Assembly: GCA_964636895.1 (NCBI GenBank)
Contig: CAZWUW010000002.1
Span: forward strand, 378 to 64,377
Reading direction: 5' to 3'
Origin: an uncultured Eubacteriales bacterium
GTDB lineage: Bacteria > Bacillota > Thermincolia > Thermincolales > CAZWUW01
DNA length: 64,000 nucleotides
In this document: piece by piece, positions 1 to 64,000 of the stretch
Numbering within the stretch: the first letter of the stretch is position 1
How the letters are laid out: each line of letters begins with the position of its first letter
Notes under the pieces: generated by a model
Database searches by the model: none
What the model saw: only the letters and a program-made list of their open reading frames with translations
What the model was told of the DNA's origin: nothing
Program-made: the position numbers and the translations under genes

Positions 1-1
1 T

Positions 2-1408
2 AATATTGAGTACGGTATTATTGTTGTTAATACAAAAGGCATTATTACTTTTGTTAACCAGGCTTACGCTGATTTTTTCAATAAACAGGCAGATGAAATG
101 ATAGGGAAATATGTTGATGATGCTTATGTAAATTCTGCACCTTCCAGGCTGCCTGAGGTAATTAAAACGGGTCAATCGACAATTGGCGATATTTTTCATA
201 TGAATGGGCGCAATGTAATATCCAATCGGTTTCCGTTGTATAAGGATGGTAAAATTGTCGGAGCAGTGGGGAAAATTGTCTTTAAAGATTTGCAGGAATT
301 TGATAATATTTATGCAAAAATTCACAAAGAGACTTGTTCCACCAAAAAGACGAGTAGTGTTCATACGGCATATAAATACAGCATAGACAATATTATTGGC
401 CTAAGCCCCCAGATAATTGATTTGAAAGAGGCTATTTATAAAATTGCTATACGTAACTCTACGGTGTTAATCAGAGGGGAGAGCGGTACCGGCAAGGAGC
501 TTTTTGCCCATGCCCTTCATAATGCCAGTTACAGGCGGAATAATCCCTTTATCAAGGTAAACTGTGCGGCTATTCCGGAGCATTTACTGGAGTCCGAGTT
601 ATTTGGATATGCTGAGGGTGCGTTTACGGGGGCAAAAAAAGGTGGACATAAAGGTAAATTTGAACTGGCAGATAAGGGAACTATGTTTCTTGATGAAATA
701 GGTGATATGAGCTTTAATATGCAGTCAAAGTTGTTGCGGGTGCTGCAGGAAAAAGAAATTGTGCCCCTTGGCAGCGGGCAGACCAAAAATATCGATGTAC
801 GAATAGTTGCCGCTACTAATGTAAACCTTGAAGAATTAATTAAGTATAATAAGTTCAGGACGGATTTGTTTTATCGGCTGAATGTTGTAAGTTTCAATAT
901 TCCTCCCTTAAGAGAGAGAAAAGAAGATATTGAATTGTTGGTTGAGTTTTTTATCAATAAGTATAATAATTTGTTTGATTTAGAAGTAGAAAAAGTCACT
1001 TTGGAAGCAATTGATTTGTTAAAACTGTATGACTGGCCGGGAAATGCCCGAGAGTTAGAAAATGTGATAGAACAGGCTTTTAATTTTGTGGAAGGTAAAG
1101 TAATATCCCTTGAACATATTCCCGGTTATATACTAACTTATATTAAGCAAGAAAGAGAAGCTGCATTGACGTTAGTTGCTCCTGAAGAGGAAATAAAAAT
1201 AACCATAAATAACAATAAAAAAACATCGGATAAAGAAAAGATATTTGACAAAGAGGCATTGCTTAGAATGATGGATAGTGTGGAAAAAGACATGATTATC
1301 AAGACTCTGGCCGAGAGCAAGGGAAATAAGGCTAAAGCTGCTCAAATGTTAGGTCTGTCAAGGCCAGGGCTATACAAAAAGCTTGCCAAATATAATATCT
1401 GCGACTGA
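2..1408 (+). CDS. sigma-54-dependent transcriptional activator (PAS + AAA+ + Fis-type HTH), 5' end cut by window edge
   Basis: The frame is open from base 2 (NIEYGIIVVNTKGIITFVNQAYADFF, PAS-like) into listed ORF 98..1408. Walker A GESGTGKE, GAFTGA motif (EGAFTGA), C-terminal HTH AAQMLGLSRPGLYKKL. Confidence 0.85.
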   Translation, partial: NIEYGIIVVNTKGIITFVNQAYADFFNKQADEMIGKYVDDAYVNSAPSRLPEVIKTGQSTIGDIFHMNGRNVISNRFPLYKDGKIVGAVGKIVFKDLQEFDNIYAKIHKETCSTKKTSSVHTAYKYSIDNIIGLSPQIIDLKEAIYKIAIRNSTVLIRGESGTGKELFAHALHNASYRRNNPFIKVNCAAIPEHLLESELFGYAEGAFTGAKKGGHKGKFELADKGTMFLDEIGDMSFNMQSKLLRVLQEKEIVPLGSGQTKNIDVRIVAATNVNLEELIKYNKFRTDLFYRLNVVSFNIPPLRERKEDIELLVEFFINKYNNLFDLEVEKVTLEAIDLLKLYDWPGNARELENVIEQAFNFVEGKVISLEHIPGYILTYIKQEREAALTLVAPEEEIKITINNNKKTSDKEKIFDKEALLRMMDSVEKDMIIKTLAESKGNKAKAAQMLGLSRPGLYKKLAKYNICD

Positions 1409-1440
1409 CAGCCCACAATTCTGTGGGCTGTAATTTTTTG
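1409..1440 (+). terminator. intrinsic terminator after the activator gene
   Basis: CAGCCCACA-attc-TGTGGGCTG hairpin followed by a T-run (taatttttt). Confidence 0.7.
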
Positions 1441-1550
1441 TTTACACTTATTTATGACGGTTTTGGCGGATCTTTGACAAAAAGCCAATAAGCAGAAATA
1501 ACGACCGATAAATATAAAAAAACGACCTTTGGGGTAAATACCACTGCATT

Positions 1551-1566
1551 TGGCATTTCGTTTGCA
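1551..1566 (+). promoter_or_regulatory. sigma-54 (-24/-12) promoter
   Basis: TGGCATTTCGTTTGCA has GG and GC separated by exactly 10 nt, matching TGGCAC-N5-TTGCA. It lies 45 nt upstream of the 1611 start and next to a sigma-54 activator gene. Confidence 0.65.
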
Positions 1567-1610
1567 ATATTTCCTGGCTATACAATTATTTTTAGGAGGG
1601 AAATATTAAA

Positions 1611-3569
1611 ATGAAAAATAAAAAATGGGCACCGTCGGACGAATTATTAAATAAAACTAATATGGCTCAATTTATTGAATTTGTAAATCAAAAGCACGGC
1701 AACAAATTTATAACTTATAATGATTTATATAGCTGGTCTGTGCACAACAGCCCTGCTTTTTGGGCAGATATGTGGGAATTTGGAGGCATTAAGGCATCTC
1801 AGCCATATGAACATGTGATAGTGAATTTTGAAGATATGTTAAGTACCAAGTGGTTTGTAGGGGCACAACTTAATTTTGCAGAAAATCTGCTGAGGTTCCA
1901 GGATGAGCGGATAGCCCTGGTTTTTAAAGGAGAAGCGATGACCGGGGTTGTACGGATTAGTTACGCGGAGCTTTATAATCAAGTTGCCAAGTTAGCTAAA
2001 TCCTTACGGGAAACAGGTGTTGGTGTTGGTGACATTGTGGCCGGGTTTATGCCTAATATGATTGAAACGGTAGTGGCTATGTTAGCTGTTGCCAGCATCG
2101 GGGGCACATGGACGTCTTGTTCGCCGGATTTTGGAGTAAAAGGGGTGTTTGACCGGTTTGGGCAGGTTCGGCCTAAAGTGCTTTTTACAGCCAACGGCTA
2201 TTCATATGGGGGGAAAAGCATTAACTCCCTGGAGCGGGTAGCCGGAATTGTAAAAGAAATTCCGAGCATCGAGCGGGTAGTTGTGGTGCCTTATATAGAT
2301 AGCAGAACGGGCATTAGTCAAGTGCCGAATGCGGTTTGGCTCGAGGATTTTATTTCTGCTGAAGAAGGATTGAGTATTGAATTTGCCCAGCTTCCCTTCG
2401 ATCATCCCTTGTACATTATGTATTCCTCCGGTACTACAGGTGTACCCAAGTGCATCTTGCATGGCGCCGGGGGTACATTAATCCAGCATTTAAAAGAGCT
2501 GATGCTGCATACGGATTTAAAGCGGTCGGATACAATTTTTTATTATACTACATGTGGCTGGATGATGTGGAATTGGGTGGTAAGTTCTTTGGCGGTAGGA
2601 GCTACGGTGCTGCTATATGACGGGTCGCCATTTTATCCTAGTGCACAAGCGCTTTGGCAATTGGCGCAGGATGAGGGGGTTACCGTGTTTGGGACAAGTG
2701 CCAAGTATCTTGAATCGGTGGAGAAGGCCGATGTTAAGCCGGGTGCAAATTATAACTTAAGCAAGCTAAAGGTAATCCTATCAACAGGGTCACCCCTGTC
2801 TGATGATAGTTTTGAGTATGTCTACCGGGATATTAAAAAGGATGTGCAGTTATCCTCGATTTCTGGGGGCACGGATATTATCTCTTGCTTTGCCTTAGGA
2901 AACCCGATTATGCCAGTGTTTGCTGGTGAACTTCAGTGCCGGGGATTGGGCATGAAGGTAGAAAGCTTTGACCAAGCAGGTAACTCTGTGAAAAACCAAA
3001 AAGGTGAATTGGTATGCACGGCAGCATTTCCTTCGATGCCTATAGGTTTTTGGTGTGATCCAGATAATAGCAAATATAAAAGTACTTATTTTGATGTATA
3101 TCCTAATGTATGGCGTCATGGTGATTATGTTGAAATCACCGATGTAGGTAGTGTTGTGATTTATGGCCGCTCTGACGCCACCCTAAATCCTGGCGGGGTC
3201 AGGATAGGCACTGCTGAAATTTATCGGCAGGTCGAAGCTCTGCCGGAAGTCCTTGACAGTATCGTTGTAGGGCAAAATTGGGAAAATGATGTGCGGATAC
3301 TGCTTTTTGTAAAGTTGGTTAAGGATGTATCGTTAACAAGTGAACTGGTTAATAAAATCAAAACCACTATCCGGGAAAATGCCACACCACGGCATGTACC
3401 GGCTAAAATTATTGCTGTGGCTGACATACCTTATACCTTTAACGGTAAAAAGGTAGAAATGGCCGTAAGAAGTATTATACATAACGAGCCGGTGTCGAAC
3501 CGGGATGCTTTGGCCAATCCTGAAGCGCTGGAATTTTTTAAGGACTTGTTGGAAATAAAAGCAGTGTAA
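1611..3569 (+). CDS. acetoacetyl-CoA synthetase (acetoacetate-CoA ligase)
   Basis: 652 aa with AMP-binding motif YSSGTTGVPKCILH. The N-terminal region and length are typical of acetoacetyl-CoA synthetases. RBS AGGAGGG upstream. Confidence 0.8.
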   Translation: MKNKKWAPSDELLNKTNMAQFIEFVNQKHGNKFITYNDLYSWSVHNSPAFWADMWEFGGIKASQPYEHVIVNFEDMLSTKWFVGAQLNFAENLLRFQDERIALVFKGEAMTGVVRISYAELYNQVAKLAKSLRETGVGVGDIVAGFMPNMIETVVAMLAVASIGGTWTSCSPDFGVKGVFDRFGQVRPKVLFTANGYSYGGKSINSLERVAGIVKEIPSIERVVVVPYIDSRTGISQVPNAVWLEDFISAEEGLSIEFAQLPFDHPLYIMYSSGTTGVPKCILHGAGGTLIQHLKELMLHTDLKRSDTIFYYTTCGWMMWNWVVSSLAVGATVLLYDGSPFYPSAQALWQLAQDEGVTVFGTSAKYLESVEKADVKPGANYNLSKLKVILSTGSPLSDDSFEYVYRDIKKDVQLSSISGGTDIISCFALGNPIMPVFAGELQCRGLGMKVESFDQAGNSVKNQKGELVCTAAFPSMPIGFWCDPDNSKYKSTYFDVYPNVWRHGDYVEITDVGSVVIYGRSDATLNPGGVRIGTAEIYRQVEALPEVLDSIVVGQNWENDVRILLFVKLVKDVSLTSELVNKIKTTIRENATPRHVPAKIIAVADIPYTFNGKKVEMAVRSIIHNEPVSNRDALANPEALEFFKDLLEIKAV

Positions 3570-3580
3570 GGAGAAACAGT

Positions 3581-4036
3581 ATGAGGCTATTTGAACGTGA
3601 AATAAAGGTTGTTGTAGAAAAAAACAATAATCAGTTAAAAATTACTGCTGTACTAAATGATACGACCCATGATATGCAACTGGGCCTTTTGATTGATATT
3701 GACACCTTAGAGATAAAAGACGTTTCTGCCCAAATGGAACGCGTACCTTATGTTATCTGTCATAAAGCCCTTGATGGCATCGAAAACCTTGTAGGGTTGC
3801 GCATAGAGGCCGGAATCAACAAAAAGGTAAAAGCGTTGATTGGTGGCATCAAGGGCTGTGTGCACATTGTTGAACTGCTTCATGAGAGTTTTAAGGCGGC
3901 TTACCAGGCAAATATCCGCATAATTGTTAATGATATGACCGGTGATGCACGCACTGCCAAACTGGAAGCGCTGCTTAAGGGCTCCTGCCTAAGGTATACA
4001 GAGGAACACGCATTGATGGACTTGCACCTGCCGTAA
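3581..4036 (+). CDS. small conserved protein, DUF2889-like
   Basis: 151 aa, tightly coupled (11 nt) to the upstream gene. The GCVHIVELL motif and overall pattern resemble DUF2889; assignment is from memory only. Confidence 0.4.
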   Translation: MRLFEREIKVVVEKNNNQLKITAVLNDTTHDMQLGLLIDIDTLEIKDVSAQMERVPYVICHKALDGIENLVGLRIEAGINKKVKALIGGIKGCVHIVELLHESFKAAYQANIRIIVNDMTGDARTAKLEALLKGSCLRYTEEHALMDLHLP

Positions 4037-4074
4037 ACTAAAGTTAACACTGTGTAAATCAGGGGAACATTTAT

Positions 4075-4100
4075 CAACCGCCATGCCGGCGGTTTTTTCT
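4075..4100 (+). terminator. intrinsic terminator
   Basis: AACCGCC-atgcc-GGCGGTT hairpin followed by TTTTTT. Confidence 0.7.
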
Positions 4101-4176
4101 TTTGATTGACCGTTCGGGGGATATTATTAACCTTTTGACTTTGAAAAATTCAAATTCGCCCTTTTCTAATTAGTTT

Positions 4177-4192
4177 TGGCATTTATCTTGCG
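4177..4192 (+). promoter_or_regulatory. sigma-54 (-24/-12) promoter
   Basis: TGGCATTTATCTTGCG with GG-N10-GC spacing, 62 nt upstream of the acyl-CoA dehydrogenase start. Same TGGCATTT core as the 1551 site. Confidence 0.65.
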
Positions 4193-4253
4193 CTATAGAA
4201 ATGCGAAAGGTATTTGTGAGCTTGCCAATAATATTTTCAAAGGGGGAATATGA

Positions 4254-5393
4254 ATGAATTTTGAGTTAACAGAAGAACAGCAGATGCTAAGAAACATGGT
4301 CAGAGAGTTTGCCGAAGCGGAGGTGGCTCCCGGCGCCGAAGAAAGGGATAAAACCGGAGAATTTCCGCTGGACATTGTTAACAAACTGGCTGCACTTGAT
4401 CTGATGGGGCTGCCTTTTCCTGAGGAATACGGTGGTGCCGGAGGTGATACGGTAAGTTATGCCATTGCTGTGGAAGAATTGTCTAGGGCTTGCGCATCTA
4501 CGGGGATTACATACGCCGCCCACATTTCACTCGGTTCTTCACCTATCTACCTCTTTGGTACCCCAGAACAGAAGAAAACCTGGTTGGTACCGATGTCAAA
4601 AGGTGAATTCCTGGGCGCTTTCGGGTTAACGGAGGCAAACGCCGGTTCGGATGCCGGTGGAACCCAAACTACAGCTTATCTAGACGGTGATCAGTGGGTG
4701 ATCAATGGTTCGAAATGTTTTATCACCAATGTTAGTTACGCCGGGGCCACCACTATTACCGCAATTACGGAAAAAGGTCAAGGTTCCCGGGGGATTAGCT
4801 CACTTATTGTACCCAAGGACACTCCTGGATTAACCGTTAATTGTAATTATGAAAAGATGGGGCTACATGCTTCCAATACATGCGAAATGTTTTTTGACGA
4901 TGTCCGAGTGCCCCAAGAAAACCTGCTCGGTGAACGGGGGGAGGGTTTCAAACAATTCCTGCAGGTACTGGACGGTGGTCGAATCAGTATCGGCGCACTG
5001 GCTCTGGGCATTGCGCAGGCTTCACTGGATAAGGCATTGCAGTACGCCAAGGAACGGGTGCAATTCGGCCAATCAATATCTAAATTCCAGGCTATTCAAT
5101 TTAAATTAGCCGATATGGCTACCAATATTGAACTGGCCAGGTTGATGATCTGGAAGGCGGCCTGGCTCAAGGACAACAAGAAGCAGTTCGGCAAAGAAGC
5201 GGCCATGGCTAAGCTCTTTGCTTCTGAAATGGCCACCAAGGCTGCTCTGGAGGCGGTGCAAATCCTTGGCGGATATGGTTATATGCGAGAGTATCAGGTG
5301 GAACGGTATGTAAGGGATGCCAAACTCTGCGAAATCGGAGAAGGAACTTCTGAAGTACAAAGAATGGTAATTGCTAAATTATTGGGCTGTTAA
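4254..5393 (+). CDS. acyl-CoA dehydrogenase (isovaleryl-/short-branched-chain type)
   Basis: 379 aa with ACAD hallmarks (GLTEANAGSD, C-terminal YEGTSE-like EIGEGTSEVQR). Sits with methylcrotonyl-CoA carboxylase and HMG-CoA lyase genes. Confidence 0.85.
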   Translation: MNFELTEEQQMLRNMVREFAEAEVAPGAEERDKTGEFPLDIVNKLAALDLMGLPFPEEYGGAGGDTVSYAIAVEELSRACASTGITYAAHISLGSSPIYLFGTPEQKKTWLVPMSKGEFLGAFGLTEANAGSDAGGTQTTAYLDGDQWVINGSKCFITNVSYAGATTITAITEKGQGSRGISSLIVPKDTPGLTVNCNYEKMGLHASNTCEMFFDDVRVPQENLLGERGEGFKQFLQVLDGGRISIGALALGIAQASLDKALQYAKERVQFGQSISKFQAIQFKLADMATNIELARLMIWKAAWLKDNKKQFGKEAAMAKLFASEMATKAALEAVQILGGYGYMREYQVERYVRDAKLCEIGEGTSEVQRMVIAKLLGC

Positions 5394-5434
5394 AGTGTAA
5401 AGCGAGCGCATTTAAAAAAGGGGGAGTTAATAAA

Positions 5435-7120
5435 ATGAGTGGCAAAATTGATTTAACCAGCGAGCTTCTTACCGTTACTATCGGTGAGCTGCTGGACCAG
5501 ATGACCGAAAACTATCCGGATCATGAAGCGGTGGTATACACCGACCGCCCTATCCGCTGGTCTTATAGTGAATTTCGGGGGTTGTGTAACCAGTTTGCCA
5601 AGGGCCTAATGAAACTTGGTATAGCTAAGGGTGAACATATTGCTATTTGGGCTACCAATTACCCAGAGTGGATTGTCACCCAGTTCGGTTCGGCTAAAAT
5701 GGGAGCCGTGCTGGTAACGGTTAATGTCAACTACCAGGCCTTTGAACTGGAGTACCTGTTAAAACAGTCCGATGTAACCACATTAATCATGATTGAAGGC
5801 TATCGGGATGTAAATTATGTGGAGATGATCAAAACAGTCTGCCCGGAGATTAACGGCTCAAAAGCGGGCGAATTTAAAAGCGAAAAAGTGCCTAATCTGA
5901 AAAACATAATTTATATAGGTGAAAACACGCCTGAGGGAATGTTTAATTTTCGGCAGATTATGGAAATGGGTAATGAGGTGAGTGATGCTGAACTGGCAGC
6001 GCGACAGAACTCCCTGCATATTGAAGATGTTATCAATATGCAGTATACCTCTGGTACGACCGGCTTTCCTAAAGGGGTAATGCTTACTCACTTCAATATC
6101 ATCAATGATGCAAAATTTGTGGCGGAATGTATGGGGATTACCCATGCCGACCGGTTATGCTTCCCGGTCCCTTTATTCCATTGCTTCGGTTGTGTTATGA
6201 GCACTCTTGCCTGTGTGACACAGGGTGCTACGATGGTGCCGATTGAATATTTTGATGCGGAGAAGGTCTTACAGGCAGTTGAAAAAGAGAAGTGTACCGC
6301 TCTCCACGGCGTGCCGACCATGTTTATTGCCGAGTTGGAGATTATAAAAACCAAGTTTTATGATTTAAGCACTTTAAAAAGAGGAATTATGGCCGGTGCA
6401 TCCTGTCCTATTGAAGTCATGCGAGCCGTTGCGGAAAAAATGGGGATGTCGGAAATCACAATTGCCTATGGCCAAACTGAAGCATCGCCAGTAATTACTC
6501 AGACCAGGACCCACGATTCCCTGGAATTAAGAGTAACCACAGTGGGTAGGGCTATTCCCCATGCAGAGGTGAAAATAGTAGATCCTGACACTAGCATTGA
6601 AGTTCCGCGGGGTGTGCAGGGTGAACTCTGTACCCGGGGGTTTGGCATAATGAAGGGTTATTACAAAATGCCCGAGGCAACGGCTTCGGTTATAGATCGC
6701 GATGGCTGGCTGCACACCGGCGACTTGGCTACTATGGATGAAAAAGGTTACTGCAATATCACCGGTCGCTTAAAAGACATGATCATCAGGGGTGGTGAAA
6801 ACATTTATCCCAAGGAAATTGAGGAGTTCCTGTATACCCATACCAAGATTATGGATGTTCAGGTACTTGGTATCCCCAGTGAAAAGTATGGGGAAGAGGT
6901 TATGGCCTGTATCCGTGTGCGACCCGGAGAGCAGATGAATGAAGCGGAAGTACGGGAATACTGCCAAGGCAAAATATCCCGGCACAAAATACCAAAATAT
7001 GTTCATTTTATTGAACAATATCCAACCACGGCTAGTGGGAAGATTCAGAAGTTCAAGCTTCGGGAGATGGCCATTGAAATGTATAATCTCAAAAAAGCCG
7101 CTGAACAAAAAATGGCCTAA
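5435..7120 (+). CDS. AMP-dependent acyl-CoA synthetase/ligase
   Basis: 561 aa with YTSGTTGFPKGVMLTH AMP-binding motif and a C-terminal GKIQKFKLRE motif. Confidence 0.85.
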   Translation: MSGKIDLTSELLTVTIGELLDQMTENYPDHEAVVYTDRPIRWSYSEFRGLCNQFAKGLMKLGIAKGEHIAIWATNYPEWIVTQFGSAKMGAVLVTVNVNYQAFELEYLLKQSDVTTLIMIEGYRDVNYVEMIKTVCPEINGSKAGEFKSEKVPNLKNIIYIGENTPEGMFNFRQIMEMGNEVSDAELAARQNSLHIEDVINMQYTSGTTGFPKGVMLTHFNIINDAKFVAECMGITHADRLCFPVPLFHCFGCVMSTLACVTQGATMVPIEYFDAEKVLQAVEKEKCTALHGVPTMFIAELEIIKTKFYDLSTLKRGIMAGASCPIEVMRAVAEKMGMSEITIAYGQTEASPVITQTRTHDSLELRVTTVGRAIPHAEVKIVDPDTSIEVPRGVQGELCTRGFGIMKGYYKMPEATASVIDRDGWLHTGDLATMDEKGYCNITGRLKDMIIRGGENIYPKEIEEFLYTHTKIMDVQVLGIPSEKYGEEVMACIRVRPGEQMNEAEVREYCQGKISRHKIPKYVHFIEQYPTTASGKIQKFKLREMAIEMYNLKKAAEQKMA

Positions 7121-7149
7121 GCATACAGAAAAGGAAGGGAGGAAGCGAG

Positions 7150-7923
7150 ATGAATATTGCGGTTTTAGTTAAACAGACCTTTGATACCGAAGCCCAGATT
7201 AAGCTGGATAGTCAGGGACAGGTTTCTGGAGACAATGTGAACCTTGTTATTAACCCCTATGATGAATATGCCATTGAAGAAGCTATCCGCATTAAGGAGC
7301 AACTGGGAGGCGAGGTTACAGTAATTTCCCTGGGTGCCGACAAGGCTGAAGAAGCGTTACGCCAGGCTCTTGCTATGGGAGCAGACAAAGCAATACTGTT
7401 GAGTGATAGTCTTTTCCAGGGCGGTGATGAGTCTGCCACCGCTCTGGCTCTAGCCAAAGCTCTGGAGGGAGGCGGTTATAACCTCATTCTCGGCGGCTAC
7501 AAGGCCATTGATGACGGCTCGGCCCAGGTGGCCAGCCGGCTGGCGGAAAGATTGGGACTGCCGCAGGTTAATGTGGTTACCAAACTGACCGTGGCAGATG
7601 GCAAAGCTGTTGCTCACCGGGAAGTAGATGGCGGCACGGAAGTGGTGGAAGTAACCCTGCCAGCAGTAATTACCGCTCAAAAGGGTTTGAATGAACCACG
7701 TTATCCCACAATGAAAGGTATAATGCAGGCTAAGAAAAAAGAATTAAAAAGGTTAAGCGGAGCCGACCTGGGATTGGCTGGTGTCACTGTTGGCAGCGCC
7801 GGGGCAAAGGTGAAAATTCTGAGCTATGCCTTACCCGTTGCTCGTACCAGTGGTACCATACTTGAAGGTACTTCCCAGGATACTGCCAGACAGTTGGCTG
7901 GTATCCTGTGGAAAATGATATAA
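7150..7923 (+). CDS. etfB: electron transfer flavoprotein, beta subunit
   Basis: 257 aa. MNIAVLVKQTFDTEA N-terminus and NPYDEYAIEEA motif are typical of EtfB; followed directly by etfA. Confidence 0.9.
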   Translation: MNIAVLVKQTFDTEAQIKLDSQGQVSGDNVNLVINPYDEYAIEEAIRIKEQLGGEVTVISLGADKAEEALRQALAMGADKAILLSDSLFQGGDESATALALAKALEGGGYNLILGGYKAIDDGSAQVASRLAERLGLPQVNVVTKLTVADGKAVAHREVDGGTEVVEVTLPAVITAQKGLNEPRYPTMKGIMQAKKKELKRLSGADLGLAGVTVGSAGAKVKILSYALPVARTSGTILEGTSQDTARQLAGILWKMI

Positions 7924-7938
7924 AGGAGGTGCTTATCA

Positions 7939-8931
7939 ATGGGAAAAGGTATTTGGATATTTGCAGAGCAAAAAGACGGTGAGTTGCGGAAAGTAACGAT
8001 GGAGTTGCTTGGTGAAGGTCGGAAAATGGCAGATGAGACCGGTCAGGAGCTGGCTACAGTGCTTCTTGGCGATAACGTAAATAAGTTGGCAGAAACCCTT
8101 GCTCAGTACGGCGCCGATAAGGTATATCTGGCCCAGTGCCATTGTTTGCAGCAGTATAATACCGGTCTTTTTACAGATATAATTGCCGGGTTGGTTAAAG
8201 CCTATCAGCCGGCAGTGTTTCTCTGGGGCAACACTTCTCTGGCCAGAGATCTGGCCCCACGGGTGGCTGAACGGGTAAATGCAGGACTATTATCAGATTG
8301 TACGACAATTAAATATTCTGGTAGCAACCTTATTTTTGGGCGGCCGGTATATGCTGGGAAAGCCATTGTCGATGCAACCTGTCAGGCGGAACCGGCCATG
8401 GCCACCATTCGTCCTAATGTGTTTGACCTTCCTTTCCCGCAGAGCAGTCGGACGGCAGAAACGGTTAATGTGGAAGTAAAAAGCGATATTGACCTGCGTG
8501 CGGTTATCAAAGAGGTGATCAAACAGGCGGCGGAAAGGATTGACCTCACCGAGGCCAATATCATCGTTGCCGGCGGTCGAGGCTTAAAAGGGCCGGAAGG
8601 CTTTGCCCCGTTAGCAGAACTGGCTGGGGTCATCGGCGGGGCTGTGGGTGCATCCAGGGCCGCAGTTGATGCCGGTTGGTGCGAACATGCTATTCAGGTA
8701 GGGCAAACCGGCAAGGTGGTAAGTCCGACTTTATACATTGCCTGCGGCATTTCCGGTGCCATCCAGCACCTTGCCGGGATGTCCTCATCTAAGATGATTG
8801 TGGCTATTAATAAAGACCCTGAAGCCCCCATATTCAAAATGGTTGATTACGGTATCGTCGGTGATTTGTTTGAGGTTGTCCCTCTTTTAACTGAAGAATT
8901 CAAGAAATTACTGTCTGCCAATATAGCCTGA
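7939..8931 (+). CDS. etfA: electron transfer flavoprotein, alpha subunit
   Basis: 330 aa with C-terminal FAD-binding region [17 protein letters not shown] and [11 protein letters not shown]. Confidence 0.9.
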
Positions 8932-8956
8932 GATATTAAGTGGTAGGGGAGGGTAT

Positions 8957-11017
8957 GTGATGGAGCCCACGAGACAGGTATTATGGAACATTGATAACAG
9001 AATCCTAATGTATGTTTTTATGGCGGCAGCTCTAATTTTCTGTATAAACGGAATTTATGAACGAATAACTTTTTGGCGGTTGGGCCGGCAGGAAAAACGT
9101 ACCGATAATTCGGTCCGCCGGGTGAAATCTATCCTGGCATATGGAATTGGCCACAAAAGAATTTTTCAGGAATCATTTCCCGGACTAATGCACGCAAGTA
9201 TTTTTTACGGGTTTTTGATGCTGACTATCGGTACTGCCGTAATTGCGGTCCAGGAAGATTTTGGGGTGCCCTTGTTTTATGGCAATGTTTATCTGGTATT
9301 GAGTTTCCTGATGGATTTGTTTGGTTTGCTGGCATTGATTGGAGTTATAATGGCGGCATACAGAAGATATGTAAAAAAACCAGAGCGCCTCGATAATAAC
9401 CTTGATGATGCAGTTACGCTGTCTCTGTTATTTGTTATCCTGTTTACCGGCTTTGTTCTGGAAGGGCTTAGAATGTATGCTGCCGGTGATAACTGGGCAG
9501 GATGGTCGCCCGTCGGTCTCGCGTTTGCCGGATTGATAAAGGGCCTTGGTATTACCAGGTTTTCGGCCCAGTCGGCCCACGAGGTAATGTGGTGGGGACA
9601 TATGTTACTGGCCTTTGGATTTATCGCCTATTTACCCTTCTCAAAACTTTTTCATCTGCTGGTTTCGCCCTTAAATCAGTTTATGCGGTCTTTTGAACCC
9701 AAAGGTGCGTTGGTGCCGCTTGACCTGGAAAACGAAGATATAGAACAGTTTGGGGTTAGTAAAATAGAAGAGTTTACCTGGAAACAACTGCTGGATACGG
9801 ATGCCTGCGTCCGCTGCGGGCGGTGTCAGGATAGCTGCCCGGCTCACTTGAGTGGCAAGCCTTTGTCACCGAAAAAGCTTATTCAGGATATGAAGGCTCA
9901 TCTGGCGGAAAAAGGCCCGGTGCTGGTAAAGCATAAACATAACGCTGATACCAAAAGTCAAATTGGGGTTTCGGCTTTACTGGCAGTGGATGGTGAAGCT
10001 GGCAATGAGATTATGGAAAAGAATTTGATTGGTGATGTAATCGATGAGGAGACAGTCTGGGCTTGCACTACTTGCCGATCCTGCGAGGAGCTGTGTCCGG
10101 TATTTGTGGAACATGTCGGAAAAACTGTTGACTTAAGACGCAACCTGGTGCTGATGGAAAGTAGTTTTTCGCCCGAAGTTCAGTTAGCCTTCAAGAATAT
10201 GGAGAATAACGGCAACCCTTGGGGTGTCGGTTGGGCTACCAGGGCTGATTGGGCCAAAGAGCTGCAAGTGCCGGATAGCAACGATAATCAAAATGCGGAA
10301 GTCTTATACTGGGTAGGTTGTGCCGGTGCTTTTGATGAGCGAAACAAAAAGGTGGCTACAGCAATAGTGAAAATATTGCAGAAGGCGGGAGTTAATTTTG
10401 CCATCCTGGGTGCCGAGGAGAAGTGTTGCGGGGATTCTGCGAGACGGATGGGCAATGAATACTTGTTCCAGTCGCTGGCCCAGGAAAACATAGAAACCTT
10501 AAATAAGCATAATTTTAATACCATCCTGACCCATTGCCCCCATTGTTATAATACTCTGAAAAACGAATACCCGCAGTTTGGCGGTAATTATAAAGTAATT
10601 CATCATACCGAGTACATCAGGCAGCTTATGGAAGCCGGCAGAATTCGACCCACAGTCGAGCTGGCACAAAAAGTAACTTACCATGACTCCTGTTATCTGG
10701 GTCGATATAACGAGATATATAGTGCGCCGCGCAGTATGCTGACTGCAATCCCCGGCATCAAACTGGTAGAAATGAGTAGTAACTTGGAAAAAAGCTTTTG
10801 CTGTGGAGCTGGTGGCGGCAGGATGTGGATGGAAGAGACTATCGGCCAAAGGATAAACGTGATGCGGGCGGAACAGGCTTTGGAGCAGGAGCCGGAAGTA
10901 GTGGCTACAGCCTGTCCCTTCTGTTTGACTATGTTTGACGATGGGCTTAAGGTACTGGAAGGCGGGAATGAGATTAAGAGCATGGATCTGGCGGAACTGG
11001 TAGCGAACGCAATATGA
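8957..11017 (+). CDS. membrane-anchored Fe-S oxidoreductase (NarI-like TM domain + 2x[4Fe-4S] + HdrD-type CCG domains), probable ETF:quinone-type acceptor
   Basis: 686 aa. Hydrophobic N-terminal third, [12 protein letters not shown] and [12 protein letters not shown] cluster motifs, two cysteine-rich CCG-type regions (CCGDS, CCGAGGG). Immediately downstream of etfBA. ATG at 8960 is an alternative start. Confidence 0.75.
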
Positions 11018-11033
11018 ACGGAGGTGTACAGTT

Positions 11034-12248
11034 ATGAACGAGGTTGTGATTGCAAGTGCCGTAAGGACGCCGGTAGGCAGTTTTGGGGGGGGGTTAAGTA
11101 CGGTTTTAGCCGTTGACCTGGGCGCACTGGTAATTGCTGAAGCCATAAATAGAGCGGGGATTGTGCCCGGTCAGGTGGAGGAGGTTATCATGGGTAATGT
11201 GCTGCAGGCCGGTCTGGGCCAGAATCCGGCCCGCCAGGCGGCGGTTAAGGCGGGGCTTCCTTTCGAAGTGCCGGCCTGGACCCTTAACAAGGTTTGCGGC
11301 TCAGGATTGAAGGCTGTTAATACAGCTATGCAGATTATTGCGAGTGGTGACGCGGATATTGTTGTGGCAGGCGGTATGGAGAACATGAGCCAGGCCCCGT
11401 ACCTGCTTAAAAAAGCCCGAAACGGTTTTAGGATGGGTAATGAAAGTGTTGTGGACGAAATGATTAATGACGGTCTTTGGTGTGCATTTAATGACATTCA
11501 CATGGGGACAACGGCAGAGAATATTGCCGAACAATATCATATTAGCCGTGAGGAACAGGACAAATTTGCCTATGAGAGCCAGTTAAAGGCTGCCAAAGCT
11601 GCCGGTCAGGGCAAATTCCGGGCGGAAATCGTGTCTGTGCCGGTGCCTGGGAAAAAAGGTGAAGTCAGGTATGTGGAAAATGATGAATATATTCGTTTTG
11701 GCGTAAACCTTGAACAAATTGCTAAAGTGCGGTCGGCGTTCAAGGAAGGCGGCACTATAACCGCTGCCAATTCATCAGGGATCAATGACGGCGCAGCCGC
11801 CTTTGTCATCATGGGCCGGCAAAAAGCAGAAGAACTGGGCATCAAGCCGCTTGCGTTAATTAAAGCCCATGCCTCAGCCGGGGTGGATCCTTCCGTGATG
11901 GGGCTGGGTCCGGTGCCGGCTTCCCGCATAGCGCTGGACAAAGCTGGCCTAAGTGTTGCCGATATTGATCTGGTGGAAGCCAATGAGGCCTTTGCTTCCC
12001 AAGCGCTGGTGGTTTGCCGGGAATTGGGTTTTGATATGAGCAAGGTAAATGTTAACGGCGGCGCCATTGCTTTGGGACATCCTATAGGCGCCAGCGGTGC
12101 TCGGGTGTTGGTCACACTGCTGCATGAGCTTAAACTGACCAGTGGTCGCTATGGTTTGGCTACTCTTTGCATTGGCGGCGGTCAGGGTGTGGCGATGGTG
12201 GTGGAAAACCTGACAAGTCAATATGTTACTGCAAAAGCAGTCAGCTAG
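11034..12248 (+). CDS. acetyl-CoA C-acetyltransferase (thiolase)
   Basis: 404 aa with active-site regions [26 protein letters not shown] and CIGGGQG. Confidence 0.9.
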
Positions 12249-12264
12249 AGAAGGGGTGTGGGTT

Positions 12265-12588
12265 ATGGGGACGCATAGTGATTTAACTTACCTTTGGCAT
12301 CTGTGTAAAGGTTTGAAGAGCAGAGCAGAATATATCCCCAATAACGTAGAAAGTCATTATCACATCAGCAGTAACCAGAAGAGCTCAGCCAAGAAGGCAA
12401 TTACCTGGTTGCTGTCTAAAGCCCCTCACACAGCTGAGGAAATTGCAGACCATTTTGAAATGTCACCGTGTTTAATTACTCATTTGCTGGAGGAGTTAAA
12501 GGACGCTAATTGTGTGATCAAAGAATCTGTGCGCTCAAACAGGTACATATTGAAAGAATTTAAACATAGGGAAGGTGAGGTATCGTGA
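12265..12588 (+). CDS. small hypothetical protein with putative winged-helix region
   Basis: Start moved to the ATG with GAAGGGG RBS (MGTHSDL...), giving 107 aa. The stop overlaps the next gene's GTG (GTGATAA). No family recognised. Confidence 0.35.
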   Translation: MGTHSDLTYLWHLCKGLKSRAEYIPNNVESHYHISSNQKSSAKKAITWLLSKAPHTAEEIADHFEMSPCLITHLLEELKDANCVIKESVRSNRYILKEFKHREGEVS

Positions 12589-13934
12589 TAAAGAAAGTCC
12601 TGATTGCTAACCGGGGGGAAATCGCTGCCAGGATAATGAAGACCTGCCGCAAGATGGGGATTAAAACAGTTGCTGTGTATTCTGATGCGGATGCAACAGC
12701 CCTGCATACAGGTATGGCTGATGAGGCTTACAATATCGGCCCGCCGCCGGTAGCCCAGAGTTATCTGAATATTAATCGCATAATAGAAATTGCCGGAGAA
12801 ACCGGTACTGATGCCATTCATCCTGGGTACGGGCTACTTTCTGAAAATCCGCAATTTGCTCGTCGTTGTGAGCAAGCCGGAATAATATTCATTGGGCCGG
12901 ACCCGGAAGTAATAGAAAAAATGGGCGGCAAAATCCAGGCCCGGGAAATCATGCGAGCAGCCGGGGTGCCGGTGGTGCCGGGTTATGAAGAAAGTATCAC
13001 CGATGTCGAGGAGGCCAAGGTTTCGGCAGCCAGGCTGGGTTATCCGGTTATGATAAAGGCCAGCGCCGGAGGCGGTGGTATCGGAATGCAGATTGTATAT
13101 AGTGATAATGAGTTGGCAGAAGCCATGAATATGTGCCAGGGCAGGGCCAAAGCATATTTCGGCGATGGCTCGGTGTATATGGAAAAATATATCGCTAACC
13201 CAAGGCATATTGAGGTGCAGGTGCTGGCAGATAAATACGGGAATGTGATTCACCTTTTTGAAAGAGAATGTTCAATCCAGCGGCGGCATCAAAAGGTTAT
13301 TGAGGAAGCCCCCTCTGTTTTTGTGGACCCCGAACTGCGGCAAAGGCTGGGGGAAGTGGCGGTGCGGGCTGCCAGCGCCATTAATTACAGCAATGCGGGC
13401 ACGGTAGAGTTCCTGATGGACCAGGATAAGAATTTCTACTTCCTAGAGATGAACACCAGGCTTCAGGTAGAGCACCCGATTACAGAGATAATTACCGGTT
13501 TTGACCTGGTCGAAGAGCAGATTCTCATTGCCGCCGGGAAACGATTGACCGGTGAATGCGGCAAAAGGGAAATTAGCGGCCATGCCATCGAATGCCGGAT
13601 TTATGCCGAAGACCCGCTGACCTTCCTGCCGGCACCGGGTAAAATTACCGGTCTGCAGCTGCCGGAAGGGGATAACGTGCGAAATGACTGCGGTGTTTGT
13701 GTGGGGTACAATGTAACTCCTTATTATGACCCCATGCTAGGTAAGCTTATCACCTGGGGGGCCACCCGGGATGAGGCCATTGTCAGGATGCTTAAGGCGC
13801 TAAAAGATTTTCAGATTGATGGGCTTAAGGTGAACATTCCGGCATTGATTGATATTTTATCACATCCGGAGTTTAAAGCTGGGAATATTCATACTAATTT
13901 CATTGAGCAAATATTAAAAAAGGGGGTTTCTTAA
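12585..13934 (+). CDS. biotin carboxylase subunit of an acyl-CoA (methylcrotonyl-CoA) carboxylase
   Basis: 449 aa. MIKKVLIANRGEIA N-terminus, ATP-grasp motifs (GGGGIGM, EMNTRLQVEHP). No fused BCCP domain. Confidence 0.9.
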   Translation: MIKKVLIANRGEIAARIMKTCRKMGIKTVAVYSDADATALHTGMADEAYNIGPPPVAQSYLNINRIIEIAGETGTDAIHPGYGLLSENPQFARRCEQAGIIFIGPDPEVIEKMGGKIQAREIMRAAGVPVVPGYEESITDVEEAKVSAARLGYPVMIKASAGGGGIGMQIVYSDNELAEAMNMCQGRAKAYFGDGSVYMEKYIANPRHIEVQVLADKYGNVIHLFERECSIQRRHQKVIEEAPSVFVDPELRQRLGEVAVRAASAINYSNAGTVEFLMDQDKNFYFLEMNTRLQVEHPITEIITGFDLVEEQILIAAGKRLTGECGKREISGHAIECRIYAEDPLTFLPAPGKITGLQLPEGDNVRNDCGVCVGYNVTPYYDPMLGKLITWGATRDEAIVRMLKALKDFQIDGLKVNIPALIDILSHPEFKAGNIHTNFIEQILKKGVS

Positions 13935-13935
13935 C

Positions 13936-14148
13936 ATGCAAGAGATTACTGCAAATATGGCCGGAATGGTGTTGAAACTATTGGTGAACCCAGGTGATGT
14001 GGTAAACAGTGGTCAGGACCTGGTAATTATTGAGTCCATGAAAATGGAAGTGCCTATATCAGCTATTAACGGTGGTACGGTGAAAGAGATGAAGGTAAAT
14101 ATCGGTGACTTTGTAAACGAGGGCGATCTCATGCTCGTAATTGAATAG
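13936..14148 (+). CDS. biotin carboxyl carrier protein (biotinyl domain)
   Basis: 70 aa with the biotinylation motif ESMKMEV. Confidence 0.85.
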   Translation: MQEITANMAGMVLKLLVNPGDVVNSGQDLVIIESMKMEVPISAINGGTVKEMKVNIGDFVNEGDLMLVIE

Positions 14149-15058
14149 CGGGGTGAAGACAGTGTTTGATGGACTGCCGCAAAGAGCAAAGATTGTTGAG
14201 GTGGGGATGCGGGATGGCCTCCAGAATGAAAAAGAATTCATCCAGACCAGGGAAAAAGTGCAGCTGATCAATATGCTTTCCCGGACTGGGCTAGAGCATA
14301 TTGAAATGACTTCCTTTGTCAGCCCCAAATGGATCCCTCAGCTGGCTGACAGCCTGGAGGTAGCTACCACGGTTAACCGTGAGGACGGGATTACATACAC
14401 GGCGCTGGTGCCAAACATTAAGGGACTGGATATTGCGAAGCGGGCAGACTTGCAGGAAATAGCCTTTTTTTTATCGGCCAGCGAAAGCCATAGCAAAAGA
14501 AATATCAACAAATCGGTTGAGGAAGCGCTGGCTGCCGGGGCAGATGTAATTAAAGCCGCGTTGTTGCATGGGATGGAGGTCAGAGTTTATCTTTCCACCG
14601 TTTTTGGATGTCCTTTTGACGGGCCGACAGACCGGCATAAAGTGTTGGAAATATGCCGAGAGCTTTTAAATCAGGGTGCCTATGAGGTATCCATCAGCGA
14701 TACCACTGGGGTGGCAAATCCCAGGCAGGTTGCTGAGGTAGTTTGCTTCCTGGCCGGCTATATTGGTTTAAAACAGCTTGCCGTACATTTCCACGATACC
14801 AGAGGCAGCGGTCTGGCTAATGCATTAGTTGCCCTACAGTGCGGGGTGACTACTTTTGACAGCAGTTTCGGGGGTTTGGGGGGCTGTCCCTTTGCTCCCG
14901 GTGCGTCGGGAAATATCGCTACAGAAGATTTGATTTATATGTTTCACAGTATGGGCGTGGAAACCGGAGTTGACCTTAATAAACTGGCTGAGTGCAGTAA
15001 ATATGCCCAACGCTTGCTTGGTCGCACATTACCTGGCAAATACCTGCAGACCTGTTAG
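14141..15058 (+). CDS. hydroxymethylglutaryl-CoA lyase
   Basis: Motifs VEVGMRDGLQNE, HFHDTRG, GGLGGCPFAPGASGN. The exact start is uncertain (TTG at 14141 or a GTG shortly downstream). Confidence 0.85.
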   Translation: MNSGVKTVFDGLPQRAKIVEVGMRDGLQNEKEFIQTREKVQLINMLSRTGLEHIEMTSFVSPKWIPQLADSLEVATTVNREDGITYTALVPNIKGLDIAKRADLQEIAFFLSASESHSKRNINKSVEEALAAGADVIKAALLHGMEVRVYLSTVFGCPFDGPTDRHKVLEICRELLNQGAYEVSISDTTGVANPRQVAEVVCFLAGYIGLKQLAVHFHDTRGSGLANALVALQCGVTTFDSSFGGLGGCPFAPGASGNIATEDLIYMFHSMGVETGVDLNKLAECSKYAQRLLGRTLPGKYLQTC

Positions 15059-15080
15059 GTTGTGAGGAGGTGAATGTTTG

Positions 15081-15860
15081 ATGCATGAAGGGCTACTTGT
15101 TGATTACCGGGGCTATACTTGCCTGATTACCCTAAACCGTCCTGAGCAGATGAACTCCCTAAATTTTCCCACATTGCTGGCATTGCAAAAACTTGTCCGG
15201 GAAATCCGCTTTAATCCTCAGGTCAGGACGGTAATTATTACCGGGGCCGGCGCTAAGGCCTTTTCAGCCGGGGCTGATTTAAAGGAGCGGGCCGGCATGA
15301 GCCAGCTGCAAGTGAAGGAGTTTATCCATACCATTCGCAATACATTTACGGATATAGAAAACTTGCCGGTACCAGTTATCGCTGCAGTAAATGGCATAGC
15401 TCTGGGCGGGGGCACGGAGTTGGCTCTGGCCTGTGATATCAGGCTTGCCGGTGAAGCAGTGGTCATGGGTCTGACCGAAGTAACGCTGGGAGTAATCCCG
15501 GGTGCAGGGGGGACGCAGAGATTGGCGAGGCTGGTAGGCAAAGGCTTGGCTAAAGAGCTTATTCTTACCGGGCAGCGGGTTAATGCTGTCAAAGCGCTGG
15601 AAATTGGCTTGGTTAACCGAGTAATGGCTACGGATACGTTGCTGGACACAGCATTGGAAATGGCGGAACAGATTAATGAAAATGCTCCCATTGCTGTGCA
15701 ACAGGCCAAGTTTGCTATTAATCAGGGTACTGGAGTAGATTTACAAACCGGTCTTAGCATTGAAACCAAGGCGTATGAAATATGCTTGTCTACTCAAGAC
15801 CGATTGGAAGGCCTTGCGGCTTTTAGGGAAAAACGCAAACCACAATATAAGGGGGAATAA
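15081..15860 (+). CDS. enoyl-CoA hydratase (methylglutaconyl-CoA hydratase-like crotonase)
   Basis: Crotonase fold motifs (FSAGADLKE, VNGIALGGGTELALACD). ATG at 15081 follows a GAGGAGG RBS. Confidence 0.85.
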   Translation: MHEGLLVDYRGYTCLITLNRPEQMNSLNFPTLLALQKLVREIRFNPQVRTVIITGAGAKAFSAGADLKERAGMSQLQVKEFIHTIRNTFTDIENLPVPVIAAVNGIALGGGTELALACDIRLAGEAVVMGLTEVTLGVIPGAGGTQRLARLVGKGLAKELILTGQRVNAVKALEIGLVNRVMATDTLLDTALEMAEQINENAPIAVQQAKFAINQGTGVDLQTGLSIETKAYEICLSTQDRLEGLAAFREKRKPQYKGE

Positions 15861-15862
15861 GA

Positions 15863-17431
15863 ATGGCCATCAAAGAAGAGGTCCTTGCCATAGATGAAGA
15901 ACCTAAGACCATTAATGAAATACTGCTGGAAAGGCTGACCGAGGTTAAGCAAGGCGGTGCTGAGAAATACCACAAAAGCGCCAAAGAAGATGGTAAACTT
16001 TTTGTTCGCGAACGTTTGAAGCTATTGTTGGATGAAAACATAGAATGCGAGGACGGCCTATGGGCTAATTGGCTGGCCGGTAACCTGCCGGCAGACGGGG
16101 TTGTTTGCGGTACAGGGACTATAAACGGTCAGAAGGTCTGCTTTATGGCCAATGACTCTACGGTCAAGGCCGGTTCCTGGGGTTGGCGGACGGTGGAAAA
16201 AATCATCCGTATTCAGGAAACCGCACTCAAGCTGAAGGTGCCAATGTTGTATGTGGTGGATTCCGCCGGGGCGAGAATTACCGACCAGATTGAAATGTTT
16301 CCTGGTCGCCGGGGGGCCGGTCGAATTTTCTATAATCAGGTCAAAATGTCCGGGCATATCCCCCAAGTGTGTTTGCTTTTTGGTCCGTCAGCTGCAGGCG
16401 GCGCATATATCCCTGCATTTTGTGACATCGTCATTATGGTTGAGAAAAACGCCAGTATGTACTTAGGCTCACCGCGGATGGCGGAGATGGTCATCGGCGA
16501 AAAAGTCAGTCTGGAGGAGATGGGTGGCGCTAGGATGCACTGCAGTATAAGCGGCTGTGGTGATGTGCTAGCTCAAACTGAGGAAGAAGCGATTAGTTTG
16601 GCTAGGAAATACCTGAGCTATTTCCCGCCTAATTTTAAAAACCTGCCTGTTTTGATAAAGGCAAAACTGCCGGTGCCTGGACGTAGCCTGGAGGAAATCG
16701 TACCGCTAGATCAGAACACAGCTTTTGATATGTATGAATTTATCAACCGATTGATTGATGAAGGCAGTTTTTTTGAGATGAAAAAGCTTTTTGCCCAGGA
16801 AATTGTTACCGGCTTTGCCCGTATCGGTGGCCGGGCTGTGGGTATTTTGGCCAATCAGCCCAGGGTAAAGGGTGGGGTGTTGTTTGTTGATTCAGCCGAT
16901 AAGGCTACCAGGTTTATTACCCTTTGTGACGCCTTTAATATCCCGCTCCTGTTTCTGATGGATGTGCCCGGTTTTATGATTGGTACTAAAGTTGAGCGTG
17001 CAGGCATTATCAGGCACGGCGCCAAGCTAATTTGTGCCATGTCCGAGGCTACAGTGCCTAAGATTTCTGTAGTTGTTCGAAAGGCCTATGGTGCCGGCTT
17101 ATACGCTATGTGCGGTCCGGCTTTTGAACCTGATTGCTGCCTGGCTTTGCCTACGGCGCAGATTGCCGTAATGGGTCCGGAGGCCGCTGTCAATGCCGTA
17201 TATAATAATAAGATCATGGCTTTGGAAGAACCGGAAAGGTCGGCATTTGTCGAGGAAAAGCGTCAGGAATACAGGGAGGATATAGATATTTACCGCTTAG
17301 CCTCGGAATTGGTTATTGATGGAGTGGTGCCGGCCAATAATTTGCGCGCAGAGCTTATTACCCGGTATGCTTCTTATGCCTCAAAGGAAATGGTTTTTTC
17401 GGAACGAAAACATGCAGTAACACCGGTATGA
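15863..17431 (+). CDS. acyl-CoA carboxylase carboxyltransferase (beta) subunit, methylcrotonyl-CoA carboxylase-like
   Basis: 522 aa carboxyltransferase (DSAGARI, PQVCLLFGPSAAGGAYIPA, VVVRKAYGAGLYAM). Confidence 0.85.
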   Translation: MAIKEEVLAIDEEPKTINEILLERLTEVKQGGAEKYHKSAKEDGKLFVRERLKLLLDENIECEDGLWANWLAGNLPADGVVCGTGTINGQKVCFMANDSTVKAGSWGWRTVEKIIRIQETALKLKVPMLYVVDSAGARITDQIEMFPGRRGAGRIFYNQVKMSGHIPQVCLLFGPSAAGGAYIPAFCDIVIMVEKNASMYLGSPRMAEMVIGEKVSLEEMGGARMHCSISGCGDVLAQTEEEAISLARKYLSYFPPNFKNLPVLIKAKLPVPGRSLEEIVPLDQNTAFDMYEFINRLIDEGSFFEMKKLFAQEIVTGFARIGGRAVGILANQPRVKGGVLFVDSADKATRFITLCDAFNIPLLFLMDVPGFMIGTKVERAGIIRHGAKLICAMSEATVPKISVVVRKAYGAGLYAMCGPAFEPDCCLALPTAQIAVMGPEAAVNAVYNNKIMALEEPERSAFVEEKRQEYREDIDIYRLASELVIDGVVPANNLRAELITRYASYASKEMVFSERKHAVTPV

Positions 17432-17459
17432 AAATTATTCCAATTGGAGGTAGGCCAAT

Positions 17460-17972
17460 ATGGAAAGCATTAAGGACTTGAGTCGGGAAGAATTATTGGC
17501 TTTTGTTGTAGATATGTCTAAGCGCTGGCTGGCTCACGACGGTCTATGGTTCCAAGCGGCCGAAGAAAAATATGGTATGGAGGCAGCAGTTGAACTTGAC
17601 CGCATGGCCTGGGAGAAATTTACCGTAATAGAGGCAAGTCGGATTATGAAATTTCTTGGCATGCCCAATGACGGCGGTTTACCATCTTTGGCTAAGGCAC
17701 TGCAGTTTAGATTGTACTCTGCGATAAATGAGCAAGAAATAGTTTGGGTTAATCATAACAAGCTGGTTTTTCGGATGAACAACTGTCGGGTGCAGGCGGC
17801 CCGCAAGAGAAAAGAAATGCCGGAATTTCCCTGCAAGTCTGTGGGCATCGTGGAATACAGCGGTTTTGCCAGGACTATTGACCCTAGAATAAAAACTAAA
17901 TGCATCACCTGCCCCCCTGACGAGCACCCTAATGAATATTATTGTGCATGGGAATTTACTTTAGAAGAATAA
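17460..17972 (+). CDS. conserved cytosolic protein of unknown function (possibly DUF6125-like)
   Basis: 170 aa with good RBS (GGAGGTAGG); last gene before a strong terminator. Family assignment is from memory only. Confidence 0.35.
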   Translation: MESIKDLSREELLAFVVDMSKRWLAHDGLWFQAAEEKYGMEAAVELDRMAWEKFTVIEASRIMKFLGMPNDGGLPSLAKALQFRLYSAINEQEIVWVNHNKLVFRMNNCRVQAARKRKEMPEFPCKSVGIVEYSGFARTIDPRIKTKCITCPPDEHPNEYYCAWEFTLEE

Positions 17973-17990
17973 TGTTTGTTTTATGTTAGA

Positions 17991-18026
17991 AAATATCCCC
18001 TGGTCTGCTCCGGGGGATATTTTTTG
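17991..18026 (+). terminator. intrinsic terminator ending the catabolic operon
   Basis: AAATATCCCC-loop-GGGGATATTTTTT. Confidence 0.75.
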
Positions 18027-18368
18027 TGCTTTATTACTTTACATCCCTCAAACGTCAAATGAAGGTAATTTATATTACCAAACCCTTGATTTGCATGGAT
18101 TTTAGTACATATTGATTTCCCCCAATGGTATTTAATTAACGGTAACGAAAAAATGACTGTAAATACTTAAAATTGGCCAAAGAGAGCCAAAATTCGGCTA
18201 TTGGCCATATTTTATTGCGATATACTATGCTATTGTGTAGTATGTAACTTAAGTATTTATTGGCGTAAGTACAAAAATGAATTAAGGGGGGCGGTATAGC
18301 TCAGGATCAAAAAGTATAGCAAGAAAAATATTATTAAAGCAATAATTTACCAAAGGAGGTTTAAAGAA

Positions 18369-18707
18369 ATGTCAAATTCTATTGTAGGAACTACCCGTTA
18401 TGAAAAGTTAGCCCCTCTTGATGAAAAAACCAGAGCAATTATGCGTGATGAGTTCAAAGTTAGCTGTAAATTAACGGTGATTTATTTTATTTTTTTACTT
18501 ATGGTGCCAATTCTTAATTGGAACGTGCCTAAGCTAATGAAGATGAAACTTTGGGCCGGAATGTCGCTAACATGGTTTCTTTCTTCTATTGTAGCTATGT
18601 TATTAGCTTTTATTGTAGCTGCGCTACATGTTTATTTCTTTCAAAAACGTTTCGTGCAGATTGCTCCAGAGAACGTGGCGGATAGCATTGCAAAGGGGGG
18701 TCATTGA
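18369..18707 (+). CDS. small two-TM membrane protein (DUF485/YjcH-like) preceding a symporter
   Basis: 112 aa with two hydrophobic segments. ATGA overlap with the downstream SSS transporter gene, the arrangement known for yjcH-actP. Confidence 0.55.
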   Translation: MSNSIVGTTRYEKLAPLDEKTRAIMRDEFKVSCKLTVIYFIFLLMVPILNWNVPKLMKMKLWAGMSLTWFLSSIVAMLLAFIVAALHVYFFQKRFVQIAPENVADSIAKGGH

Positions 18708-20278
18708 TGGAAATCTTTACTCCAAAATACATTTTCACTTTGCTGCTGCTACTAAGTATCGTATGGATTACGTATGCAACTAAAAAATATTCAACTACAA
18801 CTGTTGACTACTGGGTTGGTGGCCGGAGCTTTGGTTGGGTGGTTAATGGCTCTGCTATTGCCGGAGATTATTTAAGTGCCGCCACATTTTTGGGATTGGC
18901 CGGACTTACGTTCTCGCTTGGGTATGACGGAATTTTCTATACCTTTTGTTTTTCCGTCGGCTTAACTCTCCTAGCTTTGTTTGTGGCAGGGCCACTGCGC
19001 AGATTCGGTGCTTTTACGGTGGCAGATTTCTTAGCTCAGCGTTTTCATAGTTCTCGTGCTCGACTTATCGCAGTAATCGTAGTTTTGGCTATTTCCGGGT
19101 TCTATGCAGCACCGCAGCTTTTAGGTGCGGCAACTATACTGAAGTTGTTTTTCGGTACCAGCTACCAGTTTGGTGTTATCTTTACTGTTACAATAATGGT
19201 TTTTTACGTTGGGATTGGCGGTATGAAGGGAACTACGATTAACCAGGCCCTGGAAATATGGATACGGTTTGGTGCTTTCATAGTAATGTTTGCCATGGCC
19301 ATTTATTTTGGCTTTAATTACGGCAAGATTTTGGAACTTATCAATAATTGGACGGGAATAGTTCCAGGCACCGGTGCTTATACTCCGGATGGTAAAGATG
19401 TGATCGTTGACGGAACCGTATGGAGTTATACCGGTACCATGTTTAAGGACCTCGCTGGCTCTCTATCTATGTTAATAGGCTTGGCTTTTGGTACAATTGG
19501 TTTGCCGCATATTTTGCTTCGTTTTTATACCAACCCGTCAGCTAAGGATGCACGCTATTCAGCTCTTTTTGCTATCGGTATTTCCAGCCTTTTCTTTATG
19601 CTGGCGTTGTATCTTGGGACGGCAGGCAAGTACGTTTTCCTGACCGGCGCTCAAAATGGCACACTTACCCCGGAAATTCTTAAAGCTATGACGATTGGCG
19701 GGAATAATATGGTGATTCCTTCCTTAGCGGAAGCTTTAGGGGGACAGTGGTTATTAGGCTTCGTAATTGCCGGTGCTTTTGCGGCTATTTTCTCCAATGT
19801 ATCAGGATTGTTTATCGCCAGTTCCGGTGCTTTGGGGCACGACCTTTACACACATTTCATTAATCCCAACAGCAATAACAAACAACGGATGAGAGCCGCT
19901 AAAATCGCCAGCGTTATTTGCGGTTTGCTGTACGGAGCTTTGGGCTTGATGGTGGAAAATGCCAGCATTGGCCAATTGGTAGGGTTAGCCTTTAATGTCG
20001 CAGCCAGTACTTTTGCTCCAATTTTTATATTGGGCATTTGGTGGCGGGGGATGACTGAGAAAGGTGCCATAGCAGGTTTGACAGTTGGTCTTATTTCCTC
20101 GTTGTATATGATTTTCTTTAAGGAGACCCTGCCGCCGGCCATTCAATTCACGATCCCGGGACTTATTACCGTACCACTTGGGTTTTTCACGGTTTGGTTG
20201 GTTTCTAAATTGGATGGTAATGTACCGGCAGATGTAAACGAGTTTATGCATAAGGTGCATTCTAAGGAATGTGTTTAG
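18704..20278 (+). CDS. sodium:solute symporter family transporter (ActP-like cation/carboxylate symporter)
   Basis: 524 aa polytopic membrane protein paired with a DUF485-like gene. Confidence 0.75.
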   Translation: MMEIFTPKYIFTLLLLLSIVWITYATKKYSTTTVDYWVGGRSFGWVVNGSAIAGDYLSAATFLGLAGLTFSLGYDGIFYTFCFSVGLTLLALFVAGPLRRFGAFTVADFLAQRFHSSRARLIAVIVVLAISGFYAAPQLLGAATILKLFFGTSYQFGVIFTVTIMVFYVGIGGMKGTTINQALEIWIRFGAFIVMFAMAIYFGFNYGKILELINNWTGIVPGTGAYTPDGKDVIVDGTVWSYTGTMFKDLAGSLSMLIGLAFGTIGLPHILLRFYTNPSAKDARYSALFAIGISSLFFMLALYLGTAGKYVFLTGAQNGTLTPEILKAMTIGGNNMVIPSLAEALGGQWLLGFVIAGAFAAIFSNVSGLFIASSGALGHDLYTHFINPNSNNKQRMRAAKIASVICGLLYGALGLMVENASIGQLVGLAFNVAASTFAPIFILGIWWRGMTEKGAIAGLTVGLISSLYMIFFKETLPPAIQFTIPGLITVPLGFFTVWLVSKLDGNVPADVNEFMHKVHSKECV

Positions 20279-20287
20279 ATATGATAA

Positions 20288-20315
20288 TCAAGGCCGCGGG
20301 CCTTGATTTTTTTTG
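20288..20315 (+). terminator. intrinsic terminator
   Basis: TCAAGGCC-gcg-GGCCTTGA followed by TTTTTTTT. Confidence 0.8.
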
Positions 20316-20317
20316 AT

Positions 20318-20546
20318 GTTAAGGAAATTATGCTTTTTTCAAGCTGTGGATAATTTCCTTAACATAGGGGTTATAGGGGGTATGCCCCCTATGCTTCGGG
20401 GGTAACAGGAGCGAAGCGACGTCATAGGGGGCTGGCCCCCTTTGAACAAGAAAATTGACATCGAAGAATAAGTTGACGAAGTCAATTTTCTTGTGGTGCG
20501 GTAAATGCGCCAATCATTATTTGCACCACTTCGACCAGAGGTGCAA
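20318..20546. other. cluster of six consecutive stem-loops (unassigned structured region)
   Basis: Perfect inverted repeats at 20318-31/20350-63 (14 bp), 20373-80/20385-92 (8 bp), 20393-98/20412-17 (6 bp), 20426-31/20436-41 (6 bp), 20448-59/20481-92 (12 bp) and 20521-27/20540-46 (7 bp). Confidence 0.6.
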
Positions 20547-20703
20547 TCTCTGCTGATCAGATCATTGCTCCTCGGCAAATCAGTTCCAGGCCCAGTCGGG
20601 GATTATTTTCTACTCATATCACCGCCAAAACATAGCGAAACAAGCAGGAATTCTGCCTTATTTCGCCGAAAATAGTGACATTACTGAATGCAGGTGGTGG
20701 CCT

Positions 20704-22170
20704 ATGGCTGAGGAACGAGATAACTTTGGTCTGGATATATTACAGTGCTCCGACGGGGCGGAGGTTACAGACGCCTTAAAGGACCTGGTGATGCTCGCCG
20801 GGGTGCTCAAAGACCTGGCCGCTGAACGCTTTTGGAGCGAGCCCGAAGCGGTTTTTGATACTCTTAAGACCTTTGAACTCATCCGGCGCAGCACTTTTTA
20901 CGAAGAGGAAGCCGTGCAGGGAGAAGATGAGCTGGTTTACCGTTTCCAGCGCATATACGGGCGCAGCGCGGCTATTGAGATCCCCCGGCTGGTGCGGCTG
21001 GGGCAGCGGTATAATTGGATTTCCGACAGCCGGCAGCCGCCGTTGAAGTTTACCAATACCGGTAAACGGATGGTCAACCAGATTTTCCGGATTGCTAACG
21101 ACAGTCTGTTTTATCACCGGCAAAGCCCTTCCGTGCGGGAGATTTTCCAGGCGGAGCGTGATTTGCAGCTGGCGCGGGCTTATGAAGATATAGGCATCGG
21201 TCGGCAGGATACGGTGGCCAGTGTTTTGCATAACCTGGAAAACGCCGTCAATGACCTGCGCTACCAGCGGGAAAAGTATGTCCAGGATCGCAAGGCCCTG
21301 GAAAAGTATGCCAGCGTGCTGGCCCTGGTGGAGATGCTGGAGGAAGAGTTAAAAAGCCGGTTAAATAATCCGGAAGGCGTTGTTGACCGCAAGGTGGAAC
21401 GCCAGCACCAGCGGGCTACCATTGTGTTTTACCGGGTTATCCAGGAGCTTAGCGCCTTGCTGGGCGAAAACGCGGTGACCGCCCAGCTGCAGATTGGGCG
21501 CAAGATTTTGCGCATTGACCGGGATAAGTTTATGCAATACCTGTTGGATGTTTACAGCGGCCGGACCAAGGGTTTGACCTTAAAGCCCCTGCAGGTCCTG
21601 CAGTACATGGAAGAAGGGGTTTACGCCGGGGAAGGGTTGGAAGAAGAAGGTGAGCCGGGGTTGTGGCTGCCTTTCCATATCCCTTTCTTTATCCATCAGG
21701 GTGATATTGACCGGGGCCGGGAACAGTTGGGCCATTGGATCGAGAAGTGGGAGCCGCCGGACGAAGACGTTGAAGCCTCCGGCGAGATTATCTACGAAGC
21801 GGCCCGGCAGGTTACGGCGGGTGAACTGGCCCGGATTATAGGTTATACAACCTCCATCAGTGCCGAGCTAGCCACTGATACCAGGCCGGTGGTGGAATAT
21901 ATCCGGGAGCGGCCCGGGGCTTCTATGGCCGAAATTGTTAACAGCCTGGGCGGCACCTGGGGGGATGTGGTGCGGCAGTTGTTTGTGCTGGGGTTTTTAA
22001 TTACGGAAGAAGAAGCCCGGACTTTTTTGCATCGGGCCGGTGATGAAAAGGAAAAAGCCAGGAATTACAGTTTTCCTGTTAACTACCCGGAAGACGGGGT
22101 GCGGTATATAAAAGGTACGGATAAACTTGGCCGGCACCTGGAGAAGGGGGAAGCGGCAAACAATGAGTGA
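20704..22170 (+). CDS. jetA: JetA/MksF-like (kleisin-type) subunit of a Wadjet-like system
   Basis: 488 aa, first gene of a three-gene operon ending in an SMC-like ATPase. Size, order and context match type I JetA. No motif verified by eye. Confidence 0.55.
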   Translation: MAEERDNFGLDILQCSDGAEVTDALKDLVMLAGVLKDLAAERFWSEPEAVFDTLKTFELIRRSTFYEEEAVQGEDELVYRFQRIYGRSAAIEIPRLVRLGQRYNWISDSRQPPLKFTNTGKRMVNQIFRIANDSLFYHRQSPSVREIFQAERDLQLARAYEDIGIGRQDTVASVLHNLENAVNDLRYQREKYVQDRKALEKYASVLALVEMLEEELKSRLNNPEGVVDRKVERQHQRATIVFYRVIQELSALLGENAVTAQLQIGRKILRIDRDKFMQYLLDVYSGRTKGLTLKPLQVLQYMEEGVYAGEGLEEEGEPGLWLPFHIPFFIHQGDIDRGREQLGHWIEKWEPPDEDVEASGEIIYEAARQVTAGELARIIGYTTSISAELATDTRPVVEYIRERPGASMAEIVNSLGGTWGDVVRQLFVLGFLITEEEARTFLHRAGDEKEKARNYSFPVNYPEDGVRYIKGTDKLGRHLEKGEAANNE

Positions 22171-22840
22171 GGAATTTGAGACGGCACCCGTAATGGATTT
22201 TGTCACCCTTACCAAAAGTGAACAGCGGGCCTTGTCGGAGGTGCTGATTTCCAGTAAAAGCCAGACGGGCGTAAACCGGCAGCGGGTGATGAAGCTTTTG
22301 CGGGCGCGGCGGGATGAGGTTTTTGATGCTTTTCTGCGTAAAGTTAACCGGGTGCTGGGGGATGCCCTGAAAGTGGTCTATGACCCGGTGAGTGACCGGT
22401 GTATCCCGCTAACCCGGGCTAATGCCCAGTGGACCCAGGAACTGCTGGACGACCGGCACCTGGCTTTGCTGCTGTTTTGTTTTTACCTGGGCATGACTTC
22501 CCGTACCGGAAAAATCACTTTTGATGAACTGCACGGGTATTTCCAGCGTTCCAGCCTGTATGCCGAACGAAAACTGCAGCACGCTCTGGAAACCCTGGTT
22601 AAAAGCGGGTTCCTACGGGTTGAGGAAATGCCGGGGGAGGATGAAGAAACTAAACGGGTTTACCAGTTGACGGAGATTGCCAGGAACGCGTTTTCGGCGG
22701 AGTTTTTGCAGCGTATTACCGGTGAAAGCCAGGGTGGCCAGGTTACTATGGAACAGGTTTGCAGCTTTTTTGCCCTGGACAGGCTGCAGATAAAAAAGGG
22801 TGCAATTGACGAAGGCACTGAGCAGTTTCGGATGTTTTAG
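22163..22840 (+). CDS. jetB: JetB/MksE-like subunit of a Wadjet-like system
   Basis: 225 aa from the ATG at 22163 (RBS GAGAAGGGGG). The ATGAGTGA overlap with the jetA stop implies translational coupling. Size and position match JetB. Confidence 0.55.
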   Translation: MSEEFETAPVMDFVTLTKSEQRALSEVLISSKSQTGVNRQRVMKLLRARRDEVFDAFLRKVNRVLGDALKVVYDPVSDRCIPLTRANAQWTQELLDDRHLALLLFCFYLGMTSRTGKITFDELHGYFQRSSLYAERKLQHALETLVKSGFLRVEEMPGEDEETKRVYQLTEIARNAFSAEFLQRITGESQGGQVTMEQVCSFFALDRLQIKKGAIDEGTEQFRMF

Positions 22841-22852
22841 GGGGTGGAGTGA

Positions 22853-25800
22853 TTGTATCCGGTTAAAATAAGGCTGCATGGGATCCGGGATTTCACGCCG
22901 CGCAGCATGGATTTGGGCGATGAACAGGATGATGTGCTTATTGGGGGTAAGAACGGTTCCGGGAAATCCACCCTGGTTTATGCGATGTCCTTTGCTCTGG
23001 TCAGCGGGCGGGTTTCTATTGAAGGGTTGCGCTCCAAGCTCAAACGCAAAGAGCAGGACTTCTGGCATGCCCTGGTGGGGATTTTGTTTCATAACCCGCC
23101 CAGTTCGCAGCGGAAAGATGCGCCTGAATATATTGAATTGGTGGCCGAGGTGAAATCACAGGCCGGCAGCGACCGGAAAGGCGTGGTATACTACCTGCGT
23201 GGCGGCGAGACCGCGGATAAGCTGGAGGTAATCCGCAAATTTCCGTCCCGGGCTGATGCCCGGGATTATTATAAAAGGGTTTTTGATATTGATGCCGACG
23301 GTTACTTTATGTTCTGGTATCAGGGTTCCATCGCCGATTTTGCCAATATCCCGGACACGGAGCGTTTCCGCCGGGTAGCAGAGATGTTTCAGCTGGATGA
23401 GATTCAGCGGCAGTGGCAGCAGGCCAGGGAGGAAATGAAAAGGGCGGAGGAAGATTTTGAAAATGCCAGGACAGTAGCCCTGATGAAAAAAAGACGGCTG
23501 CTGGAATTGGAAAAGCACAAGAATGCCCTGGAGCAAAGGAACCATTTGCGCCGGGAGGGGCTTATGCTTTTTGACGCCTGCTGGCGGGAATTGCTGGCTA
23601 TTGCGCAGCAGGAGGAAACTCAGGTTCGCGGGCGGCTGGCGGAAGCGCTGGCAGAGTGTAACCGGCTGCAAGAAGCCAAAGAGGAATTGGAACACCGGTT
23701 GAAGCGGGCGCGAGACCACTTGGAAAAACTCAGCCGGGAAAAGAATGGCTGGGAAGAACAGGCGACCCAGGCCAGGTCCCGGATGGACGGCTGGGGCCGG
23801 GAACTGTCCGCCTGGCGGCAGGAACAGGCTGACCTGGCGGCCAGAATTGCCGATGTGGCCAATAAAATGAAGCATATCCACCGGACAAAAGAAGAACTGC
23901 TGGAGGAACAGGGGCGCTTAAAGGAGTCGATTGCCCGTCTCCTGGATGAAGGGCAGGAATTGTCTGAGAGGATAGCCCGGCTGTCTGATGAGGAGCGGGA
24001 GATAAACCGGCAAATAGGTGCTGCTGAAAAGGAAAAGGAAAACCTGGAGGAGTCGTTGGAACGGTTGCAGGAGCAGGACCAGGGCTTGGCGGCGGAGGGT
24101 GCGTTAGCCGGAGAATTGGCGGCTGGGAAAAAGCGTCTTAATCATTGCCGGGAGTTGCTGGGTCAGGCCCGCAGCCGTCATGGGGAAAAACAGCGGGAAT
24201 ATGCAGGGCTGATGGACCGGGAGTCTTTGCTGCTCAATGAACAGGAAAGACTGCTGAAGATTTACCGGGAGGCCGGCATCCAGGCGGCAGCCTTTGGCGA
24301 AATTTTCAGGATTAAGTCCGGGGTTAAGTCCGACGAAGCTGAAGCTGTGCTGGGGCCGTTGAAACATACCGTGTTTGTGGAACGTTTGCTGGCCAAAGCG
24401 CCAATTGAGAAATCATTTTATGTGGCCCCGGTGGGGGAAGGGGTGAAACGCCCGTGGTTTGAGCTGGGGAACCGGACCGGGGAGGTTTTTCAGTGGATAG
24501 AATGGGACGAGACGGCTGCCCGGAGACTTTCCGAACCTTTTTGGCGGGGTATTGAAGCTTGGCTGAACAAGGTAGAAATAGCCCGGGCGGCGCAGCAGCC
24601 GGAAGCAGCTCGGGGCAGGCTCAAGCTTTGGCAGGGGGCTCTTTGGGACACCCATGGTATCAGGGGCCCGGTGGAAAAAGGGCCTTCGATTGGCCATGAC
24701 GCCCTGGAAAAGGCCCGGGCCAAGGCCCTTGCTGAACTTGAGCAGTATGCCGGGGAAATTGCCGGGCTAGAGGATAGTATAAATCAAACGGAAATAATAG
24801 TCGCTGGGTTGGCTGCGGACCTGCGGCTGCGGCAGGAGGTTAACGCCGCCCTGCCGGCGGCGCGGGTCAGGCTGGCCGGGCTGGACAGGGAGCTTGCGGC
24901 GGCGGAGCTGAGGTATGATGAAATTACGGTATTGCGTAAAGGGTTGGAATTAGATAAAGAAGAAAAAGTACGGCTCCGGGAAAAGGAAGAAAACCTGTTA
25001 AAGGGCGTGGAAGGGGAACTGGCCGTTTACGCCGAGTACGAGAAAGAAGCCGCGGCGGTGGCCCGGCTGAATGAGTTGGAAAACAAAACAACTGCCGGTG
25101 AAAGGCAGTTACAGGCTGAAAGAGAAGTTTTATCCGCTCTTGAGCTTGATATCGAGAAAAACTGGCAGGCGATGCAGGGTCAGAACCGGGAAATGCAGGG
25201 GATGCAAGGTGAATTGAACGGGCTGGAAAATGAGTTGGAGAACAAAGGCGCCCGCCGGCAGAACCTGGAGGAAGAGGCTGATAACCTGAGCATTGAGGGT
25301 GAGGAATACCGGAATAGCGTAGAGCATATGGGACGGGAGTTTGATGAGATAATCCAAGGGCTGGTTCGTTCCGGGCAGTGGCAGCCGCCGGAGTTTTCCG
25401 AGCGGGAGCGCACCAGAGCCAATTTGCAGCGTAAGGTCAAGGAAGGACGGGACATTCTGGATGACGCCCTGGCCAGGATGGTTGACGAAGAGGCCGGGCA
25501 AAAATACGAAGATTATGCCCTGGAGTTTGCTGATGCCGGCAGGGAACTTGAGGAATCACAGGTGCGCTTTGTCAGTCTGAAGGCGCGGGAGGAAGAGCGC
25601 CGGAACGAATTTGACAAAGCCGTGTATAATCGCTGGCAGCGGACCAATCAGAAGTTTGTCGGCTTCATGCAGCGGTTGAGCATGGTGGGCGATATCAGGT
25701 CGGTGATGCCGGACCCGGAAGGACGGAACCCGCAATACCAGTGGGAACTTCATGTGGCCACAAAACTTGGTCATAAGCCGGAAAAAATCCACCCGGAATC

Positions 25801-26155
25801 TGGCCGGGTAGTGGGCGAAGGCATTTCCGGCGGGGAGCGGGCCGCCGTTTCCTTGGTTTTTGCTTTGGCTTTGCTGAGCGATATTGAAAACAAGCCGCCT
25901 TTTTATGTCTTGGACGAATTTGACAGCGCCCTGGATGAAGAACGTAAGCATGAGATCTTCGATTTATACCGTGAGGTGCTGGGTCGGAAGCTGGTTATCA
26001 TTTCGCCGCGGGTTCACGGCGATCGGTATCTGGACCGGTTCCGCAAGTTTCACTGTGTAGTGGCAAACCCCGGAGTACTGCCCGGCCAGGCGGTCAGTGA
26101 GGTCTATGATGTCACCCGGGAAGAGTACCGGGAGGTCCGGGGGCAGGAGGAGTAG
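22853..26155 (+). CDS. jetC: JetC/MksB-like SMC-family ATPase
   Basis: 1100 aa with TTG start after GGGGTGGAG. Walker A GGKNGSGKST at the N-terminus, a long charged heptad-rich middle, then signature SGGE and Walker B FYVLDEFD at the C-terminus. Confidence 0.8.
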   Translation: MYPVKIRLHGIRDFTPRSMDLGDEQDDVLIGGKNGSGKSTLVYAMSFALVSGRVSIEGLRSKLKRKEQDFWHALVGILFHNPPSSQRKDAPEYIELVAEVKSQAGSDRKGVVYYLRGGETADKLEVIRKFPSRADARDYYKRVFDIDADGYFMFWYQGSIADFANIPDTERFRRVAEMFQLDEIQRQWQQAREEMKRAEEDFENARTVALMKKRRLLELEKHKNALEQRNHLRREGLMLFDACWRELLAIAQQEETQVRGRLAEALAECNRLQEAKEELEHRLKRARDHLEKLSREKNGWEEQATQARSRMDGWGRELSAWRQEQADLAARIADVANKMKHIHRTKEELLEEQGRLKESIARLLDEGQELSERIARLSDEEREINRQIGAAEKEKENLEESLERLQEQDQGLAAEGALAGELAAGKKRLNHCRELLGQARSRHGEKQREYAGLMDRESLLLNEQERLLKIYREAGIQAAAFGEIFRIKSGVKSDEAEAVLGPLKHTVFVERLLAKAPIEKSFYVAPVGEGVKRPWFELGNRTGEVFQWIEWDETAARRLSEPFWRGIEAWLNKVEIARAAQQPEAARGRLKLWQGALWDTHGIRGPVEKGPSIGHDALEKARAKALAELEQYAGEIAGLEDSINQTEIIVAGLAADLRLRQEVNAALPAARVRLAGLDRELAAAELRYDEITVLRKGLELDKEEKVRLREKEENLLKGVEGELAVYAEYEKEAAAVARLNELENKTTAGERQLQAEREVLSALELDIEKNWQAMQGQNREMQGMQGELNGLENELENKGARRQNLEEEADNLSIEGEEYRNSVEHMGREFDEIIQGLVRSGQWQPPEFSERERTRANLQRKVKEGRDILDDALARMVDEEAGQKYEDYALEFADAGRELEESQVRFVSLKAREEERRNEFDKAVYNRWQRTNQKFVGFMQRLSMVGDIRSVMPDPEGRNPQYQWELHVATKLGHKPEKIHPESGRVVGEGISGGERAAVSLVFALALLSDIENKPPFYVLDEFDSALDEERKHEIFDLYREVLGRKLVIISPRVHGDRYLDRFRKFHCVVANPGVLPGQAVSEVYDVTREEYREVRGQEE

Positions 26156-27674
26156 AGGTATCAGGAGCAGTAGCGCCTGCAGGTGCATTAGGGGCAGTAG
26201 AGTCAGCAGGTGCAGGGAGCATAGGCCAGATAGCTCCCCAGAGGGCCTCGTCGCCCAGCATCTCTTCCTGCTCAATATCAACGTATTCCGTATGCTGTGC
26301 CAGCCAATTGACCCATTCCTGATATGGAAGGGTCTTTTCTTTTTGTACCGTCTGTTGGGCGTGTCCGGCGGCCGGCGGCAGGACCATGGCTATGCCGGGG
26401 AACAATGCGGCCAGGGCAGCAGCTATTTCTGTTCCGGCAGTGTCCGTATCCACCCAGGCGGATATACCAGAGATTTGATTGTTCTCCGTGATCAGAGTCA
26501 GCAACCGTTTATGGGCAGTGCGCAGGCGGCCGTCAATGCCTAATACCAGTATATCAGGGCGCTTTTTCAACCAGCCTGATTTGTGCATTTTAAGCAGTAG
26601 CGCTCTGTTTTCTGTGAGAATTAGCTGGGTTGCCGGGGTTTTGAAGGATATCGCCTCTTCCACCTGGATATTTGTTACGGCCTGTATTGAGGTGGCGGCT
26701 TGGCCGCCGGTAACTAGGCTCCCGGCCAGGTAGATGCTGTAAAGGCTGCCCCGGGATATGAGTCCGGTTTCGGCGAGGGAGACATTGAAAATTTCTTCTG
26801 TGTATAAAACTAGGTTGTCCCTTTGCCGGTCAAATAGCTTGGAACCGCCAATGGCCTGGTGGTAGCCGGCACCGTTTTCTTTCCAGTCAAACCCGTCAGG
26901 ACTGGCGGCAATTGCGCCGGCCAGAGCGGTCCAGAACTCGAGGGTTATAGCAAAAAAGCTATTCATGTTGGCCGGGTCAAAAACCTTGCGAGGCTGTTCG
27001 GGGAGATGCGGCGGTGCCGGGGACTCCCCTTTTAAGTAGGCACCGGTTTTATCCAGCAGGCCGCGGGATGTGATTTTAAGCTGTTCCAATAACCGCAATT
27101 GCTTCAGCAACCGCAACCGTTCCTGTGTCATTGGCTGCTCCCGGCTGTTCTCTCGGCTGCTCCCCTGGCTGTTCGACCGGGCTTCGGTGGATATTTCAAT
27201 TGCCTGCCATTTTTTGGTCAGCCTTTTTGTCCAGGCGCGGGCGCTGACTGCTGCCGATATTTTGGCCTCATTAAGGCTGGCGGTCAGTTTTAGGCCGCGG
27301 TAGTACTGTGTCTGTAACGGGGACAGACCGTCCGCTTTTAATCGCACCCACAGGATTAGCCAGCCGGCTTTAACCAGTAGATTTGCCGTTTCTTCCGGAA
27401 TGAGGTTTTGGGCAGGGGTCTGTTCTTTGAGGGCGGCAGATAATCTGCCCGCTTCCAGGGCGTTCCGGTGCCGATACAGCCTGAGCAGAAGGTCATGCAG
27501 CCCTTTGCCGGGCGTGAAATCATCCTGGCCCCACTCGACGTAGCCCGCTGTTTTTATTTTGCGCGCGCTTTCGAGGTAGACTTTCCAGTGCCAAAAGCCT
27601 TCTCTGACCATAGGCTCGGAGGCTGGGCGCCAGCCGGCCAGCAGTTTTATTTCAGGCGGAAATTCTAAGTGCAT
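26112..27674 (-). CDS. jetD: JetD/MksG-like Toprim-domain protein, encoded convergently to jetABC
   Basis: 520 aa. Ordered Toprim-type acidic motifs LILTENRALL (E355), VLGIDG, WVDTDTAG (D409/D411) and DIEQEE. Own RBS AAGGAG 6 nt before the ATG. The 3' end overlaps the jetC 3' end by 44 nt. Confidence 0.65.
   Translation of the reverse strand: MHLEFPPEIKLLAGWRPASEPMVREGFWHWKVYLESARKIKTAGYVEWGQDDFTPGKGLHDLLLRLYRHRNALEAGRLSAALKEQTPAQNLIPEETANLLVKAGWLILWVRLKADGLSPLQTQYYRGLKLTASLNEAKISAAVSARAWTKRLTKKWQAIEISTEARSNSQGSSRENSREQPMTQERLRLLKQLRLLEQLKITSRGLLDKTGAYLKGESPAPPHLPEQPRKVFDPANMNSFFAITLEFWTALAGAIAASPDGFDWKENGAGYHQAIGGSKLFDRQRDNLVLYTEEIFNVSLAETGLISRGSLYSIYLAGSLVTGGQAATSIQAVTNIQVEEAISFKTPATQLILTENRALLLKMHKSGWLKKRPDILVLGIDGRLRTAHKRLLTLITENNQISGISAWVDTDTAGTEIAAALAALFPGIAMVLPPAAGHAQQTVQKEKTLPYQEWVNWLAQHTEYVDIEQEEMLGDEALWGAIWPMLPAPADSTAPNAPAGATAPDTSTPPAPGPPGTLPG
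27310..27341. repeat. repeat A, copy 1 (inside jetD codons 112-122)
   Basis: GTCTGTAACGGGGACAGACCGTCCGCTTTTAA is 31/32 identical to 30806-30837. Confidence 0.9.
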
Positions 27675-27751
27675 TGGGCTCTCCTTGTTGTTTATATTAA
27701 AAGTAATGCAGGGTATTTTCTTTGTTTGGTAAGCTTTTTCCTGCTTGTGAC

Positions 27752-27800
27752 AAGAATTAAAAAAATCATCTTCCGCATTTAGCGAGAAGGTGATTTTTGG
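27752..27800. repeat. repeat B, copy 1 (degenerate bidirectional-terminator hairpin) 77 nt upstream of jetD
   Basis: AAGAATTAAAAAAATCATCTTCCGCATTTAGCGAGAAGGTGATTTTTGG differs from 30839-30888 by 4 substitutions and a 1-nt indel. Confidence 0.85.
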
Positions 27801-27802
27801 GG

Positions 27803-27868
27803 ATTTAACCGGTGGCCAGCTCTATTCTGCTCCTGAATGAACCAACCAACATCCACGAGAAAGAGCAT
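27803..27868 (+). pseudogene. fragment of an ABC-F/ABC ATPase gene (signature-to-Walker B region) with internal deletion
   Basis: ATTTAACCGGTGGCCAGC matches 32100-32117 (LSGGQ region) of the intact ABC-F gene. TATTCTGCTCCTGAATGAACCAACCAAC matches 32161-32188 (LLLDEPTN). The 43 nt between them are missing. Confidence 0.7.
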
Positions 27869-27912
27869 GCCTGACAACAGGCAGCCGGTTGGCTGCCTGT
27901 TGTCAGGCATGC
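27865..27912. repeat. 48-bp perfect palindrome (22-bp arms, 4-nt centre)
   Basis: GCATGCCTGACAACAGGCAGCC-ggtt-GGCTGCCTGTTGTCAGGCATGC with no T-run following. Confidence 0.95.
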
Positions 27913-28024
27913 TCGCAATTTCCAAAATATCAAGGAAAAAGCAAAAAAACTTGCTTTTTTTAGCAATTGCACCTATAATAAATTAGTAAAGTCGTTTTAG
28001 AATTTAATAATTTTATATTTATAT

Positions 28025-28116
28025 AGAGGGAGTAACGCTCTGTGATTATTTCACAGAGGTATTGGTCGTCATCACGGTTGATTAACCCGGCCATTATCAT
28101 AAGTCGTGAGACTCTG
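28025..28116 (+). promoter_or_regulatory. candidate yybP-ykoY (Mn2+) riboswitch
   Basis: AGAGGGAGUAAC...GGUCGUCA...UUGAUUAA...GUCGUGAGACUCU resembles the GGGGAGUAG / GUCGUCA / UUGACAUA / AGCAAGACC elements of the L. lactis Mn2+ riboswitch. The 3' strand overlaps a terminator, and it sits upstream of a P-type ATPase. Confidence 0.55.
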
Positions 28117-28148
28117 TGCCATAATTATTATAGGTACAGAGTTTTTTT
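28110..28148 (+). terminator. riboswitch expression-platform terminator
   Basis: ACTCTGTGCC-ataattattat-GGTACAGAGT followed by TTTTTTT; the 5' arm shares bases with the putative closing helix of the aptamer. Confidence 0.6.
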
Positions 28149-28196
28149 ATTGTCAAAAAGTTTTTGGTAGCTATTTATTATGAGGGAGGCAAGCGA

Positions 28197-30800
28197 ATGC
28201 AGGAAATTTACAACAAATCGGCTGACACCGTGCTAAAGGAAATGCAGGCAGATATGACCGGTTTGACTTCAGAGGAAGTTGAGAGAAGAAGGCAGGAGTT
28301 TGGCTATAACGAACTCCACGAAGCGAAAAGGCCAAGTGTGATACAAGTTTTTTTCAATCAGTTCGCCGATTTTCTGGTGATCATACTTTTGGCGGCGGCG
28401 GCTATTTCCTTTCTGTTAAAGGATTACAAAAGCACCGGGGTAATCTTGGCGGTGACAATACTTAACGCCGTTTTAGGGACAGTGCAGCATATTAAAGCGC
28501 AAAAATCTCTGGATAGTTTAAAGGCTCTTTCTTCGCCGGTGGCCCGGGTTTTAAGGGGGGGCCAAAAAGTAGAAACCCCTTCCAGAGAAGTAGTCCCGGG
28601 GGACATATTGTTTTTGGAAGCCGGGGATTTTGTAAGCGCGGATGGCAGAATTATCGAGAATTACAGCTTACAGGCAAATGAAAGCTCACTGACCGGTGAA
28701 TCAGTGAGCGTAATTAAAACAGTGGAAGAAATCAGCGAGTCGGATGTTCCGATAGGCGACAGGAAAAACATGGTCTTCGCCGGCAGTCTAATCACCTATG
28801 GTCGTTCTGTAGTTGCCATTACCGGCACAGGTATGCATACTGAGCTCGGCAAAATTGCCACTTTGCTGGAAACCGCTCAGGAAAAGAAAACACCTCTGCA
28901 GGTTAGCCTTGATAAGTTTGGCAAAAAACTTGCGGCGGCGATTATGGTTTTATGTGCCGCTATTTTTGTGCTTAATGTTTACCGCGGCTTTGGGACGGTG
29001 GAATCCTTTATGTTTGCCGTCGCGCTGGCGGTTGCAGCGATTCCGGAAGCGCTCAGCTCGATCGTTACCATAGTATTGGCCATTGGCACACAGAAGATGG
29101 CAAGGGAACACGCTATCGTCAGAAAGTTGCAGGCGGTTGAAAGCCTGGGCAGTGTTTCGGTCATCTGCTCCGATAAAACAGGCACCCTGACCCAGAATAA
29201 AATGGTGGTGGAGAGGTTGTATGCCGGCGGCAAGCCTTTCGAGGTTAATAACATAAATATGACCGGCGACCTGCAAAGAAAAATCGTTGAAATGAGCGTG
29301 CTCTGCAATGATGCGGTTACTTACGGCGAGCAGGAAATCGGGGACCCGACGGAGATAGCCTTGGTAAACATGGCGGAGTTATATGCGATCGATGAAATTG
29401 AATTGAGAGAAAAATACCCCCGGCAGTCCGAGCTGCCTTTTGATTCGGAAAGAAAGCTGATGAGTACCCTGCATGTTTTAGAAGGTCAGGTTACGATGGT
29501 CACCAAGGGCGCTTTAGATGTGATTATCCAAAGAGCAACGGCAATAGACACGGGGAGCAGCCGCAAACCGATTACTCCGGAAGATATTGAAGAGATAAAC
29601 CGGATTAACCGGGAGTTTTCCCAGCACGGGCTGAGGGTTCTGGCTTTTGGCTATAAGACATTTGAAGCCCCGGTAGAATTGACGCTGGACGATGAACATG
29701 ACCTGGTTTTTATCGGGCTCGTGGCGATGTTTGATCCTCCCCGGGAGGAATCGGCACAGGCGGTTGAAGATTGCATAAATGCGGGGATTATACCCGTAAT
29801 GATCACGGGGGACCATAAAATTACGGCGGCTGCTATCGCCAGGCAGATAGGGATTCTCAAAGCAACCGGCAGGGTTGTGGAAGGCAGTGAAATCGACAAG
29901 CTGACCGATGAACAATTAAAGGCAGCTGTAGAGGGCATTGCTGTTTATGCAAGGGTGTCCCCAGAACATAAAATCAGGATAGTGCGAGCCTGGCAAGACA
30001 GGGGTAATGTGGTGGCCATGACCGGTGACGGGGTTAACGATGCGCCTGCCCTGAAGCAGGCTGATATCGGGATTGCCATGGGCAAGGTGGGTACTGAGGT
30101 GGCCAAGGATGCATCGGCAATGGTTTTGACTGATGATAATTTTGCCACCATTGTAAAAGCTGTATCTCATGGCAGAAGCATTTACACTAATATAAAAAAT
30201 TCCATCAAATTTCTTTTGGCGGGGAATACGGCGGGGATTTTAGCGGTTTTATATACGTCCATCGCAAATTTACCGCTGCCCTTTGCTGCGGTGCATCTTT
30301 TATTTATAAATCTGTTGACCGACTCCTTGCCGGCAATTGCCTTGGGGTTGGAGCCGCACAGCAATAAAGTAATGGAAGAAAAGCCCAGGGATATAAACGA
30401 GCCTATCCTGACCAAACCCTTTTTGACATCGGTTGTGTTTGAAGGTTTCGTGATTGCGGCGTCTACAGTGGCGGCTTTTTATTATGGTTTAAATAAGGGC
30501 GGGGTGTCCATGGGGAGCACGATGGCGTTTATCACCCTTTCCCTGGCGCGGTTAATTCATGGCTTTAACTGCCGTTCCCGGCGTCCGTTACACAAAATAG
30601 GTCTGTTTACCAATAAATATCAGTGGTATGCGTTATTGGCAGGAATTTTTATGTTGGGACTGGTCATTACGCTGGATCCTTTGAAGCTGGTGTTTGACGT
30701 GTATGATAATATCATCAATGAGTTACCAGTAATACTGGGTTTGGCCTTTATTCCCTTAATAGTTGTACAGGCCTATAAGACAATACGGGAAAAAATATAG
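28197..30800 (+). CDS. cation-transporting P-type ATPase (type II, Ca2+/Mn2+ family)
   Basis: DKTGTLT phosphorylation motif, TGES, MITGDH, TGDGVNDAPALKQADIGIAMG. Start placed at the ATG after GAGGGAGG (MQEIYNK...) rather than the upstream TTG-type ORF start. Confidence 0.9.
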   Translation: MQEIYNKSADTVLKEMQADMTGLTSEEVERRRQEFGYNELHEAKRPSVIQVFFNQFADFLVIILLAAAAISFLLKDYKSTGVILAVTILNAVLGTVQHIKAQKSLDSLKALSSPVARVLRGGQKVETPSREVVPGDILFLEAGDFVSADGRIIENYSLQANESSLTGESVSVIKTVEEISESDVPIGDRKNMVFAGSLITYGRSVVAITGTGMHTELGKIATLLETAQEKKTPLQVSLDKFGKKLAAAIMVLCAAIFVLNVYRGFGTVESFMFAVALAVAAIPEALSSIVTIVLAIGTQKMAREHAIVRKLQAVESLGSVSVICSDKTGTLTQNKMVVERLYAGGKPFEVNNINMTGDLQRKIVEMSVLCNDAVTYGEQEIGDPTEIALVNMAELYAIDEIELREKYPRQSELPFDSERKLMSTLHVLEGQVTMVTKGALDVIIQRATAIDTGSSRKPITPEDIEEINRINREFSQHGLRVLAFGYKTFEAPVELTLDDEHDLVFIGLVAMFDPPREESAQAVEDCINAGIIPVMITGDHKITAAAIARQIGILKATGRVVEGSEIDKLTDEQLKAAVEGIAVYARVSPEHKIRIVRAWQDRGNVVAMTGDGVNDAPALKQADIGIAMGKVGTEVAKDASAMVLTDDNFATIVKAVSHGRSIYTNIKNSIKFLLAGNTAGILAVLYTSIANLPLPFAAVHLLFINLLTDSLPAIALGLEPHSNKVMEEKPRDINEPILTKPFLTSVVFEGFVIAASTVAAFYYGLNKGGVSMGSTMAFITLSLARLIHGFNCRSRRPLHKIGLFTNKYQWYALLAGIFMLGLVITLDPLKLVFDVYDNIINELPVILGLAFIPLIVVQAYKTIREKI

Positions 30801-30805
30801 TAATA

Positions 30806-30888
30806 GTCTGTAACGGGGACAGACCGTTCGCTTTTAAGAAGAATTAAAAAAATCACCTTCCGCATTTTTGCGTGAAGGTGATTTTTAG
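30806..30888. repeat. repeat A copy 2 abutting repeat B copy 2; B2 is the bidirectional terminator between the ATPase and the downstream convergent gene
   Basis: A2 is 30806-30837 and B2 is 30839-30888. The hairpin AAAAAAATCACCTTC-cgcatttttgcg-GAAGGTGATTTTT is flanked by an A-run and a T-run. Confidence 0.85.
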
Positions 30889-30894
30889 TCTTTC

Positions 30895-31437
30895 TTAGGC
30901 AATTTTTCTCCACTCCTCCGATAACGCTATAAATTGTTTTTTGTCCCTGGCATCCAGGGCATTGTCAATCAGGATCAGCAGCGCTTGTTTGTAGATCTTG
31001 GCAAACTCCAGGTCAAACTCTGTGCGTTCCCCGAGCTCAGCCATCATCCGCTCTAACGCCGGGATGGCTTTGGCGAAGGGGTTCGGTGCGCAGATGTTGA
31101 TGTACCAGTAAGGGCTCGCCCGCTCGGGGAAGATCAGGTAAATGTAATACAGATCCAGGGATTGAATGATTTCAAAGATTGCATTGATGTCCTTGTAGCC
31201 CTCGCCGTTATACGTCAGAATGGTGGGGACTTTTGCCGTGTCACAACTGATTACCAACAGGGGCTCATCTGTGATGTAGGTCAGGTCGTTTAAAAAAACG
31301 CCCTTATCAATTACTTCCAGTTCGCTCCACAGCCGGAAGACGATCCCCAGGGTCATGTTGTCCCTGATTTCATAATCCTTTACATACTGCATCAGGACCT
31401 TGGTCTTGCTTTTGGCAGTAATAAACTTCTTCAGCAT
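30895..31437 (-). CDS. YpiB/UPF0302-like protein with C-terminal IDEAL domain
   Basis: 180 aa from the ATG with GGAGGTG RBS (MLKKFITAK...). The C-terminal LILIDNALDARDKKQFIALSEEW matches the IDEAL-domain pattern. Confidence 0.6.
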   Translation of the reverse strand: MLKKFITAKSKTKVLMQYVKDYEIRDNMTLGIVFRLWSELEVIDKGVFLNDLTYITDEPLLVISCDTAKVPTILTYNGEGYKDINAIFEIIQSLDLYYIYLIFPERASPYWYINICAPNPFAKAIPALERMMAELGERTEFDLEFAKIYKQALLILIDNALDARDKKQFIALSEEWRKIA

Positions 31438-31615
31438 TTTCAGCACCTCCTTCCTTTGCTTAGTATTTCGTGAAAATCGGTAATTTCCTTTATACAAAAG
31501 CTTCGCTGGACCAACGCCGGTTCTGTCCGTTGAAGTACAAAAATGCGTTAGTCTTTCACTTTTGCCGATTCTCAGCTATAATGAATAGTGATTTTGCATT
31601 ATAGGAGGATTTAAG

Positions 31616-33169
31616 GTGAGTGTATTAAATGTGGAAAAGGTTTCTCATGGTTTTGGGGAGCGGGTTATTCTTGATGATGTGTCTTTTCGCCTGCTTAAAG
31701 GTGAACACGTGGGTCTTATCGGTGCCAACGGTGAAGGGAAATCGACTTTCTTAAATATAATTACCGGCCAGTTAATGCCTGATGCGGGAAAAGTCGAATG
31801 GTCAAACCGGGTGACGGTCGGCTACCTGGATCAGCACACCACACTGGAGCCAGGACAAACTATTCGCGCTGTTTTGCGTAGTGCCTTTAACCGGCTTCTC
31901 GGCCTGGAAACGGAAATGCAGACTGCCTATGAAAAAATGGCCACGGCCGATGAGGAGGAAATGAATAAGCTCCTTGAGGCGGTGGGGGATATTCAGGATA
32001 TTCTGGACCACAGCGGTTTTTATACTATTGACGCTAACGTAGAAGCAGTGGCCAATGGTCTGGGCTTGGGAAGCATTGGCCTGGACCGGGAGGTTGGAAA
32101 TTTAAGCGGTGGCCAGCGAACCAAGGTGTTGTTGGCTAAGCTGTTATTGGAACAGCCATCTATTCTGCTCCTGGATGAACCAACCAACTTTCTTGATGAA
32201 GAGCACATTGCCTGGCTGACCAAGTATTTGCAGGATTATGAGAATGCCTTCATCCTGATTACCCACGATATAGAGTTCCTCAACAAGGTAATCAATGTCA
32301 TTTATCATGTTGAGCAGGGCCGGTTAACGCGCTATGTAGGTGATTATAACAAGTTTATGGAGCTTTATGAAACTAACAAGGCCAAGCATCATCAGGCATA
32401 CGAAAAACAGCAGCAGGAAATCGCTAGGCTGGAGGACTTTGTGGCCAGGAATAAGGCTCGCATCTCTACTACCGGTCGGGCCAAAAGCAGGCAAAAGCAG
32501 TTAGATAAGATGGAGTTGATTGAAAAACCAAGGGAAAAGATGAAGCCAAACTTTAAGTTTCAGGAAGCCCGGGTTCCGAGTCGGATAATTTTTCGCACCG
32601 ACGGTTTGCAAATTGGTTATGACAGAGCGCTCACCAAGCCCCTGAATATTCAATTGGAGCGGGGGCAAAAGGTGGCTTTAAAGGGCTGTAACGGTTTAGG
32701 CAAATCAACCTTGCTGAAAACCCTGCTGGGAATTCTGCCACCGGTGGGGGGCAAGCTGGAAAGCGGGGATTACCTATATCCGGGATATTTTGAACAGGAA
32801 GCGCAGGGCAAAAACACTAAAACGGCCCTGCAGGAATTATGGGACGAATATCCGGGGCTGACTCAGTTTGAGGCCAGAGCTGCCTTGGCCCGCTGCGGAT
32901 TAAAAAATGAGCATATTACCAGCCAGATGCAGGTATTAAGCGGCGGGGAGCAGGCTAAGGTGCGCCTGTGCAAGCTGATGCTGCAGGAGACCAACTGGCT
33001 GGCGCTGGACGAGCCTACGAACCATCTGGATGTAGATGCCAAGGCCGAGTTGAAAAAAGCTATAAGAGAGTTTAAAGGCACAGTGATTCTTGTCTGCCAT
33101 GAACCGGAATTTTACGAAGATGTGGTGACCGAAGTCTGGAATGTGGAAGATTGGAGTGACTTGGGGTAA
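31616..33169 (+). CDS. ABC-F family ATPase (two ABC cassettes, no TM domain)
   Basis: 517 aa with GTG start after AGGAGG. Two Walker A motifs (GANGEGKST, GCNGLGKST), two signatures (LSGGQ, LSGGE) and two Walker B motifs (LLLDEPTN, LALDEPTN). Confidence 0.9.
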   Translation: MSVLNVEKVSHGFGERVILDDVSFRLLKGEHVGLIGANGEGKSTFLNIITGQLMPDAGKVEWSNRVTVGYLDQHTTLEPGQTIRAVLRSAFNRLLGLETEMQTAYEKMATADEEEMNKLLEAVGDIQDILDHSGFYTIDANVEAVANGLGLGSIGLDREVGNLSGGQRTKVLLAKLLLEQPSILLLDEPTNFLDEEHIAWLTKYLQDYENAFILITHDIEFLNKVINVIYHVEQGRLTRYVGDYNKFMELYETNKAKHHQAYEKQQQEIARLEDFVARNKARISTTGRAKSRQKQLDKMELIEKPREKMKPNFKFQEARVPSRIIFRTDGLQIGYDRALTKPLNIQLERGQKVALKGCNGLGKSTLLKTLLGILPPVGGKLESGDYLYPGYFEQEAQGKNTKTALQELWDEYPGLTQFEARAALARCGLKNEHITSQMQVLSGGEQAKVRLCKLMLQETNWLALDEPTNHLDVDAKAELKKAIREFKGTVILVCHEPEFYEDVVTEVWNVEDWSDLG

Positions 33170-33218
33170 GGTGCGCGGCTAGGGTTAACGGCTAAGGTTC
33201 GCGGTTAGGGTTCGCGCT
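33167..33218. repeat. four tandem 13-bp units, each starting with TAA/TAG
   Basis: TAAGGTGCGCGGC / TAGGGTTAACGGC / TAAGGTTCGCGGT / TAGGGTTCGCGCT. The first TAA is the ABC-F stop codon, and the convergent hydrolase gene ends inside the array. Confidence 0.8.
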
Positions 33219-33864
33219 GTCGGAAGCTTCCCGTTTGCAGGAATGAGTGGACTAATGCTGTGACTTCCGGCGTATGATGCAGCTCATCATGATTATAGTA
33301 AACGATAATAAAATCACTCATTCCGTCAAGTTTCGCGGATTTAACTTCTACTTTGCCATCACTTTCTTTTGATAAAAAAAAGCCTGCTAAAAGATTGTTG
33401 CGATTGCCGGCAATTACCCCAATCTGCGGTTTTGCGGCGCCAAGAGGGGGTGCGATATCTGGCCCCCCGCTCAATAAAGCTTTAAGGGGTTTGAATATTT
33501 CCAGTGCCGGCCAAAATATTTTTTTGACCAGGTCAGCCAATTTAGTCCCGTGATTTGGTGTGCCAATCAAAACGCACCGACCCAGATTGCTGACTAAATG
33601 ATTTGACAAGAGCGATCTGATGATGAGACCACCAAAACTGTGTCCAACAAGGTGAATTTTATGCGGCTCGCCAATTTCGCCGGCGATTACCGATAATTCA
33701 TTCGCCAATAAGTCGGCACAGTTTTTTAATGTGCTAAAAAAAGTTGGCAGGTTGACAGTTATAACCTTATAGTCCCACTGTTTCAGGTTGTTTTTCAGCG
33801 TATACATATCTGTTGCATTTCGGCAGAAGCCATGAACTAAAACAACTACATCGACGGTTTTCAT
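33205..33864 (-). CDS. alpha/beta-fold hydrolase (esterase/lipase-like)
   Basis: 219 aa with nucleophile elbow GHSFGG and an N-terminal VVLVHGF oxyanion-type motif. Confidence 0.7.
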   Translation of the reverse strand: MKTVDVVVLVHGFCRNATDMYTLKNNLKQWDYKVITVNLPTFFSTLKNCADLLANELSVIAGEIGEPHKIHLVGHSFGGLIIRSLLSNHLVSNLGRCVLIGTPNHGTKLADLVKKIFWPALEIFKPLKALLSGGPDIAPPLGAAKPQIGVIAGNRNNLLAGFFLSKESDGKVEVKSAKLDGMSDFIIVYYNHDELHHTPEVTALVHSFLQTGSFRQREP

Positions 33865-33866
33865 TT

Positions 33867-34226
33867 TTATCTGTTTTCCAGAGATTGCAGCTTCATTTCG
33901 TGGATGGCGATATTTTTAGAATGATTCACTAAAATCTCCTCATGACTGTTAAGCCGCTCACTATGTGAATTGTATCCATCAAACAGAGCTTTGATCTTAT
34001 CAATAATTTCATTTTCCATGCGGGCTTCGATTCTGGCGACAGTATGTTTCAATGATGAGACGTCAGTTTTCAGCGCAGAGACATCACCTTTCAGCGCAGA
34101 GACATCACCTTTCAGTGATGAGACATCACCTTTCAGTGATGAGACATCACCTTTCAGTGATGAGACATCATTGGATAAAATGGTCAGATGCTTGACTACA
34201 AATTCTTGGAACTGTTCATTATTCAT
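33867..34226 (-). CDS. coiled-coil protein with DVSSLKG heptad repeats
   Basis: 119 aa containing LKGDVSS repeated about 6 times, encoded by a 21-bp DNA tandem repeat. It is 2 nt from the downstream hydrolase gene. Confidence 0.6.
   Translation of the reverse strand: MNNEQFQEFVVKHLTILSNDVSSLKGDVSSLKGDVSSLKGDVSALKGDVSALKTDVSSLKHTVARIEARMENEIIDKIKALFDGYNSHSERLNSHEEILVNHSKNIAIHEMKLQSLENR
34050..34175. repeat. 21-bp tandem repeat, about 6 units, in-frame within the 119-aa gene
   Basis: The units are CAGCGCAGAGACATCACCTTT x2, then CAGTGATGAGACATCACCTTT x2, with diverged units at each end. Confidence 0.9.
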
Positions 34227-34437
34227 GCCTGTTCCTCCCTTTTATTAACTACAGGTAGGTAGGATAAAAATTTTAGTAGATGATTTTGGTAATTATATTT
34301 TAGCAGAAAGAGGCGGGAAAGGCAAGAACATGTGTTCGACAAAATGCGCTGTAGAGCATCCGGCGGTTTACTTAAAGAAGGAAAAAGTATATTTTTACCG
34401 AAATATATAAAAAATTTGTAAATAAGGGTGGTCGGTT

Positions 34438-35274
34438 ATGAAGATAAAAATTGTCGCGGACAGTAGTTGTGATATGACAAAAGAAATGAAAAAGGAGACC
34501 GGCATCGAGCTGGTTCCGCTGACGCTTAGACTCGAAGACAGGGAGTACGTTGATGACGAGAACCTTGATATCAGGCATTACTTGGCAGAAATGAACGCAA
34601 GCCGGATACCTCCCAAAACAGCAAGTCCCACCCCCTATGATTTTCTGGAAAAATATAAAGGCGAGGGGAGCGTATTTGTAGTTACTTTGTCCTCCAAGCT
34701 TAGTGGGACATATAACAGTGCCATCCTGGCCAGGAATATGTTTCTGGACGAGGTGGGCGAAAAATTTATCCATGTCTTTGATTCCCTGAGTGCTTCCGTT
34801 GCCGAAACTTTAATCAGTCTTAAAATTTACGAGCTGGCCAAAAATAATTTGACCGACCTGGAGATTGTGGAAGAGGTCTCAAAATATATCAAAGAAATGA
34901 AAACTCTTTTCCTGTTGGAGAGCCTGGAGCACCTGGCCAAGGCGGGCAGGCTGCACCCTATAATTGCCAAGGCGGCAACCGCGCTGTCCATTAAACCGAT
35001 TATGGGTGCTGATGAAGAGGGCAATATCAAGCTGGTAGAAAAGATTATGGGTTATAAAAAAGCCTTCAGAAGGCTGGTGGAACGAATTGGCGAAGAAGGC
35101 AGCGCGCTTGAGCAAAAGGTTTTGGGCATTTCGCACTGTAACTGTTTGGACAGGGCTTTGCAGTTTAAAGCAGAAGTACAGAAAAAATACAATTTCAAAG
35201 ATGTGGTGATTGTCGAAATGGCAGGCCTCAGTTCTACTTATGCAGATGACGGAGGTATAATCATAGCTTTTTAG
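34438..35274 (+). CDS. DegV family fatty-acid-binding protein
   Basis: 278 aa with MKIKIVADSSCD N-terminus and overall DegV pattern. Confidence 0.8.
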   Translation: MKIKIVADSSCDMTKEMKKETGIELVPLTLRLEDREYVDDENLDIRHYLAEMNASRIPPKTASPTPYDFLEKYKGEGSVFVVTLSSKLSGTYNSAILARNMFLDEVGEKFIHVFDSLSASVAETLISLKIYELAKNNLTDLEIVEEVSKYIKEMKTLFLLESLEHLAKAGRLHPIIAKAATALSIKPIMGADEEGNIKLVEKIMGYKKAFRRLVERIGEEGSALEQKVLGISHCNCLDRALQFKAEVQKKYNFKDVVIVEMAGLSSTYADDGGIIIAF

Positions 35275-35294
35275 CCTCGTGTTGCGGTGTCTGC

Positions 35295-35323
35295 TTGACA
35301 TTGGAAAAACGACATGTTATTAT
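35295..35323 (+). promoter_or_regulatory. sigma-A-type promoter
   Basis: TTGACA, 17-nt spacer, TATTAT. It lies inside the 5' extension of listed ORF 35314, arguing for a later TetR start. Confidence 0.55.
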
Positions 35324-35364
35324 ATTTACATACTGAGCGGTATGATAATATAATACTTAACGGT

Positions 35365-36174
35365 ATGTTTTGCAATCAAGGAGTGGTTGTTATTAAACCA
35401 ACAGAGCGAATTCTAAAGGCCGCCTATGAACTGGCTGGCCGGCATCCTTTTGATAAAATCACCTTAGCTGATGTGGCTCGAGAGGCCGGGGTGCATTGGA
35501 CTGCGGTGCGGCGGCATTTTGGCGACAAGCAGGGGATGAGAAAATTGCTTGCCGAAAGACAGGCGGAAAGCGGAAAAGCTCTGGCCGATACTCGGACCCG
35601 GATTTTGGCTGCGGCAGCCGGGATTTTTGCCGAGTATGGCTATGCCGGTGCGACCTTGGAACAGGTTGCCGCCGCTGCCGGGCTGACCAAGGGCGCCGTA
35701 TACTGGCATTTTTCCGGCAAGAGTGACTTGTTTCTGGCTCTTTGTGACCTGGACCTTACCCAACAGGAAAAGCTATTGCCGGAACAGGTGCAAAAGGTTT
35801 TTACCGCAACAGATCCGGTGCAGGCCCTTGCTGCTTTGCTGCAGACGCAGCTTGAGTGCTGTGGTCAGGGAGCTGGCCGCCCCATGCTTTTCTTTGAGTT
35901 TGTTACCTCCAGCCGTGAACCGGCGGTTAGGGAAAAACTGCGTGCAACCTATGCCCGGCTGTTTGATGTAATCGGTTCGGTCTTAAAAGAGCTGCAGGCG
36001 GGGGGCTATATTAAAAGCGACCTGGACCCGCATATGCTGGCGATTACGTTCCAGGCCTTGATAAACGGGTCTTTGCTGGCGTGGCTGATTGACCCTGACC
36101 GGGTTCAATTCAGCTCATTAATGCCGGAAATTGCCCGTGTTATGTGGGCAGGATTGCATCCGGCAAAGGCGTAA
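35365..36174 (+). CDS. TetR/AcrR family transcriptional regulator
   Basis: N-terminal HTH region ITLADVAREAGVHWTAVRRHFGDK. The true start is uncertain: ATG 35365 lacks an SD, while an AAGGAG at 35379 precedes in-frame GTG/ATT codons. Confidence 0.75.
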   Translation: MFCNQGVVVIKPTERILKAAYELAGRHPFDKITLADVAREAGVHWTAVRRHFGDKQGMRKLLAERQAESGKALADTRTRILAAAAGIFAEYGYAGATLEQVAAAAGLTKGAVYWHFSGKSDLFLALCDLDLTQQEKLLPEQVQKVFTATDPVQALAALLQTQLECCGQGAGRPMLFFEFVTSSREPAVREKLRATYARLFDVIGSVLKELQAGGYIKSDLDPHMLAITFQALINGSLLAWLIDPDRVQFSSLMPEIARVMWAGLHPAKA

Positions 36175-36306
36175 ATATTTTTAGCCCGTATAATTCTAAA
36201 GAGGATAAATACGGGTTTTGTTACAGGTGTCACATACCGACCGGAATGTTATTAAAATAATGACGAGTATATGAAAGTGCAAATTTATATGAAGGGGAAT
36301 AGATTT

Positions 36307-37089
36307 ATGAAAAAGGGAGTTATTTGTTATTATTCTGCCACCGGTAACACCAGGCTGGCGGTGGAGTATTTGCAAAAGCGCATTAGCAATGCGGCGGTGG
36401 AACTGTTTGATATCACCAAGGGGACTGTGCCGGCTTTGGACAATTATGATTTTGCCGGCTTTGCCACTTTTACCGATTGGGGCGACCCGCCGTATCTGCT
36501 GCGGGTGTTTGCGGACAAACTGCCCCGGCAGGAAAACAAGCCCGCTTTCTTATTAAATACCTGTGCCGGGTTTAGCGGCAAGACATTAAAAACCCTAAAA
36601 GAAATGGTGGGGAGCAAGGGCTTCCGGGTAATCGCAGCTTTTACGCTGAATGCGCCGGAGAGTTACCCGCCGATGGTGGCCAAAGGCCGCACCAAGGAGA
36701 AAAACCCGTCACCCGCGGATTTAGCCGCATTTCATGCCTTTATTGATTGCTTAAACTCTTTGCTGGCTGCCGCCGGCGACCCGCCGGAAGTCAGGCCCAA
36801 GCTTGGCTTACTAAATACGTTAATGCCCAGGTTTCCCCGGGACAAATCCAAAAAGGCCATGGGACAAAAATATGCAGATAAGGACTTGTGTAACCGGTGC
36901 GGTGTTTGTACCGGGGTATGTGCGTATAAAGCAATAAAAATGGATGCCGGGCCGGTTTTTGATGAAAAAAAGTGCTACGGCTGCTGGGCATGCTATAATC
37001 ATTGCCCAACCAAAGCCATTTATACGGAGAAGGTTAAGGACAAGGGGCATTATTCGGTATTGACGGTATATAAAAATAAATTAAAGTAA
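36307..37089 (+). CDS. flavodoxin-like domain fused to 2x[4Fe-4S] ferredoxin domain
   Basis: MKKGVICYYSATGNT flavodoxin-type N-terminus, followed by CNRCGVCTGVC and CYGCWACYNHCP cluster motifs. Confidence 0.7.
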   Translation: MKKGVICYYSATGNTRLAVEYLQKRISNAAVELFDITKGTVPALDNYDFAGFATFTDWGDPPYLLRVFADKLPRQENKPAFLLNTCAGFSGKTLKTLKEMVGSKGFRVIAAFTLNAPESYPPMVAKGRTKEKNPSPADLAAFHAFIDCLNSLLAAAGDPPEVRPKLGLLNTLMPRFPRDKSKKAMGQKYADKDLCNRCGVCTGVCAYKAIKMDAGPVFDEKKCYGCWACYNHCPTKAIYTEKVKDKGHYSVLTVYKNKLK

Positions 37090-37109
37090 AATTAAAGTAA
37101 ATTAAAATT

Positions 37110-37163
37110 AAAAAACCGGCACCTCCTTACGTCAGATATTGCGTAAGGGATGCCGGTTTTTTT
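37110..37163. terminator. bidirectional intrinsic terminator between convergent genes
   Basis: AAAAAACCGGCACCTCCTTACG...CGTAAGGGATGCCGGTTTTTTT. Confidence 0.7.
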
Positions 37164-37926
37164 AGTTATCCGTAAAACTTTTCAGGAATGCTCGGGTGCG
37201 TTCATTGGCGGCGTTTGCAAACAGTTCGCCGGGAACCCCCTCTTCGATAATCCTGCCTTTGTCCATAAAGATGACCCTGTCGGCGACATCCCGGGCAAAA
37301 GCCATTTCATGGGTTACCACCACCATAGTCATGTGTTCCGCCGCCAGCAGCCGGATGACTTTTAATACTTCGCCCGTAAGTTCCGGGTCTAGGGCCGAAG
37401 TGGGTTCATCAAAGAAAAGGATATCCGGCTTCAGGGCCAGTGCCCGGGCAATGGCCACGCGCTGGCTCTGTCCGCCGGAAAGCTGGTATGGGTAAGCATG
37501 GGCCTTATCCGTCAAGCCCATTTTCGCCAAAAGCTCCATGGCTGTGTTTTTTGCCGCGGGATAATCCATACCTGCGACATGGACCGGTGCATCCGTTATG
37601 TTCTGCAGGACGGAAAAATGGGGGAACAGGTTAAAATTCTGAAAAACCAGGCCAAGACGCAGCCGTATTTTCCTAAGACTCTCTTCAGAGGCGTAAATAA
37701 CCTTGCCGTTATCCGTTGTTTTCACCATCACGTCCCCGCCTACCTCGACGGTACCGCGGTCGATTTTTTCAAGCCGGTTTAAGCAGCGCAGGACAGTGCT
37801 TTTGCCGGAACCTGAGGTGCCTATTACAGCCACTACTTCACCTTTTTTGACATCAAAGGAAACGTCTGAAACAGCTTCATTTCCGTCAAAGCTTTTGTAT
37901 AAGTGCTGAACCTTGAGCATGTGCAC
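37162..37926 (-). CDS. amino acid ABC transporter ATP-binding protein (GlnQ-like)
   Basis: Walker [10 protein letters not shown], signature LSGGQSQR, Walker [16 protein letters not shown] start after AGGAGGG. Confidence 0.9.
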
Positions 37927-37951
37927 CGGTCAACCCTCCTACCTGTAATTC

Positions 37952-38623
37952 CTACCTGTAATAACTGAGTTTCTTTTCGAGTGCATGCAGGGCTTTTGTT
38001 ACTCCCCAGGTCATGGTCAGATAAAACAAGCCGGCTACCAGGAGCGGGGTGGTGGAAAAAATCCTGTTGCTTTCATTCTGAGCCGCCCGTAACAATTCGG
38101 AAATACCGATTACCTGCACCAGCGCCGTATCTTTAACCAGGGAAATCACTTCGTTGCTGAGCGGGGGCAGGATCCTTTTGATGACCTGAGGCAGGATTAT
38201 TCTGATGAAAGTCTGGGTTCTGGTAAAGCCAAGGACTGATGCTGCTTCATATTGTCCGCGGGGAATGGACTCTATGCCCCCCCGGTATATTTCCGCGAAA
38301 TATGCCGCATAGTTCAACGTAAAGGCAATGATAGCGGCCATAAAACGGTCCAGATTAAGTCTAATGGGTTCGGGCAGGTATGAGGGGGCAAAATAAATAA
38401 AGATAATCTGTAATAGCAGGGGGGTGCCGCGCATTACCAGAATATACAGTTTTAACGGCCCGCTCAGCCATTTTTTATTTGACATCCGGCCAAGGGCCAC
38501 CAGCAATCCCAAGGGCAGGGAAAAAAGCAGGGTGAGGGAAAAAATCTGCAGCGAGGTCAGTGCCCCTTTAGAGAGTAAGGTTATTAGATTCTGGTAATCT
38601 GTCCAGTCCCCGTATGCAAACAA
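37952..38623 (-). CDS. amino acid ABC transporter permease
   Basis: 223 aa polytopic protein with an EAA-type loop (EAASVLGFTRTQTFIRIILPQ). Confidence 0.85.
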   Translation of the reverse strand: MFAYGDWTDYQNLITLLSKGALTSLQIFSLTLLFSLPLGLLVALGRMSNKKWLSGPLKLYILVMRGTPLLLQIIFIYFAPSYLPEPIRLNLDRFMAAIIAFTLNYAAYFAEIYRGGIESIPRGQYEAASVLGFTRTQTFIRIILPQVIKRILPPLSNEVISLVKDTALVQVIGISELLRAAQNESNRIFSTTPLLVAGLFYLTMTWGVTKALHALEKKLSYYR

Positions 38624-38719
38624 TTTACCAAGCTCCTTTGGTCATTAAAATAGTACAAGGCTGGCGTCATTCAGGCACCAGCCTCTTGTACAGGGCAAAA
38701 AATATCACCGGAAATACGG

Positions 38720-39580
38720 TTATTTTGCTACGGTAGTAACGTCCTTGCCAAACCATTTGGTGGAAATCTCCGCCAATTTGCCGTCCTTGGCCATAGCGCT
38801 GAGGGTTTCCTGGAATTTCTGGGTCAGCTGGGCATCTTCTTTGCGGAAGCCAACTCCGTATTCTTCACTGGCCAATGCCTCCTCCAGCACTTTATAACCC
38901 TTGTTTTTGGCTGTAATGTAGTAACGGGCCACGATTTCGTCCATCAGTACGGCGTCTACACCGCCTTTTTCAAGGTCCATGAGGGCCGTCATGTTATCCT
39001 TTAATTCAATGACTTCTTTCAGTTTGGCTTTAAAATCGGCCTTGCCATTAAGTGCGTCAGCAGCACTGGAAGCGGCCTGCAGCGCCAGTTTTTTGCCTTC
39101 CAGGTCGGCCAGTTGGGCAGAGCTGGAGTTGGCCATTACAACGACCACCTGGCGGTTATTCATGTAAGGCTCGGTGAAGAGAACCTTCTGTTTGCGTTCT
39201 TCGGTGATGGTAAAGCCGTTCCAGATAGCGTCAATGTTGCCGGTGTTAAGCTCCTGTTCCTTGGCGTCCCAGTTGATAGGCTGGAGCTTCAGCGCAATGC
39301 CTAACCGGGAAGTAACCTCTTTGGCCACGTCCACATCAAAACCGACGATTTCACCCTTTTCATCCTTAAAGCCCATCGGGGGGAAGTTTTCGTCAAGGCC
39401 AAGCACAAATTCCCCTTTTTCTTTAACTTTGTCCCAGGAGCCGTCACTTGCGCCGGCATTAGATGAAGCGGATGGCTTGGATGAATCGGCGCCTGTGGTT
39501 GAGGAGGAGCCGCCACAGCCGGACAGCAGCAGAGCTACTGCGAGTAAAGCTGCAAATAATACTGTCAGTTGCTTTTTCAT
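38720..39580 (-). CDS. amino acid ABC transporter substrate-binding lipoprotein
   Basis: Lipobox LLLSGCGG and family-3 solute-binding pattern (GFDVDVAKEV, NGFTITEER). Confidence 0.85.
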   Translation of the reverse strand: MKKQLTVLFAALLAVALLLSGCGGSSSTTGADSSKPSASSNAGASDGSWDKVKEKGEFVLGLDENFPPMGFKDEKGEIVGFDVDVAKEVTSRLGIALKLQPINWDAKEQELNTGNIDAIWNGFTITEERKQKVLFTEPYMNNRQVVVVMANSSSAQLADLEGKKLALQAASSAADALNGKADFKAKLKEVIELKDNMTALMDLEKGGVDAVLMDEIVARYYITAKNKGYKVLEEALASEEYGVGFRKEDAQLTQKFQETLSAMAKDGKLAEISTKWFGKDVTTVAK

Positions 39581-39831
39581 TAATCATCGCCCTTTCCTTG
39601 TTATTTTTTGGTCTTAAAGTATAATCCCACTAGTAATTTTACTTTAAAACTTCATTTTAGTAAAGTGTTAAATAGCCGGCTTTTTCGTGCCTTCTTCAGG
39701 ATTTTTGTTGTACTTCGACAATTTATTTGTGACGTGTCAACCAGGCCATGATAAAATAATTATTACAGGTGAGGAACGTTTTTCCTGTTTTATACGTCTA
39801 AAAGTATAAATAAATTTATGGGAGGATGTTT

Positions 39832-42000
39832 ATGAGAAGGAAAACCGCATTGTGTTTATTAGTCGTCTTGATGGCCACCGTCCTGTTCCCGGTGCAGGCG
39901 CTGGCCGGGTATGACCGGGAGTTGGAGAAAGCTATTACCACGACCAAAGCCCTGTTTAAAATTTCCGCCGGGTATGACAACTTCACCTACAATATCAACA
40001 AGCGGAAAGACAATACTGTTTATGACCTGATGTGGAATGACAGCAAAAACAGGCTCGGTAACGTCAGTGTCAGCATTGATTCAAATGGCAAGGTGCAGAA
40101 TTATCATACTTATAAGCCTTATGACGGGAAGTATCAGCAGAAAAAGCTGCCCTCTGTCAGTAAAAGCGACGCCCGGAAAAATGCCGACCAGTTTATCCGC
40201 AAAGTGCACCCGGATTTGTGGAACAAGCTGGAGTATCAGGAAAACAATTATCCGAGGAATATTAATGACAGGAATTATCAATTCAGGTACATAAGGATAG
40301 AAAACGGTATACCCTTCCCGGAAAACTCGGTAAATATTGCGGTAGATGCCATGAATGGCGATATTCAGAACTTTAACTATACCTGGCATGAGGGCGTAAC
40401 TTTCCCAGCCGGCGAGGGGGTTATCGGATTGGCGGAAGCCCAGCAGAAATTTGCCGGCAAGCTGGGTTTAAAGCTGCTCTATAAGCTGAATCTTGAACCA
40501 AATGACCAAAAGCCTTACGCTGTTTATGCAATTGTTTATAATAACCGGTTCCTGGATGCGAAAACCGGTGATGTCGTCACTACGGAAAATTACTACTTTG
40601 GTTATGGTTACGGCTATGGCGGCTACAAAGAGAGGATGATGGATCAAGGCGGTCAAAACAGCTATGCCGCTACGAAACAGGAAGCCTTAACGCCAAAGGA
40701 ACAGGATGCGGTAAAAAATGCCGCCGATATCATGAGCCAAGAAAAGGTCGAGGATATCGCCAGAAAAGCTTTTAGTATTGGCGCCGACTTTAAATTGAAC
40801 TATGTCAACCTATACAGCTATTGGCGGAGCAAAGACGACTACAATTGGAATCTGGACTTTGGCAAGGAAGAAAAAAGCGGCGGCAGCACCCAGTTTTATA
40901 ATATCGCTGTTACTATAGACGCCCGGACCGGCGATATTCTAAATTTTTACAGGAGTGTTCCTTATGAAAAGGATAGTCGTATTGCTTATAGTGAGGAGCA
41001 GGCCCTGAATATTGCCACAGATTTCATTAAGGCGATCCAGCCGGCGAAATATCAGGAAGTTGAGCGGACAACGTGGCGTGAGCCTGTTGTTAAGCCTATG
41101 GAAGAACAGCGGGAAGCCCTTTTTACCTTCGCCCGGAAAACAAAGGGTATTTATTTTATGGAAGACGGCTTTACTATTAGCGTGGACAGAGTGACGGGTA
41201 CGGTTACCGGTTACGTTTTTAACTGGTATAAAAAGGATTTGCCGGCGGTTGACAAGATTATCTCCCTGGACGCTGCGCACAAGGTATTGTTTGAAAAAGC
41301 AGGATTACAGCTGCAGTATATTTCCCGTTACCCGGTGGATACGCGTACCACTATAATGCCGCCGGACCCGAAAATTAAACCGGAAATCAAGCTGGTATAT
41401 GCTCTGAAGCCGGAAAAGCCTGCTAATGTTGATGCGTTTACCGGTAAATTGCTGCAACATGACGGCAAGCCCTTTGAGGAAGGTGGTACTGCAGTTTACA
41501 GCGATATTAAGGGGAATTTTGCCGAAAGCCAAATCAAGGTGCTTGCTGAATATGGCATTACCCTGCCCGGCAGCCAGTTAAAGCCCAGTCAGCACATTAC
41601 CCAGCGGGAGTTCCTGTACCTGCTGCACAAAGCGATAAATCCATATGTTGAAATAGACTTTCCCGCGGATAGTAAAGAGGACGAAGCCCTTTACAATTTA
41701 CTGATCGGGGCCGGTATAGTCAAGGAGGGGGAAAAGGCGCCGCAATCCATTGTATCCAGGCAGGAGGCGGTAAAGTTTTTGATCAGGGCCCTCACTTATG
41801 ATAAAGTGGCGGAGATTAAGGGCATATACGCCCTGCCGTTTAAGGATGCCGGGAATATAAAGCCGGATCTCTACGGGTATATGGCAATTGCTTATGGGTT
41901 AAAGATTATTCAGGGCGATAATGGATACGCCAAGCCAACGGCCAGCTTGACAAAGGCGCAGAGTTTCGTCTTGCTGTATAATTTTTTGAATGTCCAATAG
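39832..42000 (+). CDS. secreted cell-wall-associated protein with repeated PepSY-like modules and C-terminal SLH-like repeats
   Basis: Signal peptide MRRKTALCLLVVLMATVLFPVQALA. Three C-terminal SLH-like segments (YSDIKGNFAESQIKVLAEYGI..., ...LIGAGIVKEG..., FKDAGNIKPDLYGYMAIAYGLKIIQG). Confidence 0.5.
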   Translation: MRRKTALCLLVVLMATVLFPVQALAGYDRELEKAITTTKALFKISAGYDNFTYNINKRKDNTVYDLMWNDSKNRLGNVSVSIDSNGKVQNYHTYKPYDGKYQQKKLPSVSKSDARKNADQFIRKVHPDLWNKLEYQENNYPRNINDRNYQFRYIRIENGIPFPENSVNIAVDAMNGDIQNFNYTWHEGVTFPAGEGVIGLAEAQQKFAGKLGLKLLYKLNLEPNDQKPYAVYAIVYNNRFLDAKTGDVVTTENYYFGYGYGYGGYKERMMDQGGQNSYAATKQEALTPKEQDAVKNAADIMSQEKVEDIARKAFSIGADFKLNYVNLYSYWRSKDDYNWNLDFGKEEKSGGSTQFYNIAVTIDARTGDILNFYRSVPYEKDSRIAYSEEQALNIATDFIKAIQPAKYQEVERTTWREPVVKPMEEQREALFTFARKTKGIYFMEDGFTISVDRVTGTVTGYVFNWYKKDLPAVDKIISLDAAHKVLFEKAGLQLQYISRYPVDTRTTIMPPDPKIKPEIKLVYALKPEKPANVDAFTGKLLQHDGKPFEEGGTAVYSDIKGNFAESQIKVLAEYGITLPGSQLKPSQHITQREFLYLLHKAINPYVEIDFPADSKEDEALYNLLIGAGIVKEGEKAPQSIVSRQEAVKFLIRALTYDKVAEIKGIYALPFKDAGNIKPDLYGYMAIAYGLKIIQGDNGYAKPTASLTKAQSFVLLYNFLNVQ

Positions 42001-42237
42001 AATATTGCCAGGAGAGGGGAACAACAGTCATGTTGTTCTCTTTTTTTTGTTTTAATTTTTTTATTGACAAGATCGGCACCGGAATGTAAAATACAAATAA
42101 ACCAATCAAATTAGTCGGAATAAAAACATTATTTTAGACGACCAGAAAGACTGGAGGCTAAAACTTTTGGGCCGGGGGGGTTGTCTTAAAAAGATAATTG
42201 CCTTGGCTTTTTGTTTATCTACGAAGGAGGTGAAAAC

Positions 42238-43305
42238 ATGTATAAGGATCAAATGACTCCGTTGGAACGCATGACTGCATATAACAGGGGGGAGCCGGTG
42301 GACCGGCTGCCATGTGTACCTATTGTCGGTAATACAGCAGCCCGGGTCATCGGGGTGAAGATTTCCGATTTCAGGGGCAGCGGCAAGCTTATTGCCAAAG
42401 CCCAGGTCGAAGCATACCGGCTCTTTAAATATGATGTGATTAGAATTTTTACCGACCTTTACACCCAGGCGGAGGCGATGGGTGCCAAGATACATTATCC
42501 GGATGATGAAACTGCTTATCATGTAGGGCCGGCCATTAACAGTGTGGCTGAAATAGATCATCTACAGCCAGCGGACCCTTACCGGGACGGTAACCTGCCG
42601 CACTTTTTGGAAGCAATGAAGATAGCCGTGGATGAGGTTGGTAACGAAGCTGTTGTTACCGGTGCATTGACGGCCCCTTTTACCAACGCCTCTTTTTTAA
42701 TCGGCACCGAGCAACTGGTAAAGCTTACATATAAAAACCCGGAAGCTGTGCATCGGCTTTGCAGGCTTTCGCTGGAAACAAGCCTGCGGTACGCCAAAGC
42801 CATTATTGACACTGGCTGCGCACCGAGCCTGACGGACCCTATGTCGTCCTGCGCAATTATCGGGCCGCGGCAGTTTAAAGAGTTTTCCTACCCTTACCTG
42901 AAAGAATTAATCGATTATATTCATTCCCGGGGTAAAACGGTAACCCTGCACATTTGCGGCAATACCGCCAAGGTATGGGATTTGATGGCGGCGACCGGGG
43001 CAGATTGTCTGAGTATCGATACTGATGCCGATTTGTTGGCGGCCAGACAAGCGATTGGCGAAAAGGTTCGGCTGATGGGCAATGTGCGGCCTTCGGAAAC
43101 AATGCTGATGGGGAGCCCCGAGGATGTCCGGCGGGAAGTAATAGAGTGTGTACTTAAATGTTATGACAACCCCAAGGGTTATATTGTGGCTTCCGGTTGC
43201 AGCCTGCCTACCGAGACGCCGTTTGCCAACATTCACGCCATGCTTGATACGGTAAGAGAAATCGGTTATCCGGTGGATGTGGAAAAATTGGAGGGGATAA
43301 AGTGA
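42238..43305 (+). CDS. uroporphyrinogen decarboxylase-family methyltransferase (MtaA/CmuA-like)
   Basis: 355 aa from the ATG after GAAGGAGG. URO-D fold pattern (N-terminal MTPLERM...GEPVDRLP, C-terminal GYIVASGCSLPTETP). Confidence 0.65.
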   Translation: MYKDQMTPLERMTAYNRGEPVDRLPCVPIVGNTAARVIGVKISDFRGSGKLIAKAQVEAYRLFKYDVIRIFTDLYTQAEAMGAKIHYPDDETAYHVGPAINSVAEIDHLQPADPYRDGNLPHFLEAMKIAVDEVGNEAVVTGALTAPFTNASFLIGTEQLVKLTYKNPEAVHRLCRLSLETSLRYAKAIIDTGCAPSLTDPMSSCAIIGPRQFKEFSYPYLKELIDYIHSRGKTVTLHICGNTAKVWDLMAATGADCLSIDTDADLLAARQAIGEKVRLMGNVRPSETMLMGSPEDVRREVIECVLKCYDNPKGYIVASGCSLPTETPFANIHAMLDTVREIGYPVDVEKLEGIK

Positions 43306-43991
43306 GTCTAAGCAAGAAACTCGGTCAAAACCAAAAACTCAGTCATAACCAAAAACTTAGTTGTACTGACTGCGGGGTGTTAAATTGCTACCGGCAGGAG
43401 CAGGATTATCCAAAGTTTTGCCTGACCACGCAGACAAACGGAAAAGAAATTGAAAAAACCAATGACCTTTACAGAAATGATGCTTTAGTTGCCAAAATCT
43501 CCAATGCTGCCGCGGAAATCGAAGGAACATACTATGGTAAGCTGACCCGGGTGGAGGAAATTATCGCCTTCGCCAAAAGAATAGGGGCCAAAAAGATCGG
43601 GGTTGCCACCTGCATTGGTCTGATGAATGAAAGCAAAATCTTTGTAAAGATCCTGCAGGCCAAAGGCCTGGAAAGCTATAGTGTGATTTGCAAAGTAGGT
43701 TCCACCGATAAAACCGAGGTAGGGGTGCCGGAGAATTTAAAAGTGCGGCAGGGCGGTCATGAGGCTCTCTGCAATCCGATTTTGCAGGCCAGACTGTTGA
43801 ATAAGGAAAAAACCGACCTCAATGTTATTGTAGGGCTCTGCGTTGGACATGATTCGCTGTTTATCAAATATTCCAAGGCGCCGGTGACCACGTTGATTAC
43901 CAAGGACCGGGTGCTGGGCCATAATCCGGCGGCTGCCCTTTACACCAGCGGCTTTTATTACAACCGGCTGCTGCAGGAAGAAAACATATAA
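43302..43991 (+). CDS. cysteine-rich metal-binding protein, DUF1847-like
   Basis: 229 aa with CTDCGVLNC...FC motif near the N-terminus. GTGA overlap with the upstream gene. Family call is from memory only. Confidence 0.4.
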   Translation: MSLSKKLGQNQKLSHNQKLSCTDCGVLNCYRQEQDYPKFCLTTQTNGKEIEKTNDLYRNDALVAKISNAAAEIEGTYYGKLTRVEEIIAFAKRIGAKKIGVATCIGLMNESKIFVKILQAKGLESYSVICKVGSTDKTEVGVPENLKVRQGGHEALCNPILQARLLNKEKTDLNVIVGLCVGHDSLFIKYSKAPVTTLITKDRVLGHNPAAALYTSGFYYNRLLQEENI

Positions 43992-44028
43992 GCTTATAAA
44001 TAACGAATTCGACAGGAGAGATGCGAGA

Positions 44029-45138
44029 ATGAAAAAATCAGTTATCAGCATATTAGTATTGATTGTGCTGGGCATCGCCGTTTTAAGCGGCTGCGGCGGC
44101 AAGCAAACCGGCACCGGCCAGGCGGAAAAGCAGGGCGGCCAGGCAGCTACCGGGCAGGCAACGGGCGGCGGTCAGGAAAAGACAGGCGGCGAGCTGAAAA
44201 AGTTTAATGTGGGCTATCTGCCTTCAGCGGGACACGTCCTTTATTTTGTGGCTAAAGAAAAAGGATATTTTGCGGAAGCCGGCCTGGATGTGGAGTTATT
44301 TCAGTTTAACAACTCCGGCGAAGGGTTGAATGCCTTGAAAGCAGGCAAGATAGATGCGGGTTCCTTCGGTACGGCGGCACCGCTCACCTTTATTTCCAAA
44401 GGAGCCGATTTTACGGTTTTCGGGGGTCAGCAGACAGAAGGCCACGGGCTTATTGCCAAACCCGAAAAAGCAGAGCAGTTTAAGGATTTGAAAAATTATA
44501 AAGGCAAAACCATCGGTACAGTCAGACTGGCCACAGGTGATGTGGTATTTAGAGGGGCACTGCTGGATGCAGGTATCGACTGGCGCAAGGATATAACGAT
44601 CAAGGAACTGGATTCGCCGGCAGCGGTCCTGGAAGCTGTGAAAAAGGGCAGCGTGGACGCCGGGATTGTGTGGACCCCCTTTATAAAAATGGCTGAACAA
44701 CAGGGCTTGCAAATTGTCAAATACTCCGGTGAGCTGATGAAGCTGCACGCCTGCTGCCGGCAGGTGGCTCAGACAGCCAAAATCAAAGAAAACCCCGGGG
44801 ATTATGAGAAGTTTATGACAGCTCTAATTAAAGCATATAAGTTTTATCAGGAAAATCAGGATGAAACTGTGGATATTATTGCCAATTACGTAAAAATTGA
44901 CAAAGCAATAATTAAGGCTGAGACTTACGGCGGCCATATGGTCAGCATACCTGACCCGGACCGGGCGGGCGTGGTTAAGTTCTGGGATTTAATGAACAAA
45001 GCCGGGTATATTTCATCAGATATAAAAATTGAAAACCACATAAATACTGATATTTATAAAAATGCCCTGGACGGCCTGCTGAAACAGCAGCCTGAAGAAG
45101 CTGTGTACAAGAAATTAAGCGCCGATTTCAAAGGGTAG
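44029..45138 (+). CDS. ABC transporter substrate-binding lipoprotein (NMT1/THI5-like, NitT/TauT family)
   Basis: Lipobox VLSGCGG, a Gly/Gln-rich linker, and an NMT1-like body. Confidence 0.7.
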   Translation: MKKSVISILVLIVLGIAVLSGCGGKQTGTGQAEKQGGQAATGQATGGGQEKTGGELKKFNVGYLPSAGHVLYFVAKEKGYFAEAGLDVELFQFNNSGEGLNALKAGKIDAGSFGTAAPLTFISKGADFTVFGGQQTEGHGLIAKPEKAEQFKDLKNYKGKTIGTVRLATGDVVFRGALLDAGIDWRKDITIKELDSPAAVLEAVKKGSVDAGIVWTPFIKMAEQQGLQIVKYSGELMKLHACCRQVAQTAKIKENPGDYEKFMTALIKAYKFYQENQDETVDIIANYVKIDKAIIKAETYGGHMVSIPDPDRAGVVKFWDLMNKAGYISSDIKIENHINTDIYKNALDGLLKQQPEEAVYKKLSADFKG

Positions 45139-45220
45139 TGGCTTTGCCGGCGGCCAAAAGCATTAACGCGGATAAAAGATTTACCGGCGGCCAAAAGCAT
45201 AAATGATTGAAGGGGTGCAG

Positions 45221-46027
45221 ATGATGGGCAAGATTATGCTGCAGAATGTGTCTTTTGCCTATGAAAGCAAAAATAACGGGGCCGCTGTTATTCAGGATGT
45301 TAATCTGAGTATCAGGGCCGGTGAGTTTGTCAGTGTCATTGGGCCCAGCGGCTGCGGGAAAAGCACGCTGCTGACCCTTTTGGCCGGGCTAAACTTCCCC
45401 TCCCAGGGTCGGCTGTTGCTTGACGGACAGGAGATTATCGGCACCGGGGTGGACCGGGGCATTGTTTTTCAACATTACTCTCTGTTCCCCTGGATGAAAG
45501 CCAGGAAAAACATTACCTTTGGCATTAAACAGGTGAACCGGGATAAAAGCAAAAAAGAAATTGATCAAATCGCGGACGAGTATTTGGCGCTGGTAGGACT
45601 CGAAGAGTTTGGCCATAAATACCCGGCCCAGCTTTCAGGCGGGATGCAGCAGCGGGTGGCCATTGCCAGGGCCTTTGCCATGAACCCGGGCATCCTTTTG
45701 ATGGATGAGCCGTTTAGCGCGGTAGATGCCAAAAACCGGCTGGCCTTGCAGGAACTCCTGCTAAAGCTATGGGACACCGGCAGTATGAAAAAAACAGTAA
45801 TTTTTATTACTCATGACATTGATGAAGCTATTGTGCTATCCGACCGGATTATCGTCATGTCTGCCGGTAACGGCACTGTGAAAAAAGAAATTAATGTAGA
45901 GTTTGCCAGGCCGAGAAACCGGGCTGATTTAATCAGAACAGCGGCACACGCTGAACTGCGCAACAAACTGGTAGGTTTGCTTTATGATGATCTGGTGCAG
46001 CAGAGCGCGTCGTCAGCCGCTCTTTAG
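45221..46027 (+). CDS. ABC transporter ATP-binding protein (NitT/TauT family)
   Basis: [34 protein letters not shown]. Confidence 0.9.
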   Translation: MMGKIMLQNVSFAYESKNNGAAVIQDVNLSIRAGEFVSVIGPSGCGKSTLLTLLAGLNFPSQGRLLLDGQEIIGTGVDRGIVFQHYSLFPWMKARKNITFGIKQVNRDKSKKEIDQIADEYLALVGLEEFGHKYPAQLSGGMQQRVAIARAFAMNPGILLMDEPFSAVDAKNRLALQELLLKLWDTGSMKKTVIFITHDIDEAIVLSDRIIVMSAGNGTVKKEINVEFARPRNRADLIRTAAHAELRNKLVGLLYDDLVQQSASSAAL

Positions 46028-46032
46028 GGGGC

Positions 46033-46947
46033 ATGGGGATGAAAAAAATTATCAGTCCGGCAAATATCTTACTGCTGGTATTTCTGCTTATTGAGCTGCT
46101 GCCGGCCAAAAGGCCCGACGGCAATACCTGGTATGTAATTGGTCTGGCCGGGTTAATCAGTTTAAACTATTTGTTAAAAGTATTTTTAGAAAAAGATGCC
46201 GAAAAAATTCAAACAACCGGTGATATCACGTCACTGGTGTACTTCCTGCTGATTTCCTGGGAACTGTCAACTACTAAACTGGACCTGTTGGATAAAATGC
46301 TTTTTCCCGGTCCTGGTATTATTATTGCCTTGTTTATCGGGGAACTGCCGGAACTGTTCAAAGGTTTTTTAAGCTCTATGCGGCTTTTGCTGGCCGGTTA
46401 CGGGCTGGCGCTGGCCACGGCTATTCCTTTGGCGCTGGTTATCGGGTGGCGGCGCAGGTTTTACCGGGCCGTGAACCCCCTGACCAAAGTGCTGGGGCCG
46501 ATTCCGCCTATTGTATATATCCCGTACGCCATCGGTATGCTGCCGACTTTTACGGTTTCTTCAATATTTATAATTTTTATCGGGGCCTTCTGGCCGATAT
46601 TTATTAATACCCTGAACGGAGTATTTAATGTTGAGAAGGAGCTTATTGACTCGGCCAGGGTTTTAAATGTCCGGGAACGTACTATGCTGTTTGAGATCAT
46701 CCTGCCGGGCACCCTGCCCTCGATTATCAGCGGTGCCACCATCGGCCTGGTATTGTCTTTTATTCTGCTGACCGCTGCCGAGATGATCGGCGCCACGTCA
46801 GGATTGGGCTGGTATGTGAAGTACTTCTCCGATTTTGCGGACTACCCCAGGGTGATTGTCGGTATAATATTTATTGGCATGGTAGTTACCGGGATTACTT
46901 ATGTGTTTGACCGGATAGAGAAGTATTTACTCAGGTGGAAGCATTAA
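46033..46947 (+). CDS. ABC transporter permease (NitT/TauT family)
   Basis: 304 aa polytopic protein with an EAA-type loop (DSARVLNVRERTMLFEIILPG). Confidence 0.8.
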   Translation: MGMKKIISPANILLLVFLLIELLPAKRPDGNTWYVIGLAGLISLNYLLKVFLEKDAEKIQTTGDITSLVYFLLISWELSTTKLDLLDKMLFPGPGIIIALFIGELPELFKGFLSSMRLLLAGYGLALATAIPLALVIGWRRRFYRAVNPLTKVLGPIPPIVYIPYAIGMLPTFTVSSIFIIFIGAFWPIFINTLNGVFNVEKELIDSARVLNVRERTMLFEIILPGTLPSIISGATIGLVLSFILLTAAEMIGATSGLGWYVKYFSDFADYPRVIVGIIFIGMVVTGITYVFDRIEKYLLRWKH

Positions 46948-46956
46948 TCCTTTCGC

Positions 46957-48189
46957 TTACTCACTCCGCAACGCCACGATGGGGTCTAGGCGAGCTGCCT
47001 TTGTGGCCGGATAAACACCAAAAAAGATACCCACCAAAAAGGCAAAAAGCAATGCGATGATGACGGCCGGGACAGACACTGCCGTATGGATGGCCGGTAG
47101 GGCCGTGGGCAGCAGCCTGGCTCCGCCAATACCGGCCGCCAGTCCTAAAAGGCCGCCGATGATGCTCAGAAATACCGATTCAATCAGGAATTGCACCATA
47201 ATATCCCGGCGGGTGGCTCCGATGGCTTTGCGGATGCCGATTTCCCGGGTGCGCTCAGTCACTGAGACCAGCATAATATTCATGATGCCGATACCGCCTA
47301 CTATCAGTGAGATGGCAGCTATGCCGCCCAGGCCGACAGTAAGGATGCTTAATATGTTATTAATGGCATTGAGCATATCCTGTTGTTTGATTATTGAGAA
47401 GTCCGATGCTTTGTGGCGGTCTTTAAAAACCTCCCTGATTGTTTTTTCAGCCGGCTCCACCGCCTTTGGCGAAGTGGCCCGGACCATAATCTGACCGATG
47501 ATTTTGGCCTTTTGGCGGGGCATGACCTCGGTGATGGGCAGATAGATCTTCACATTCAGGTCTTCGCCCTGCGGTCCCATGTTCTCGGGTTTTTTGTAGG
47601 CCAGGATACCTACAACCGTATAAGCTTTCCCGTTTAGGCGGAAGGTTTGGCCTACGGAGTTTTTGCCGGCAAACAGTTCCTTATTGGCCTGATGGCCGAT
47701 AACCGATACTCTGGCTCTGTTTTCCCGTTCTTCTTTGGTCAGGAAACGGCCGTATTGCAAGTCCAGTTCGGTAATCTTAATTAAATCCTCATCTGTACCG
47801 GTGGTGGAGACCGTTAAATTGAGGTCATTAAGCTTATCGATCCCGTTGAAAAGGCCGGTGACAGCGGCAATGTTTTCCCGGCCCTTTAAAGCCAGGACAT
47901 CATCATAAGTCAGGGTGTTTTTGGTCTGGCCAAAACCTTCAGCCTGGACACCAAGCTTGCTTTTGCCTTTTTTGGCCCCGATTTCCACTTTGCCCGGCAA
48001 TACATATAACAGGTTAGCGCCGAGAGCTTCCACCTGAGAAGTGACCTGATTCTTGACCCCTTCGCCGATGGAGGTAAGCATAATCACCGAAAAAATGCCG
48101 ATGATGATGCCCAGCATGGTTAAAAAACTGCGCAATTTGTTGTGCAACAAAGATTTTAAACTACTGCGGAAGCTTTCTCTGACTCGCAT
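46957..48189 (-). CDS. MacB/FtsX-type ABC exporter permease
   Basis: N-terminal pattern SLLHNKLRSFLTMLGIIIG, a large periplasmic-type loop and a C-terminal FtsX domain. Start placed at MRVRESF, which would overlap the upstream ATPase gene by 29 nt. Confidence 0.8.
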   Translation of the reverse strand: MRVRESFRSSLKSLLHNKLRSFLTMLGIIIGIFSVIMLTSIGEGVKNQVTSQVEALGANLLYVLPGKVEIGAKKGKSKLGVQAEGFGQTKNTLTYDDVLALKGRENIAAVTGLFNGIDKLNDLNLTVSTTGTDEDLIKITELDLQYGRFLTKEERENRARVSVIGHQANKELFAGKNSVGQTFRLNGKAYTVVGILAYKKPENMGPQGEDLNVKIYLPITEVMPRQKAKIIGQIMVRATSPKAVEPAEKTIREVFKDRHKASDFSIIKQQDMLNAINNILSILTVGLGGIAAISLIVGGIGIMNIMLVSVTERTREIGIRKAIGATRRDIMVQFLIESVFLSIIGGLLGLAAGIGGARLLPTALPAIHTAVSVPAVIIALLFAFLVGIFFGVYPATKAARLDPIVALRSE

Positions 48190-48877
48190 CGGTGACCTCC
48201 TCGACAACCCCGTCTTTAATATTGATAATCCGGTTGGCTTCTTTGGCAATGCTCAAATCATGAGTAACAATTATTATGGTTTTACCCTGCCGGTTAAGGT
48301 CTCTGAAGATGTCGAGCACTTCGCGCCCGGTTTTAGAGTCCAGACTGCCGGTGGGTTCATCGGCCAGAATAATTGACGGTGCATTAACAATGGCGCGGGC
48401 GATGGCTACCCTTTGTTTTTGCCCGCCCGATAACTGGTTTGGCTTATATTTTAACCTGTCCTTTAAGCCCAGGACCGCTAAGGTTTCCCGGGCTTTTTTG
48501 CGTGCTTTTTTGGGCGGCGCGTGGCTGTAAAGCATGGCCAGTTCGACGTTTTCCAGGGCGGTGTACTGGGGCAGGAGATTAAATGACTGAAAGACAAAGC
48601 CGATGTGTTCATTTCTAATGTTGGCCAGTCTTTTATCACTCATCTTGCCGGTATCCTGCCCGGCCAGTTCATAACTGCCCCGGGTGGGGCGGTCCAAACA
48701 GCCGATAATATTCATCAGCGTTGATTTGCCTGAACCGGAAGGGCCGATAATGGCGGCGAATTCGCCGTCCCTTACCTCAAGCGTGACGTTTTTTAGTACC
48801 TCGGTGATTTCATCGCCGTTTTTGTAGCTTTTATAAAGTGCGTTAATATTAATAGTCATGTAATCTATTTTTTCCAT
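48161..48877 (-). CDS. MacB/LolD-type ABC exporter ATP-binding protein
   Basis: [34 protein letters not shown]. An alternative start at MTININ (48859) is possible. Confidence 0.9.
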   Translation of the reverse strand: MEKIDYMTININALYKSYKNGDEITEVLKNVTLEVRDGEFAAIIGPSGSGKSTLMNIIGCLDRPTRGSYELAGQDTGKMSDKRLANIRNEHIGFVFQSFNLLPQYTALENVELAMLYSHAPPKKARKKARETLAVLGLKDRLKYKPNQLSGGQKQRVAIARAIVNAPSIILADEPTGSLDSKTGREVLDIFRDLNRQGKTIIIVTHDLSIAKEANRIINIKDGVVEEVTDASQRKLPQ

Positions 48878-48963
48878 TCTTATAATAAATATAACAGGGT
48901 GAAATCAAGCAAAAAATTAAAAATGCCAGGCATCAAAATATAAAATAAAATGTCAAAAAGTAG

Positions 48964-48993
48964 TTGACATTCCAAGGCCTTCCCTGCTAAAAT
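48964..48993 (+). promoter_or_regulatory. sigma-A-type promoter
   Basis: TTGACA, 18-nt spacer, TAAAAT, upstream of the 49058/49440 genes. Confidence 0.45.
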
Positions 48994-49004
48994 ATAAACA
49001 GATA

Positions 49005-49018
49005 ACTAGTAAACTAGT
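49005..49018. promoter_or_regulatory. candidate operator ACTAGT-AA-ACTAGT
   Basis: Two copies of the self-complementary hexamer ACTAGT separated by 2 nt, just downstream of the -10 and upstream of a GntR-family gene. Confidence 0.3.
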
Positions 49019-49057
49019 ACTCTGGATATCGGGATTTTTGAGAGGGGGGCGCTAATC

Positions 49058-49459
49058 ATGAATGATGCAGCTATCATCCTTCGTCCGGCGGAAATTACTG
49101 ATGCGGAGGCAATCCGGCAAGTGATCCATGCTGAGGGGAAAACGTGGGATTTGGAGCGGATTATAGCCAATATTGATAGTTTATTTGTTTTAATATATCA
49201 AAAAAGGATTCTCGGCGTACTGTGTGGAACTTTTACACCGGGGAAGGAAACGGTGTCATGGGTGTCGGTACATCCCATGTACCCTGAGAGCTCTCTTGGC
49301 ATGGCCATGGTTCAGGGGCTGCGCGGCGTACTTAGCCGCCGGCCGCTGCATGACAGGGGCCGGGAGATACGGCAGGAGTTTTCTGTTGGCCACCGGTTTG
49401 GGGCGTTTTTCTCCCACTTTAAAGTCCGGGGTGTAAAAAATGGATTTTCAGGTCAATAA
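49058..49459 (+). CDS. small protein with GNAT-like N-terminus (possibly degenerate)
   Basis: 133 aa. IILRPAEITDAEAIRQV resembles GNAT N-termini, but the C-terminal half is unconvincing. It overlaps the GntR gene start by 20 nt. Confidence 0.3.
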   Translation: MNDAAIILRPAEITDAEAIRQVIHAEGKTWDLERIIANIDSLFVLIYQKRILGVLCGTFTPGKETVSWVSVHPMYPESSLGMAMVQGLRGVLSRRPLHDRGREIRQEFSVGHRFGAFFSHFKVRGVKNGFSGQ

Positions 49460-50417
49460 AAGTTCAGAGTTTCCAATTTATCAGCAGTTAAAGGAACAGA
49501 TAAAATATTTTTTATTGAGCGGTGTGTTGCAGCCGGGCACCCGGGTGCCGCCGCCGAAGGACCTGGCTTCATACCTGCAGATTAACCGCAATACGGTAAT
49601 TGCTGCGTACAAGGAGTTGGAAAAGGAAGGAATGCTGTTGACAAAGCATGGCCAGGGCACTTACGTGTCTGAAGAAATGCCTCCTCTGCCTGATGAGGAG
49701 CGCAAACAGGCTTTGATCGCGCTTGTTCGGGAAACGATGGAGCGTACGGTGAAATTGGGTTTTAGCGTTGAGGACTTGTTTACCGTGGTTTTTAACCAAA
49801 CTGTGTTGGGGCTGGATGCCTTGCCCAGGAAAGAGCTGCGCACCCTGTTGGTGGAATGCAATAAACCGGACTTGCAGCATTTTCAGCAGGAACTGCAAAA
49901 AGAGCTGGGCATCCGGGTGGACGGCAGCCTGTTAACCGAGCTGCCGGATAATGTGCAGGAAGAAATTGTTACCGGGGCCGACTTTGTAGTGACCACCTTT
50001 TTTCATGTGGAGGATGTCAAAGCTATTTTGGAGCCTTTGGGCAAAGAGGTGGTGGCTATCATGGCGGCACCTCATCTGCATACCTTTATGCGCATCGCCC
50101 AGCTTCCGCCGGGCACCCGGGTCGGTATTATCTGTGGCCATGAAGATGGGTCGCTGAATATGCGCAGAGCTCTGGAGTCTGCCGGCATTCAGCACATTAC
50201 GCTGGAAAACGCCGGTTTGGATGACCGGGAGGCTTTGCAAAAAATGATTAACCGGGTGGACTGGGTGGTGGCTTCCCGGGTGGTCATTGATGCTGTAAAG
50301 GTAATTGTCCCAACCGGTGTGCAGGTAATGGAATTTTACAACGTATTGGATCAGGCCGGGGTACAAATGTTAAAGCAATACCTGGACAAAAAACGGAAAA
50401 CCATGCAGGCCGGTTAA
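49440..50417 (+). CDS. GntR family transcriptional regulator with extended C-terminal domain
   Basis: N-terminal wHTH PIYQQLKEQIKYFLLSGVLQPGTRVPPPKDLASYLQINRNTVIAAYKELEKEGML. Confidence 0.8.
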   Translation: MDFQVNKSSEFPIYQQLKEQIKYFLLSGVLQPGTRVPPPKDLASYLQINRNTVIAAYKELEKEGMLLTKHGQGTYVSEEMPPLPDEERKQALIALVRETMERTVKLGFSVEDLFTVVFNQTVLGLDALPRKELRTLLVECNKPDLQHFQQELQKELGIRVDGSLLTELPDNVQEEIVTGADFVVTTFFHVEDVKAILEPLGKEVVAIMAAPHLHTFMRIAQLPPGTRVGIICGHEDGSLNMRRALESAGIQHITLENAGLDDREALQKMINRVDWVVASRVVIDAVKVIVPTGVQVMEFYNVLDQAGVQMLKQYLDKKRKTMQAG

Positions 50418-50436
50418 GACTAACCGGCCTGTTATT

Positions 50437-50730
50437 TTACCCGTATTTCCACATTACACCAAACCCGCCCCGCGGATAACTCCACTGAATATTGTCCGGG
50501 GGGCAGCTGTAACGACAGGTACCGCACTCGACGCAGCCTTCATAAGCTACTCTGATGCGGTTATCCTGCCAGGCGTAGACCTGGGCCGGACAAGTGTAAG
50601 TGCAGGGCTTATCCATGCAGTCAGTCAAGCAGATATTCGGATCCCTGACTTTTAAGTGGCTTTCCTTATCAACTATATATCTGTTTAAAAACAGTTTTTC
50701 TTCTATATCCATCAGCCCAGCACCCTCCAT
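50437..50730 (-). CDS. fixX: FixX-type ferredoxin-like protein
   Basis: 97 aa with CPAQVY...GCVECGTCRYSCP. Last gene of a fixABCX-ordered cluster. Confidence 0.8.
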   Translation of the reverse strand: MEGAGLMDIEEKLFLNRYIVDKESHLKVRDPNICLTDCMDKPCTYTCPAQVYAWQDNRIRVAYEGCVECGTCRYSCPPDNIQWSYPRGGFGVMWKYG

Positions 50731-52010
50731 AGCTTATACATGTCACTGCCGATTTGCCAGAGCGGTCGCTCTTTGGCAAGCGTATGCAGGATTTTTTTTT
50801 GTTTTTCCTTTTTGGGTATGCCATCTACCGTAAAAAACTCGTGTGCTGCCCGGTTCAGGGCGGTCGGATAAAAGCTCAGGAAATCCCGGTGGCTTTCCAA
50901 AAAACCGGCAGTGTTTTGATATTTCATCAGGTCTTTGATGACAAAGGTTTGCTTCAGTTTTTCTTCATACAGAGCCAATGTATTTTTGCTGAAGTCACCT
51001 TTTTCGTGGGCTGTGACCGCCGTTTCGCCGGCAATTTTACCGGAAATCATGGCCAGGTTGGAGCCTTCGCGGTGAATGCCGTTAACCAGCATGGCGGCAT
51101 CACCGGCTACCATTACTCCGTTGCCGGTAATTTTGGGCATACCCTTGAACCCCCCTTCGGGAATCAGATGGGCCATATATTCCTTGGGTTGAGCGCCCTC
51201 AATTAGTGGTCGCACCGAAGGGTGCTGTTTCAGGGCTTCCAGCAGCTCGTTTTGGTTGACATGGTGGTCCATCATGGAAGACACTAGGGCACCCACGCCA
51301 ATAGAAAGGGATTCTTTATTTGTATAAATGAAAGCGGTGCCCAGCATGCCCCGGGTGCTTTCCCCGAACAATTCGATGGTGGCCCCCTGGCCTTTTTCCA
51401 GGTTGAAACGATCTTCGATCTTTTCCTGGGGTAGGCTCAAAACCTCTTTTACTGCTGAGGCCAGGTGCTCCGGGGGCAGGTGGTGCTGCAGCCCTGCCTG
51501 CTGGGAGAGCAGGCAGTTTACCCCTTCGGCCAGAATTACAATGTTGGCGCCGACCTGTCCGTCGTCGCGGCCAACCAGCACCCCGGTGAAGCGGTCTCCT
51601 TCCTTGGTCAGTTCTTTAACCACGGTTTCGTTGATAATCAACGCTCCGGCGGCTTCTGCCTGTTCGGCCATCCAGCGGTCAAACCTGGCCCTGAATACCG
51701 TAAAGGCGTTATATGGTTCGCGGCCAAAATTTTCGCTGCGGTAAGACAGGCCAAAATGGGCCCGGCGGTCTAAAAACCAGTACCGCTGTTCAATTACCGG
51801 GCGTTCCAGCGGGGCTTTTGCCCAGAACCGGGGGTACAACTGTTCGGTGGCATTGGTATATATTACTCCGCCCATGACATTTTTGGCCCCGGGCTGTTCG
51901 CCGCGCTCAATGACCAGTGTGGCCAGGCCGCCTTCGGCGGTCTTTTTTGCTGCTGCCAGGCCGGCCGGCCCGGCACCGACAATGATTACGTCATATTTAA
52001 TATCAGCCAT
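50712..52010 (-). CDS. fixC: FixC-type FAD-dependent oxidoreductase (ETF-quinone oxidoreductase-like)
   Basis: 432 aa with YDVIIVGAGPAGLAAA dinucleotide-binding motif. Confidence 0.8.
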   Translation of the reverse strand: MADIKYDVIIVGAGPAGLAAAKKTAEGGLATLVIERGEQPGAKNVMGGVIYTNATEQLYPRFWAKAPLERPVIEQRYWFLDRRAHFGLSYRSENFGREPYNAFTVFRARFDRWMAEQAEAAGALIINETVVKELTKEGDRFTGVLVGRDDGQVGANIVILAEGVNCLLSQQAGLQHHLPPEHLASAVKEVLSLPQEKIEDRFNLEKGQGATIELFGESTRGMLGTAFIYTNKESLSIGVGALVSSMMDHHVNQNELLEALKQHPSVRPLIEGAQPKEYMAHLIPEGGFKGMPKITGNGVMVAGDAAMLVNGIHREGSNLAMISGKIAGETAVTAHEKGDFSKNTLALYEEKLKQTFVIKDLMKYQNTAGFLESHRDFLSFYPTALNRAAHEFFTVDGIPKKEKQKKILHTLAKERPLWQIGSDMYKLWRVLG

Positions 52011-52012
52011 AT

Positions 52013-53044
52013 CTAAACCTCCTGCGGCGCGCCCGGCCGGCTTTTGAGCTCTTCAATCAATAACGGGACGATTTCATTTACGTCTCCCACTATGCCGTAA
52101 TCAGCTACCCGGAAAATTGGCGCCTGCGGGTCTTTATTAAGCGCAACGATATAGTCGGAAGTCTGCATGCCCACCAGATGCTGGATAGCGCCGGAAATGC
52201 CCAGGGCGATATATAACCTGGGCCGTACTGTTTGCCCGGTCTGACCAATTTGGTGTTCATAGCCCAGCCAGCCGGCTTCTACGGCCGCCCGCGAGGCACC
52301 GATGGTGCCGCCCAGCAATCCGGCCAATGCTTCGATATGCCGGAAGTTTTCTTTGCTGCCGATGCCCCTGCCGACAGCGACAATGATATCGGCTTTGTCC
52401 AGGTATACGGCCTGGCCCGGTTCTCTGATGAATTGCACAAATTTTTGCGGCACCGTGTCTTCCTTAAGTCCCAGCAGTTCTTCAATAATTTTACCGGATT
52501 TGGCCGGGTCCGGGGTCGGCATGGCCATCACCCGCGGCCGCACAGAGGCCATTTGGGGGCGGTGTTTTTTACATAGAATGGTGGCCATGATGTTGCCGCC
52601 CCAGGCGGGGCGGGTCTGTTTGAGCAGCCGGGTGGCCGGGTCGATTTCCAGGACGGTGCAATCAGCCGTTAGACCGGTACCGAGACTGGTAGCTACCGCC
52701 CCGGCCAGGTCCCGGCCCAGGGAAGTAGCACCCAGCAGGATGATTTCCGGCTTGTATTTTTGGGCCAGCATCACCAGGCCATGGGCGTATGGCGGTGTTC
52801 GGTAATGCTCAAGCACCGGGTCATCGATTAAATAAACCTTATCGGCCCCGTAATGAAAAACTTCGCCGACCCGATTTCTGACGTTGTGCCCCAGCAGCAC
52901 GCCCGTTAGTTCCGTACTCATCAGGTCATCGGCCAATTCCCTGCCCTTGCCCAGCAATTCCCAGGAAACCGGGGCAATTTCCCCGGCTATCTGTTCTATA
53001 AATACCCAGACCCCTTTATATGAGGATAAATCCTGCACATTCAA
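52013..53044 (-). CDS. fixB: electron transfer flavoprotein alpha subunit, FixB-type
   Basis: 343 aa with [17 protein letters not shown] and ALNKDPQAPIF motifs. Confidence 0.85.
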   Translation of the reverse strand: MNVQDLSSYKGVWVFIEQIAGEIAPVSWELLGKGRELADDLMSTELTGVLLGHNVRNRVGEVFHYGADKVYLIDDPVLEHYRTPPYAHGLVMLAQKYKPEIILLGATSLGRDLAGAVATSLGTGLTADCTVLEIDPATRLLKQTRPAWGGNIMATILCKKHRPQMASVRPRVMAMPTPDPAKSGKIIEELLGLKEDTVPQKFVQFIREPGQAVYLDKADIIVAVGRGIGSKENFRHIEALAGLLGGTIGASRAAVEAGWLGYEHQIGQTGQTVRPRLYIALGISGAIQHLVGMQTSDYIVALNKDPQAPIFRVADYGIVGDVNEIVPLLIEELKSRPGAPQEV

Positions 53045-53063
53045 AGCTATCCCTGCCTTTATC

Positions 53064-53876
53064 CTACTTATCCATCACCAGTACCCGGTTGAAAAGGTCA
53101 TCGACCAGTTCCTTTGCTAACTGTGCGGCATTACCTTGCCGTATTTTACCGCCCGTTCTTGGCGGCGGGGTAAAAATTTTGCTCACAGTAGTTGGGGAGC
53201 CTTTTAGGCCTATTTGAGTTTCGTCCGCCTCTATCGATGTTTTATCCCATAATTCTATTTCTGCCTGGGCCGCTTTCAGCATGTTGGGAAAACTGGCGTA
53301 CCTGATTTCGTTTATGGCCTTTTCCACGCTGATTAAGGCCGGAAATCCAGCCGTCAGTACTTCCCGCCCGCCTTCCAGTTTGCGGGCTGCCTGCAGTTGT
53401 TTGGCTACCGGGTCGATGCGGATAATTTCACTGACATAGGTAAGCTGGGCCAACCCAAGCCTGGTAGCAATGCCCGGACCAACCTGGGCCGTATCGCCGT
53501 CGATAGCTTGTTTTCCGCAAAAAACAAGGTCTAGCGGGCCTTCGCGCATTAGTTTTTTGATGGCCTGGCTTAAGATATAGCTGGTGGCCAGCGTGTCAGA
53601 ACCGGCAAAGGCTCTGTCAGTTAGCAGGATCCCCCGGTCGGCCCCCAGTCCCAGGGCTTTGCGGATGGAGTCTCTGGCCTTTGGCGGCCCCATGCATAGA
53701 ATGGTTACTGTTCCGCCATGCGTCTCCTTGATGCGCAAAGCTTCTTCCACGGCGTGAGTATCGTAGGGATTGATAATTGACGGGATGCCTTCCCGGATCA
53801 GGTTGCCGGTTTGCGGGTCAACCCGCGCTTCAGCCGTATCCGGCACTTCTTTGAGGCAAACAATGGCATTAATCAT
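53064..53876 (-). CDS. fixA: electron transfer flavoprotein beta subunit, FixA-type
   Basis: 270 aa with MINAIVCLKEVPD N-terminus and NPYDTHAVEEA motif. Confidence 0.85.
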   Translation of the reverse strand: MINAIVCLKEVPDTAEARVDPQTGNLIREGIPSIINPYDTHAVEEALRIKETHGGTVTILCMGPPKARDSIRKALGLGADRGILLTDRAFAGSDTLATSYILSQAIKKLMREGPLDLVFCGKQAIDGDTAQVGPGIATRLGLAQLTYVSEIIRIDPVAKQLQAARKLEGGREVLTAGFPALISVEKAINEIRYASFPNMLKAAQAEIELWDKTSIEADETQIGLKGSPTTVSKIFTPPPRTGGKIRQGNAAQLAKELVDDLFNRVLVMDK

Positions 53877-54059
53877 TTTTTCCTCCGGAAAATAAAATGC
53901 TCTTATTAATCTTCCGTAAGAAACGGCTAATTATGCTTTCAAGGTTTTGCCGGGAGAAGGTTATTAAATGCGCTTTTTATACCATTCTGTCACGCACCTA
54001 ATCGGGTAGAGGCGGCATAGCATACAGCAGAGTTGAATAATTGGAGGCGTGTTTATTTT

Positions 54060-55196
54060 ATGCATTTAGCTTTTATCTGCCCGGAAATGCTGCCTTTACC
54101 CGCTATCAGGGGCGGCGGAGTGGAAGCATTGATTGACGGCGTAACCCCGATAATCGCAAAACAGCACCGGTTGACAGTTTTGTCCATCACCGACCCGGCC
54201 CTGCCGGTCAGGGAAAACTTGTCGGGAGTGGAGTATATCCGCTTCTCGCCAAAGTATTATTGGAGCGCTGTGGCTTACTATTTGCGTAATCATTTTGCCG
54301 GTGACGTGGTACATGTTTTTAACCGTCCACGCAGGGTTTATGCATACAAAAAGGCGGCTCCCGCCGCCCGCTTTGTTTTAAGTTTACATAATGAAGTGTT
54401 TAGCCGACAAATGCTTTCAGATGTTGAGGGGTCACAATGTATTGATAGTGTGGAAACCATTATGACTGTAAGCGATTATATTGGCCGTACGGTAATGCGG
54501 CGATTTCCGGCGGCTGCCGAAAAATTAAAAACCGTATATTCCGGTGTTGATTTAAACCGCTACCGGCCAACTTGGCAGGCCGCAGAAAAACGGGCCGCGC
54601 TTAGAGAGAAATTTGGCGTGAGTAATAAAAAGGTGATCCTTTTTGTAGGGCGTTTAAAACCCAAAAAAGGTCCCCATGTGCTGATTGAAGCATTAAAAAT
54701 GCTGCTTCCCAAACACCCTGACGTGGTGCTGGTGATTGTCGGCAGCCGCTGGTTCAGTGATAATACAGTTGATGATTATGTCCGCAAACTGCATAGTCTA
54801 AGTGCACCTGTGCGGGACAAAATCATATTTACCAATTATGTGCCCCAGGAGGCTATGCCGGACTATTTTTTGCTGGGCGATGTTTTTGTGTGTCCTTCCC
54901 AGTGGCAGGAGCCCTTGGCGCGTGTGCATTACGAAGCCATGGCCGCCGGGCTGCCGATTATCACCACCAACCGTGGCGGTAACGGGGAAGTAATCAAGCA
55001 CCGCCAAAACGGTATGCTGATAGACAACTATAGAAATCCGGCGGCTTTTGCCAGGGCGTTGCAGATTCTCCTGGCTGACCCGCGCTTGGCCGGCCGGCTG
55101 GCCAGAAATGGCCGGCAAACTGCCGAGCGGAGTTTTGGATTTGACCGGGTGGCGGCAGATTTATTACGGGTATATGCCGCCGCCTCTAAACCGTAA
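54060..55196 (+). CDS. glycosyltransferase family 4 (GT-B, retaining)
   Basis: C-terminal EPLARVHYEAMAAGLPIITTNRGGNGEVI (E-x7-E-type region). Start uncertain between TTG 54033 and ATG 54060. Confidence 0.8.
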   Translation: MHLAFICPEMLPLPAIRGGGVEALIDGVTPIIAKQHRLTVLSITDPALPVRENLSGVEYIRFSPKYYWSAVAYYLRNHFAGDVVHVFNRPRRVYAYKKAAPAARFVLSLHNEVFSRQMLSDVEGSQCIDSVETIMTVSDYIGRTVMRRFPAAAEKLKTVYSGVDLNRYRPTWQAAEKRAALREKFGVSNKKVILFVGRLKPKKGPHVLIEALKMLLPKHPDVVLVIVGSRWFSDNTVDDYVRKLHSLSAPVRDKIIFTNYVPQEAMPDYFLLGDVFVCPSQWQEPLARVHYEAMAAGLPIITTNRGGNGEVIKHRQNGMLIDNYRNPAAFARALQILLADPRLAGRLARNGRQTAERSFGFDRVAADLLRVYAAASKP

Positions 55197-55378
55197 ATTT
55201 TAAACCTTAAACCTGGCTATTTTGCCCATCTCATTGGTGCCCAGGTCCATAGCATTTACTGCATTATTGGTACCGTGCTGGATACTGGATAACCACCTCT
55301 TTTAAGATTTTTCATAAAAACAGACAGACAGCCAATTTCTGTTTAACTCCAGAAACGGCTGTCTGCATTTTTACATTA

Positions 55379-56344
55379 TTATACTTTTTCCGGTATATTA
55401 TTTGCCGAACTTTTATATAGCTCATTAATATAATCAACTTCCGCCAACAGGCCGTCCTTTAAAGTAGTGGCGGGTCGATAGTTAAGACAGTTGGCAGCTT
55501 TGCTGATATTCGCCCAGGTTTCTTTGGGTTCGCCGGGTTGAGCCGGCTGATAATTGATTTTTGGAGTGCGGCCGGTTATTTCCGCTAACAGGCTGATAAT
55601 TTCGTTTACGGAAGCCCGGGTATTGCCGCCCAGATTAAAGACTGTGCCGTGTTTGGGATAGTCCATGGCGGCAATGTTTGCTTGCACAATATCGGCGACA
55701 AAAGTAAAGTCCCGGACTTGGCAGCCGTCTCCGTAAACGGTAATATCCTTATTGGCCAACAGTGACTTGATAAAAATATGAAAAGCCATATCCGGCCGCT
55801 GGCGCGGGCCATATACCGTGAAAAAGCGCAGGGTGGTTAATGGCAGGCCAAATTCCCGGTGGTAGATGGCGGCCAGGTGTTCGGCAGCTAGTTTGGTGAC
55901 TCCATACGGAGACAAGGGGCTGGGCAGCCGGTCTTCGTCTGCCGGGCCATGAACAGCGCCGTATACCGATGAAGTGGAGGCAAGAATGAATTTTTTCAAG
56001 GGGCATCCTTTGGCTGCCTCCAGTAAGTATTGGGTAGCCTGGATGTTATTGTGCAGATAGGGCAGAAAATCTTTACCCCAGCTTGTGCGTACACCGGGTG
56101 TGGCGGCAAGATGATAAACGACTTCGATGTCTTTTAGCAGCGCAGGCAGCTCCAGTTGCAGCAGGTCGTTTCTGAACAACTTCATTTGCGGGTGTTGAAG
56201 CAGGGGGGCAATGTTTTTTTCTTTAATCCAGGCATTTGGCTCACCCATATAATCAACGGCAGTTACCCGGCAGCCCCGGGCCAGTAAACTTGTGCACAGA
56301 TGTGAGCCGATAAAGCCTGCTGCGCCGGTGACCAGTATGTTCAT
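55379..56344 (-). CDS. NAD-dependent nucleotide-sugar epimerase/dehydratase
   Basis: ILVTGAAGFIGSHL Rossmann motif and catalytic YGVTK (YxxxK). ATG at 56344 follows AGGGCAGGGA. Confidence 0.85.
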   Translation of the reverse strand: MNILVTGAAGFIGSHLCTSLLARGCRVTAVDYMGEPNAWIKEKNIAPLLQHPQMKLFRNDLLQLELPALLKDIEVVYHLAATPGVRTSWGKDFLPYLHNNIQATQYLLEAAKGCPLKKFILASTSSVYGAVHGPADEDRLPSPLSPYGVTKLAAEHLAAIYHREFGLPLTTLRFFTVYGPRQRPDMAFHIFIKSLLANKDITVYGDGCQVRDFTFVADIVQANIAAMDYPKHGTVFNLGGNTRASVNEIISLLAEITGRTPKINYQPAQPGEPKETWANISKAANCLNYRPATTLKDGLLAEVDYINELYKSSANNIPEKV

Positions 56345-56360
56345 TGAAATCCCTGCCCTG

Positions 56361-57647
56361 CTAACGGCCAATGCCTTGATAGATAAAACCCCTTGATTTC
56401 ATATCGGCAGGGGAAAATATATTCCGGCTGTCGATGATAATCGGTTTTTTCATGGTTTCATGCAGCAGGTTTAGGTCCGCCTTGGTGAAGATATCCCATT
56501 CGGTCATGATTATCAGGGCATCACAGTCCCGAACGGCGTCGTACATGTCAGCGCTAAGTTCTACTGCGGCCGGCAGCAGTTTCTTGGCATTTTCCATAGC
56601 CACCGGGTCATAGGCGGAGACGAGAGCCTGTTTATCCAAAAGCAGGTTAATTACCGGGATGGCCGGGGCAAAACGCATGTCGTCTGTTTCCGGTTTAAAG
56701 GCCAGTCCCCAAACGGCAACTTCCCTGTTTTCCAGTGGTCCCAGCAATTTTTCCAGTTTGCCTACCACTGTGGCAGGCTGGTCGGCGTTGACATCATGAA
56801 CTGCTTGTAAGAGCCGGGCGTTTTTACCTACTTTGTCTGCCAGGTGCAGCAGGCCGCTTAAATCTTTGGGCAGGCAGGAACCGCCGTAACCGGCGCCGGC
56901 CTTTAGGAAATGCATACCAATACGGGTATCATAACCTATGCCCCGGGCTACTTCGTTGATATCTACCGCATATTCTTCGCAAATACCCGCCAATTCGTTG
57001 ATAAAGGAGATTTTGGTGGCCAAAAAGCAGTTGGCGGCGTATTTAATCATTTCAGCGGCTGCGTTGGTGGTAAGCATTACCGGACATTCAATGCCCTGGT
57101 ACAAAGAACGGGTTATTTCAATGGCTTTTTGACTGTCGGCTCCAATGACTATGCGGTCCGGGTGGAAGGAGTCATAAATGGCGGTACCTTCCCGGAGGAA
57201 TTCCGGGTTGGAAACAATATTAAAATTTTCTTTTTGGACGCCATGCTCTAAAAGGAACTGCTCCAGAATCTTTTTTGTCCCCACCGGGACGGTACTTTTG
57301 TTAATAATAACTTTATACTTTTTCAGGTAGGGAATGAGCTGGCGGGCAACTTCCAGCACAAAGCTAAGGTCCGGTGAGCCGTCTTTGGCCGGGGGTGTGC
57401 CTACAGCGATCATAATAGCCCGGGCGTGGCCGACTGAATTCAGGCCGGTGGTGAATTTCAGGTTCTGTCCAAGGTGTTTTTGCAGCAGGGTATCAAGTCC
57501 TGGTTCATAAAAGGGAACCTTTCCTGATTTCAGTAAATTAACTTTTTCTTTGTCATTGTCCACGCAGGTTACCTGGTGGCCCAGCTCGGCAAACATGGCT
57601 CCGCTGGTCAGACCCACATAACCTGTGCCTATCACGGTAATATTCAC
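56361..57647 (-). CDS. UDP-glucose 6-dehydrogenase
   Basis: MNITVIGTGYVGL N-terminus and catalytic GGSCLPKD motif; 428 aa. Confidence 0.9.
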   Translation of the reverse strand: MNITVIGTGYVGLTSGAMFAELGHQVTCVDNDKEKVNLLKSGKVPFYEPGLDTLLQKHLGQNLKFTTGLNSVGHARAIMIAVGTPPAKDGSPDLSFVLEVARQLIPYLKKYKVIINKSTVPVGTKKILEQFLLEHGVQKENFNIVSNPEFLREGTAIYDSFHPDRIVIGADSQKAIEITRSLYQGIECPVMLTTNAAAEMIKYAANCFLATKISFINELAGICEEYAVDINEVARGIGYDTRIGMHFLKAGAGYGGSCLPKDLSGLLHLADKVGKNARLLQAVHDVNADQPATVVGKLEKLLGPLENREVAVWGLAFKPETDDMRFAPAIPVINLLLDKQALVSAYDPVAMENAKKLLPAAVELSADMYDAVRDCDALIIMTEWDIFTKADLNLLHETMKKPIIIDSRNIFSPADMKSRGFIYQGIGR

Positions 57648-57852
57648 TTGAAAACCTCCCTGTGAGTGCTTAGAATAATATTTCTTTTGCTGATATTGAT
57701 ATATTATGTTGACTGATAAAATTATGTTAACTAAAAGGAGGCTGTATTTGCCGGGAATATGTATTATATTAAAACTGAGGAAGAAAAGCTGTAAGCTACG
57801 ATGGCTTATGTTAAGGAGTCGTGTTTAGGATAAAAAAAGGGCGTGCACCCTA

Positions 57853-57938
57853 TAAAATGGACCCTATAAGGTAGACGGTTAAAAAAGAGGCCTACTGGCC
57901 GAAGAATTAACTGACTCTATTTTATAGGGTCCATTTTA
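57853..57938. repeat. 17-bp perfect inverted repeat with 52-bp spacer
   Basis: TAAAATGGACCCTATAA (57853-57869) and TTATAGGGTCCATTTTA (57922-57938). Confidence 0.9.
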
Positions 57939-58150
57939 ATGGGGAACAGGCTTTTTAATTGAGGGCACTGCTAACGTTTTAGAATCAGGAGCGGAATTTG
58001 ACATGATGAAAGAAAAATACCCCTTCCTGAGCAGAGTGCTTGAAATAACAGTTACATCTTTAAAACAAACTCTATAAGTTGAACCTTTAGCAGGCTAAAA
58101 ATTTCTAATGCCGTCGAGCTAGGCGCGTTTACACCGCTATATTTGTCATG

Positions 58151-58253
58151 AAAAAAGTAGTGCTATCTCAATTTGATAGACACTGCTTTTTTTGTAGCCA
58201 CAACTTATTTTCTCGAAAAGGATTTATTTGTACTGAGTAGAATAATGTTATAA
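58151..58253 (+). repeat. direct repeat copy 1 (terminator hairpin + extended -10 promoter-like segment) upstream of the SNF2 gene
   Basis: Matches 62965-63063. Contains the hairpin AGTAGTGCTATC...GATAGACACTGCT followed by a T-run, then TGTTATAAA about 50 nt before the SNF2 start. Confidence 0.85.
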
Positions 58254-58303
58254 AATGCGAGTCTTCCCGCATGATATATGACATTGTTAGGAGAGAATAG
58301 AAT

Positions 58304-60946
58304 ATGACGCGACAAGAAACACAAAAATTAAATGCCTATTTTTTACCGAAGGACTTTGTAATTGATGATATATTAAATCAACCGATGGACCCACTTAAAA
58401 CATGGATCGAGGCATTTGCAGCTGATAAATATAGTGCCTTATTTCATCTGGGCTTTTTAAAAAAAGAGAAATGGTTTTCACCTTCAATTGAATATCTCCA
58501 TCATATTGCAGAAATGCTGATAAAAAAACTAAGCCAACAGCCCGAAATTGAATTTAACCGGGACACCGTGCAAGTTGATTTACTAGAAGATGAGATGTAT
58601 CGCCTTAAGGAAGAGCTGCCATTTGTTATTGGCATGGAATATGTAGATGATGCTTGGATCCGAAGGGTATGGGAAGCGTTATTAGCTGTCTTTAGGTTAG
58701 AAATTAAAAATTATGATGGTACAGTTGCTAGGTATTTTGCCGAATATAACGCTAATATCAATGTAGTGGGAAGGGTATTTTTTCACTTGGTTGAGAATAA
58801 AGAAGAGCAGTATCCCTTTGCCTTTATGGCCACTTATTCAACAAAACCAGTCAAAAGCAAAAAAGCAGTACATACACCTTTGAAAAATGCGTTAGAAGAA
58901 TTTAATGGAGACGAAAAGAAATTACTTGCGCTTATTTCAACGGTTATCAAGGCAGCGGAAAAGAGCAGCTTCATTTCAGAATTACTGGAAAGTGGGGAAC
59001 TGTTCGCACCACTTAAGCTCACGGCTGAAGAGGCGTACACCTTTTTACGGGAAATCGCAACTTACGAAGAAGCCGGAATTATGTGCAGAGTCCCAGATTG
59101 GTGGCGTAAAAGCAACAATTCACTTCGGTTGTCGGTAACGGTTGGCGAAAAAGAGCCAGCCAAGGTGGGCTTAGAAGCCATTATGGAATTTTCACCATCC
59201 CTATATATAGGGGACGAGGTAATATCAGAACAGGAATTAAGAAGTTTTTTAGAAATGGCAGAAGGGCTGGTTTTGTATAAGGGTAAATGGGTTGAAATTA
59301 ACAAAAGAAAACTGGAAGCAGTACTTCAGGCATTTGAAAAGGTCAAAGATTTGACGGATGAAGAAGGTCTATCTCTTGGAGAGGCAATGAGGCTGGAATT
59401 AAATGTGAATAAGCTGCTGGATATTTCAATCGACGAGATAGATGTATCGATATCAAATGGACAATGGTTCAGAACAATGAAGGAAAGTCTGATTCATCCT
59501 GACACAATTCAAAAGGTGAGCATCGAGCCTTCGTTTCATGCGACATTACGAGCTTATCAGGAAAATGGTTATCATTGGCTCAACAAGATGTCCCATTTTG
59601 GATTTGGGGCCTGTTTGGCAGATGACATGGGACTTGGTAAAACGGTTCAGATGATTGCCTTTTTGGAATATCACAGAGTTCACAATGGTGGACAGGTACT
59701 TCTTATCCTGCCGGCATCGCTTATTGGAAACTGGCAGAAGGAAATCGAAAAATTTGCTCCCGAAATGTCGTATCAGATATTGCATAAAAGTGATTTAAAA
59801 ACCTCAGAAGCGATCCAAATCAGAGATGGTGAGTTTTTATATATCACCACCTATGGGATGGCAGTCCGATTGGAAGCACTAAAAAACAGAAAATGGGATT
59901 GTTTAATTTTAGATGAAGCGCAAGCCATAAAGAACCCAGGGACCAAGCAGACAAAGGCCATCAAAGCGATTCCAGCCAAGATGCGGATTGCGATGACTGG
60001 AACACCGATTGAAAACCGATTAAGTGACCTGTGGTCTTTATTTGATTTTTTGAATCAGGGGTTACTTGGAACGACTAAAGAATTTACTGAATTTACAAAA
60101 GGGCTTGCAGATAACGCGCACGGATACGCCAAGTTACGCAAGATGATCCAACCCTTCATGCTCAGAAGATTGAAAACCGATAAAAGTATTATTGCGGATT
60201 TGCCGGACAAACTGGAAATGAACGCCTACACGACCTTGTCAAAGAAACAGATTGTCCTCTATAAGCAGCTGATTGAACAGATTTCAGAAAAATTGAAAGA
60301 AGTGGAAGGCATTGAGCGAAAAGGGCTTGTCTTAGCCAGCATTATGAAATTCAAGCAAATATGCAATCACCCAGATCAATATCTGAGTAGAGAAGAATTT
60401 AAACCAGAACACAGCGGTAAGTTTGAACAATTGAGAGAAATCTGTGAAACAATATACGAGAAAAGGGAACGGGTTCTTATTTTTACACAATTTAGGGAGA
60501 TGACGGAGCCGATTTCAGATTTTCTTAGCGGCATATTTTCAAAACAAGGGTTTGTGCTTCATGGAGGTACGCCTGTAAAACGACGAAATGAGATGGTCGA
60601 ACAGTTTAATGGGGAGCATTATGTACCTTATATGGTGCTGTCGCTTAAGGCTGGCGGCGTAGGACTTAATCTGACAGGGGCCAATCATGTCATTCATTTT
60701 GACAGATGGTGGAATCCGGCAGTTGAAAATCAAGCAACAGACCGTGCCTTTCGTATTGGTCAGACAAAGAATGTGATGGTACATAAATTTGTAACAAAAG
60801 GCACAATAGAAGAGAAGATTGATACCATTATTGAAGAAAAACAGAGGCTGTCAGGAGATATTTTAAGTGCTGGAGGCGAACAGTGGATTACAGAGTACAC
60901 TGATGAAGCGCTACTGAAAATATTTGCTTTGGGCGGTGACGCATAA
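58304..60946 (+). CDS. SNF2-family helicase/translocase with long N-terminal accessory domain
   Basis: 880 aa with LRAYQENGYHWL, DDMGLGKTVQ (motif I), LILDEAQAIKN (motif II) and a C-terminal helicase domain (GGVGLNLTGANHVIHFDRWWNPA..QATDRAFRIGQ). Confidence 0.9.
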   Translation: MTRQETQKLNAYFLPKDFVIDDILNQPMDPLKTWIEAFAADKYSALFHLGFLKKEKWFSPSIEYLHHIAEMLIKKLSQQPEIEFNRDTVQVDLLEDEMYRLKEELPFVIGMEYVDDAWIRRVWEALLAVFRLEIKNYDGTVARYFAEYNANINVVGRVFFHLVENKEEQYPFAFMATYSTKPVKSKKAVHTPLKNALEEFNGDEKKLLALISTVIKAAEKSSFISELLESGELFAPLKLTAEEAYTFLREIATYEEAGIMCRVPDWWRKSNNSLRLSVTVGEKEPAKVGLEAIMEFSPSLYIGDEVISEQELRSFLEMAEGLVLYKGKWVEINKRKLEAVLQAFEKVKDLTDEEGLSLGEAMRLELNVNKLLDISIDEIDVSISNGQWFRTMKESLIHPDTIQKVSIEPSFHATLRAYQENGYHWLNKMSHFGFGACLADDMGLGKTVQMIAFLEYHRVHNGGQVLLILPASLIGNWQKEIEKFAPEMSYQILHKSDLKTSEAIQIRDGEFLYITTYGMAVRLEALKNRKWDCLILDEAQAIKNPGTKQTKAIKAIPAKMRIAMTGTPIENRLSDLWSLFDFLNQGLLGTTKEFTEFTKGLADNAHGYAKLRKMIQPFMLRRLKTDKSIIADLPDKLEMNAYTTLSKKQIVLYKQLIEQISEKLKEVEGIERKGLVLASIMKFKQICNHPDQYLSREEFKPEHSGKFEQLREICETIYEKRERVLIFTQFREMTEPISDFLSGIFSKQGFVLHGGTPVKRRNEMVEQFNGEHYVPYMVLSLKAGGVGLNLTGANHVIHFDRWWNPAVENQATDRAFRIGQTKNVMVHKFVTKGTIEEKIDTIIEEKQRLSGDILSAGGEQWITEYTDEALLKIFALGGDA

Positions 60947-61662
60947 TGGGCTATTATGGATATCCAAAGTATGAATCAGTTGCAGAAAAAAAGGCTAAGG
61001 CGAGTAGGAGCCTTGCGAAACTTAAAAAGAAAAATCCCGATATTGAGCCCGTAATCATAGAAGGTAGGACACTTGCGAAAAATTGGTGGGGCAAGTCTTG
61101 GAATTTGAATCTTGAAAGCTATGCAGATTATGGGAATCGGATTGCAAGGGGTAAAAGCTATGTTCGCGGTAATACGGTTTTGGATTTAAAGATATTTAAG
61201 GGACGGATAGTGGCGAAGGTTCAAGGAAGCCGGTCAAAGCCCTATGAAGTCGAGATTAAAATTGATACTTTAAACAACGAGAAGTGGGAGCAGGTCACGA
61301 CATTATGCAATCACAGAATCGATTCGTTGGAACAATTGATTGAAGGGAAATTTCCAAAGGAATTAGAGGTTTTATTTACAGAAAGAAAGTATGGTATGTT
61401 TCCATCGCCAAAAGAAATTCATTTTGATTGTAGCTGCCCCGATTGGGCCAGCATGTGCAAACATGTTGCGGCGGTATTATATGGGGTTGGTGCCAGATTA
61501 GATGTTAATCCTATGCTTTTTTTCGAGCTCAGAGCTTTGGATGGCCAAGAACTTGTCAGAAAATCGATGGAGCAAAAGCTGGAAAGCATGATGAAAAATG
61601 CAGGCAAGAAAAGCAAGAGAGAAATTGCCGATAAGGATATAGCAAATATATTTGGGCTATAG
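60946..61662 (+). CDS. SWIM zinc-finger protein
   Basis: 238 aa with CSCPDWASMCKHVAAVLY (CxCx(n)CxH SWIM signature). The TAATG overlap with the SNF2 gene implies translational coupling. Confidence 0.8.
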   Translation: MGYYGYPKYESVAEKKAKASRSLAKLKKKNPDIEPVIIEGRTLAKNWWGKSWNLNLESYADYGNRIARGKSYVRGNTVLDLKIFKGRIVAKVQGSRSKPYEVEIKIDTLNNEKWEQVTTLCNHRIDSLEQLIEGKFPKELEVLFTERKYGMFPSPKEIHFDCSCPDWASMCKHVAAVLYGVGARLDVNPMLFFELRALDGQELVRKSMEQKLESMMKNAGKKSKREIADKDIANIFGL

Positions 61663-61700
61663 CAATAGAACTAAAAAGCTGAAAAAGGGAGATTTAAATT

Positions 61701-62447
61701 ATGAGTATTGACCATTGTGCAGGATATACTTTCCCGCCATCTCTCAATCCCCGGTATACATTCGAAACCTTTGTTGTTGGCAGCAGTAACAAATTTGCCC
61801 ATGCCGCCGCACTTGCAGCAGCGGGATTACAGGCGCAATATAGTAACCCGCTTTTTATATATGGCGGGGTCGGGCTTGGCAAAACCCATCTAATTCAGGC
61901 TGTTGGGAATCTTGCATTGCAAAATAATCCTGGCACTAAAGTTTTATATGTATCTGCAGAGGGATTTGTCAATGAATTAATTAACGCAATCCGGGATGAT
62001 ATGACTGTGTACTTTAGGGATAAATACAGGGGACTTGATATGCTCATCATTGATGATGTTCATTTTCTGGCAGGCAGAGAAAGGACGCAGGAAGAACTTT
62101 TTCACACTTTTAATGCTTTGTATGAGGCTAACCAGCAAATTATAATATCCAGCGCCCAACCCCCTGGGGAAATACCTGTTCTGGCGGAAAGCCTACGTTC
62201 AAGATTTGAGGGTGGGTTAATGGCAGAGATTAAGCACCCTGATATTGAAACCCGAACAACGATTTTACAAAAAAGAATTCAATTCGAAAACCTACAGATT
62301 CCTGATGATGTTATTAATTATATAGCCGAACAATTGCATGCCAACATCAGGGAATTGCAGGGGGCCTTGACCAAGGTAATCTTTTATGCTTCTGTTGCAC
62401 AGAGGCCAATTAGTTTAGGCCTTGCCGGTGAAGCTTTACAATATTGA
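61701..62447 (+). CDS. DnaA paralog consisting only of the AAA+ domain III (no domains I/II, no DNA-binding domain IV)
   Basis: 248 aa with [22 protein letters not shown], Walker [10 protein letters not shown], Walker [16 protein letters not shown] (box VII) and NIRELQGAL (box VIII). It ends at ...LAGEALQY, where DnaA domain IV would begin. Own RBS AAGGGAG. Confidence 0.8.
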
Positions 62448-62615
62448 GGTCGGTTTTGCAGTGGTAGCGGAAGCTGCTTTTTTTTTGTTCGCAGAAGGTG
62501 AGAATAGTGTCGAAAAAATTAGACAGAATTACCACTGCAACCGATAATAATATTGTCAAGTTTTTTGTATAAAATGGTATAATACAGTTAGTAAAAAAGA
62601 ATGGAGTTGATTTTA

Positions 62616-62861
62616 ATGACTTGGGAAGAAGTGAGAAAGTTATACCCAAACCAGTTTGTTATGTTTGAAATTGTAAAGTCTCATGTTGTGGGTAATCAGG
62701 AGCATGTTGATGATATCGCACTAATTAAGGCAATTGACGACGACAAGGAAGCAATGAAAGAGTTTATTCAAAGCAAAGAAGGTCAATATGTTTACAGTAC
62801 AAATAACAAGGAAGTTGTTATTGAGTTGATAAAGCATGTTGGGAACGAATCGATGGTTTAA
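62616..62861 (+). CDS. small hypothetical protein
   Basis: 81 aa from the ATG (MTWEEVRKLYPNQFV...) 9 nt after GGAG. No family recognised. Confidence 0.4.
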   Translation: MTWEEVRKLYPNQFVMFEIVKSHVVGNQEHVDDIALIKAIDDDKEAMKEFIQSKEGQYVYSTNNKEVVIELIKHVGNESMV

Positions 62862-62964
62862 TTGGGCTGGACTTCATGAAAGCTTCAGGATTAATATTGG
62901 ATTTGGAGGAACTTGTATATTATAAAAAAAGACACAAACGGTGATTAATGTGAAAAATATACAT

Positions 62965-63063
62965 AAAAAAAGTAGTGCTATCTCAATTTGATAGGCACTA
63001 CTTTTTTACTACAACTAATTCCATGAAAAGGATATATTGGTACTAAGTCGAATAATGTTATAA
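62965..63063 (+). repeat. direct repeat copy 2 (terminator hairpin + promoter-like segment) upstream of the methyltransferase gene
   Basis: Aligns with 58151-58253. The first ~30 nt and last ~13 nt are near-identical; the middle is diverged with small indels. Confidence 0.85.
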
Positions 63064-63189
63064 GTGGAGTGTGTGGCGGCATTAAAGCGTGCCTCCAACC
63101 CTTGGAAATAAAGGATTTATACGGGTTCTATGGTAAGCAGAATTTACATGCTACCCTTGAAGTAGTAACAATGAAGACATTGTCGATAA

Positions 63190-64000
63190 AGCCAGGCCAA
63201 AAAGCCGGATGATGCGCGAACCACGCGCTTTTTAGGTAAAAGCAATTACGTTGTAAAACCATTTGTAAAGTGGGCTGGCGGCAAGGCTCAAATTCTGAAC
63301 AATATACGCTCTTATTATCCAGTACAATTGGGGAAAAAAATCACGAAATATGCCGAGCCTTTTGTTGGGGGTGGCGCAGTATTGTTTGACGTTATTAGCC
63401 GCTATGACCTTGAAGAAATATATATAAGTGACATAAACAGAGAATTGATAAAGACATATATAAGTATCCGTGACAATTTAGAGGAATTGCTTGTTGCTTT
63501 GCGTTCCCTTGAGAAAGACTACCTTCCGCTTGGTACGGATAAACGGAAAGATTATTACTACGCCAAACGCGACAGGTTTAACGCCTTGAAAACTGGCAAC
63601 GAGAATGATGTGGAGCTTGCGTCATTGTTTACCTTCCTGAACAGGACTTGTTTTAATGGTCTTTATCGAGTGAACAGCAAAGGAGGATTCAATGTTCCGA
63701 TGGGGAGCTATAAGAATCCGACCATTTGCGACGAGGAAAATTTGAGAGAGGTCTCAAGAAGGGTACAAGGCGTAAAAATCGTATGCGGAGATTATAAGGA
63801 ATCGGCTGATTTTATTGATTCAAAGACATTTGTTTACTTTGACCCGCCTTATCGTCCGCTTTCGGCGACATCGAGCTTCACGGCTTATTCGCAGGACGGA
63901 TTTGGCGACCAAGAGCAGATGGAATTGGCAAGGTTTATTGACGAAATGAGCGCAAAAGGCGCTGCCATTGTTGCCAGTAACTCTGACCCTAAAAATACCG
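63190..64000 (+). CDS. dam: Dam-type (D12 class) N6-adenine DNA methyltransferase, 3' end beyond window, start problematic
   Basis: KPFVKWAGGKAQIL, EPFVGGGAVLFD (FxGxG SAM motif), NRTCFNGLYRVN and catalytic DPPY. The open frame begins after a TAA at 63187-89 and has no in-frame ATG/GTG/TTG before the conserved N-terminal motif. Confidence 0.8.

Follow-up and report, generated by a model that had tools for sequence, protein, structure and literature searches.

Organisation of the locus

The window analysed here is a stretch of 64,000 nt from contig CAZWUW010000002.1 (assembly GCA_964636895.1) of an uncultured Eubacteriales bacterium. It contains a type III Wadjet island whose jetD gene is followed by a P-type ATPase gene, a reoY/ypiB-like gene and an intact ABC-F gene, and the ATPase gene is surrounded by short second copies of sequence from its neighbours. 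The features are as follows.

20704-22170, plus strand: jetA, first gene of the GC-rich Wadjet type III island
22127-22840, plus strand: jetB, same island
22853-26155, plus strand: jetC, same island
26112-27674, minus strand: jetD, intact, convergent with jetC, the 3' ends overlapping by 44 nt; holds source segment A
27310-27341: A, inside jetD (codons 112-122), source of A'; 31/32 identical to 30806-30837, a unique pair in the 64-kb window
27675-27746, minus strand: native upstream region of jetD and edge of the Wadjet island, homologous (77%) to related loci L014, L015 and L016
27747-27800: B, left copy of the reoY terminator hairpin (A-run, stem, T-run), parted from reoY; ~90% identical to B'
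27797-27873, plus strand: C, ABC-F pseudogene remnant of 77 nt, made up of a signature-motif piece and a Walker-B piece
27863-27914: perfect 24-bp palindrome with a 4-nt loop, at the end of C
27950-28196, plus strand: promoter-like site and structured leader of the ATPase gene, with a terminator at about 28025-28160
28197-30800, plus strand: P-type ATPase gene, type II, Ca/Mn-like (Pfam and NCBIfam), between the duplicated flanks
30806-30837: A', 32-nt jetD remnant right behind the ATPase stop codon, also present in the identical independent contig L001
30838-30888: B', native hairpin of reoY and predicted bidirectional terminator, common to the convergent ATPase gene
30895-31437, minus strand: reoY/ypiB-like gene, with UPF0302 and IDEAL domains (Pfam IDEAL, 25.8 bits)
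31616-33169, plus strand: intact ABC-F gene (NF000355, 404.6 bits against a cutoff of 380); the counterpart of C is 32094-32214

Three direct repeats around the ATPase gene

The original prediction named three homologies around the ATPase gene, and all three are present where it placed them, each in direct orientation relative to its source. Besides the near-identical pair A and A', hairpin B (aligned over 27743-27798) matches B' (30830-30886) in blocks of 34/38 and 19/21 separated by a 1-nt indel. Remnant C consists of C1 (27797-27820), identical at 21/24 positions to 32094-32117 in the ABC-F gene, C2 (27821-27850), identical at 29/30 positions to 32159-32188, and a diverged tail to 27873 (11/17, a 3-nt gap, 6/6). 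The match to ABC-F is thus real, with a missing internal piece of 41 nt (32118-32158) and not of 43 nt as first read. This deletion is out of frame, and C also carries a D-to-N replacement in Walker B and a premature stop. The intact ABC-F gene, whose assignment holds because its product passes the NCBIfam ribo_prot_ABC_F cutoff, is the only other match to C in the window. Source order is kept on both sides of the ATPase gene, as A'-B' on the right and as B-C1-C2 on the left, and the predicted spacing of A and B was recovered as well: 410 nt separate them on the left, and on the right the gap is about 1 nt.

A self-BLAST of 18-36 kb, the self-comparison proposed for this locus, returns six repeats in all, three of which are the A, B and C homologies. 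The dispersed family that the original prediction had weighed against itself is not what we found: each element has two copies in the 64-kb window, where shuffles expect 0, and the longest exact stretch common to any pair of copies is at most 22 nt. The data support the view that the copies are locus-specific duplicates, and a dispersed (REP/MITE-like) repeat or a mobile hairpin is ruled out by the two copies per element in 64 kb, by the absence of the hairpin from viral contigs and by the lack of a plasmid match to 27743-28200, which spans B. Divergence between the copies is uneven, amounting to 1/32 in A, ~10% in B, 4/54 in the core of C and 6/17 plus an in-frame 3-nt gap in its tail (Fisher p about 0.005-0.01). 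Uniform neutral decay of a duplicate made in situ does not predict such a pattern; it points instead to a donor copy that had already diverged, or to error-prone synthesis close to the palindrome.

This layout is genuine and no assembly artefact, since two independent Logan contigs cover the right and left junction regions. Contig L001 (SRR13723397) is 100% identical over the 3' end of the ATPase gene, A', B', reoY and the 5' end of the ABC-F gene. Contig L013 (SRR22746113), from a strain 97-98% identical and the sole close-strain contig, is collinear over jetD, B, C and the palindrome and already carries the short remnants, so that the present structure is fixed in two strains.

The palindrome at the end of C has a predicted fold of -53.3 kcal/mol (z -10.3), and its outer left arm is ABC-F-derived, the homology to ABC-F reaching 27873. 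The left arm differs in L013. The palindrome is absent from all 18 fetched loci, which rules it out as a repeated element.

The Wadjet island and its convergent jetD gene

Homologs of JetA, JetB, JetC and JetD are encoded side by side in the window, and all four proteins match the type III profiles of PADLOC (JetA3, 7e-63; JetB3, 4e-30; JetC3, 2e-145; JetD3, 1e-54), so the gene had rightly been called jetD. The GC content of the jetABC island is 0.52-0.57 versus 0.44-0.50 in its flanks. Drawings of type III Wadjet (JetABCD), an anti-plasmid system, usually show all its genes in a single co-directional operon. The window differs in that jetD lies on the minus strand, convergent with jetC and overlapping its 3' end. 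Homologs of jetD at 96, 68 and 51% identity cover 94-97% of the gene; the convergent layout is found in L015 and L018 as well, and the 44-nt overlap is repeated in L018. Convergent jetD is therefore a trait of this Wadjet clade, and a recent inversion of jetD is ruled out as its cause by the convergent arrangement in relatives with 68% and 51% JetD identity. An exact look-up of the JetD and ATPase proteins gave no match on record, and a limited literature check on the orientation of jetD in type III Wadjet found nothing relevant.

The jetD gene and the 72 nt upstream of it are collinear with the 68%-identical relative up to position 27746. The homology of the window to L014, L015 and L016 likewise runs unbroken from jetD to 27746 and ends there, placing the edge of the Wadjet island directly before hairpin copy B. 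Identity between the window and L014 within jetD is ~77-78% on either side of codon 122, and the mismatch profile between the window and L013 has no divergence breakpoint near that codon. Together, the profile and the even identity rule out a recombination breakpoint in jetD near codon 122. With convergence shared across the clade, the recombination history that had been proposed for the 5' end and promoter of jetD is not borne out, and the functional 5' end looks native, not recombinant.

The reoY terminator hairpin

The reoY product is a YpiB/ReoY-like protein with an IDEAL domain, in line with its earlier label of ypiB-like. It scores below the cutoff of the NCBIfam ReoY family, and its homologs are 61-79% identical. 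Scans of genomes and metagenomes with a ReoY query yielded one useful locus, L002. In every reoY relative examined (L002, L006/7, L008, L010/11/12) the hairpin lies a few nucleotides past the reoY stop codon, and these relatives have no ATPase gene, A' or C. Because the same hairpin trails the reoY stop in all of them, B' beside reoY is the native copy.

The predicted fold of B' is -22.5 kcal/mol on the reoY strand (z -7.3), and those of B are -19.2 kcal/mol on the plus strand and -15.2 kcal/mol on the minus strand (z -5.8 and -4.5). With A7 upstream and T5 downstream, both B and B' have the form of intrinsic bidirectional terminators, and for B' the predicted hairpin agrees with its proposed role as the terminator between convergent genes. 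B is identical in strain L013. B and B' share CCGCATTT where all relatives have CCGCTT, and they also share the flank AAGAATTAAAAAAA. On the strength of this shared derived state and flank, B and B' are sister copies that arose in this lineage.

A search of viral contigs returned no copy of the hairpin, and the interval 27743-28200, which spans B, has no match in plasmids. Beyond B and B' the 64-kb window contains no further copy, and none lies upstream of jetA, which rules out a hairpin flanking the other side of the Wadjet island. Extra copies in relatives are confined to the same locus.

The ATPase gene and its leader

Pfam and NCBIfam confirm the gene between the repeats as that of a type II, Ca/Mn-like cation pump of the P-type ATPase family. 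Its C-terminus is near full length relative to homologs, and its closest relatives are just 72% identical and lie in unrelated gene context. A promoter-like site, TTGCTT-17-TATAAT as read by eye, stands upstream, and L017 has a conserved counterpart of the leader, with compensatory pairs, before its 72%-identical ATPase gene. On the minus strand, 28156-28127 has the form of a consensus promoter. A predicted terminator hairpin overlaps the 3' strand of the conserved segment.

The leader had been called a riboswitch, a label that we do not retain, conserved though the leader is. Its best resemblance is to the yybP-ykoY (Mn2+) aptamer, with which it shares the motifs GGGAGUA(A/G)C and GUC..CAU..AC, a 3' GAGAC segment that overlaps the predicted terminator stem and a place upstream of a Ca/Mn-type ATPase gene. 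It differs in scoring 8.4 bits (E about 1-2) against Rfam RF00080, where the gathering score is 45, and in that the homologous leader of L017 does not match RF00080 at all. No known riboswitch reaches the Rfam gathering threshold in this leader, and with a sub-threshold hit as the best resemblance the known-riboswitch reading is not confirmed.

Related loci

In L014 the corresponding slot holds a different ATPase, 42% identical to that of the window. Its 5' side carries an ABC-F remnant in two collinear pieces, 148 nt having been lost between them, and this remnant is translationally coupled to the ATPase gene. On its 3' side is a 5' piece of jetD, followed 59 nt further on by a hairpin that is a copy of the one upstream of L014's own jetD. 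The comparison with related genomes thus gave similar remnants around an ATPase gene, but around a non-orthologous one; either the cargo was swapped or parallel events took place in two genomes.

Both L006 and L010 have an RM cassette between two copies of the reoY 3' end and hairpin, and duplicative events therefore recur at this site. The region downstream of reoY is a variable hotspot with RM, Dnd and Wadjet systems. No integrase or transposase domain was detected in the window between 18 and 44 kb, nor in the segments between the repeats of L006 and L010.

Discussion

We consider the region to be, more likely than not, the decayed remnant of a duplicative rearrangement S-X-S'. S would be at least about 1.8 kb long. 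One end would lie within jetD, at codon 122 or further in, and the other at nt ~600 or later of the ABC-F gene, and between them would be the jetD start with its 72 nt of native upstream sequence, the terminator hairpin and the reoY gene; X would be the ATPase gene with its leader, with S on either side. Circularised DNA with X and S could have integrated by a single (Campbell-type) crossover, X could have entered by illegitimate 'duplicative' insertion, or a block already ending in an ATPase gene could have been duplicated in tandem; each would give such a structure. One copy of each part would then have been deleted, long direct repeats and doubled genes being unstable and redundant. On the left, jetD and its upstream region would have survived, with hairpin B and the pieces C as traces of a stretch from which reoY and the bulk of ABC-F were deleted; on the right, the hairpin, reoY and ABC-F would have survived, and the truncated 5' part of jetD would have shrunk to the 32 nt of A'. 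We infer the full-length duplicate, the order of events and the origin of S-X-S' from these stubs.

Each functional part is kept once, jetD being intact only on the left and reoY and ABC-F only on the right, and the lost copies are disabled, C by its frameshift, D-to-N replacement and stop and A' by reduction to a stub. The homology to related islands stops at 27746, just before B, which points to an ancestral adjacency of jetD, the 72 nt, the hairpin and reoY. Where A' meets B' there is imperfect microhomology between GCTTTTAA, from the end of A, and GCTTGTGA at 27743-27750, as would be expected of a 410-bp deletion. A block on both sides of the ATPase gene with reciprocal decay, as originally proposed, stands as the simplest history. 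Insertion of the ATPase gene as the cause is not established; a block with an ATPase gene already inside it, duplicated in tandem, fits equally well. No remnant of the ATPase gene or leader was found past the intact ABC-F gene, which counts against a pure tandem duplication because that variant predicts one. Among the relatives examined we found neither an intact S-X-S' genome or a longer or full duplicate intermediate, nor the pre-event layout of jetD, hairpin, reoY and ABC-F without the ATPase gene.

Alternatively, there may never have been a long duplicate, and one insertion of the ATPase gene by break repair with serial template switching (MMBIR/FoSTeS-like) would have copied 32 nt of jetD, the hairpin and two ABC-F pieces from nearby into its junctions. 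The patches are indeed short (24-55 nt) with sources within 5 kb, mismatches crowd the junctions and the perfect palindrome, the outer arm of the palindrome repeats ABC-F-derived sequence in inverted orientation, a hallmark of template switching, and error-prone synthesis would fit the uneven divergence. We nevertheless regard such a patchwork as unlikely. The collinear, direct order of A', B, C1 and C2 favours S-X-S', because deletion remnants must be collinear and templated patches need not be; four direct patches in source order would be a minority outcome under free template switching. Moreover, B sits exactly at the native place of the hairpin relative to the island edge, and the ABC-F remnant of L014 is likewise in two collinear pieces around an internal deletion, which looks like ordinary pseudogene decay.

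Three lineages (L006, L010 and that of the window) have cargo past reoY with a hairpin copy at each end, in a variable hotspot with RM, Dnd and Wadjet. This could also reflect site-specific or hairpin-targeted integration, in which the reoY terminator is an att-like site doubled with each cargo and A' and C arrived with the cargo. However, the bracketed segments have no integrase or transposase inside or adjoining them, neither viral contigs nor the rest of the window contain the hairpin, and 27743-28200 is unmatched in plasmids. Nor does such integration explain why C lies at the expected reoY/ABC-F place beside B and A' at the expected jetD place beside B', and we judge it improbable. A chimeric assembly of co-occurring strains at short repeats, or chance and low-complexity matches, can practically be dismissed: the contig looks metagenome-derived and the related lineage L016 was found in the same run as L013, but exact shared stretches of at most 22 nt are too short to mislead modern assemblers, the two independent Logan contigs that span the junction regions come from other runs, and shuffles expect 0 matches.

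A broader proposal, which we put forward as a long shot, is that recombination is concentrated at the reoY terminator and the jetD-side edge of the Wadjet island, where unrelated cargo would be captured again and again and each capture would duplicate tens to thousands of base pairs of local sequence. If true, it would represent an undescribed hairpin-associated cassette capture near defence islands, recombinase-independent or trans-acting, with two non-orthologous P-type ATPases and an RM cassette as cargo, and it would explain the parallel order of ABC-F stub, ATPase gene, jetD stub and hairpin in two lineages.

Returning to S-X-S', the region offers a readable case, from a sparsely sampled lineage of Bacillota, of accessory genes settling beside a defence island, by a path in which local sequence would be duplicated around a cargo gene and deletions would then trim it to functional boundaries. 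The analysis fixes the edge of the Wadjet island, marks the reoY terminator as a recurrent breakpoint and indicates that the 5' end of jetD was not rebuilt. The duplication scar is ordinary genome archaeology, a real trace of rearrangement and no new kind of system. Specialists may care more for the Wadjet III clade with convergent jetD, the conserved leader with its sub-threshold likeness to an Mn riboswitch, and the different ATPases in one slot.

Comparison with known systems

Islands at gene 3' ends with att duplication resemble the window, L006 and L010 in that cargo lies past reoY between direct repeats that include a gene 3' end and terminator. They differ in that no recombinase is present here and the repeats of the window reach jetD and ABC-F sequence 0.4-1.2 kb off, beyond any att core. 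Campbell-type single-crossover integration, or homology-facilitated illegitimate recombination of foreign DNA, leaves cargo between direct repeats of host sequence. It yields S-X-S' and would also account for the somewhat diverged second copy of ABC-F; the window differs in showing no identified vector, plasmid or donor, and the crossover cannot be located. Duplication followed by reciprocal (random) loss is familiar from bacterial gene duplication and amplification and from the tandem-duplication-random-loss model of gene-order change. The window departs from that model in having an extra gene, the ATPase, at the joint, in a unit that takes in part of a defence gene, and in copies worn to stubs of 24-55 nt, from which the full duplicate would have to be reconstructed. 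It resembles the model in its two collinear block copies, of which complementary functional parts are kept and pseudogene stubs mark the losses.

Results

The window contains a Wadjet type III system, with jetA, jetB, jetC and jetD all matching PADLOC type-III profiles. It is followed on the jetD side by 72 nt of jetD upstream DNA and then by a series of partial duplicates that surround an ATPase gene.

Features of the locus, left to right (window coordinates)
20704-22170, plus strand: jetA (PADLOC type-III profile)
22127-22840, plus strand: jetB (PADLOC type-III profile)
22853-26155, plus strand: jetC (PADLOC type-III profile)
26112-27674, minus strand: jetD (PADLOC type-III profile); contains A, 27310-27341
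27747-27800: B, A-run/hairpin/T-run element, right of the 72 nt of jetD upstream DNA
27797-27873: C, two ABC-F gene pieces (C1, C2), between B and the palindrome
27863-27914: perfect 24-bp palindrome, right of C
Between palindrome and ATPase: promoter-like site and structured leader
28197-30800: type-II P-type cation ATPase
30806-30837: A', 32-nt jetD piece, right of the ATPase
30838-30888: B', second hairpin, between A' and reoY
30895-31437, minus strand: YpiB/ReoY-like gene (reoY)
31616-33169: intact ABC-F gene

The Wadjet block (21000-27500) has a GC content of 0.52-0.57, against 0.44-0.50 in its surroundings, a rise consistent with horizontal acquisition. The earlier label "ypiB-like" for reoY is acceptable: the product has an IDEAL domain, its ReoY family match lies below cutoff, and a homolog is named YpiB by JGI.

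The three homologies of the original prediction (A, B and C) are present as described, with all copies direct. A and A' are identical at 31/32 positions and B and B' at 34/38 and 19/21 with one indel, while C matches the intact ABC-F gene at 21/24 and 29/30 positions and then, less closely, through a tail (11/17 and 6/6 on either side of a 3-nt gap) that extends the ABC-F homology to 27873, 11 nt inside the left arm of the palindrome. The proposed deletion between the C blocks stands, with a true length of 41 nt rather than 43 nt. Each element occurs exactly twice in the 64 kb, with zero copies expected in shuffled sequence; no copy of the hairpin was found in viral contigs, and a plasmid search with window 27743-28200, hairpin included, gave no match. 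At the right junction, contig L001 (SRR13723397) covers the ATPase 3' end, A', B', reoY and the 5' end of ABC-F and is identical to the window throughout. At the left junction, contig L013 (SRR22746113), from a 97-98% identical strain, is collinear with window 26160-27906; its JetD is 96% identical, and its B and C are identical base for base. These independent contigs over both junction regions, together with the shuffles, exclude an assembly artefact or chance matches, and the locus carries a real, locus-specific rearrangement scar.

Homologs of reoY at 61-79% identity were found and their contexts fetched for comparison. In every context with sequence beyond the reoY stop, a hairpin ATCACCTTCCGC...GCGAAGGTGAT lies a few nucleotides past that stop, and no ATPase, ABC-F or jetD sequence adjoins it in any of these loci; it follows that B' is native, reoY's own terminator, and that B is a displaced copy. 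The state CCGCATTT and the flank AAGAATTAAAAAAA are common to B and B' and absent from the relatives, and so one of the two arose as a copy of the other within this lineage. Folding gives a strong hairpin for each of them on both strands. Just past the ATPase stop, the A' stub also holds a 6-bp hairpin (30806-30824, GTCTGT...ACAGAC) that leads into a T-rich tail; this could add to termination, which might explain the survival of A'.

Nucleotide homology between the window and loci L014, L015 and L016 extends through jetD, its start codon and the 72 nt upstream and ends at 27746, just before B. This position is therefore the end of the Wadjet island, to which the functional 5' end of jetD and its upstream region are native. 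The suggestion that the jetD 5' end and promoter had been rebuilt is not supported, since island homology is continuous to 27746 and no divergence breakpoint is visible near jetD codon 122 against L013 or L014; the rearrangement product on the jetD side is the extra copy A' only. A recent inversion of jetD is ruled out, convergent orientation being a trait of this Wadjet type III clade: jetD is also convergent with jetABC for JetD homologs at 68% (L014, L015 and L016; L015 128-7135) and 51% identity (L018), and a 44-nt overlap between the 3' ends of jetC and jetD is shared by the window (26112-26155) and L018 (4746-4789). A limited look at the Wadjet literature found no mention of this layout. 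Where the two genes overlap in the window, the sequence is a tandem repeat of low complexity (26142-26213). The position of the island, or of a ~21-kb block, differs between the window and L015: a sodium:solute symporter precedes jetA in the window, and in L015 the Wadjet block comes after a homolog of the DUF4901/PepSY gene that the window carries at 39826-42000 (L015 7804-7925 against window 41872-41993).

A parallel arrangement is found in L014 (JGI 3300003668), whose jetABC and jetD are 87-88% and 77% identical to those of the window. In window orientation (slot at L014 4944-7860), jetD and its 72 nt of shared upstream DNA come first, then K, a conserved block with hairpin H at its start, and a MazE-PIN pair. 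Next are a fragment of a DnaA-like pseudogene, which shares 95-96% identity with the copy beside the reoY hairpin in L002, and two collinear ABC-F 3' pieces, 88% and 77% identical to window 33083-33157 and 32862-32934. The stop codon of this ABC-F pseudogene lies 1 nt before the ATG of a P-type ATPase, whose own stop is overlapped by a 56-58-nt jetD piece (codons ~35-54; 51/56 to L014's own jetD). A copy of hairpin H, which also lies upstream of L014's own jetD, follows 59 nt past that piece, and then come an ECF-sigma operon, a reoY neighbour in other relatives, and further decayed copies of K and hairpin B. The order of ABC-F stub, ATPase, jetD 5' stub and hairpin from upstream of jetD therefore recurs. 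The two ATPases in this slot are only 42% identical, and the closest relatives of the window ATPase and leader (72%) sit in unrelated context. The window also has a DnaA-like AAA gene (61701-62447, 248 aa) adjoining an SNF2 helicase gene, with pseudogene relatives in L002 (2508-3354, beside the reoY hairpin) and L014 (7609-8199).

The DNA downstream of reoY varies among relatives: L006 and L010 each have an RM cassette there, with a Dnd cluster as well in L006. The reoY terminator therefore borders an accessory-gene hotspot. Both RM cassettes are bracketed by two copies of the reoY stop, 3'UTR and hairpin (copies at L006 7800-7848 and 10562-10610; L010 1790-1822 and 4415-4447), those of L006 matching over 50 nt at 92%, and provide a third example of duplicated sequence around cargo at the reoY site. 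The bracketed cassette comprises a methyltransferase and a BglII-like endonuclease; in L006 the duplicate continues through the reoY stop codon and 3'UTR, with the endonuclease stop aligned with the duplicated reoY stop.

The label "riboswitch" for the ATPase leader is not borne out by Rfam, which returns nothing at the gathering threshold. A 72%-identical ATPase in L017 nevertheless has a conserved counterpart of the leader (28025-28160; L017 ~5700-5850) ahead of it, in which base-pair changes are compensatory and a terminator is present; the 5' half of the terminator overlaps a conserved GAGACUCUG segment. Motifs GGGAGUAAC and GUCGUCAUCAC liken it to yybP-ykoY, but it reaches only 8.4 bits (E ~1-2) against the Mn2+ aptamer model in a relaxed Rfam search; it is a plausible, putative divergent or variant metal-sensing leader or riboswitch. 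A perfect consensus sigma-70 promoter (TTGACA, 18 nt, TATAAT) on the minus strand of the leader (28156-28127) faces the palindrome, hairpin B and jetD; since L017 does not share it, it may be due to chance.

Discussion

The best reading of the locus is that a block came to be duplicated on either side of the ATPase gene and was then cut back by reciprocal deletions, next to the Wadjet island and at the reoY terminator, a breakpoint that recurs. With the native hairpin beside reoY and the island edge at 27746, the ancestral order would have been jetD, 72 nt, hairpin, reoY, ABC-F, and a block of at least 1.8 kb (S) would have lain on both sides of the ATPase gene and leader (S-X-S'). In the right copy, A' followed by B' would be the ancestral order minus 410 nt, and their junction falls within imperfect microhomology (GCTTTTAA vs GCTTGTGA). 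The left copy, B, C1 and C2, would be the ancestral order minus reoY and the ABC-F 5' part (~1.2 kb) and minus a further 41 nt; C also has a stop codon and a D-to-N change in Walker B. Reciprocal loss would then have left each function surviving once. This history, put forward in the original prediction, is the best explanation because the four remnants are all direct and all in source order, as deletional decay must leave. A one-step, MMBIR-like templated-patch junction fails on that strict collinearity on both sides and on the exact placement of B at the island edge, although it would account for the small patches and the clustering of mismatches. Att-like, hairpin-targeted integration would explain hairpin duplication in three lineages but has no recombinase present and fails on the positions of A' and C.

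The copies differ by ~3-12% outside the C tail, and the structure is older than the split from strain L013, in which B and C are identical. An S-X-S' arrangement could have arisen by Campbell-type integration of circularised DNA carrying the ATPase and flanking homology, by duplicative illegitimate insertion or by tandem duplication of a block ending in an ATPase, all of which fit; that no ATPase remnant was found after the intact ABC-F argues mildly against a pure tandem duplication. Mismatches number 6/17 in the C tail, which also has an in-frame 3-nt gap, against 4/54 in the C core (Fisher p=0.0096) and 1/32 in A (p=0.005), an unevenness that a somewhat diverged donor copy, or error-prone synthesis close to the palindrome, fits better than uniform neutral decay. 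The outer left arm of the palindrome (GAGCATGCCTG) derives from ABC-F, and the right arm is therefore an inverted copy, the mark of fold-back or template switching at the deletion joint. Perfect in the window, the palindrome has a left arm reading GAGCATATT--ATAACAGG in L013 (~1-45), either strain variation or an error near the contig end.

The L014 layout supports duplication followed by differential decay as the local mode of evolution and suggests that the ABC-F-to-ATPase adjacency may be old. It is compatible with either one old event and a cargo swap or two parallel events; in each of the two genomes the right-hand copy mirrors the arrangement upstream of jetD in that same genome, which tips the balance slightly towards separate events or towards homogenisation of long repeats at an early stage. 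The scar exemplifies an already known type of genome change, and the L014 parallel is the only part of it that could point to something more unusual.

Follow-up and report, generated by a model that had tools for sequence, protein, structure and literature searches.

The replication initiator DnaA is nearly always single-copy and vertically inherited. The proteobacterial DnaA inactivator Hda (HdaA), which acts in RIDA, is a DnaA-related AAA+ domain of about 230–250 aa that has an Arg finger but lacks a DNA-binding domain, and an N-terminal β-clamp-binding motif of the QL[SD]LF type targets it to DnaA after initiation. To our knowledge, the DnaA of Firmicutes is controlled by the unrelated proteins YabA, SirA, and Soj, and not by an AAA+ paralog of the Hda type.

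The roles of individual DnaA residues were taken from three studies (PMC5742627, PMC10721633, PMC10201431). R281 of E. coli DnaA stabilizes DnaA oligomers, is required for helicase loading and not for unwinding, and represses the intrinsic ATPase (PMC5742627). Residues T26, W27, and F49 in domain I of the B. subtilis protein are essential for DnaD recruitment (PMC10201431), while K222 contacts the DNA backbone and the linker between domains III and IV comprises residues 333–346 (PMC10721633). Thermincola is among 12 genera with two dnaA copies, which were merely counted in the study concerned (PMC3080875), and this copy-number remark was the sole result of our literature searches on domain-IV-less or defense-linked DnaA paralogs. 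A 248-aa DnaA-like protein encoded near the end of a 64-kb stretch of DNA, the whole of which is referred to as the window, was compared here with these systems.

The DnaA-like ORF and its domain content

The ORF starts with ATG, occupies positions 61701–62447 of the forward strand, and encodes 248 aa, exactly as described in the initial annotation, whose observation was confirmed in every particular. The protein matched Bac_DnaA in Pfam over aa 15–175 (E = 2.5e-64, 217 bits) and the TIGR00362 DnaA model over profile positions 103–336 of 437, where its 331.4 bits did not reach the curated cutoff of 343.9; neither DnaA_N (PF11638) nor Bac_DnaA_C (PF08299) had a Pfam match in it. Walker A (55–63), Walker B (IIDDV, 116–120), RSRFEGGL (166–173), and NIRELQGAL (215–223) were read directly from the protein. 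It aligned to residues 106–343 of the 446 residues of B. subtilis DnaA (8btg) and ends in ...GEALQY, and since this end corresponds to B. subtilis residues 343–344, the protein stops inside the III–IV linker. No remnants of domain I or domain IV were detected by tblastn elsewhere in the 64-kb window, including the region downstream of the ORF.

The AlphaFold2 model of the protein had a pLDDT of 85 and a pTM of 0.80, with disorder confined to residues 1–10, and its comparison with domain III of B. subtilis DnaA gave a TM of 0.88–0.93 and an rmsd of 1.7–1.9 at 57% identity. The profile matches, motifs, and predicted fold thus bore out the earlier description of DnaA domain III as a separate protein whose catalytic motifs are intact, and the missing PF11638 and PF08299 matches, together with the end in the linker, agreed with the stated absence of domains I, II, and IV. 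Because two Logan assemblies that are independent of each other (L007 and L008) encode an identical 248-aa protein, the ORF is not an assembly artifact.

The initial annotation had credited the gene with its own RBS and a T-rich, terminator-like segment, and both were present. The RBS (GGGAG, 61687–61691, forward strand) lies 9 nt 5′ of the ATG, but the same leader occurs in the L001 contig, so that RBS and start were inherited from the full-length paralog described below. A terminator-like hairpin (GGTAGCGGAAGCTGCT followed by T9; 62463–62488, forward strand), a consensus match only, lies 16 nt 3′ of the stop codon; it is absent 3′ of the DnaA-like gene in L001, and terminator-like sites around the ORF were not enriched (7 observed vs. 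5.1 expected). No DnaA box was present within 400 bp upstream of the ORF, compared with four at the locus of a canonical DnaA (P0121), and an Rfam scan of positions 57000–64000 gave no match.

A clade of DnaA paralogs without domain IV

The closest database proteins to the window protein were domain-IV-less paralogs and not canonical DnaAs; one of them, P0002 (338 aa), is encoded by L001 and shares 94% protein identity with it. Together they form a clade of 11 proteins (P0002–P0007, P0019, P0021, P0196, P0008, and the window protein). The long members, of 338–359 aa, combine DnaA_N with the ATPase domain and have no DnaA_C, so that 9 of the 11 carry domain I, whereas the window protein and P0008 consist of domain III only. 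In all members, the C-terminus falls at most a few residues away from ‘...EALKD’, in the III–IV linker. P0003 comes from Thermincola potens JR, for which the genome is complete, P0019 comes from Firmicutes HGW-14, and further members were found in metagenomes. P0008, the second and independent domain-III-only derivative, has a strong RBS of its own and is a singleton.

The profile search ranked the clade together with the full-length, 450-aa DnaAs P0121–P0124, with which it shares the lid motif ‘VILYSSVKQSQIT’. The closest canonical DnaA, P0121 (GCA_016841045.1), is a genuine initiator, because its gene is part of an rnpA-dnaA-dnaN-recF-gyrB locus and is preceded by four DnaA boxes. Many other matches without a DnaA_C annotation were rejected as clade members because they were canonical DnaAs cut by contig ends, and the 233-aa candidate P0282 was discarded because it is a chromosomal dnaA with a frameshift, on a contig rich in errors. 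Among the matches listed, a scan of reference genomes with P0002 returned only canonical DnaAs of at most 49% identity, none of them from Thermincola or from the genome of the window, while tblastn searches of phage and plasmid collections gave just canonical dnaA genes below 60% identity and no relatives of the clade.

A bootstrapped neighbor-joining distance tree was calculated from 236 domain III columns. All 11 domain-IV-less proteins were monophyletic with 100% bootstrap support and had long branches, and their sister group was P0121–P0124 (80%). The window protein and P0002 were paired at 100%, and P0008 was nested elsewhere in the clade. Membership of the window protein was thus seen in the 100% bootstrap value, in its stop within the linker, and in the presence of S164 and G171, two replacements found across the clade. 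The topology of the tree shows that domain IV was lost a single time, after duplication of a chromosomal dnaA in a Thermincola-like lineage, and that domain I was lost secondarily on two independent occasions. Thermincola ferriacetica and HGW-14 have canonical DnaAs that branched outside the clade, which implies that the paralog has spread horizontally from genome to genome; it occurs as a solitary gene in low-GC accessory or defense islands.

The clade evolves faster than canonical DnaA, with a mean identity of 66% within the clade compared with 85% among canonical DnaAs. Nevertheless, dN/dS was 0.16–0.19 across the clade in five comparisons (0.16 for the window protein vs. P0008), so that the paralog is maintained by purifying selection. 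Five of seven independent loci lie within about 10 kb of defense or toxin–antitoxin genes: a Ppl-like/SLFN island beside tRNA genes, McrBC-like genes with MazE/PIN, MNT/HEPN, a FokI-like R-M system with Vsr, and, at the window locus, SNF2 with PDC-M08 and DpnII. The remaining two contexts were ordinary metabolic neighborhoods. No conserved operon partner was found across the clade loci, the small adjoining genes of different loci being mutually unrelated, and the clade genes had 0–1 DnaA boxes upstream, which is not a cluster, compared with four for a real dnaA.

Conserved and altered residues

The window protein keeps Walker A K61 and T62, Walker B D118 and D119, the Arg finger R168 (B. subtilis R264, E. 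coli R285), sensor II R217 (B. subtilis R313, E. coli R334), and the DnaA-trio capture residues E87, N91, I94, I97, R106, and E132. Retained throughout the clade were Walker A and B and the equivalents of B. subtilis R264, R313, I190, I193, R202, and E228. By contrast, the box VII Arg (B. subtilis R260, E. coli R281), invariant in 20 canonical DnaAs, was replaced by S, G, or T in 11 of 11 clade members (Ser164 in the window protein), and W267 (B. subtilis) by G or S, likewise in all 11 (G171 in the window protein). The sensor-1 Asp (B. subtilis D248, E. coli D269) was changed in nine members and N187 in six. The long members keep the DnaD-binding triad of domain I, which reads FETW...NGFA in P0002; the window protein has lost this domain, which is present in 9 of the 11.

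N-terminal deletion and selection on the window allele

The L001 contig is 96% identical to the window over the SNF2 and SWIM genes, and in the final 750 bp of the DnaA-like gene the nucleotide identity is 96.8%. According to blastn and alignment, L001 positions 4280–4543 (264 bp, in frame) are missing from the window, where the deletion junction, a GTG microhomology, lies at 61717–61719 on the forward strand. The deletion takes codons 8–95 (88 codons) of the 338-aa relative, which correspond to domain I and the linker including the FETW...F triad, but leaves the leader, the RBS, and the initial codons (MSIDHC) in place. The initial view that the gene looked designed and not like a fragment is correct only in part: the loss of domain IV is ancient and common to the whole clade, which is under purifying selection, but that of domains I and II in this allele is a very recent deletion.

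The window and L001 copies of the DnaA-like gene differ by 15.5 nonsynonymous and 7.5 synonymous substitutions, giving a dN/dS of 0.59, which is indistinguishable from neutral (p = 0.32) and rests on just ~23 substitutions. At equal divergence, the flanking genes had dN/dS values of 0.08 (SNF2) and 0.12 (SWIM), and the difference from the DnaA-like gene was significant (Fisher p = 2e-4), while synonymous divergence was oddly low in the DnaA-like gene (p = 0.02). When amino acid changes were polarized, seven of nine fell on the window branch, which was not significant (p = 0.18); K126R is a change on this branch, at a position (B. subtilis K222) that is invariant elsewhere. Since recent substitutions were indistinguishable from neutral while the neighboring genes were strongly constrained, this pattern lowers the odds that the 248-aa allele would be a tuned regulator.

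The locus and its rearrangement

At about 57.5 kb, the GC content drops from 49%–57% to 36%–42%, and the genes that follow, all on the forward strand, conform to the accessory block suggested in the initial annotation. The first is an SNF2-family helicase gene (DUF3670, SNF2, and Helicase_C; 58304–60946), which is followed by its SWIM-zinc-finger-like partner (60946–61662; SWIM 19.4 bits, slightly below the cutoff). The stop codon of the SWIM-like gene lies 38 nt 5′ of the DnaA-like start, with no terminator in between. Downstream of the DnaA-like gene are a PDC-M08A-like small gene, which is a candidate defense gene (62601–62861; PADLOC 5.5e-26) with its last five codons altered by a deletion, and the last ~88 nt of a PDC-M08B retropepsin-like gene (62842–62929), recognized by comparison with L001. 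This latter gene has lost about 316 bp relative to L001 positions 3818–4133, including the start and the catalytic DTG region.

The block from SNF2 to M08 is bounded by a direct repeat of ~125 nt that contains a terminator hairpin and a promoter-like segment, with one copy at 58147–58272 and the other at 62962–63082; the copies are 93% identical in the hairpin part and 75% identical in the promoter-like part. A gene for a D12-class (Dam-type) N6-adenine methyltransferase (63382–64000) runs past the window end. The L007 assembly, with its identical DnaA-like protein, also extends beyond this point, and there the DpnII endonuclease partner of the methyltransferase is a 64-aa fragment just past the window end.

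Gene order differs between the two contigs: it is SWIM, PDC-M08A, PDC-M08B, and the DnaA-like gene in L001, and SWIM, the DnaA-like gene, PDC-M08A, and the 88-nt PDC-M08B remnant in the window. In L001, the SWIM stop codon is immediately followed by 17 nt that match the sensor II region of the DnaA-like gene exactly (~9e-6 expected by chance). This scar was left by a deleted copy in the place that the gene occupies in the window. In view of it and of the difference in gene order, the two genes, in the window and in L001, may be related as paralogs rather than as orthologues.

Discussion

Canonical Firmicute DnaA (B. subtilis PDB 8BTG/8BV3; P0121–P0124) is homologous to the window protein along all of domain III, with 57% identity for B. 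subtilis and at most 67% for P0121, and the two share Walker A and B, the Arg finger (R264), sensor II (R313), and the ISM residues for DnaA-trio capture. Canonical DnaA, however, has domain I, the hub of its contacts with DnaD and the helicase, domain II, and the HTH domain IV for DnaA-box binding, all three of which are missing from the window protein, and it keeps R260, W267, and the sensor-1 Asp, which are replaced in the window protein. Its gene lies beside dnaN and an oriC with DnaA boxes, whereas the fast-evolving window gene lies in a low-GC accessory island. The second dnaA copy of T. potens JR counted in PMC3080875 is P0003, and the window gene belongs to the same clade. The missing domain IV, monophyly, mobility, and derived box VII changes, as read from the sequences, would be new relative to the literature found.

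The resemblance to Hda that was pointed out in the initial annotation is real with respect to architecture, as the protein has no domain other than an AAA+ domain of the DnaA type, which includes an Arg finger (R168, equivalent to B. subtilis R264). Orthology was rejected by the scores against the Hda models (TIGR03420, 122.1 vs. 194.8; NF005982, 67.5 vs. 268; HdaA, 36.8 vs. 300), and Hda structures matched the predicted model with a TM of only ~0.6 at 22%–24% identity. No β-clamp-binding motif was found in the window protein, the N-terminal tail of which has no Q; two loose regex matches both fell within the folded lid. The protein arose independently and recently from a Firmicute DnaA, and an action on DnaA-ATP via AAA+ contacts would be possible in principle. 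The inhibitors YabA, SirA, and Soj and the prophage protein YqaH resemble the paralog in the proposed mode, a sequence-independent interference with DnaA oligomerization or with the DnaA:DnaD contact, but they are unrelated in sequence and fold and bind DnaA as inhibitors, whereas the window protein would be a DnaA mimic. For the mode that competes for DnaD, the window allele lacks the domain I surface (T26/W27/F49).

In our judgment, the window ORF is probably a recent deletion allele of a mobile accessory DnaA paralog and most likely a weakened, decaying remnant of it. The chromosomal dnaA of a Thermincola-like Firmicute was duplicated, and the copy lost domain IV at the III–IV linker. Such a protein could presumably not find DnaA boxes alone and would act just through head-to-tail AAA+ contacts with DnaA-ATP, ssDNA binding, and the titration of DnaD through domain I, in the manner of a mimic, modulating DnaA assemblies or capping them. 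A modulating or capping role is proposed because the clade-wide loss of the oligomer-stabilizing Arg suggests that assemblies containing the paralog would be less stable or incompetent for helicase loading, and poisoning of DnaA filaments by the clade, an activity already considered in the initial annotation, is plausible. In the window allele, the microhomology-mediated deletion of 264 bp then stripped domain I and the linker in frame and left the AAA+ module alone, which could presumably no longer bind DnaD and would have a residual capacity for co-oligomerization at best. Decay is considered the most likely state of this allele because the DnaD contact has been lost, recent constraint is relaxed, and the neighboring genes are decaying. 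Some observations speak against decay: the in-frame deletion falls neatly at a domain boundary, the catalytic residues and those that contact ssDNA are all intact, and the fold is confidently predicted. For these reasons, and since P0008 arose independently, the loss of domain I may have been tolerated or even selected.

A functional minimal regulator would make more of the same features. The stand-alone AAA+ module would then be under selection and would restrain or poison initiation in an Hda-like manner, by inserting its Arg finger into the DnaA-ATP filaments of the host or an invader or by capping them. We hold this to be rather unlikely but the main rival, as the protein has Walker A and B, the Arg finger, sensor II, and the majority of the DnaA-trio contacts unimpaired in a confidently predicted fold, the deletion kept both the frame and the RBS, P0008 provides an independent domain-III-only derivative, and a long-term dN/dS of 0.16 separates the window protein from P0008. 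This last value, however, mostly reflects the time spent as the longer form, and the recent dN/dS of 0.59 stands against 0.08–0.12 in the neighbors, which themselves show visible decay; furthermore, each of the two short forms is a singleton that has not founded a lineage, and neither a clamp-binding motif nor any other recruitment device was found. A defense-related initiator mimic, with which the clade and perhaps this allele would serve the island either as a decoy for anti-DnaA proteins encoded by phages or by inhibiting invading replicons that rely on host DnaA or DnaD, appears quite improbable to us. The proximity of five of the seven contexts to defense or toxin–antitoxin genes would fit, but such an association with variable regions is expected of any horizontally acquired gene, and the other two contexts are metabolic. 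Fast evolution of the clade and the horizontal spread implied by its phylogeny point in the same direction, and DnaA-targeting prophage proteins, e.g., YqaH and YfdR, are known. Yet a PADLOC-DB v2 search with the 248-aa protein gave no significant defense match, the best being a weak AAA+ similarity to mad8 (1.6e-5; a local P-loop match of 40 residues), and there was neither a conserved partner gene nor a relative in the phage and plasmid collections.

That the ORF is no more than a pseudogene piece of the resident dnaA, left by recent duplication and truncation, is effectively refuted and must be considered very improbable. The DnaA equivalog model did score far above Hda (331 vs. 122 bits), but no canonical DnaA more than ~67% identical was found among 5.8 billion proteins, an argument that holds if the resident gene is among them, and the best canonical DnaAs were just 59%–67% identical in domain III, in line with the initial annotation, which had not taken the ORF for such a fragment. 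The protein is also nested in a clade with 100% support and shared derived substitutions, and the window contains no remnant of domain IV. The initial annotation had named truncation scars relative to the resident dnaA as the sign of a pseudogene fragment; a scar was indeed found, but relative to the paralog P0002 and not to the resident gene. An IstB/DnaC-type transposon helper ATPase or helicase loader has practically no probability left. The secondary Pfam match to IstB_IS21 (PF01695, 2.3e-11) that would favor it is set against 217 bits for Bac_DnaA and 64 bits for IS21_help_AAA (NF038214), for which the cutoff is 200, and both these score thresholds and the genomic context, without an adjoining IS21 transposase, refute it, as does the match of the predicted structure to DnaA domain III at 57% identity.

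Returning to the deletion allele of a mobile paralog, a role of the clade in conflicts between hosts and mobile elements is conceivable, because the clade prefers variable and defense islands. A bolder proposal is that the domain-IV-less paralogs are a hitherto undescribed class of mobile ‘initiator mimics’, which accessory islands would direct against DnaA- or DnaD-dependent replication of the host or of invading replicons or would employ as decoys for phage anti-DnaA factors, with the bare module as an active cap. We regard this as unlikely and offer it as speculation; if the module were an active filament cap, the window protein would be an independently evolved Firmicute analogue of Hda.

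A mobile clade without a DNA-binding domain and with an altered box VII would be a natural dominant-negative or initiator mimic. It offers ready-made separation-of-function variants for studies of DnaA filament assembly and possibly reveals how mobile elements may manipulate replication by a route not seen before. The allele in the window is of interest chiefly as a pointer to this clade and as a snapshot of a gene whittled down to a single domain.

A probable acquired island around the DnaA-like gene

In the window, GC content falls at position ~57500 from 49-57% to 36-42%, with low values persisting through the end at 64000. This change indicates a horizontally acquired island from ~57500 to 64000, and an imperfect inverted repeat of 28 nt is located just 5′ of it (window 57848-57943). 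Within this region, the block comprising the SNF2-family helicase, its SWIM-zinc-finger-like partner, the DnaA-like gene and M08A is flanked on both sides by copies of a direct repeat of ~125 nt (window 58147-58272 and 62962-63082), in which a terminator hairpin that looks bidirectional precedes a promoter-like segment. A third version of the repeat was found at 5347-5465 of the related contig L001, 3′ of its DnaA-like gene. The repeat might act as a substrate for recombination or mark the boundary of a module.

Further downstream, a D12-class (Dam-type) methyltransferase was found at window 63382-64000. The contig L007, which encodes the identical DnaA-like protein and extends past the window end, covers this region including the downstream genes (2077-4547). 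There, the methyltransferase is followed by a DpnII endonuclease present only as a 64-aa fragment of the full ~278 aa, as well as by part of a helicase similar to type I R subunits. The methyltransferase thus looks like an orphan left from a degraded restriction-modification system.

Loss and possible exchange of DnaA-like copies

The small protein and retropepsin-like protease of PDC-M08A/B form a candidate defence pair in PADLOC (window 62601-62929; L001 3591-4245). While the pair is complete in L001, a deletion of ~316 bp in the window has removed the M08B start and catalytic region and altered the last five codons of M08A. Immediately 3′ of the SWIM stop codon, L001 carries a 17-nt exact piece of the DnaA-like gene (L001 3472-3488, matching window 62350-62366), which is the scar of a lost DnaA-like copy. 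Because L001 retains this scar, the ancestor probably had two tandem DnaA-like copies, one on either side of PDC-M08.

The DnaA-like genes of the two strains (window 61701-62447 and L001 4544-5293) had 7.5 synonymous differences over 166 sites, compared with 73.5 over 694 sites in the flanking SNF2 and SWIM genes. The lower synonymous divergence of the DnaA-like gene (p = 0.02, two strains) hints at its recent gene conversion or exchange.

Other loci of the clade and the reverse truncation

Besides the window protein, P0008 (L013 1478-2194) is the other member of the clade with domain III only, and it is independently derived. Its gene has its own AAGGAGG RBS and adjoins an MNT/HEPN pair (nucleotidyltransferase and HEPN), and the protein is a singleton in the database.

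The reverse truncation relative to this clade, which lacks domain IV, was seen in several 342-aa "DnaA" entries with domains III and IV and without a DnaA_N match. Their contigs are 2.8-5.5 Mb long, and they include P0044, P0093, and P0119, from Clostridium putrefaciens, Clostridium spp., and C. tetani. The source labels one of these three entries as "partial". Such entries may be real short initiators or start-codon miscalls.

The 345-aa paralog P0196 has identical left flanks in two assemblies (L095 and L096), whereas the right flank is rpoD-dnaG in one and arginase with spermidine synthase in the other. The difference stems from a rearrangement or from chimeric assembly. In Thermincola potens JR (CP002028, 1127843-1148862), the paralog is located at the end of an island holding a Ppl-like ATPase, an SLFN/AlbA_2 protein, and two unknown genes. 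It is directly followed by tRNA-Leu and tRNA-Cys, an arrangement typical of an integrated element.
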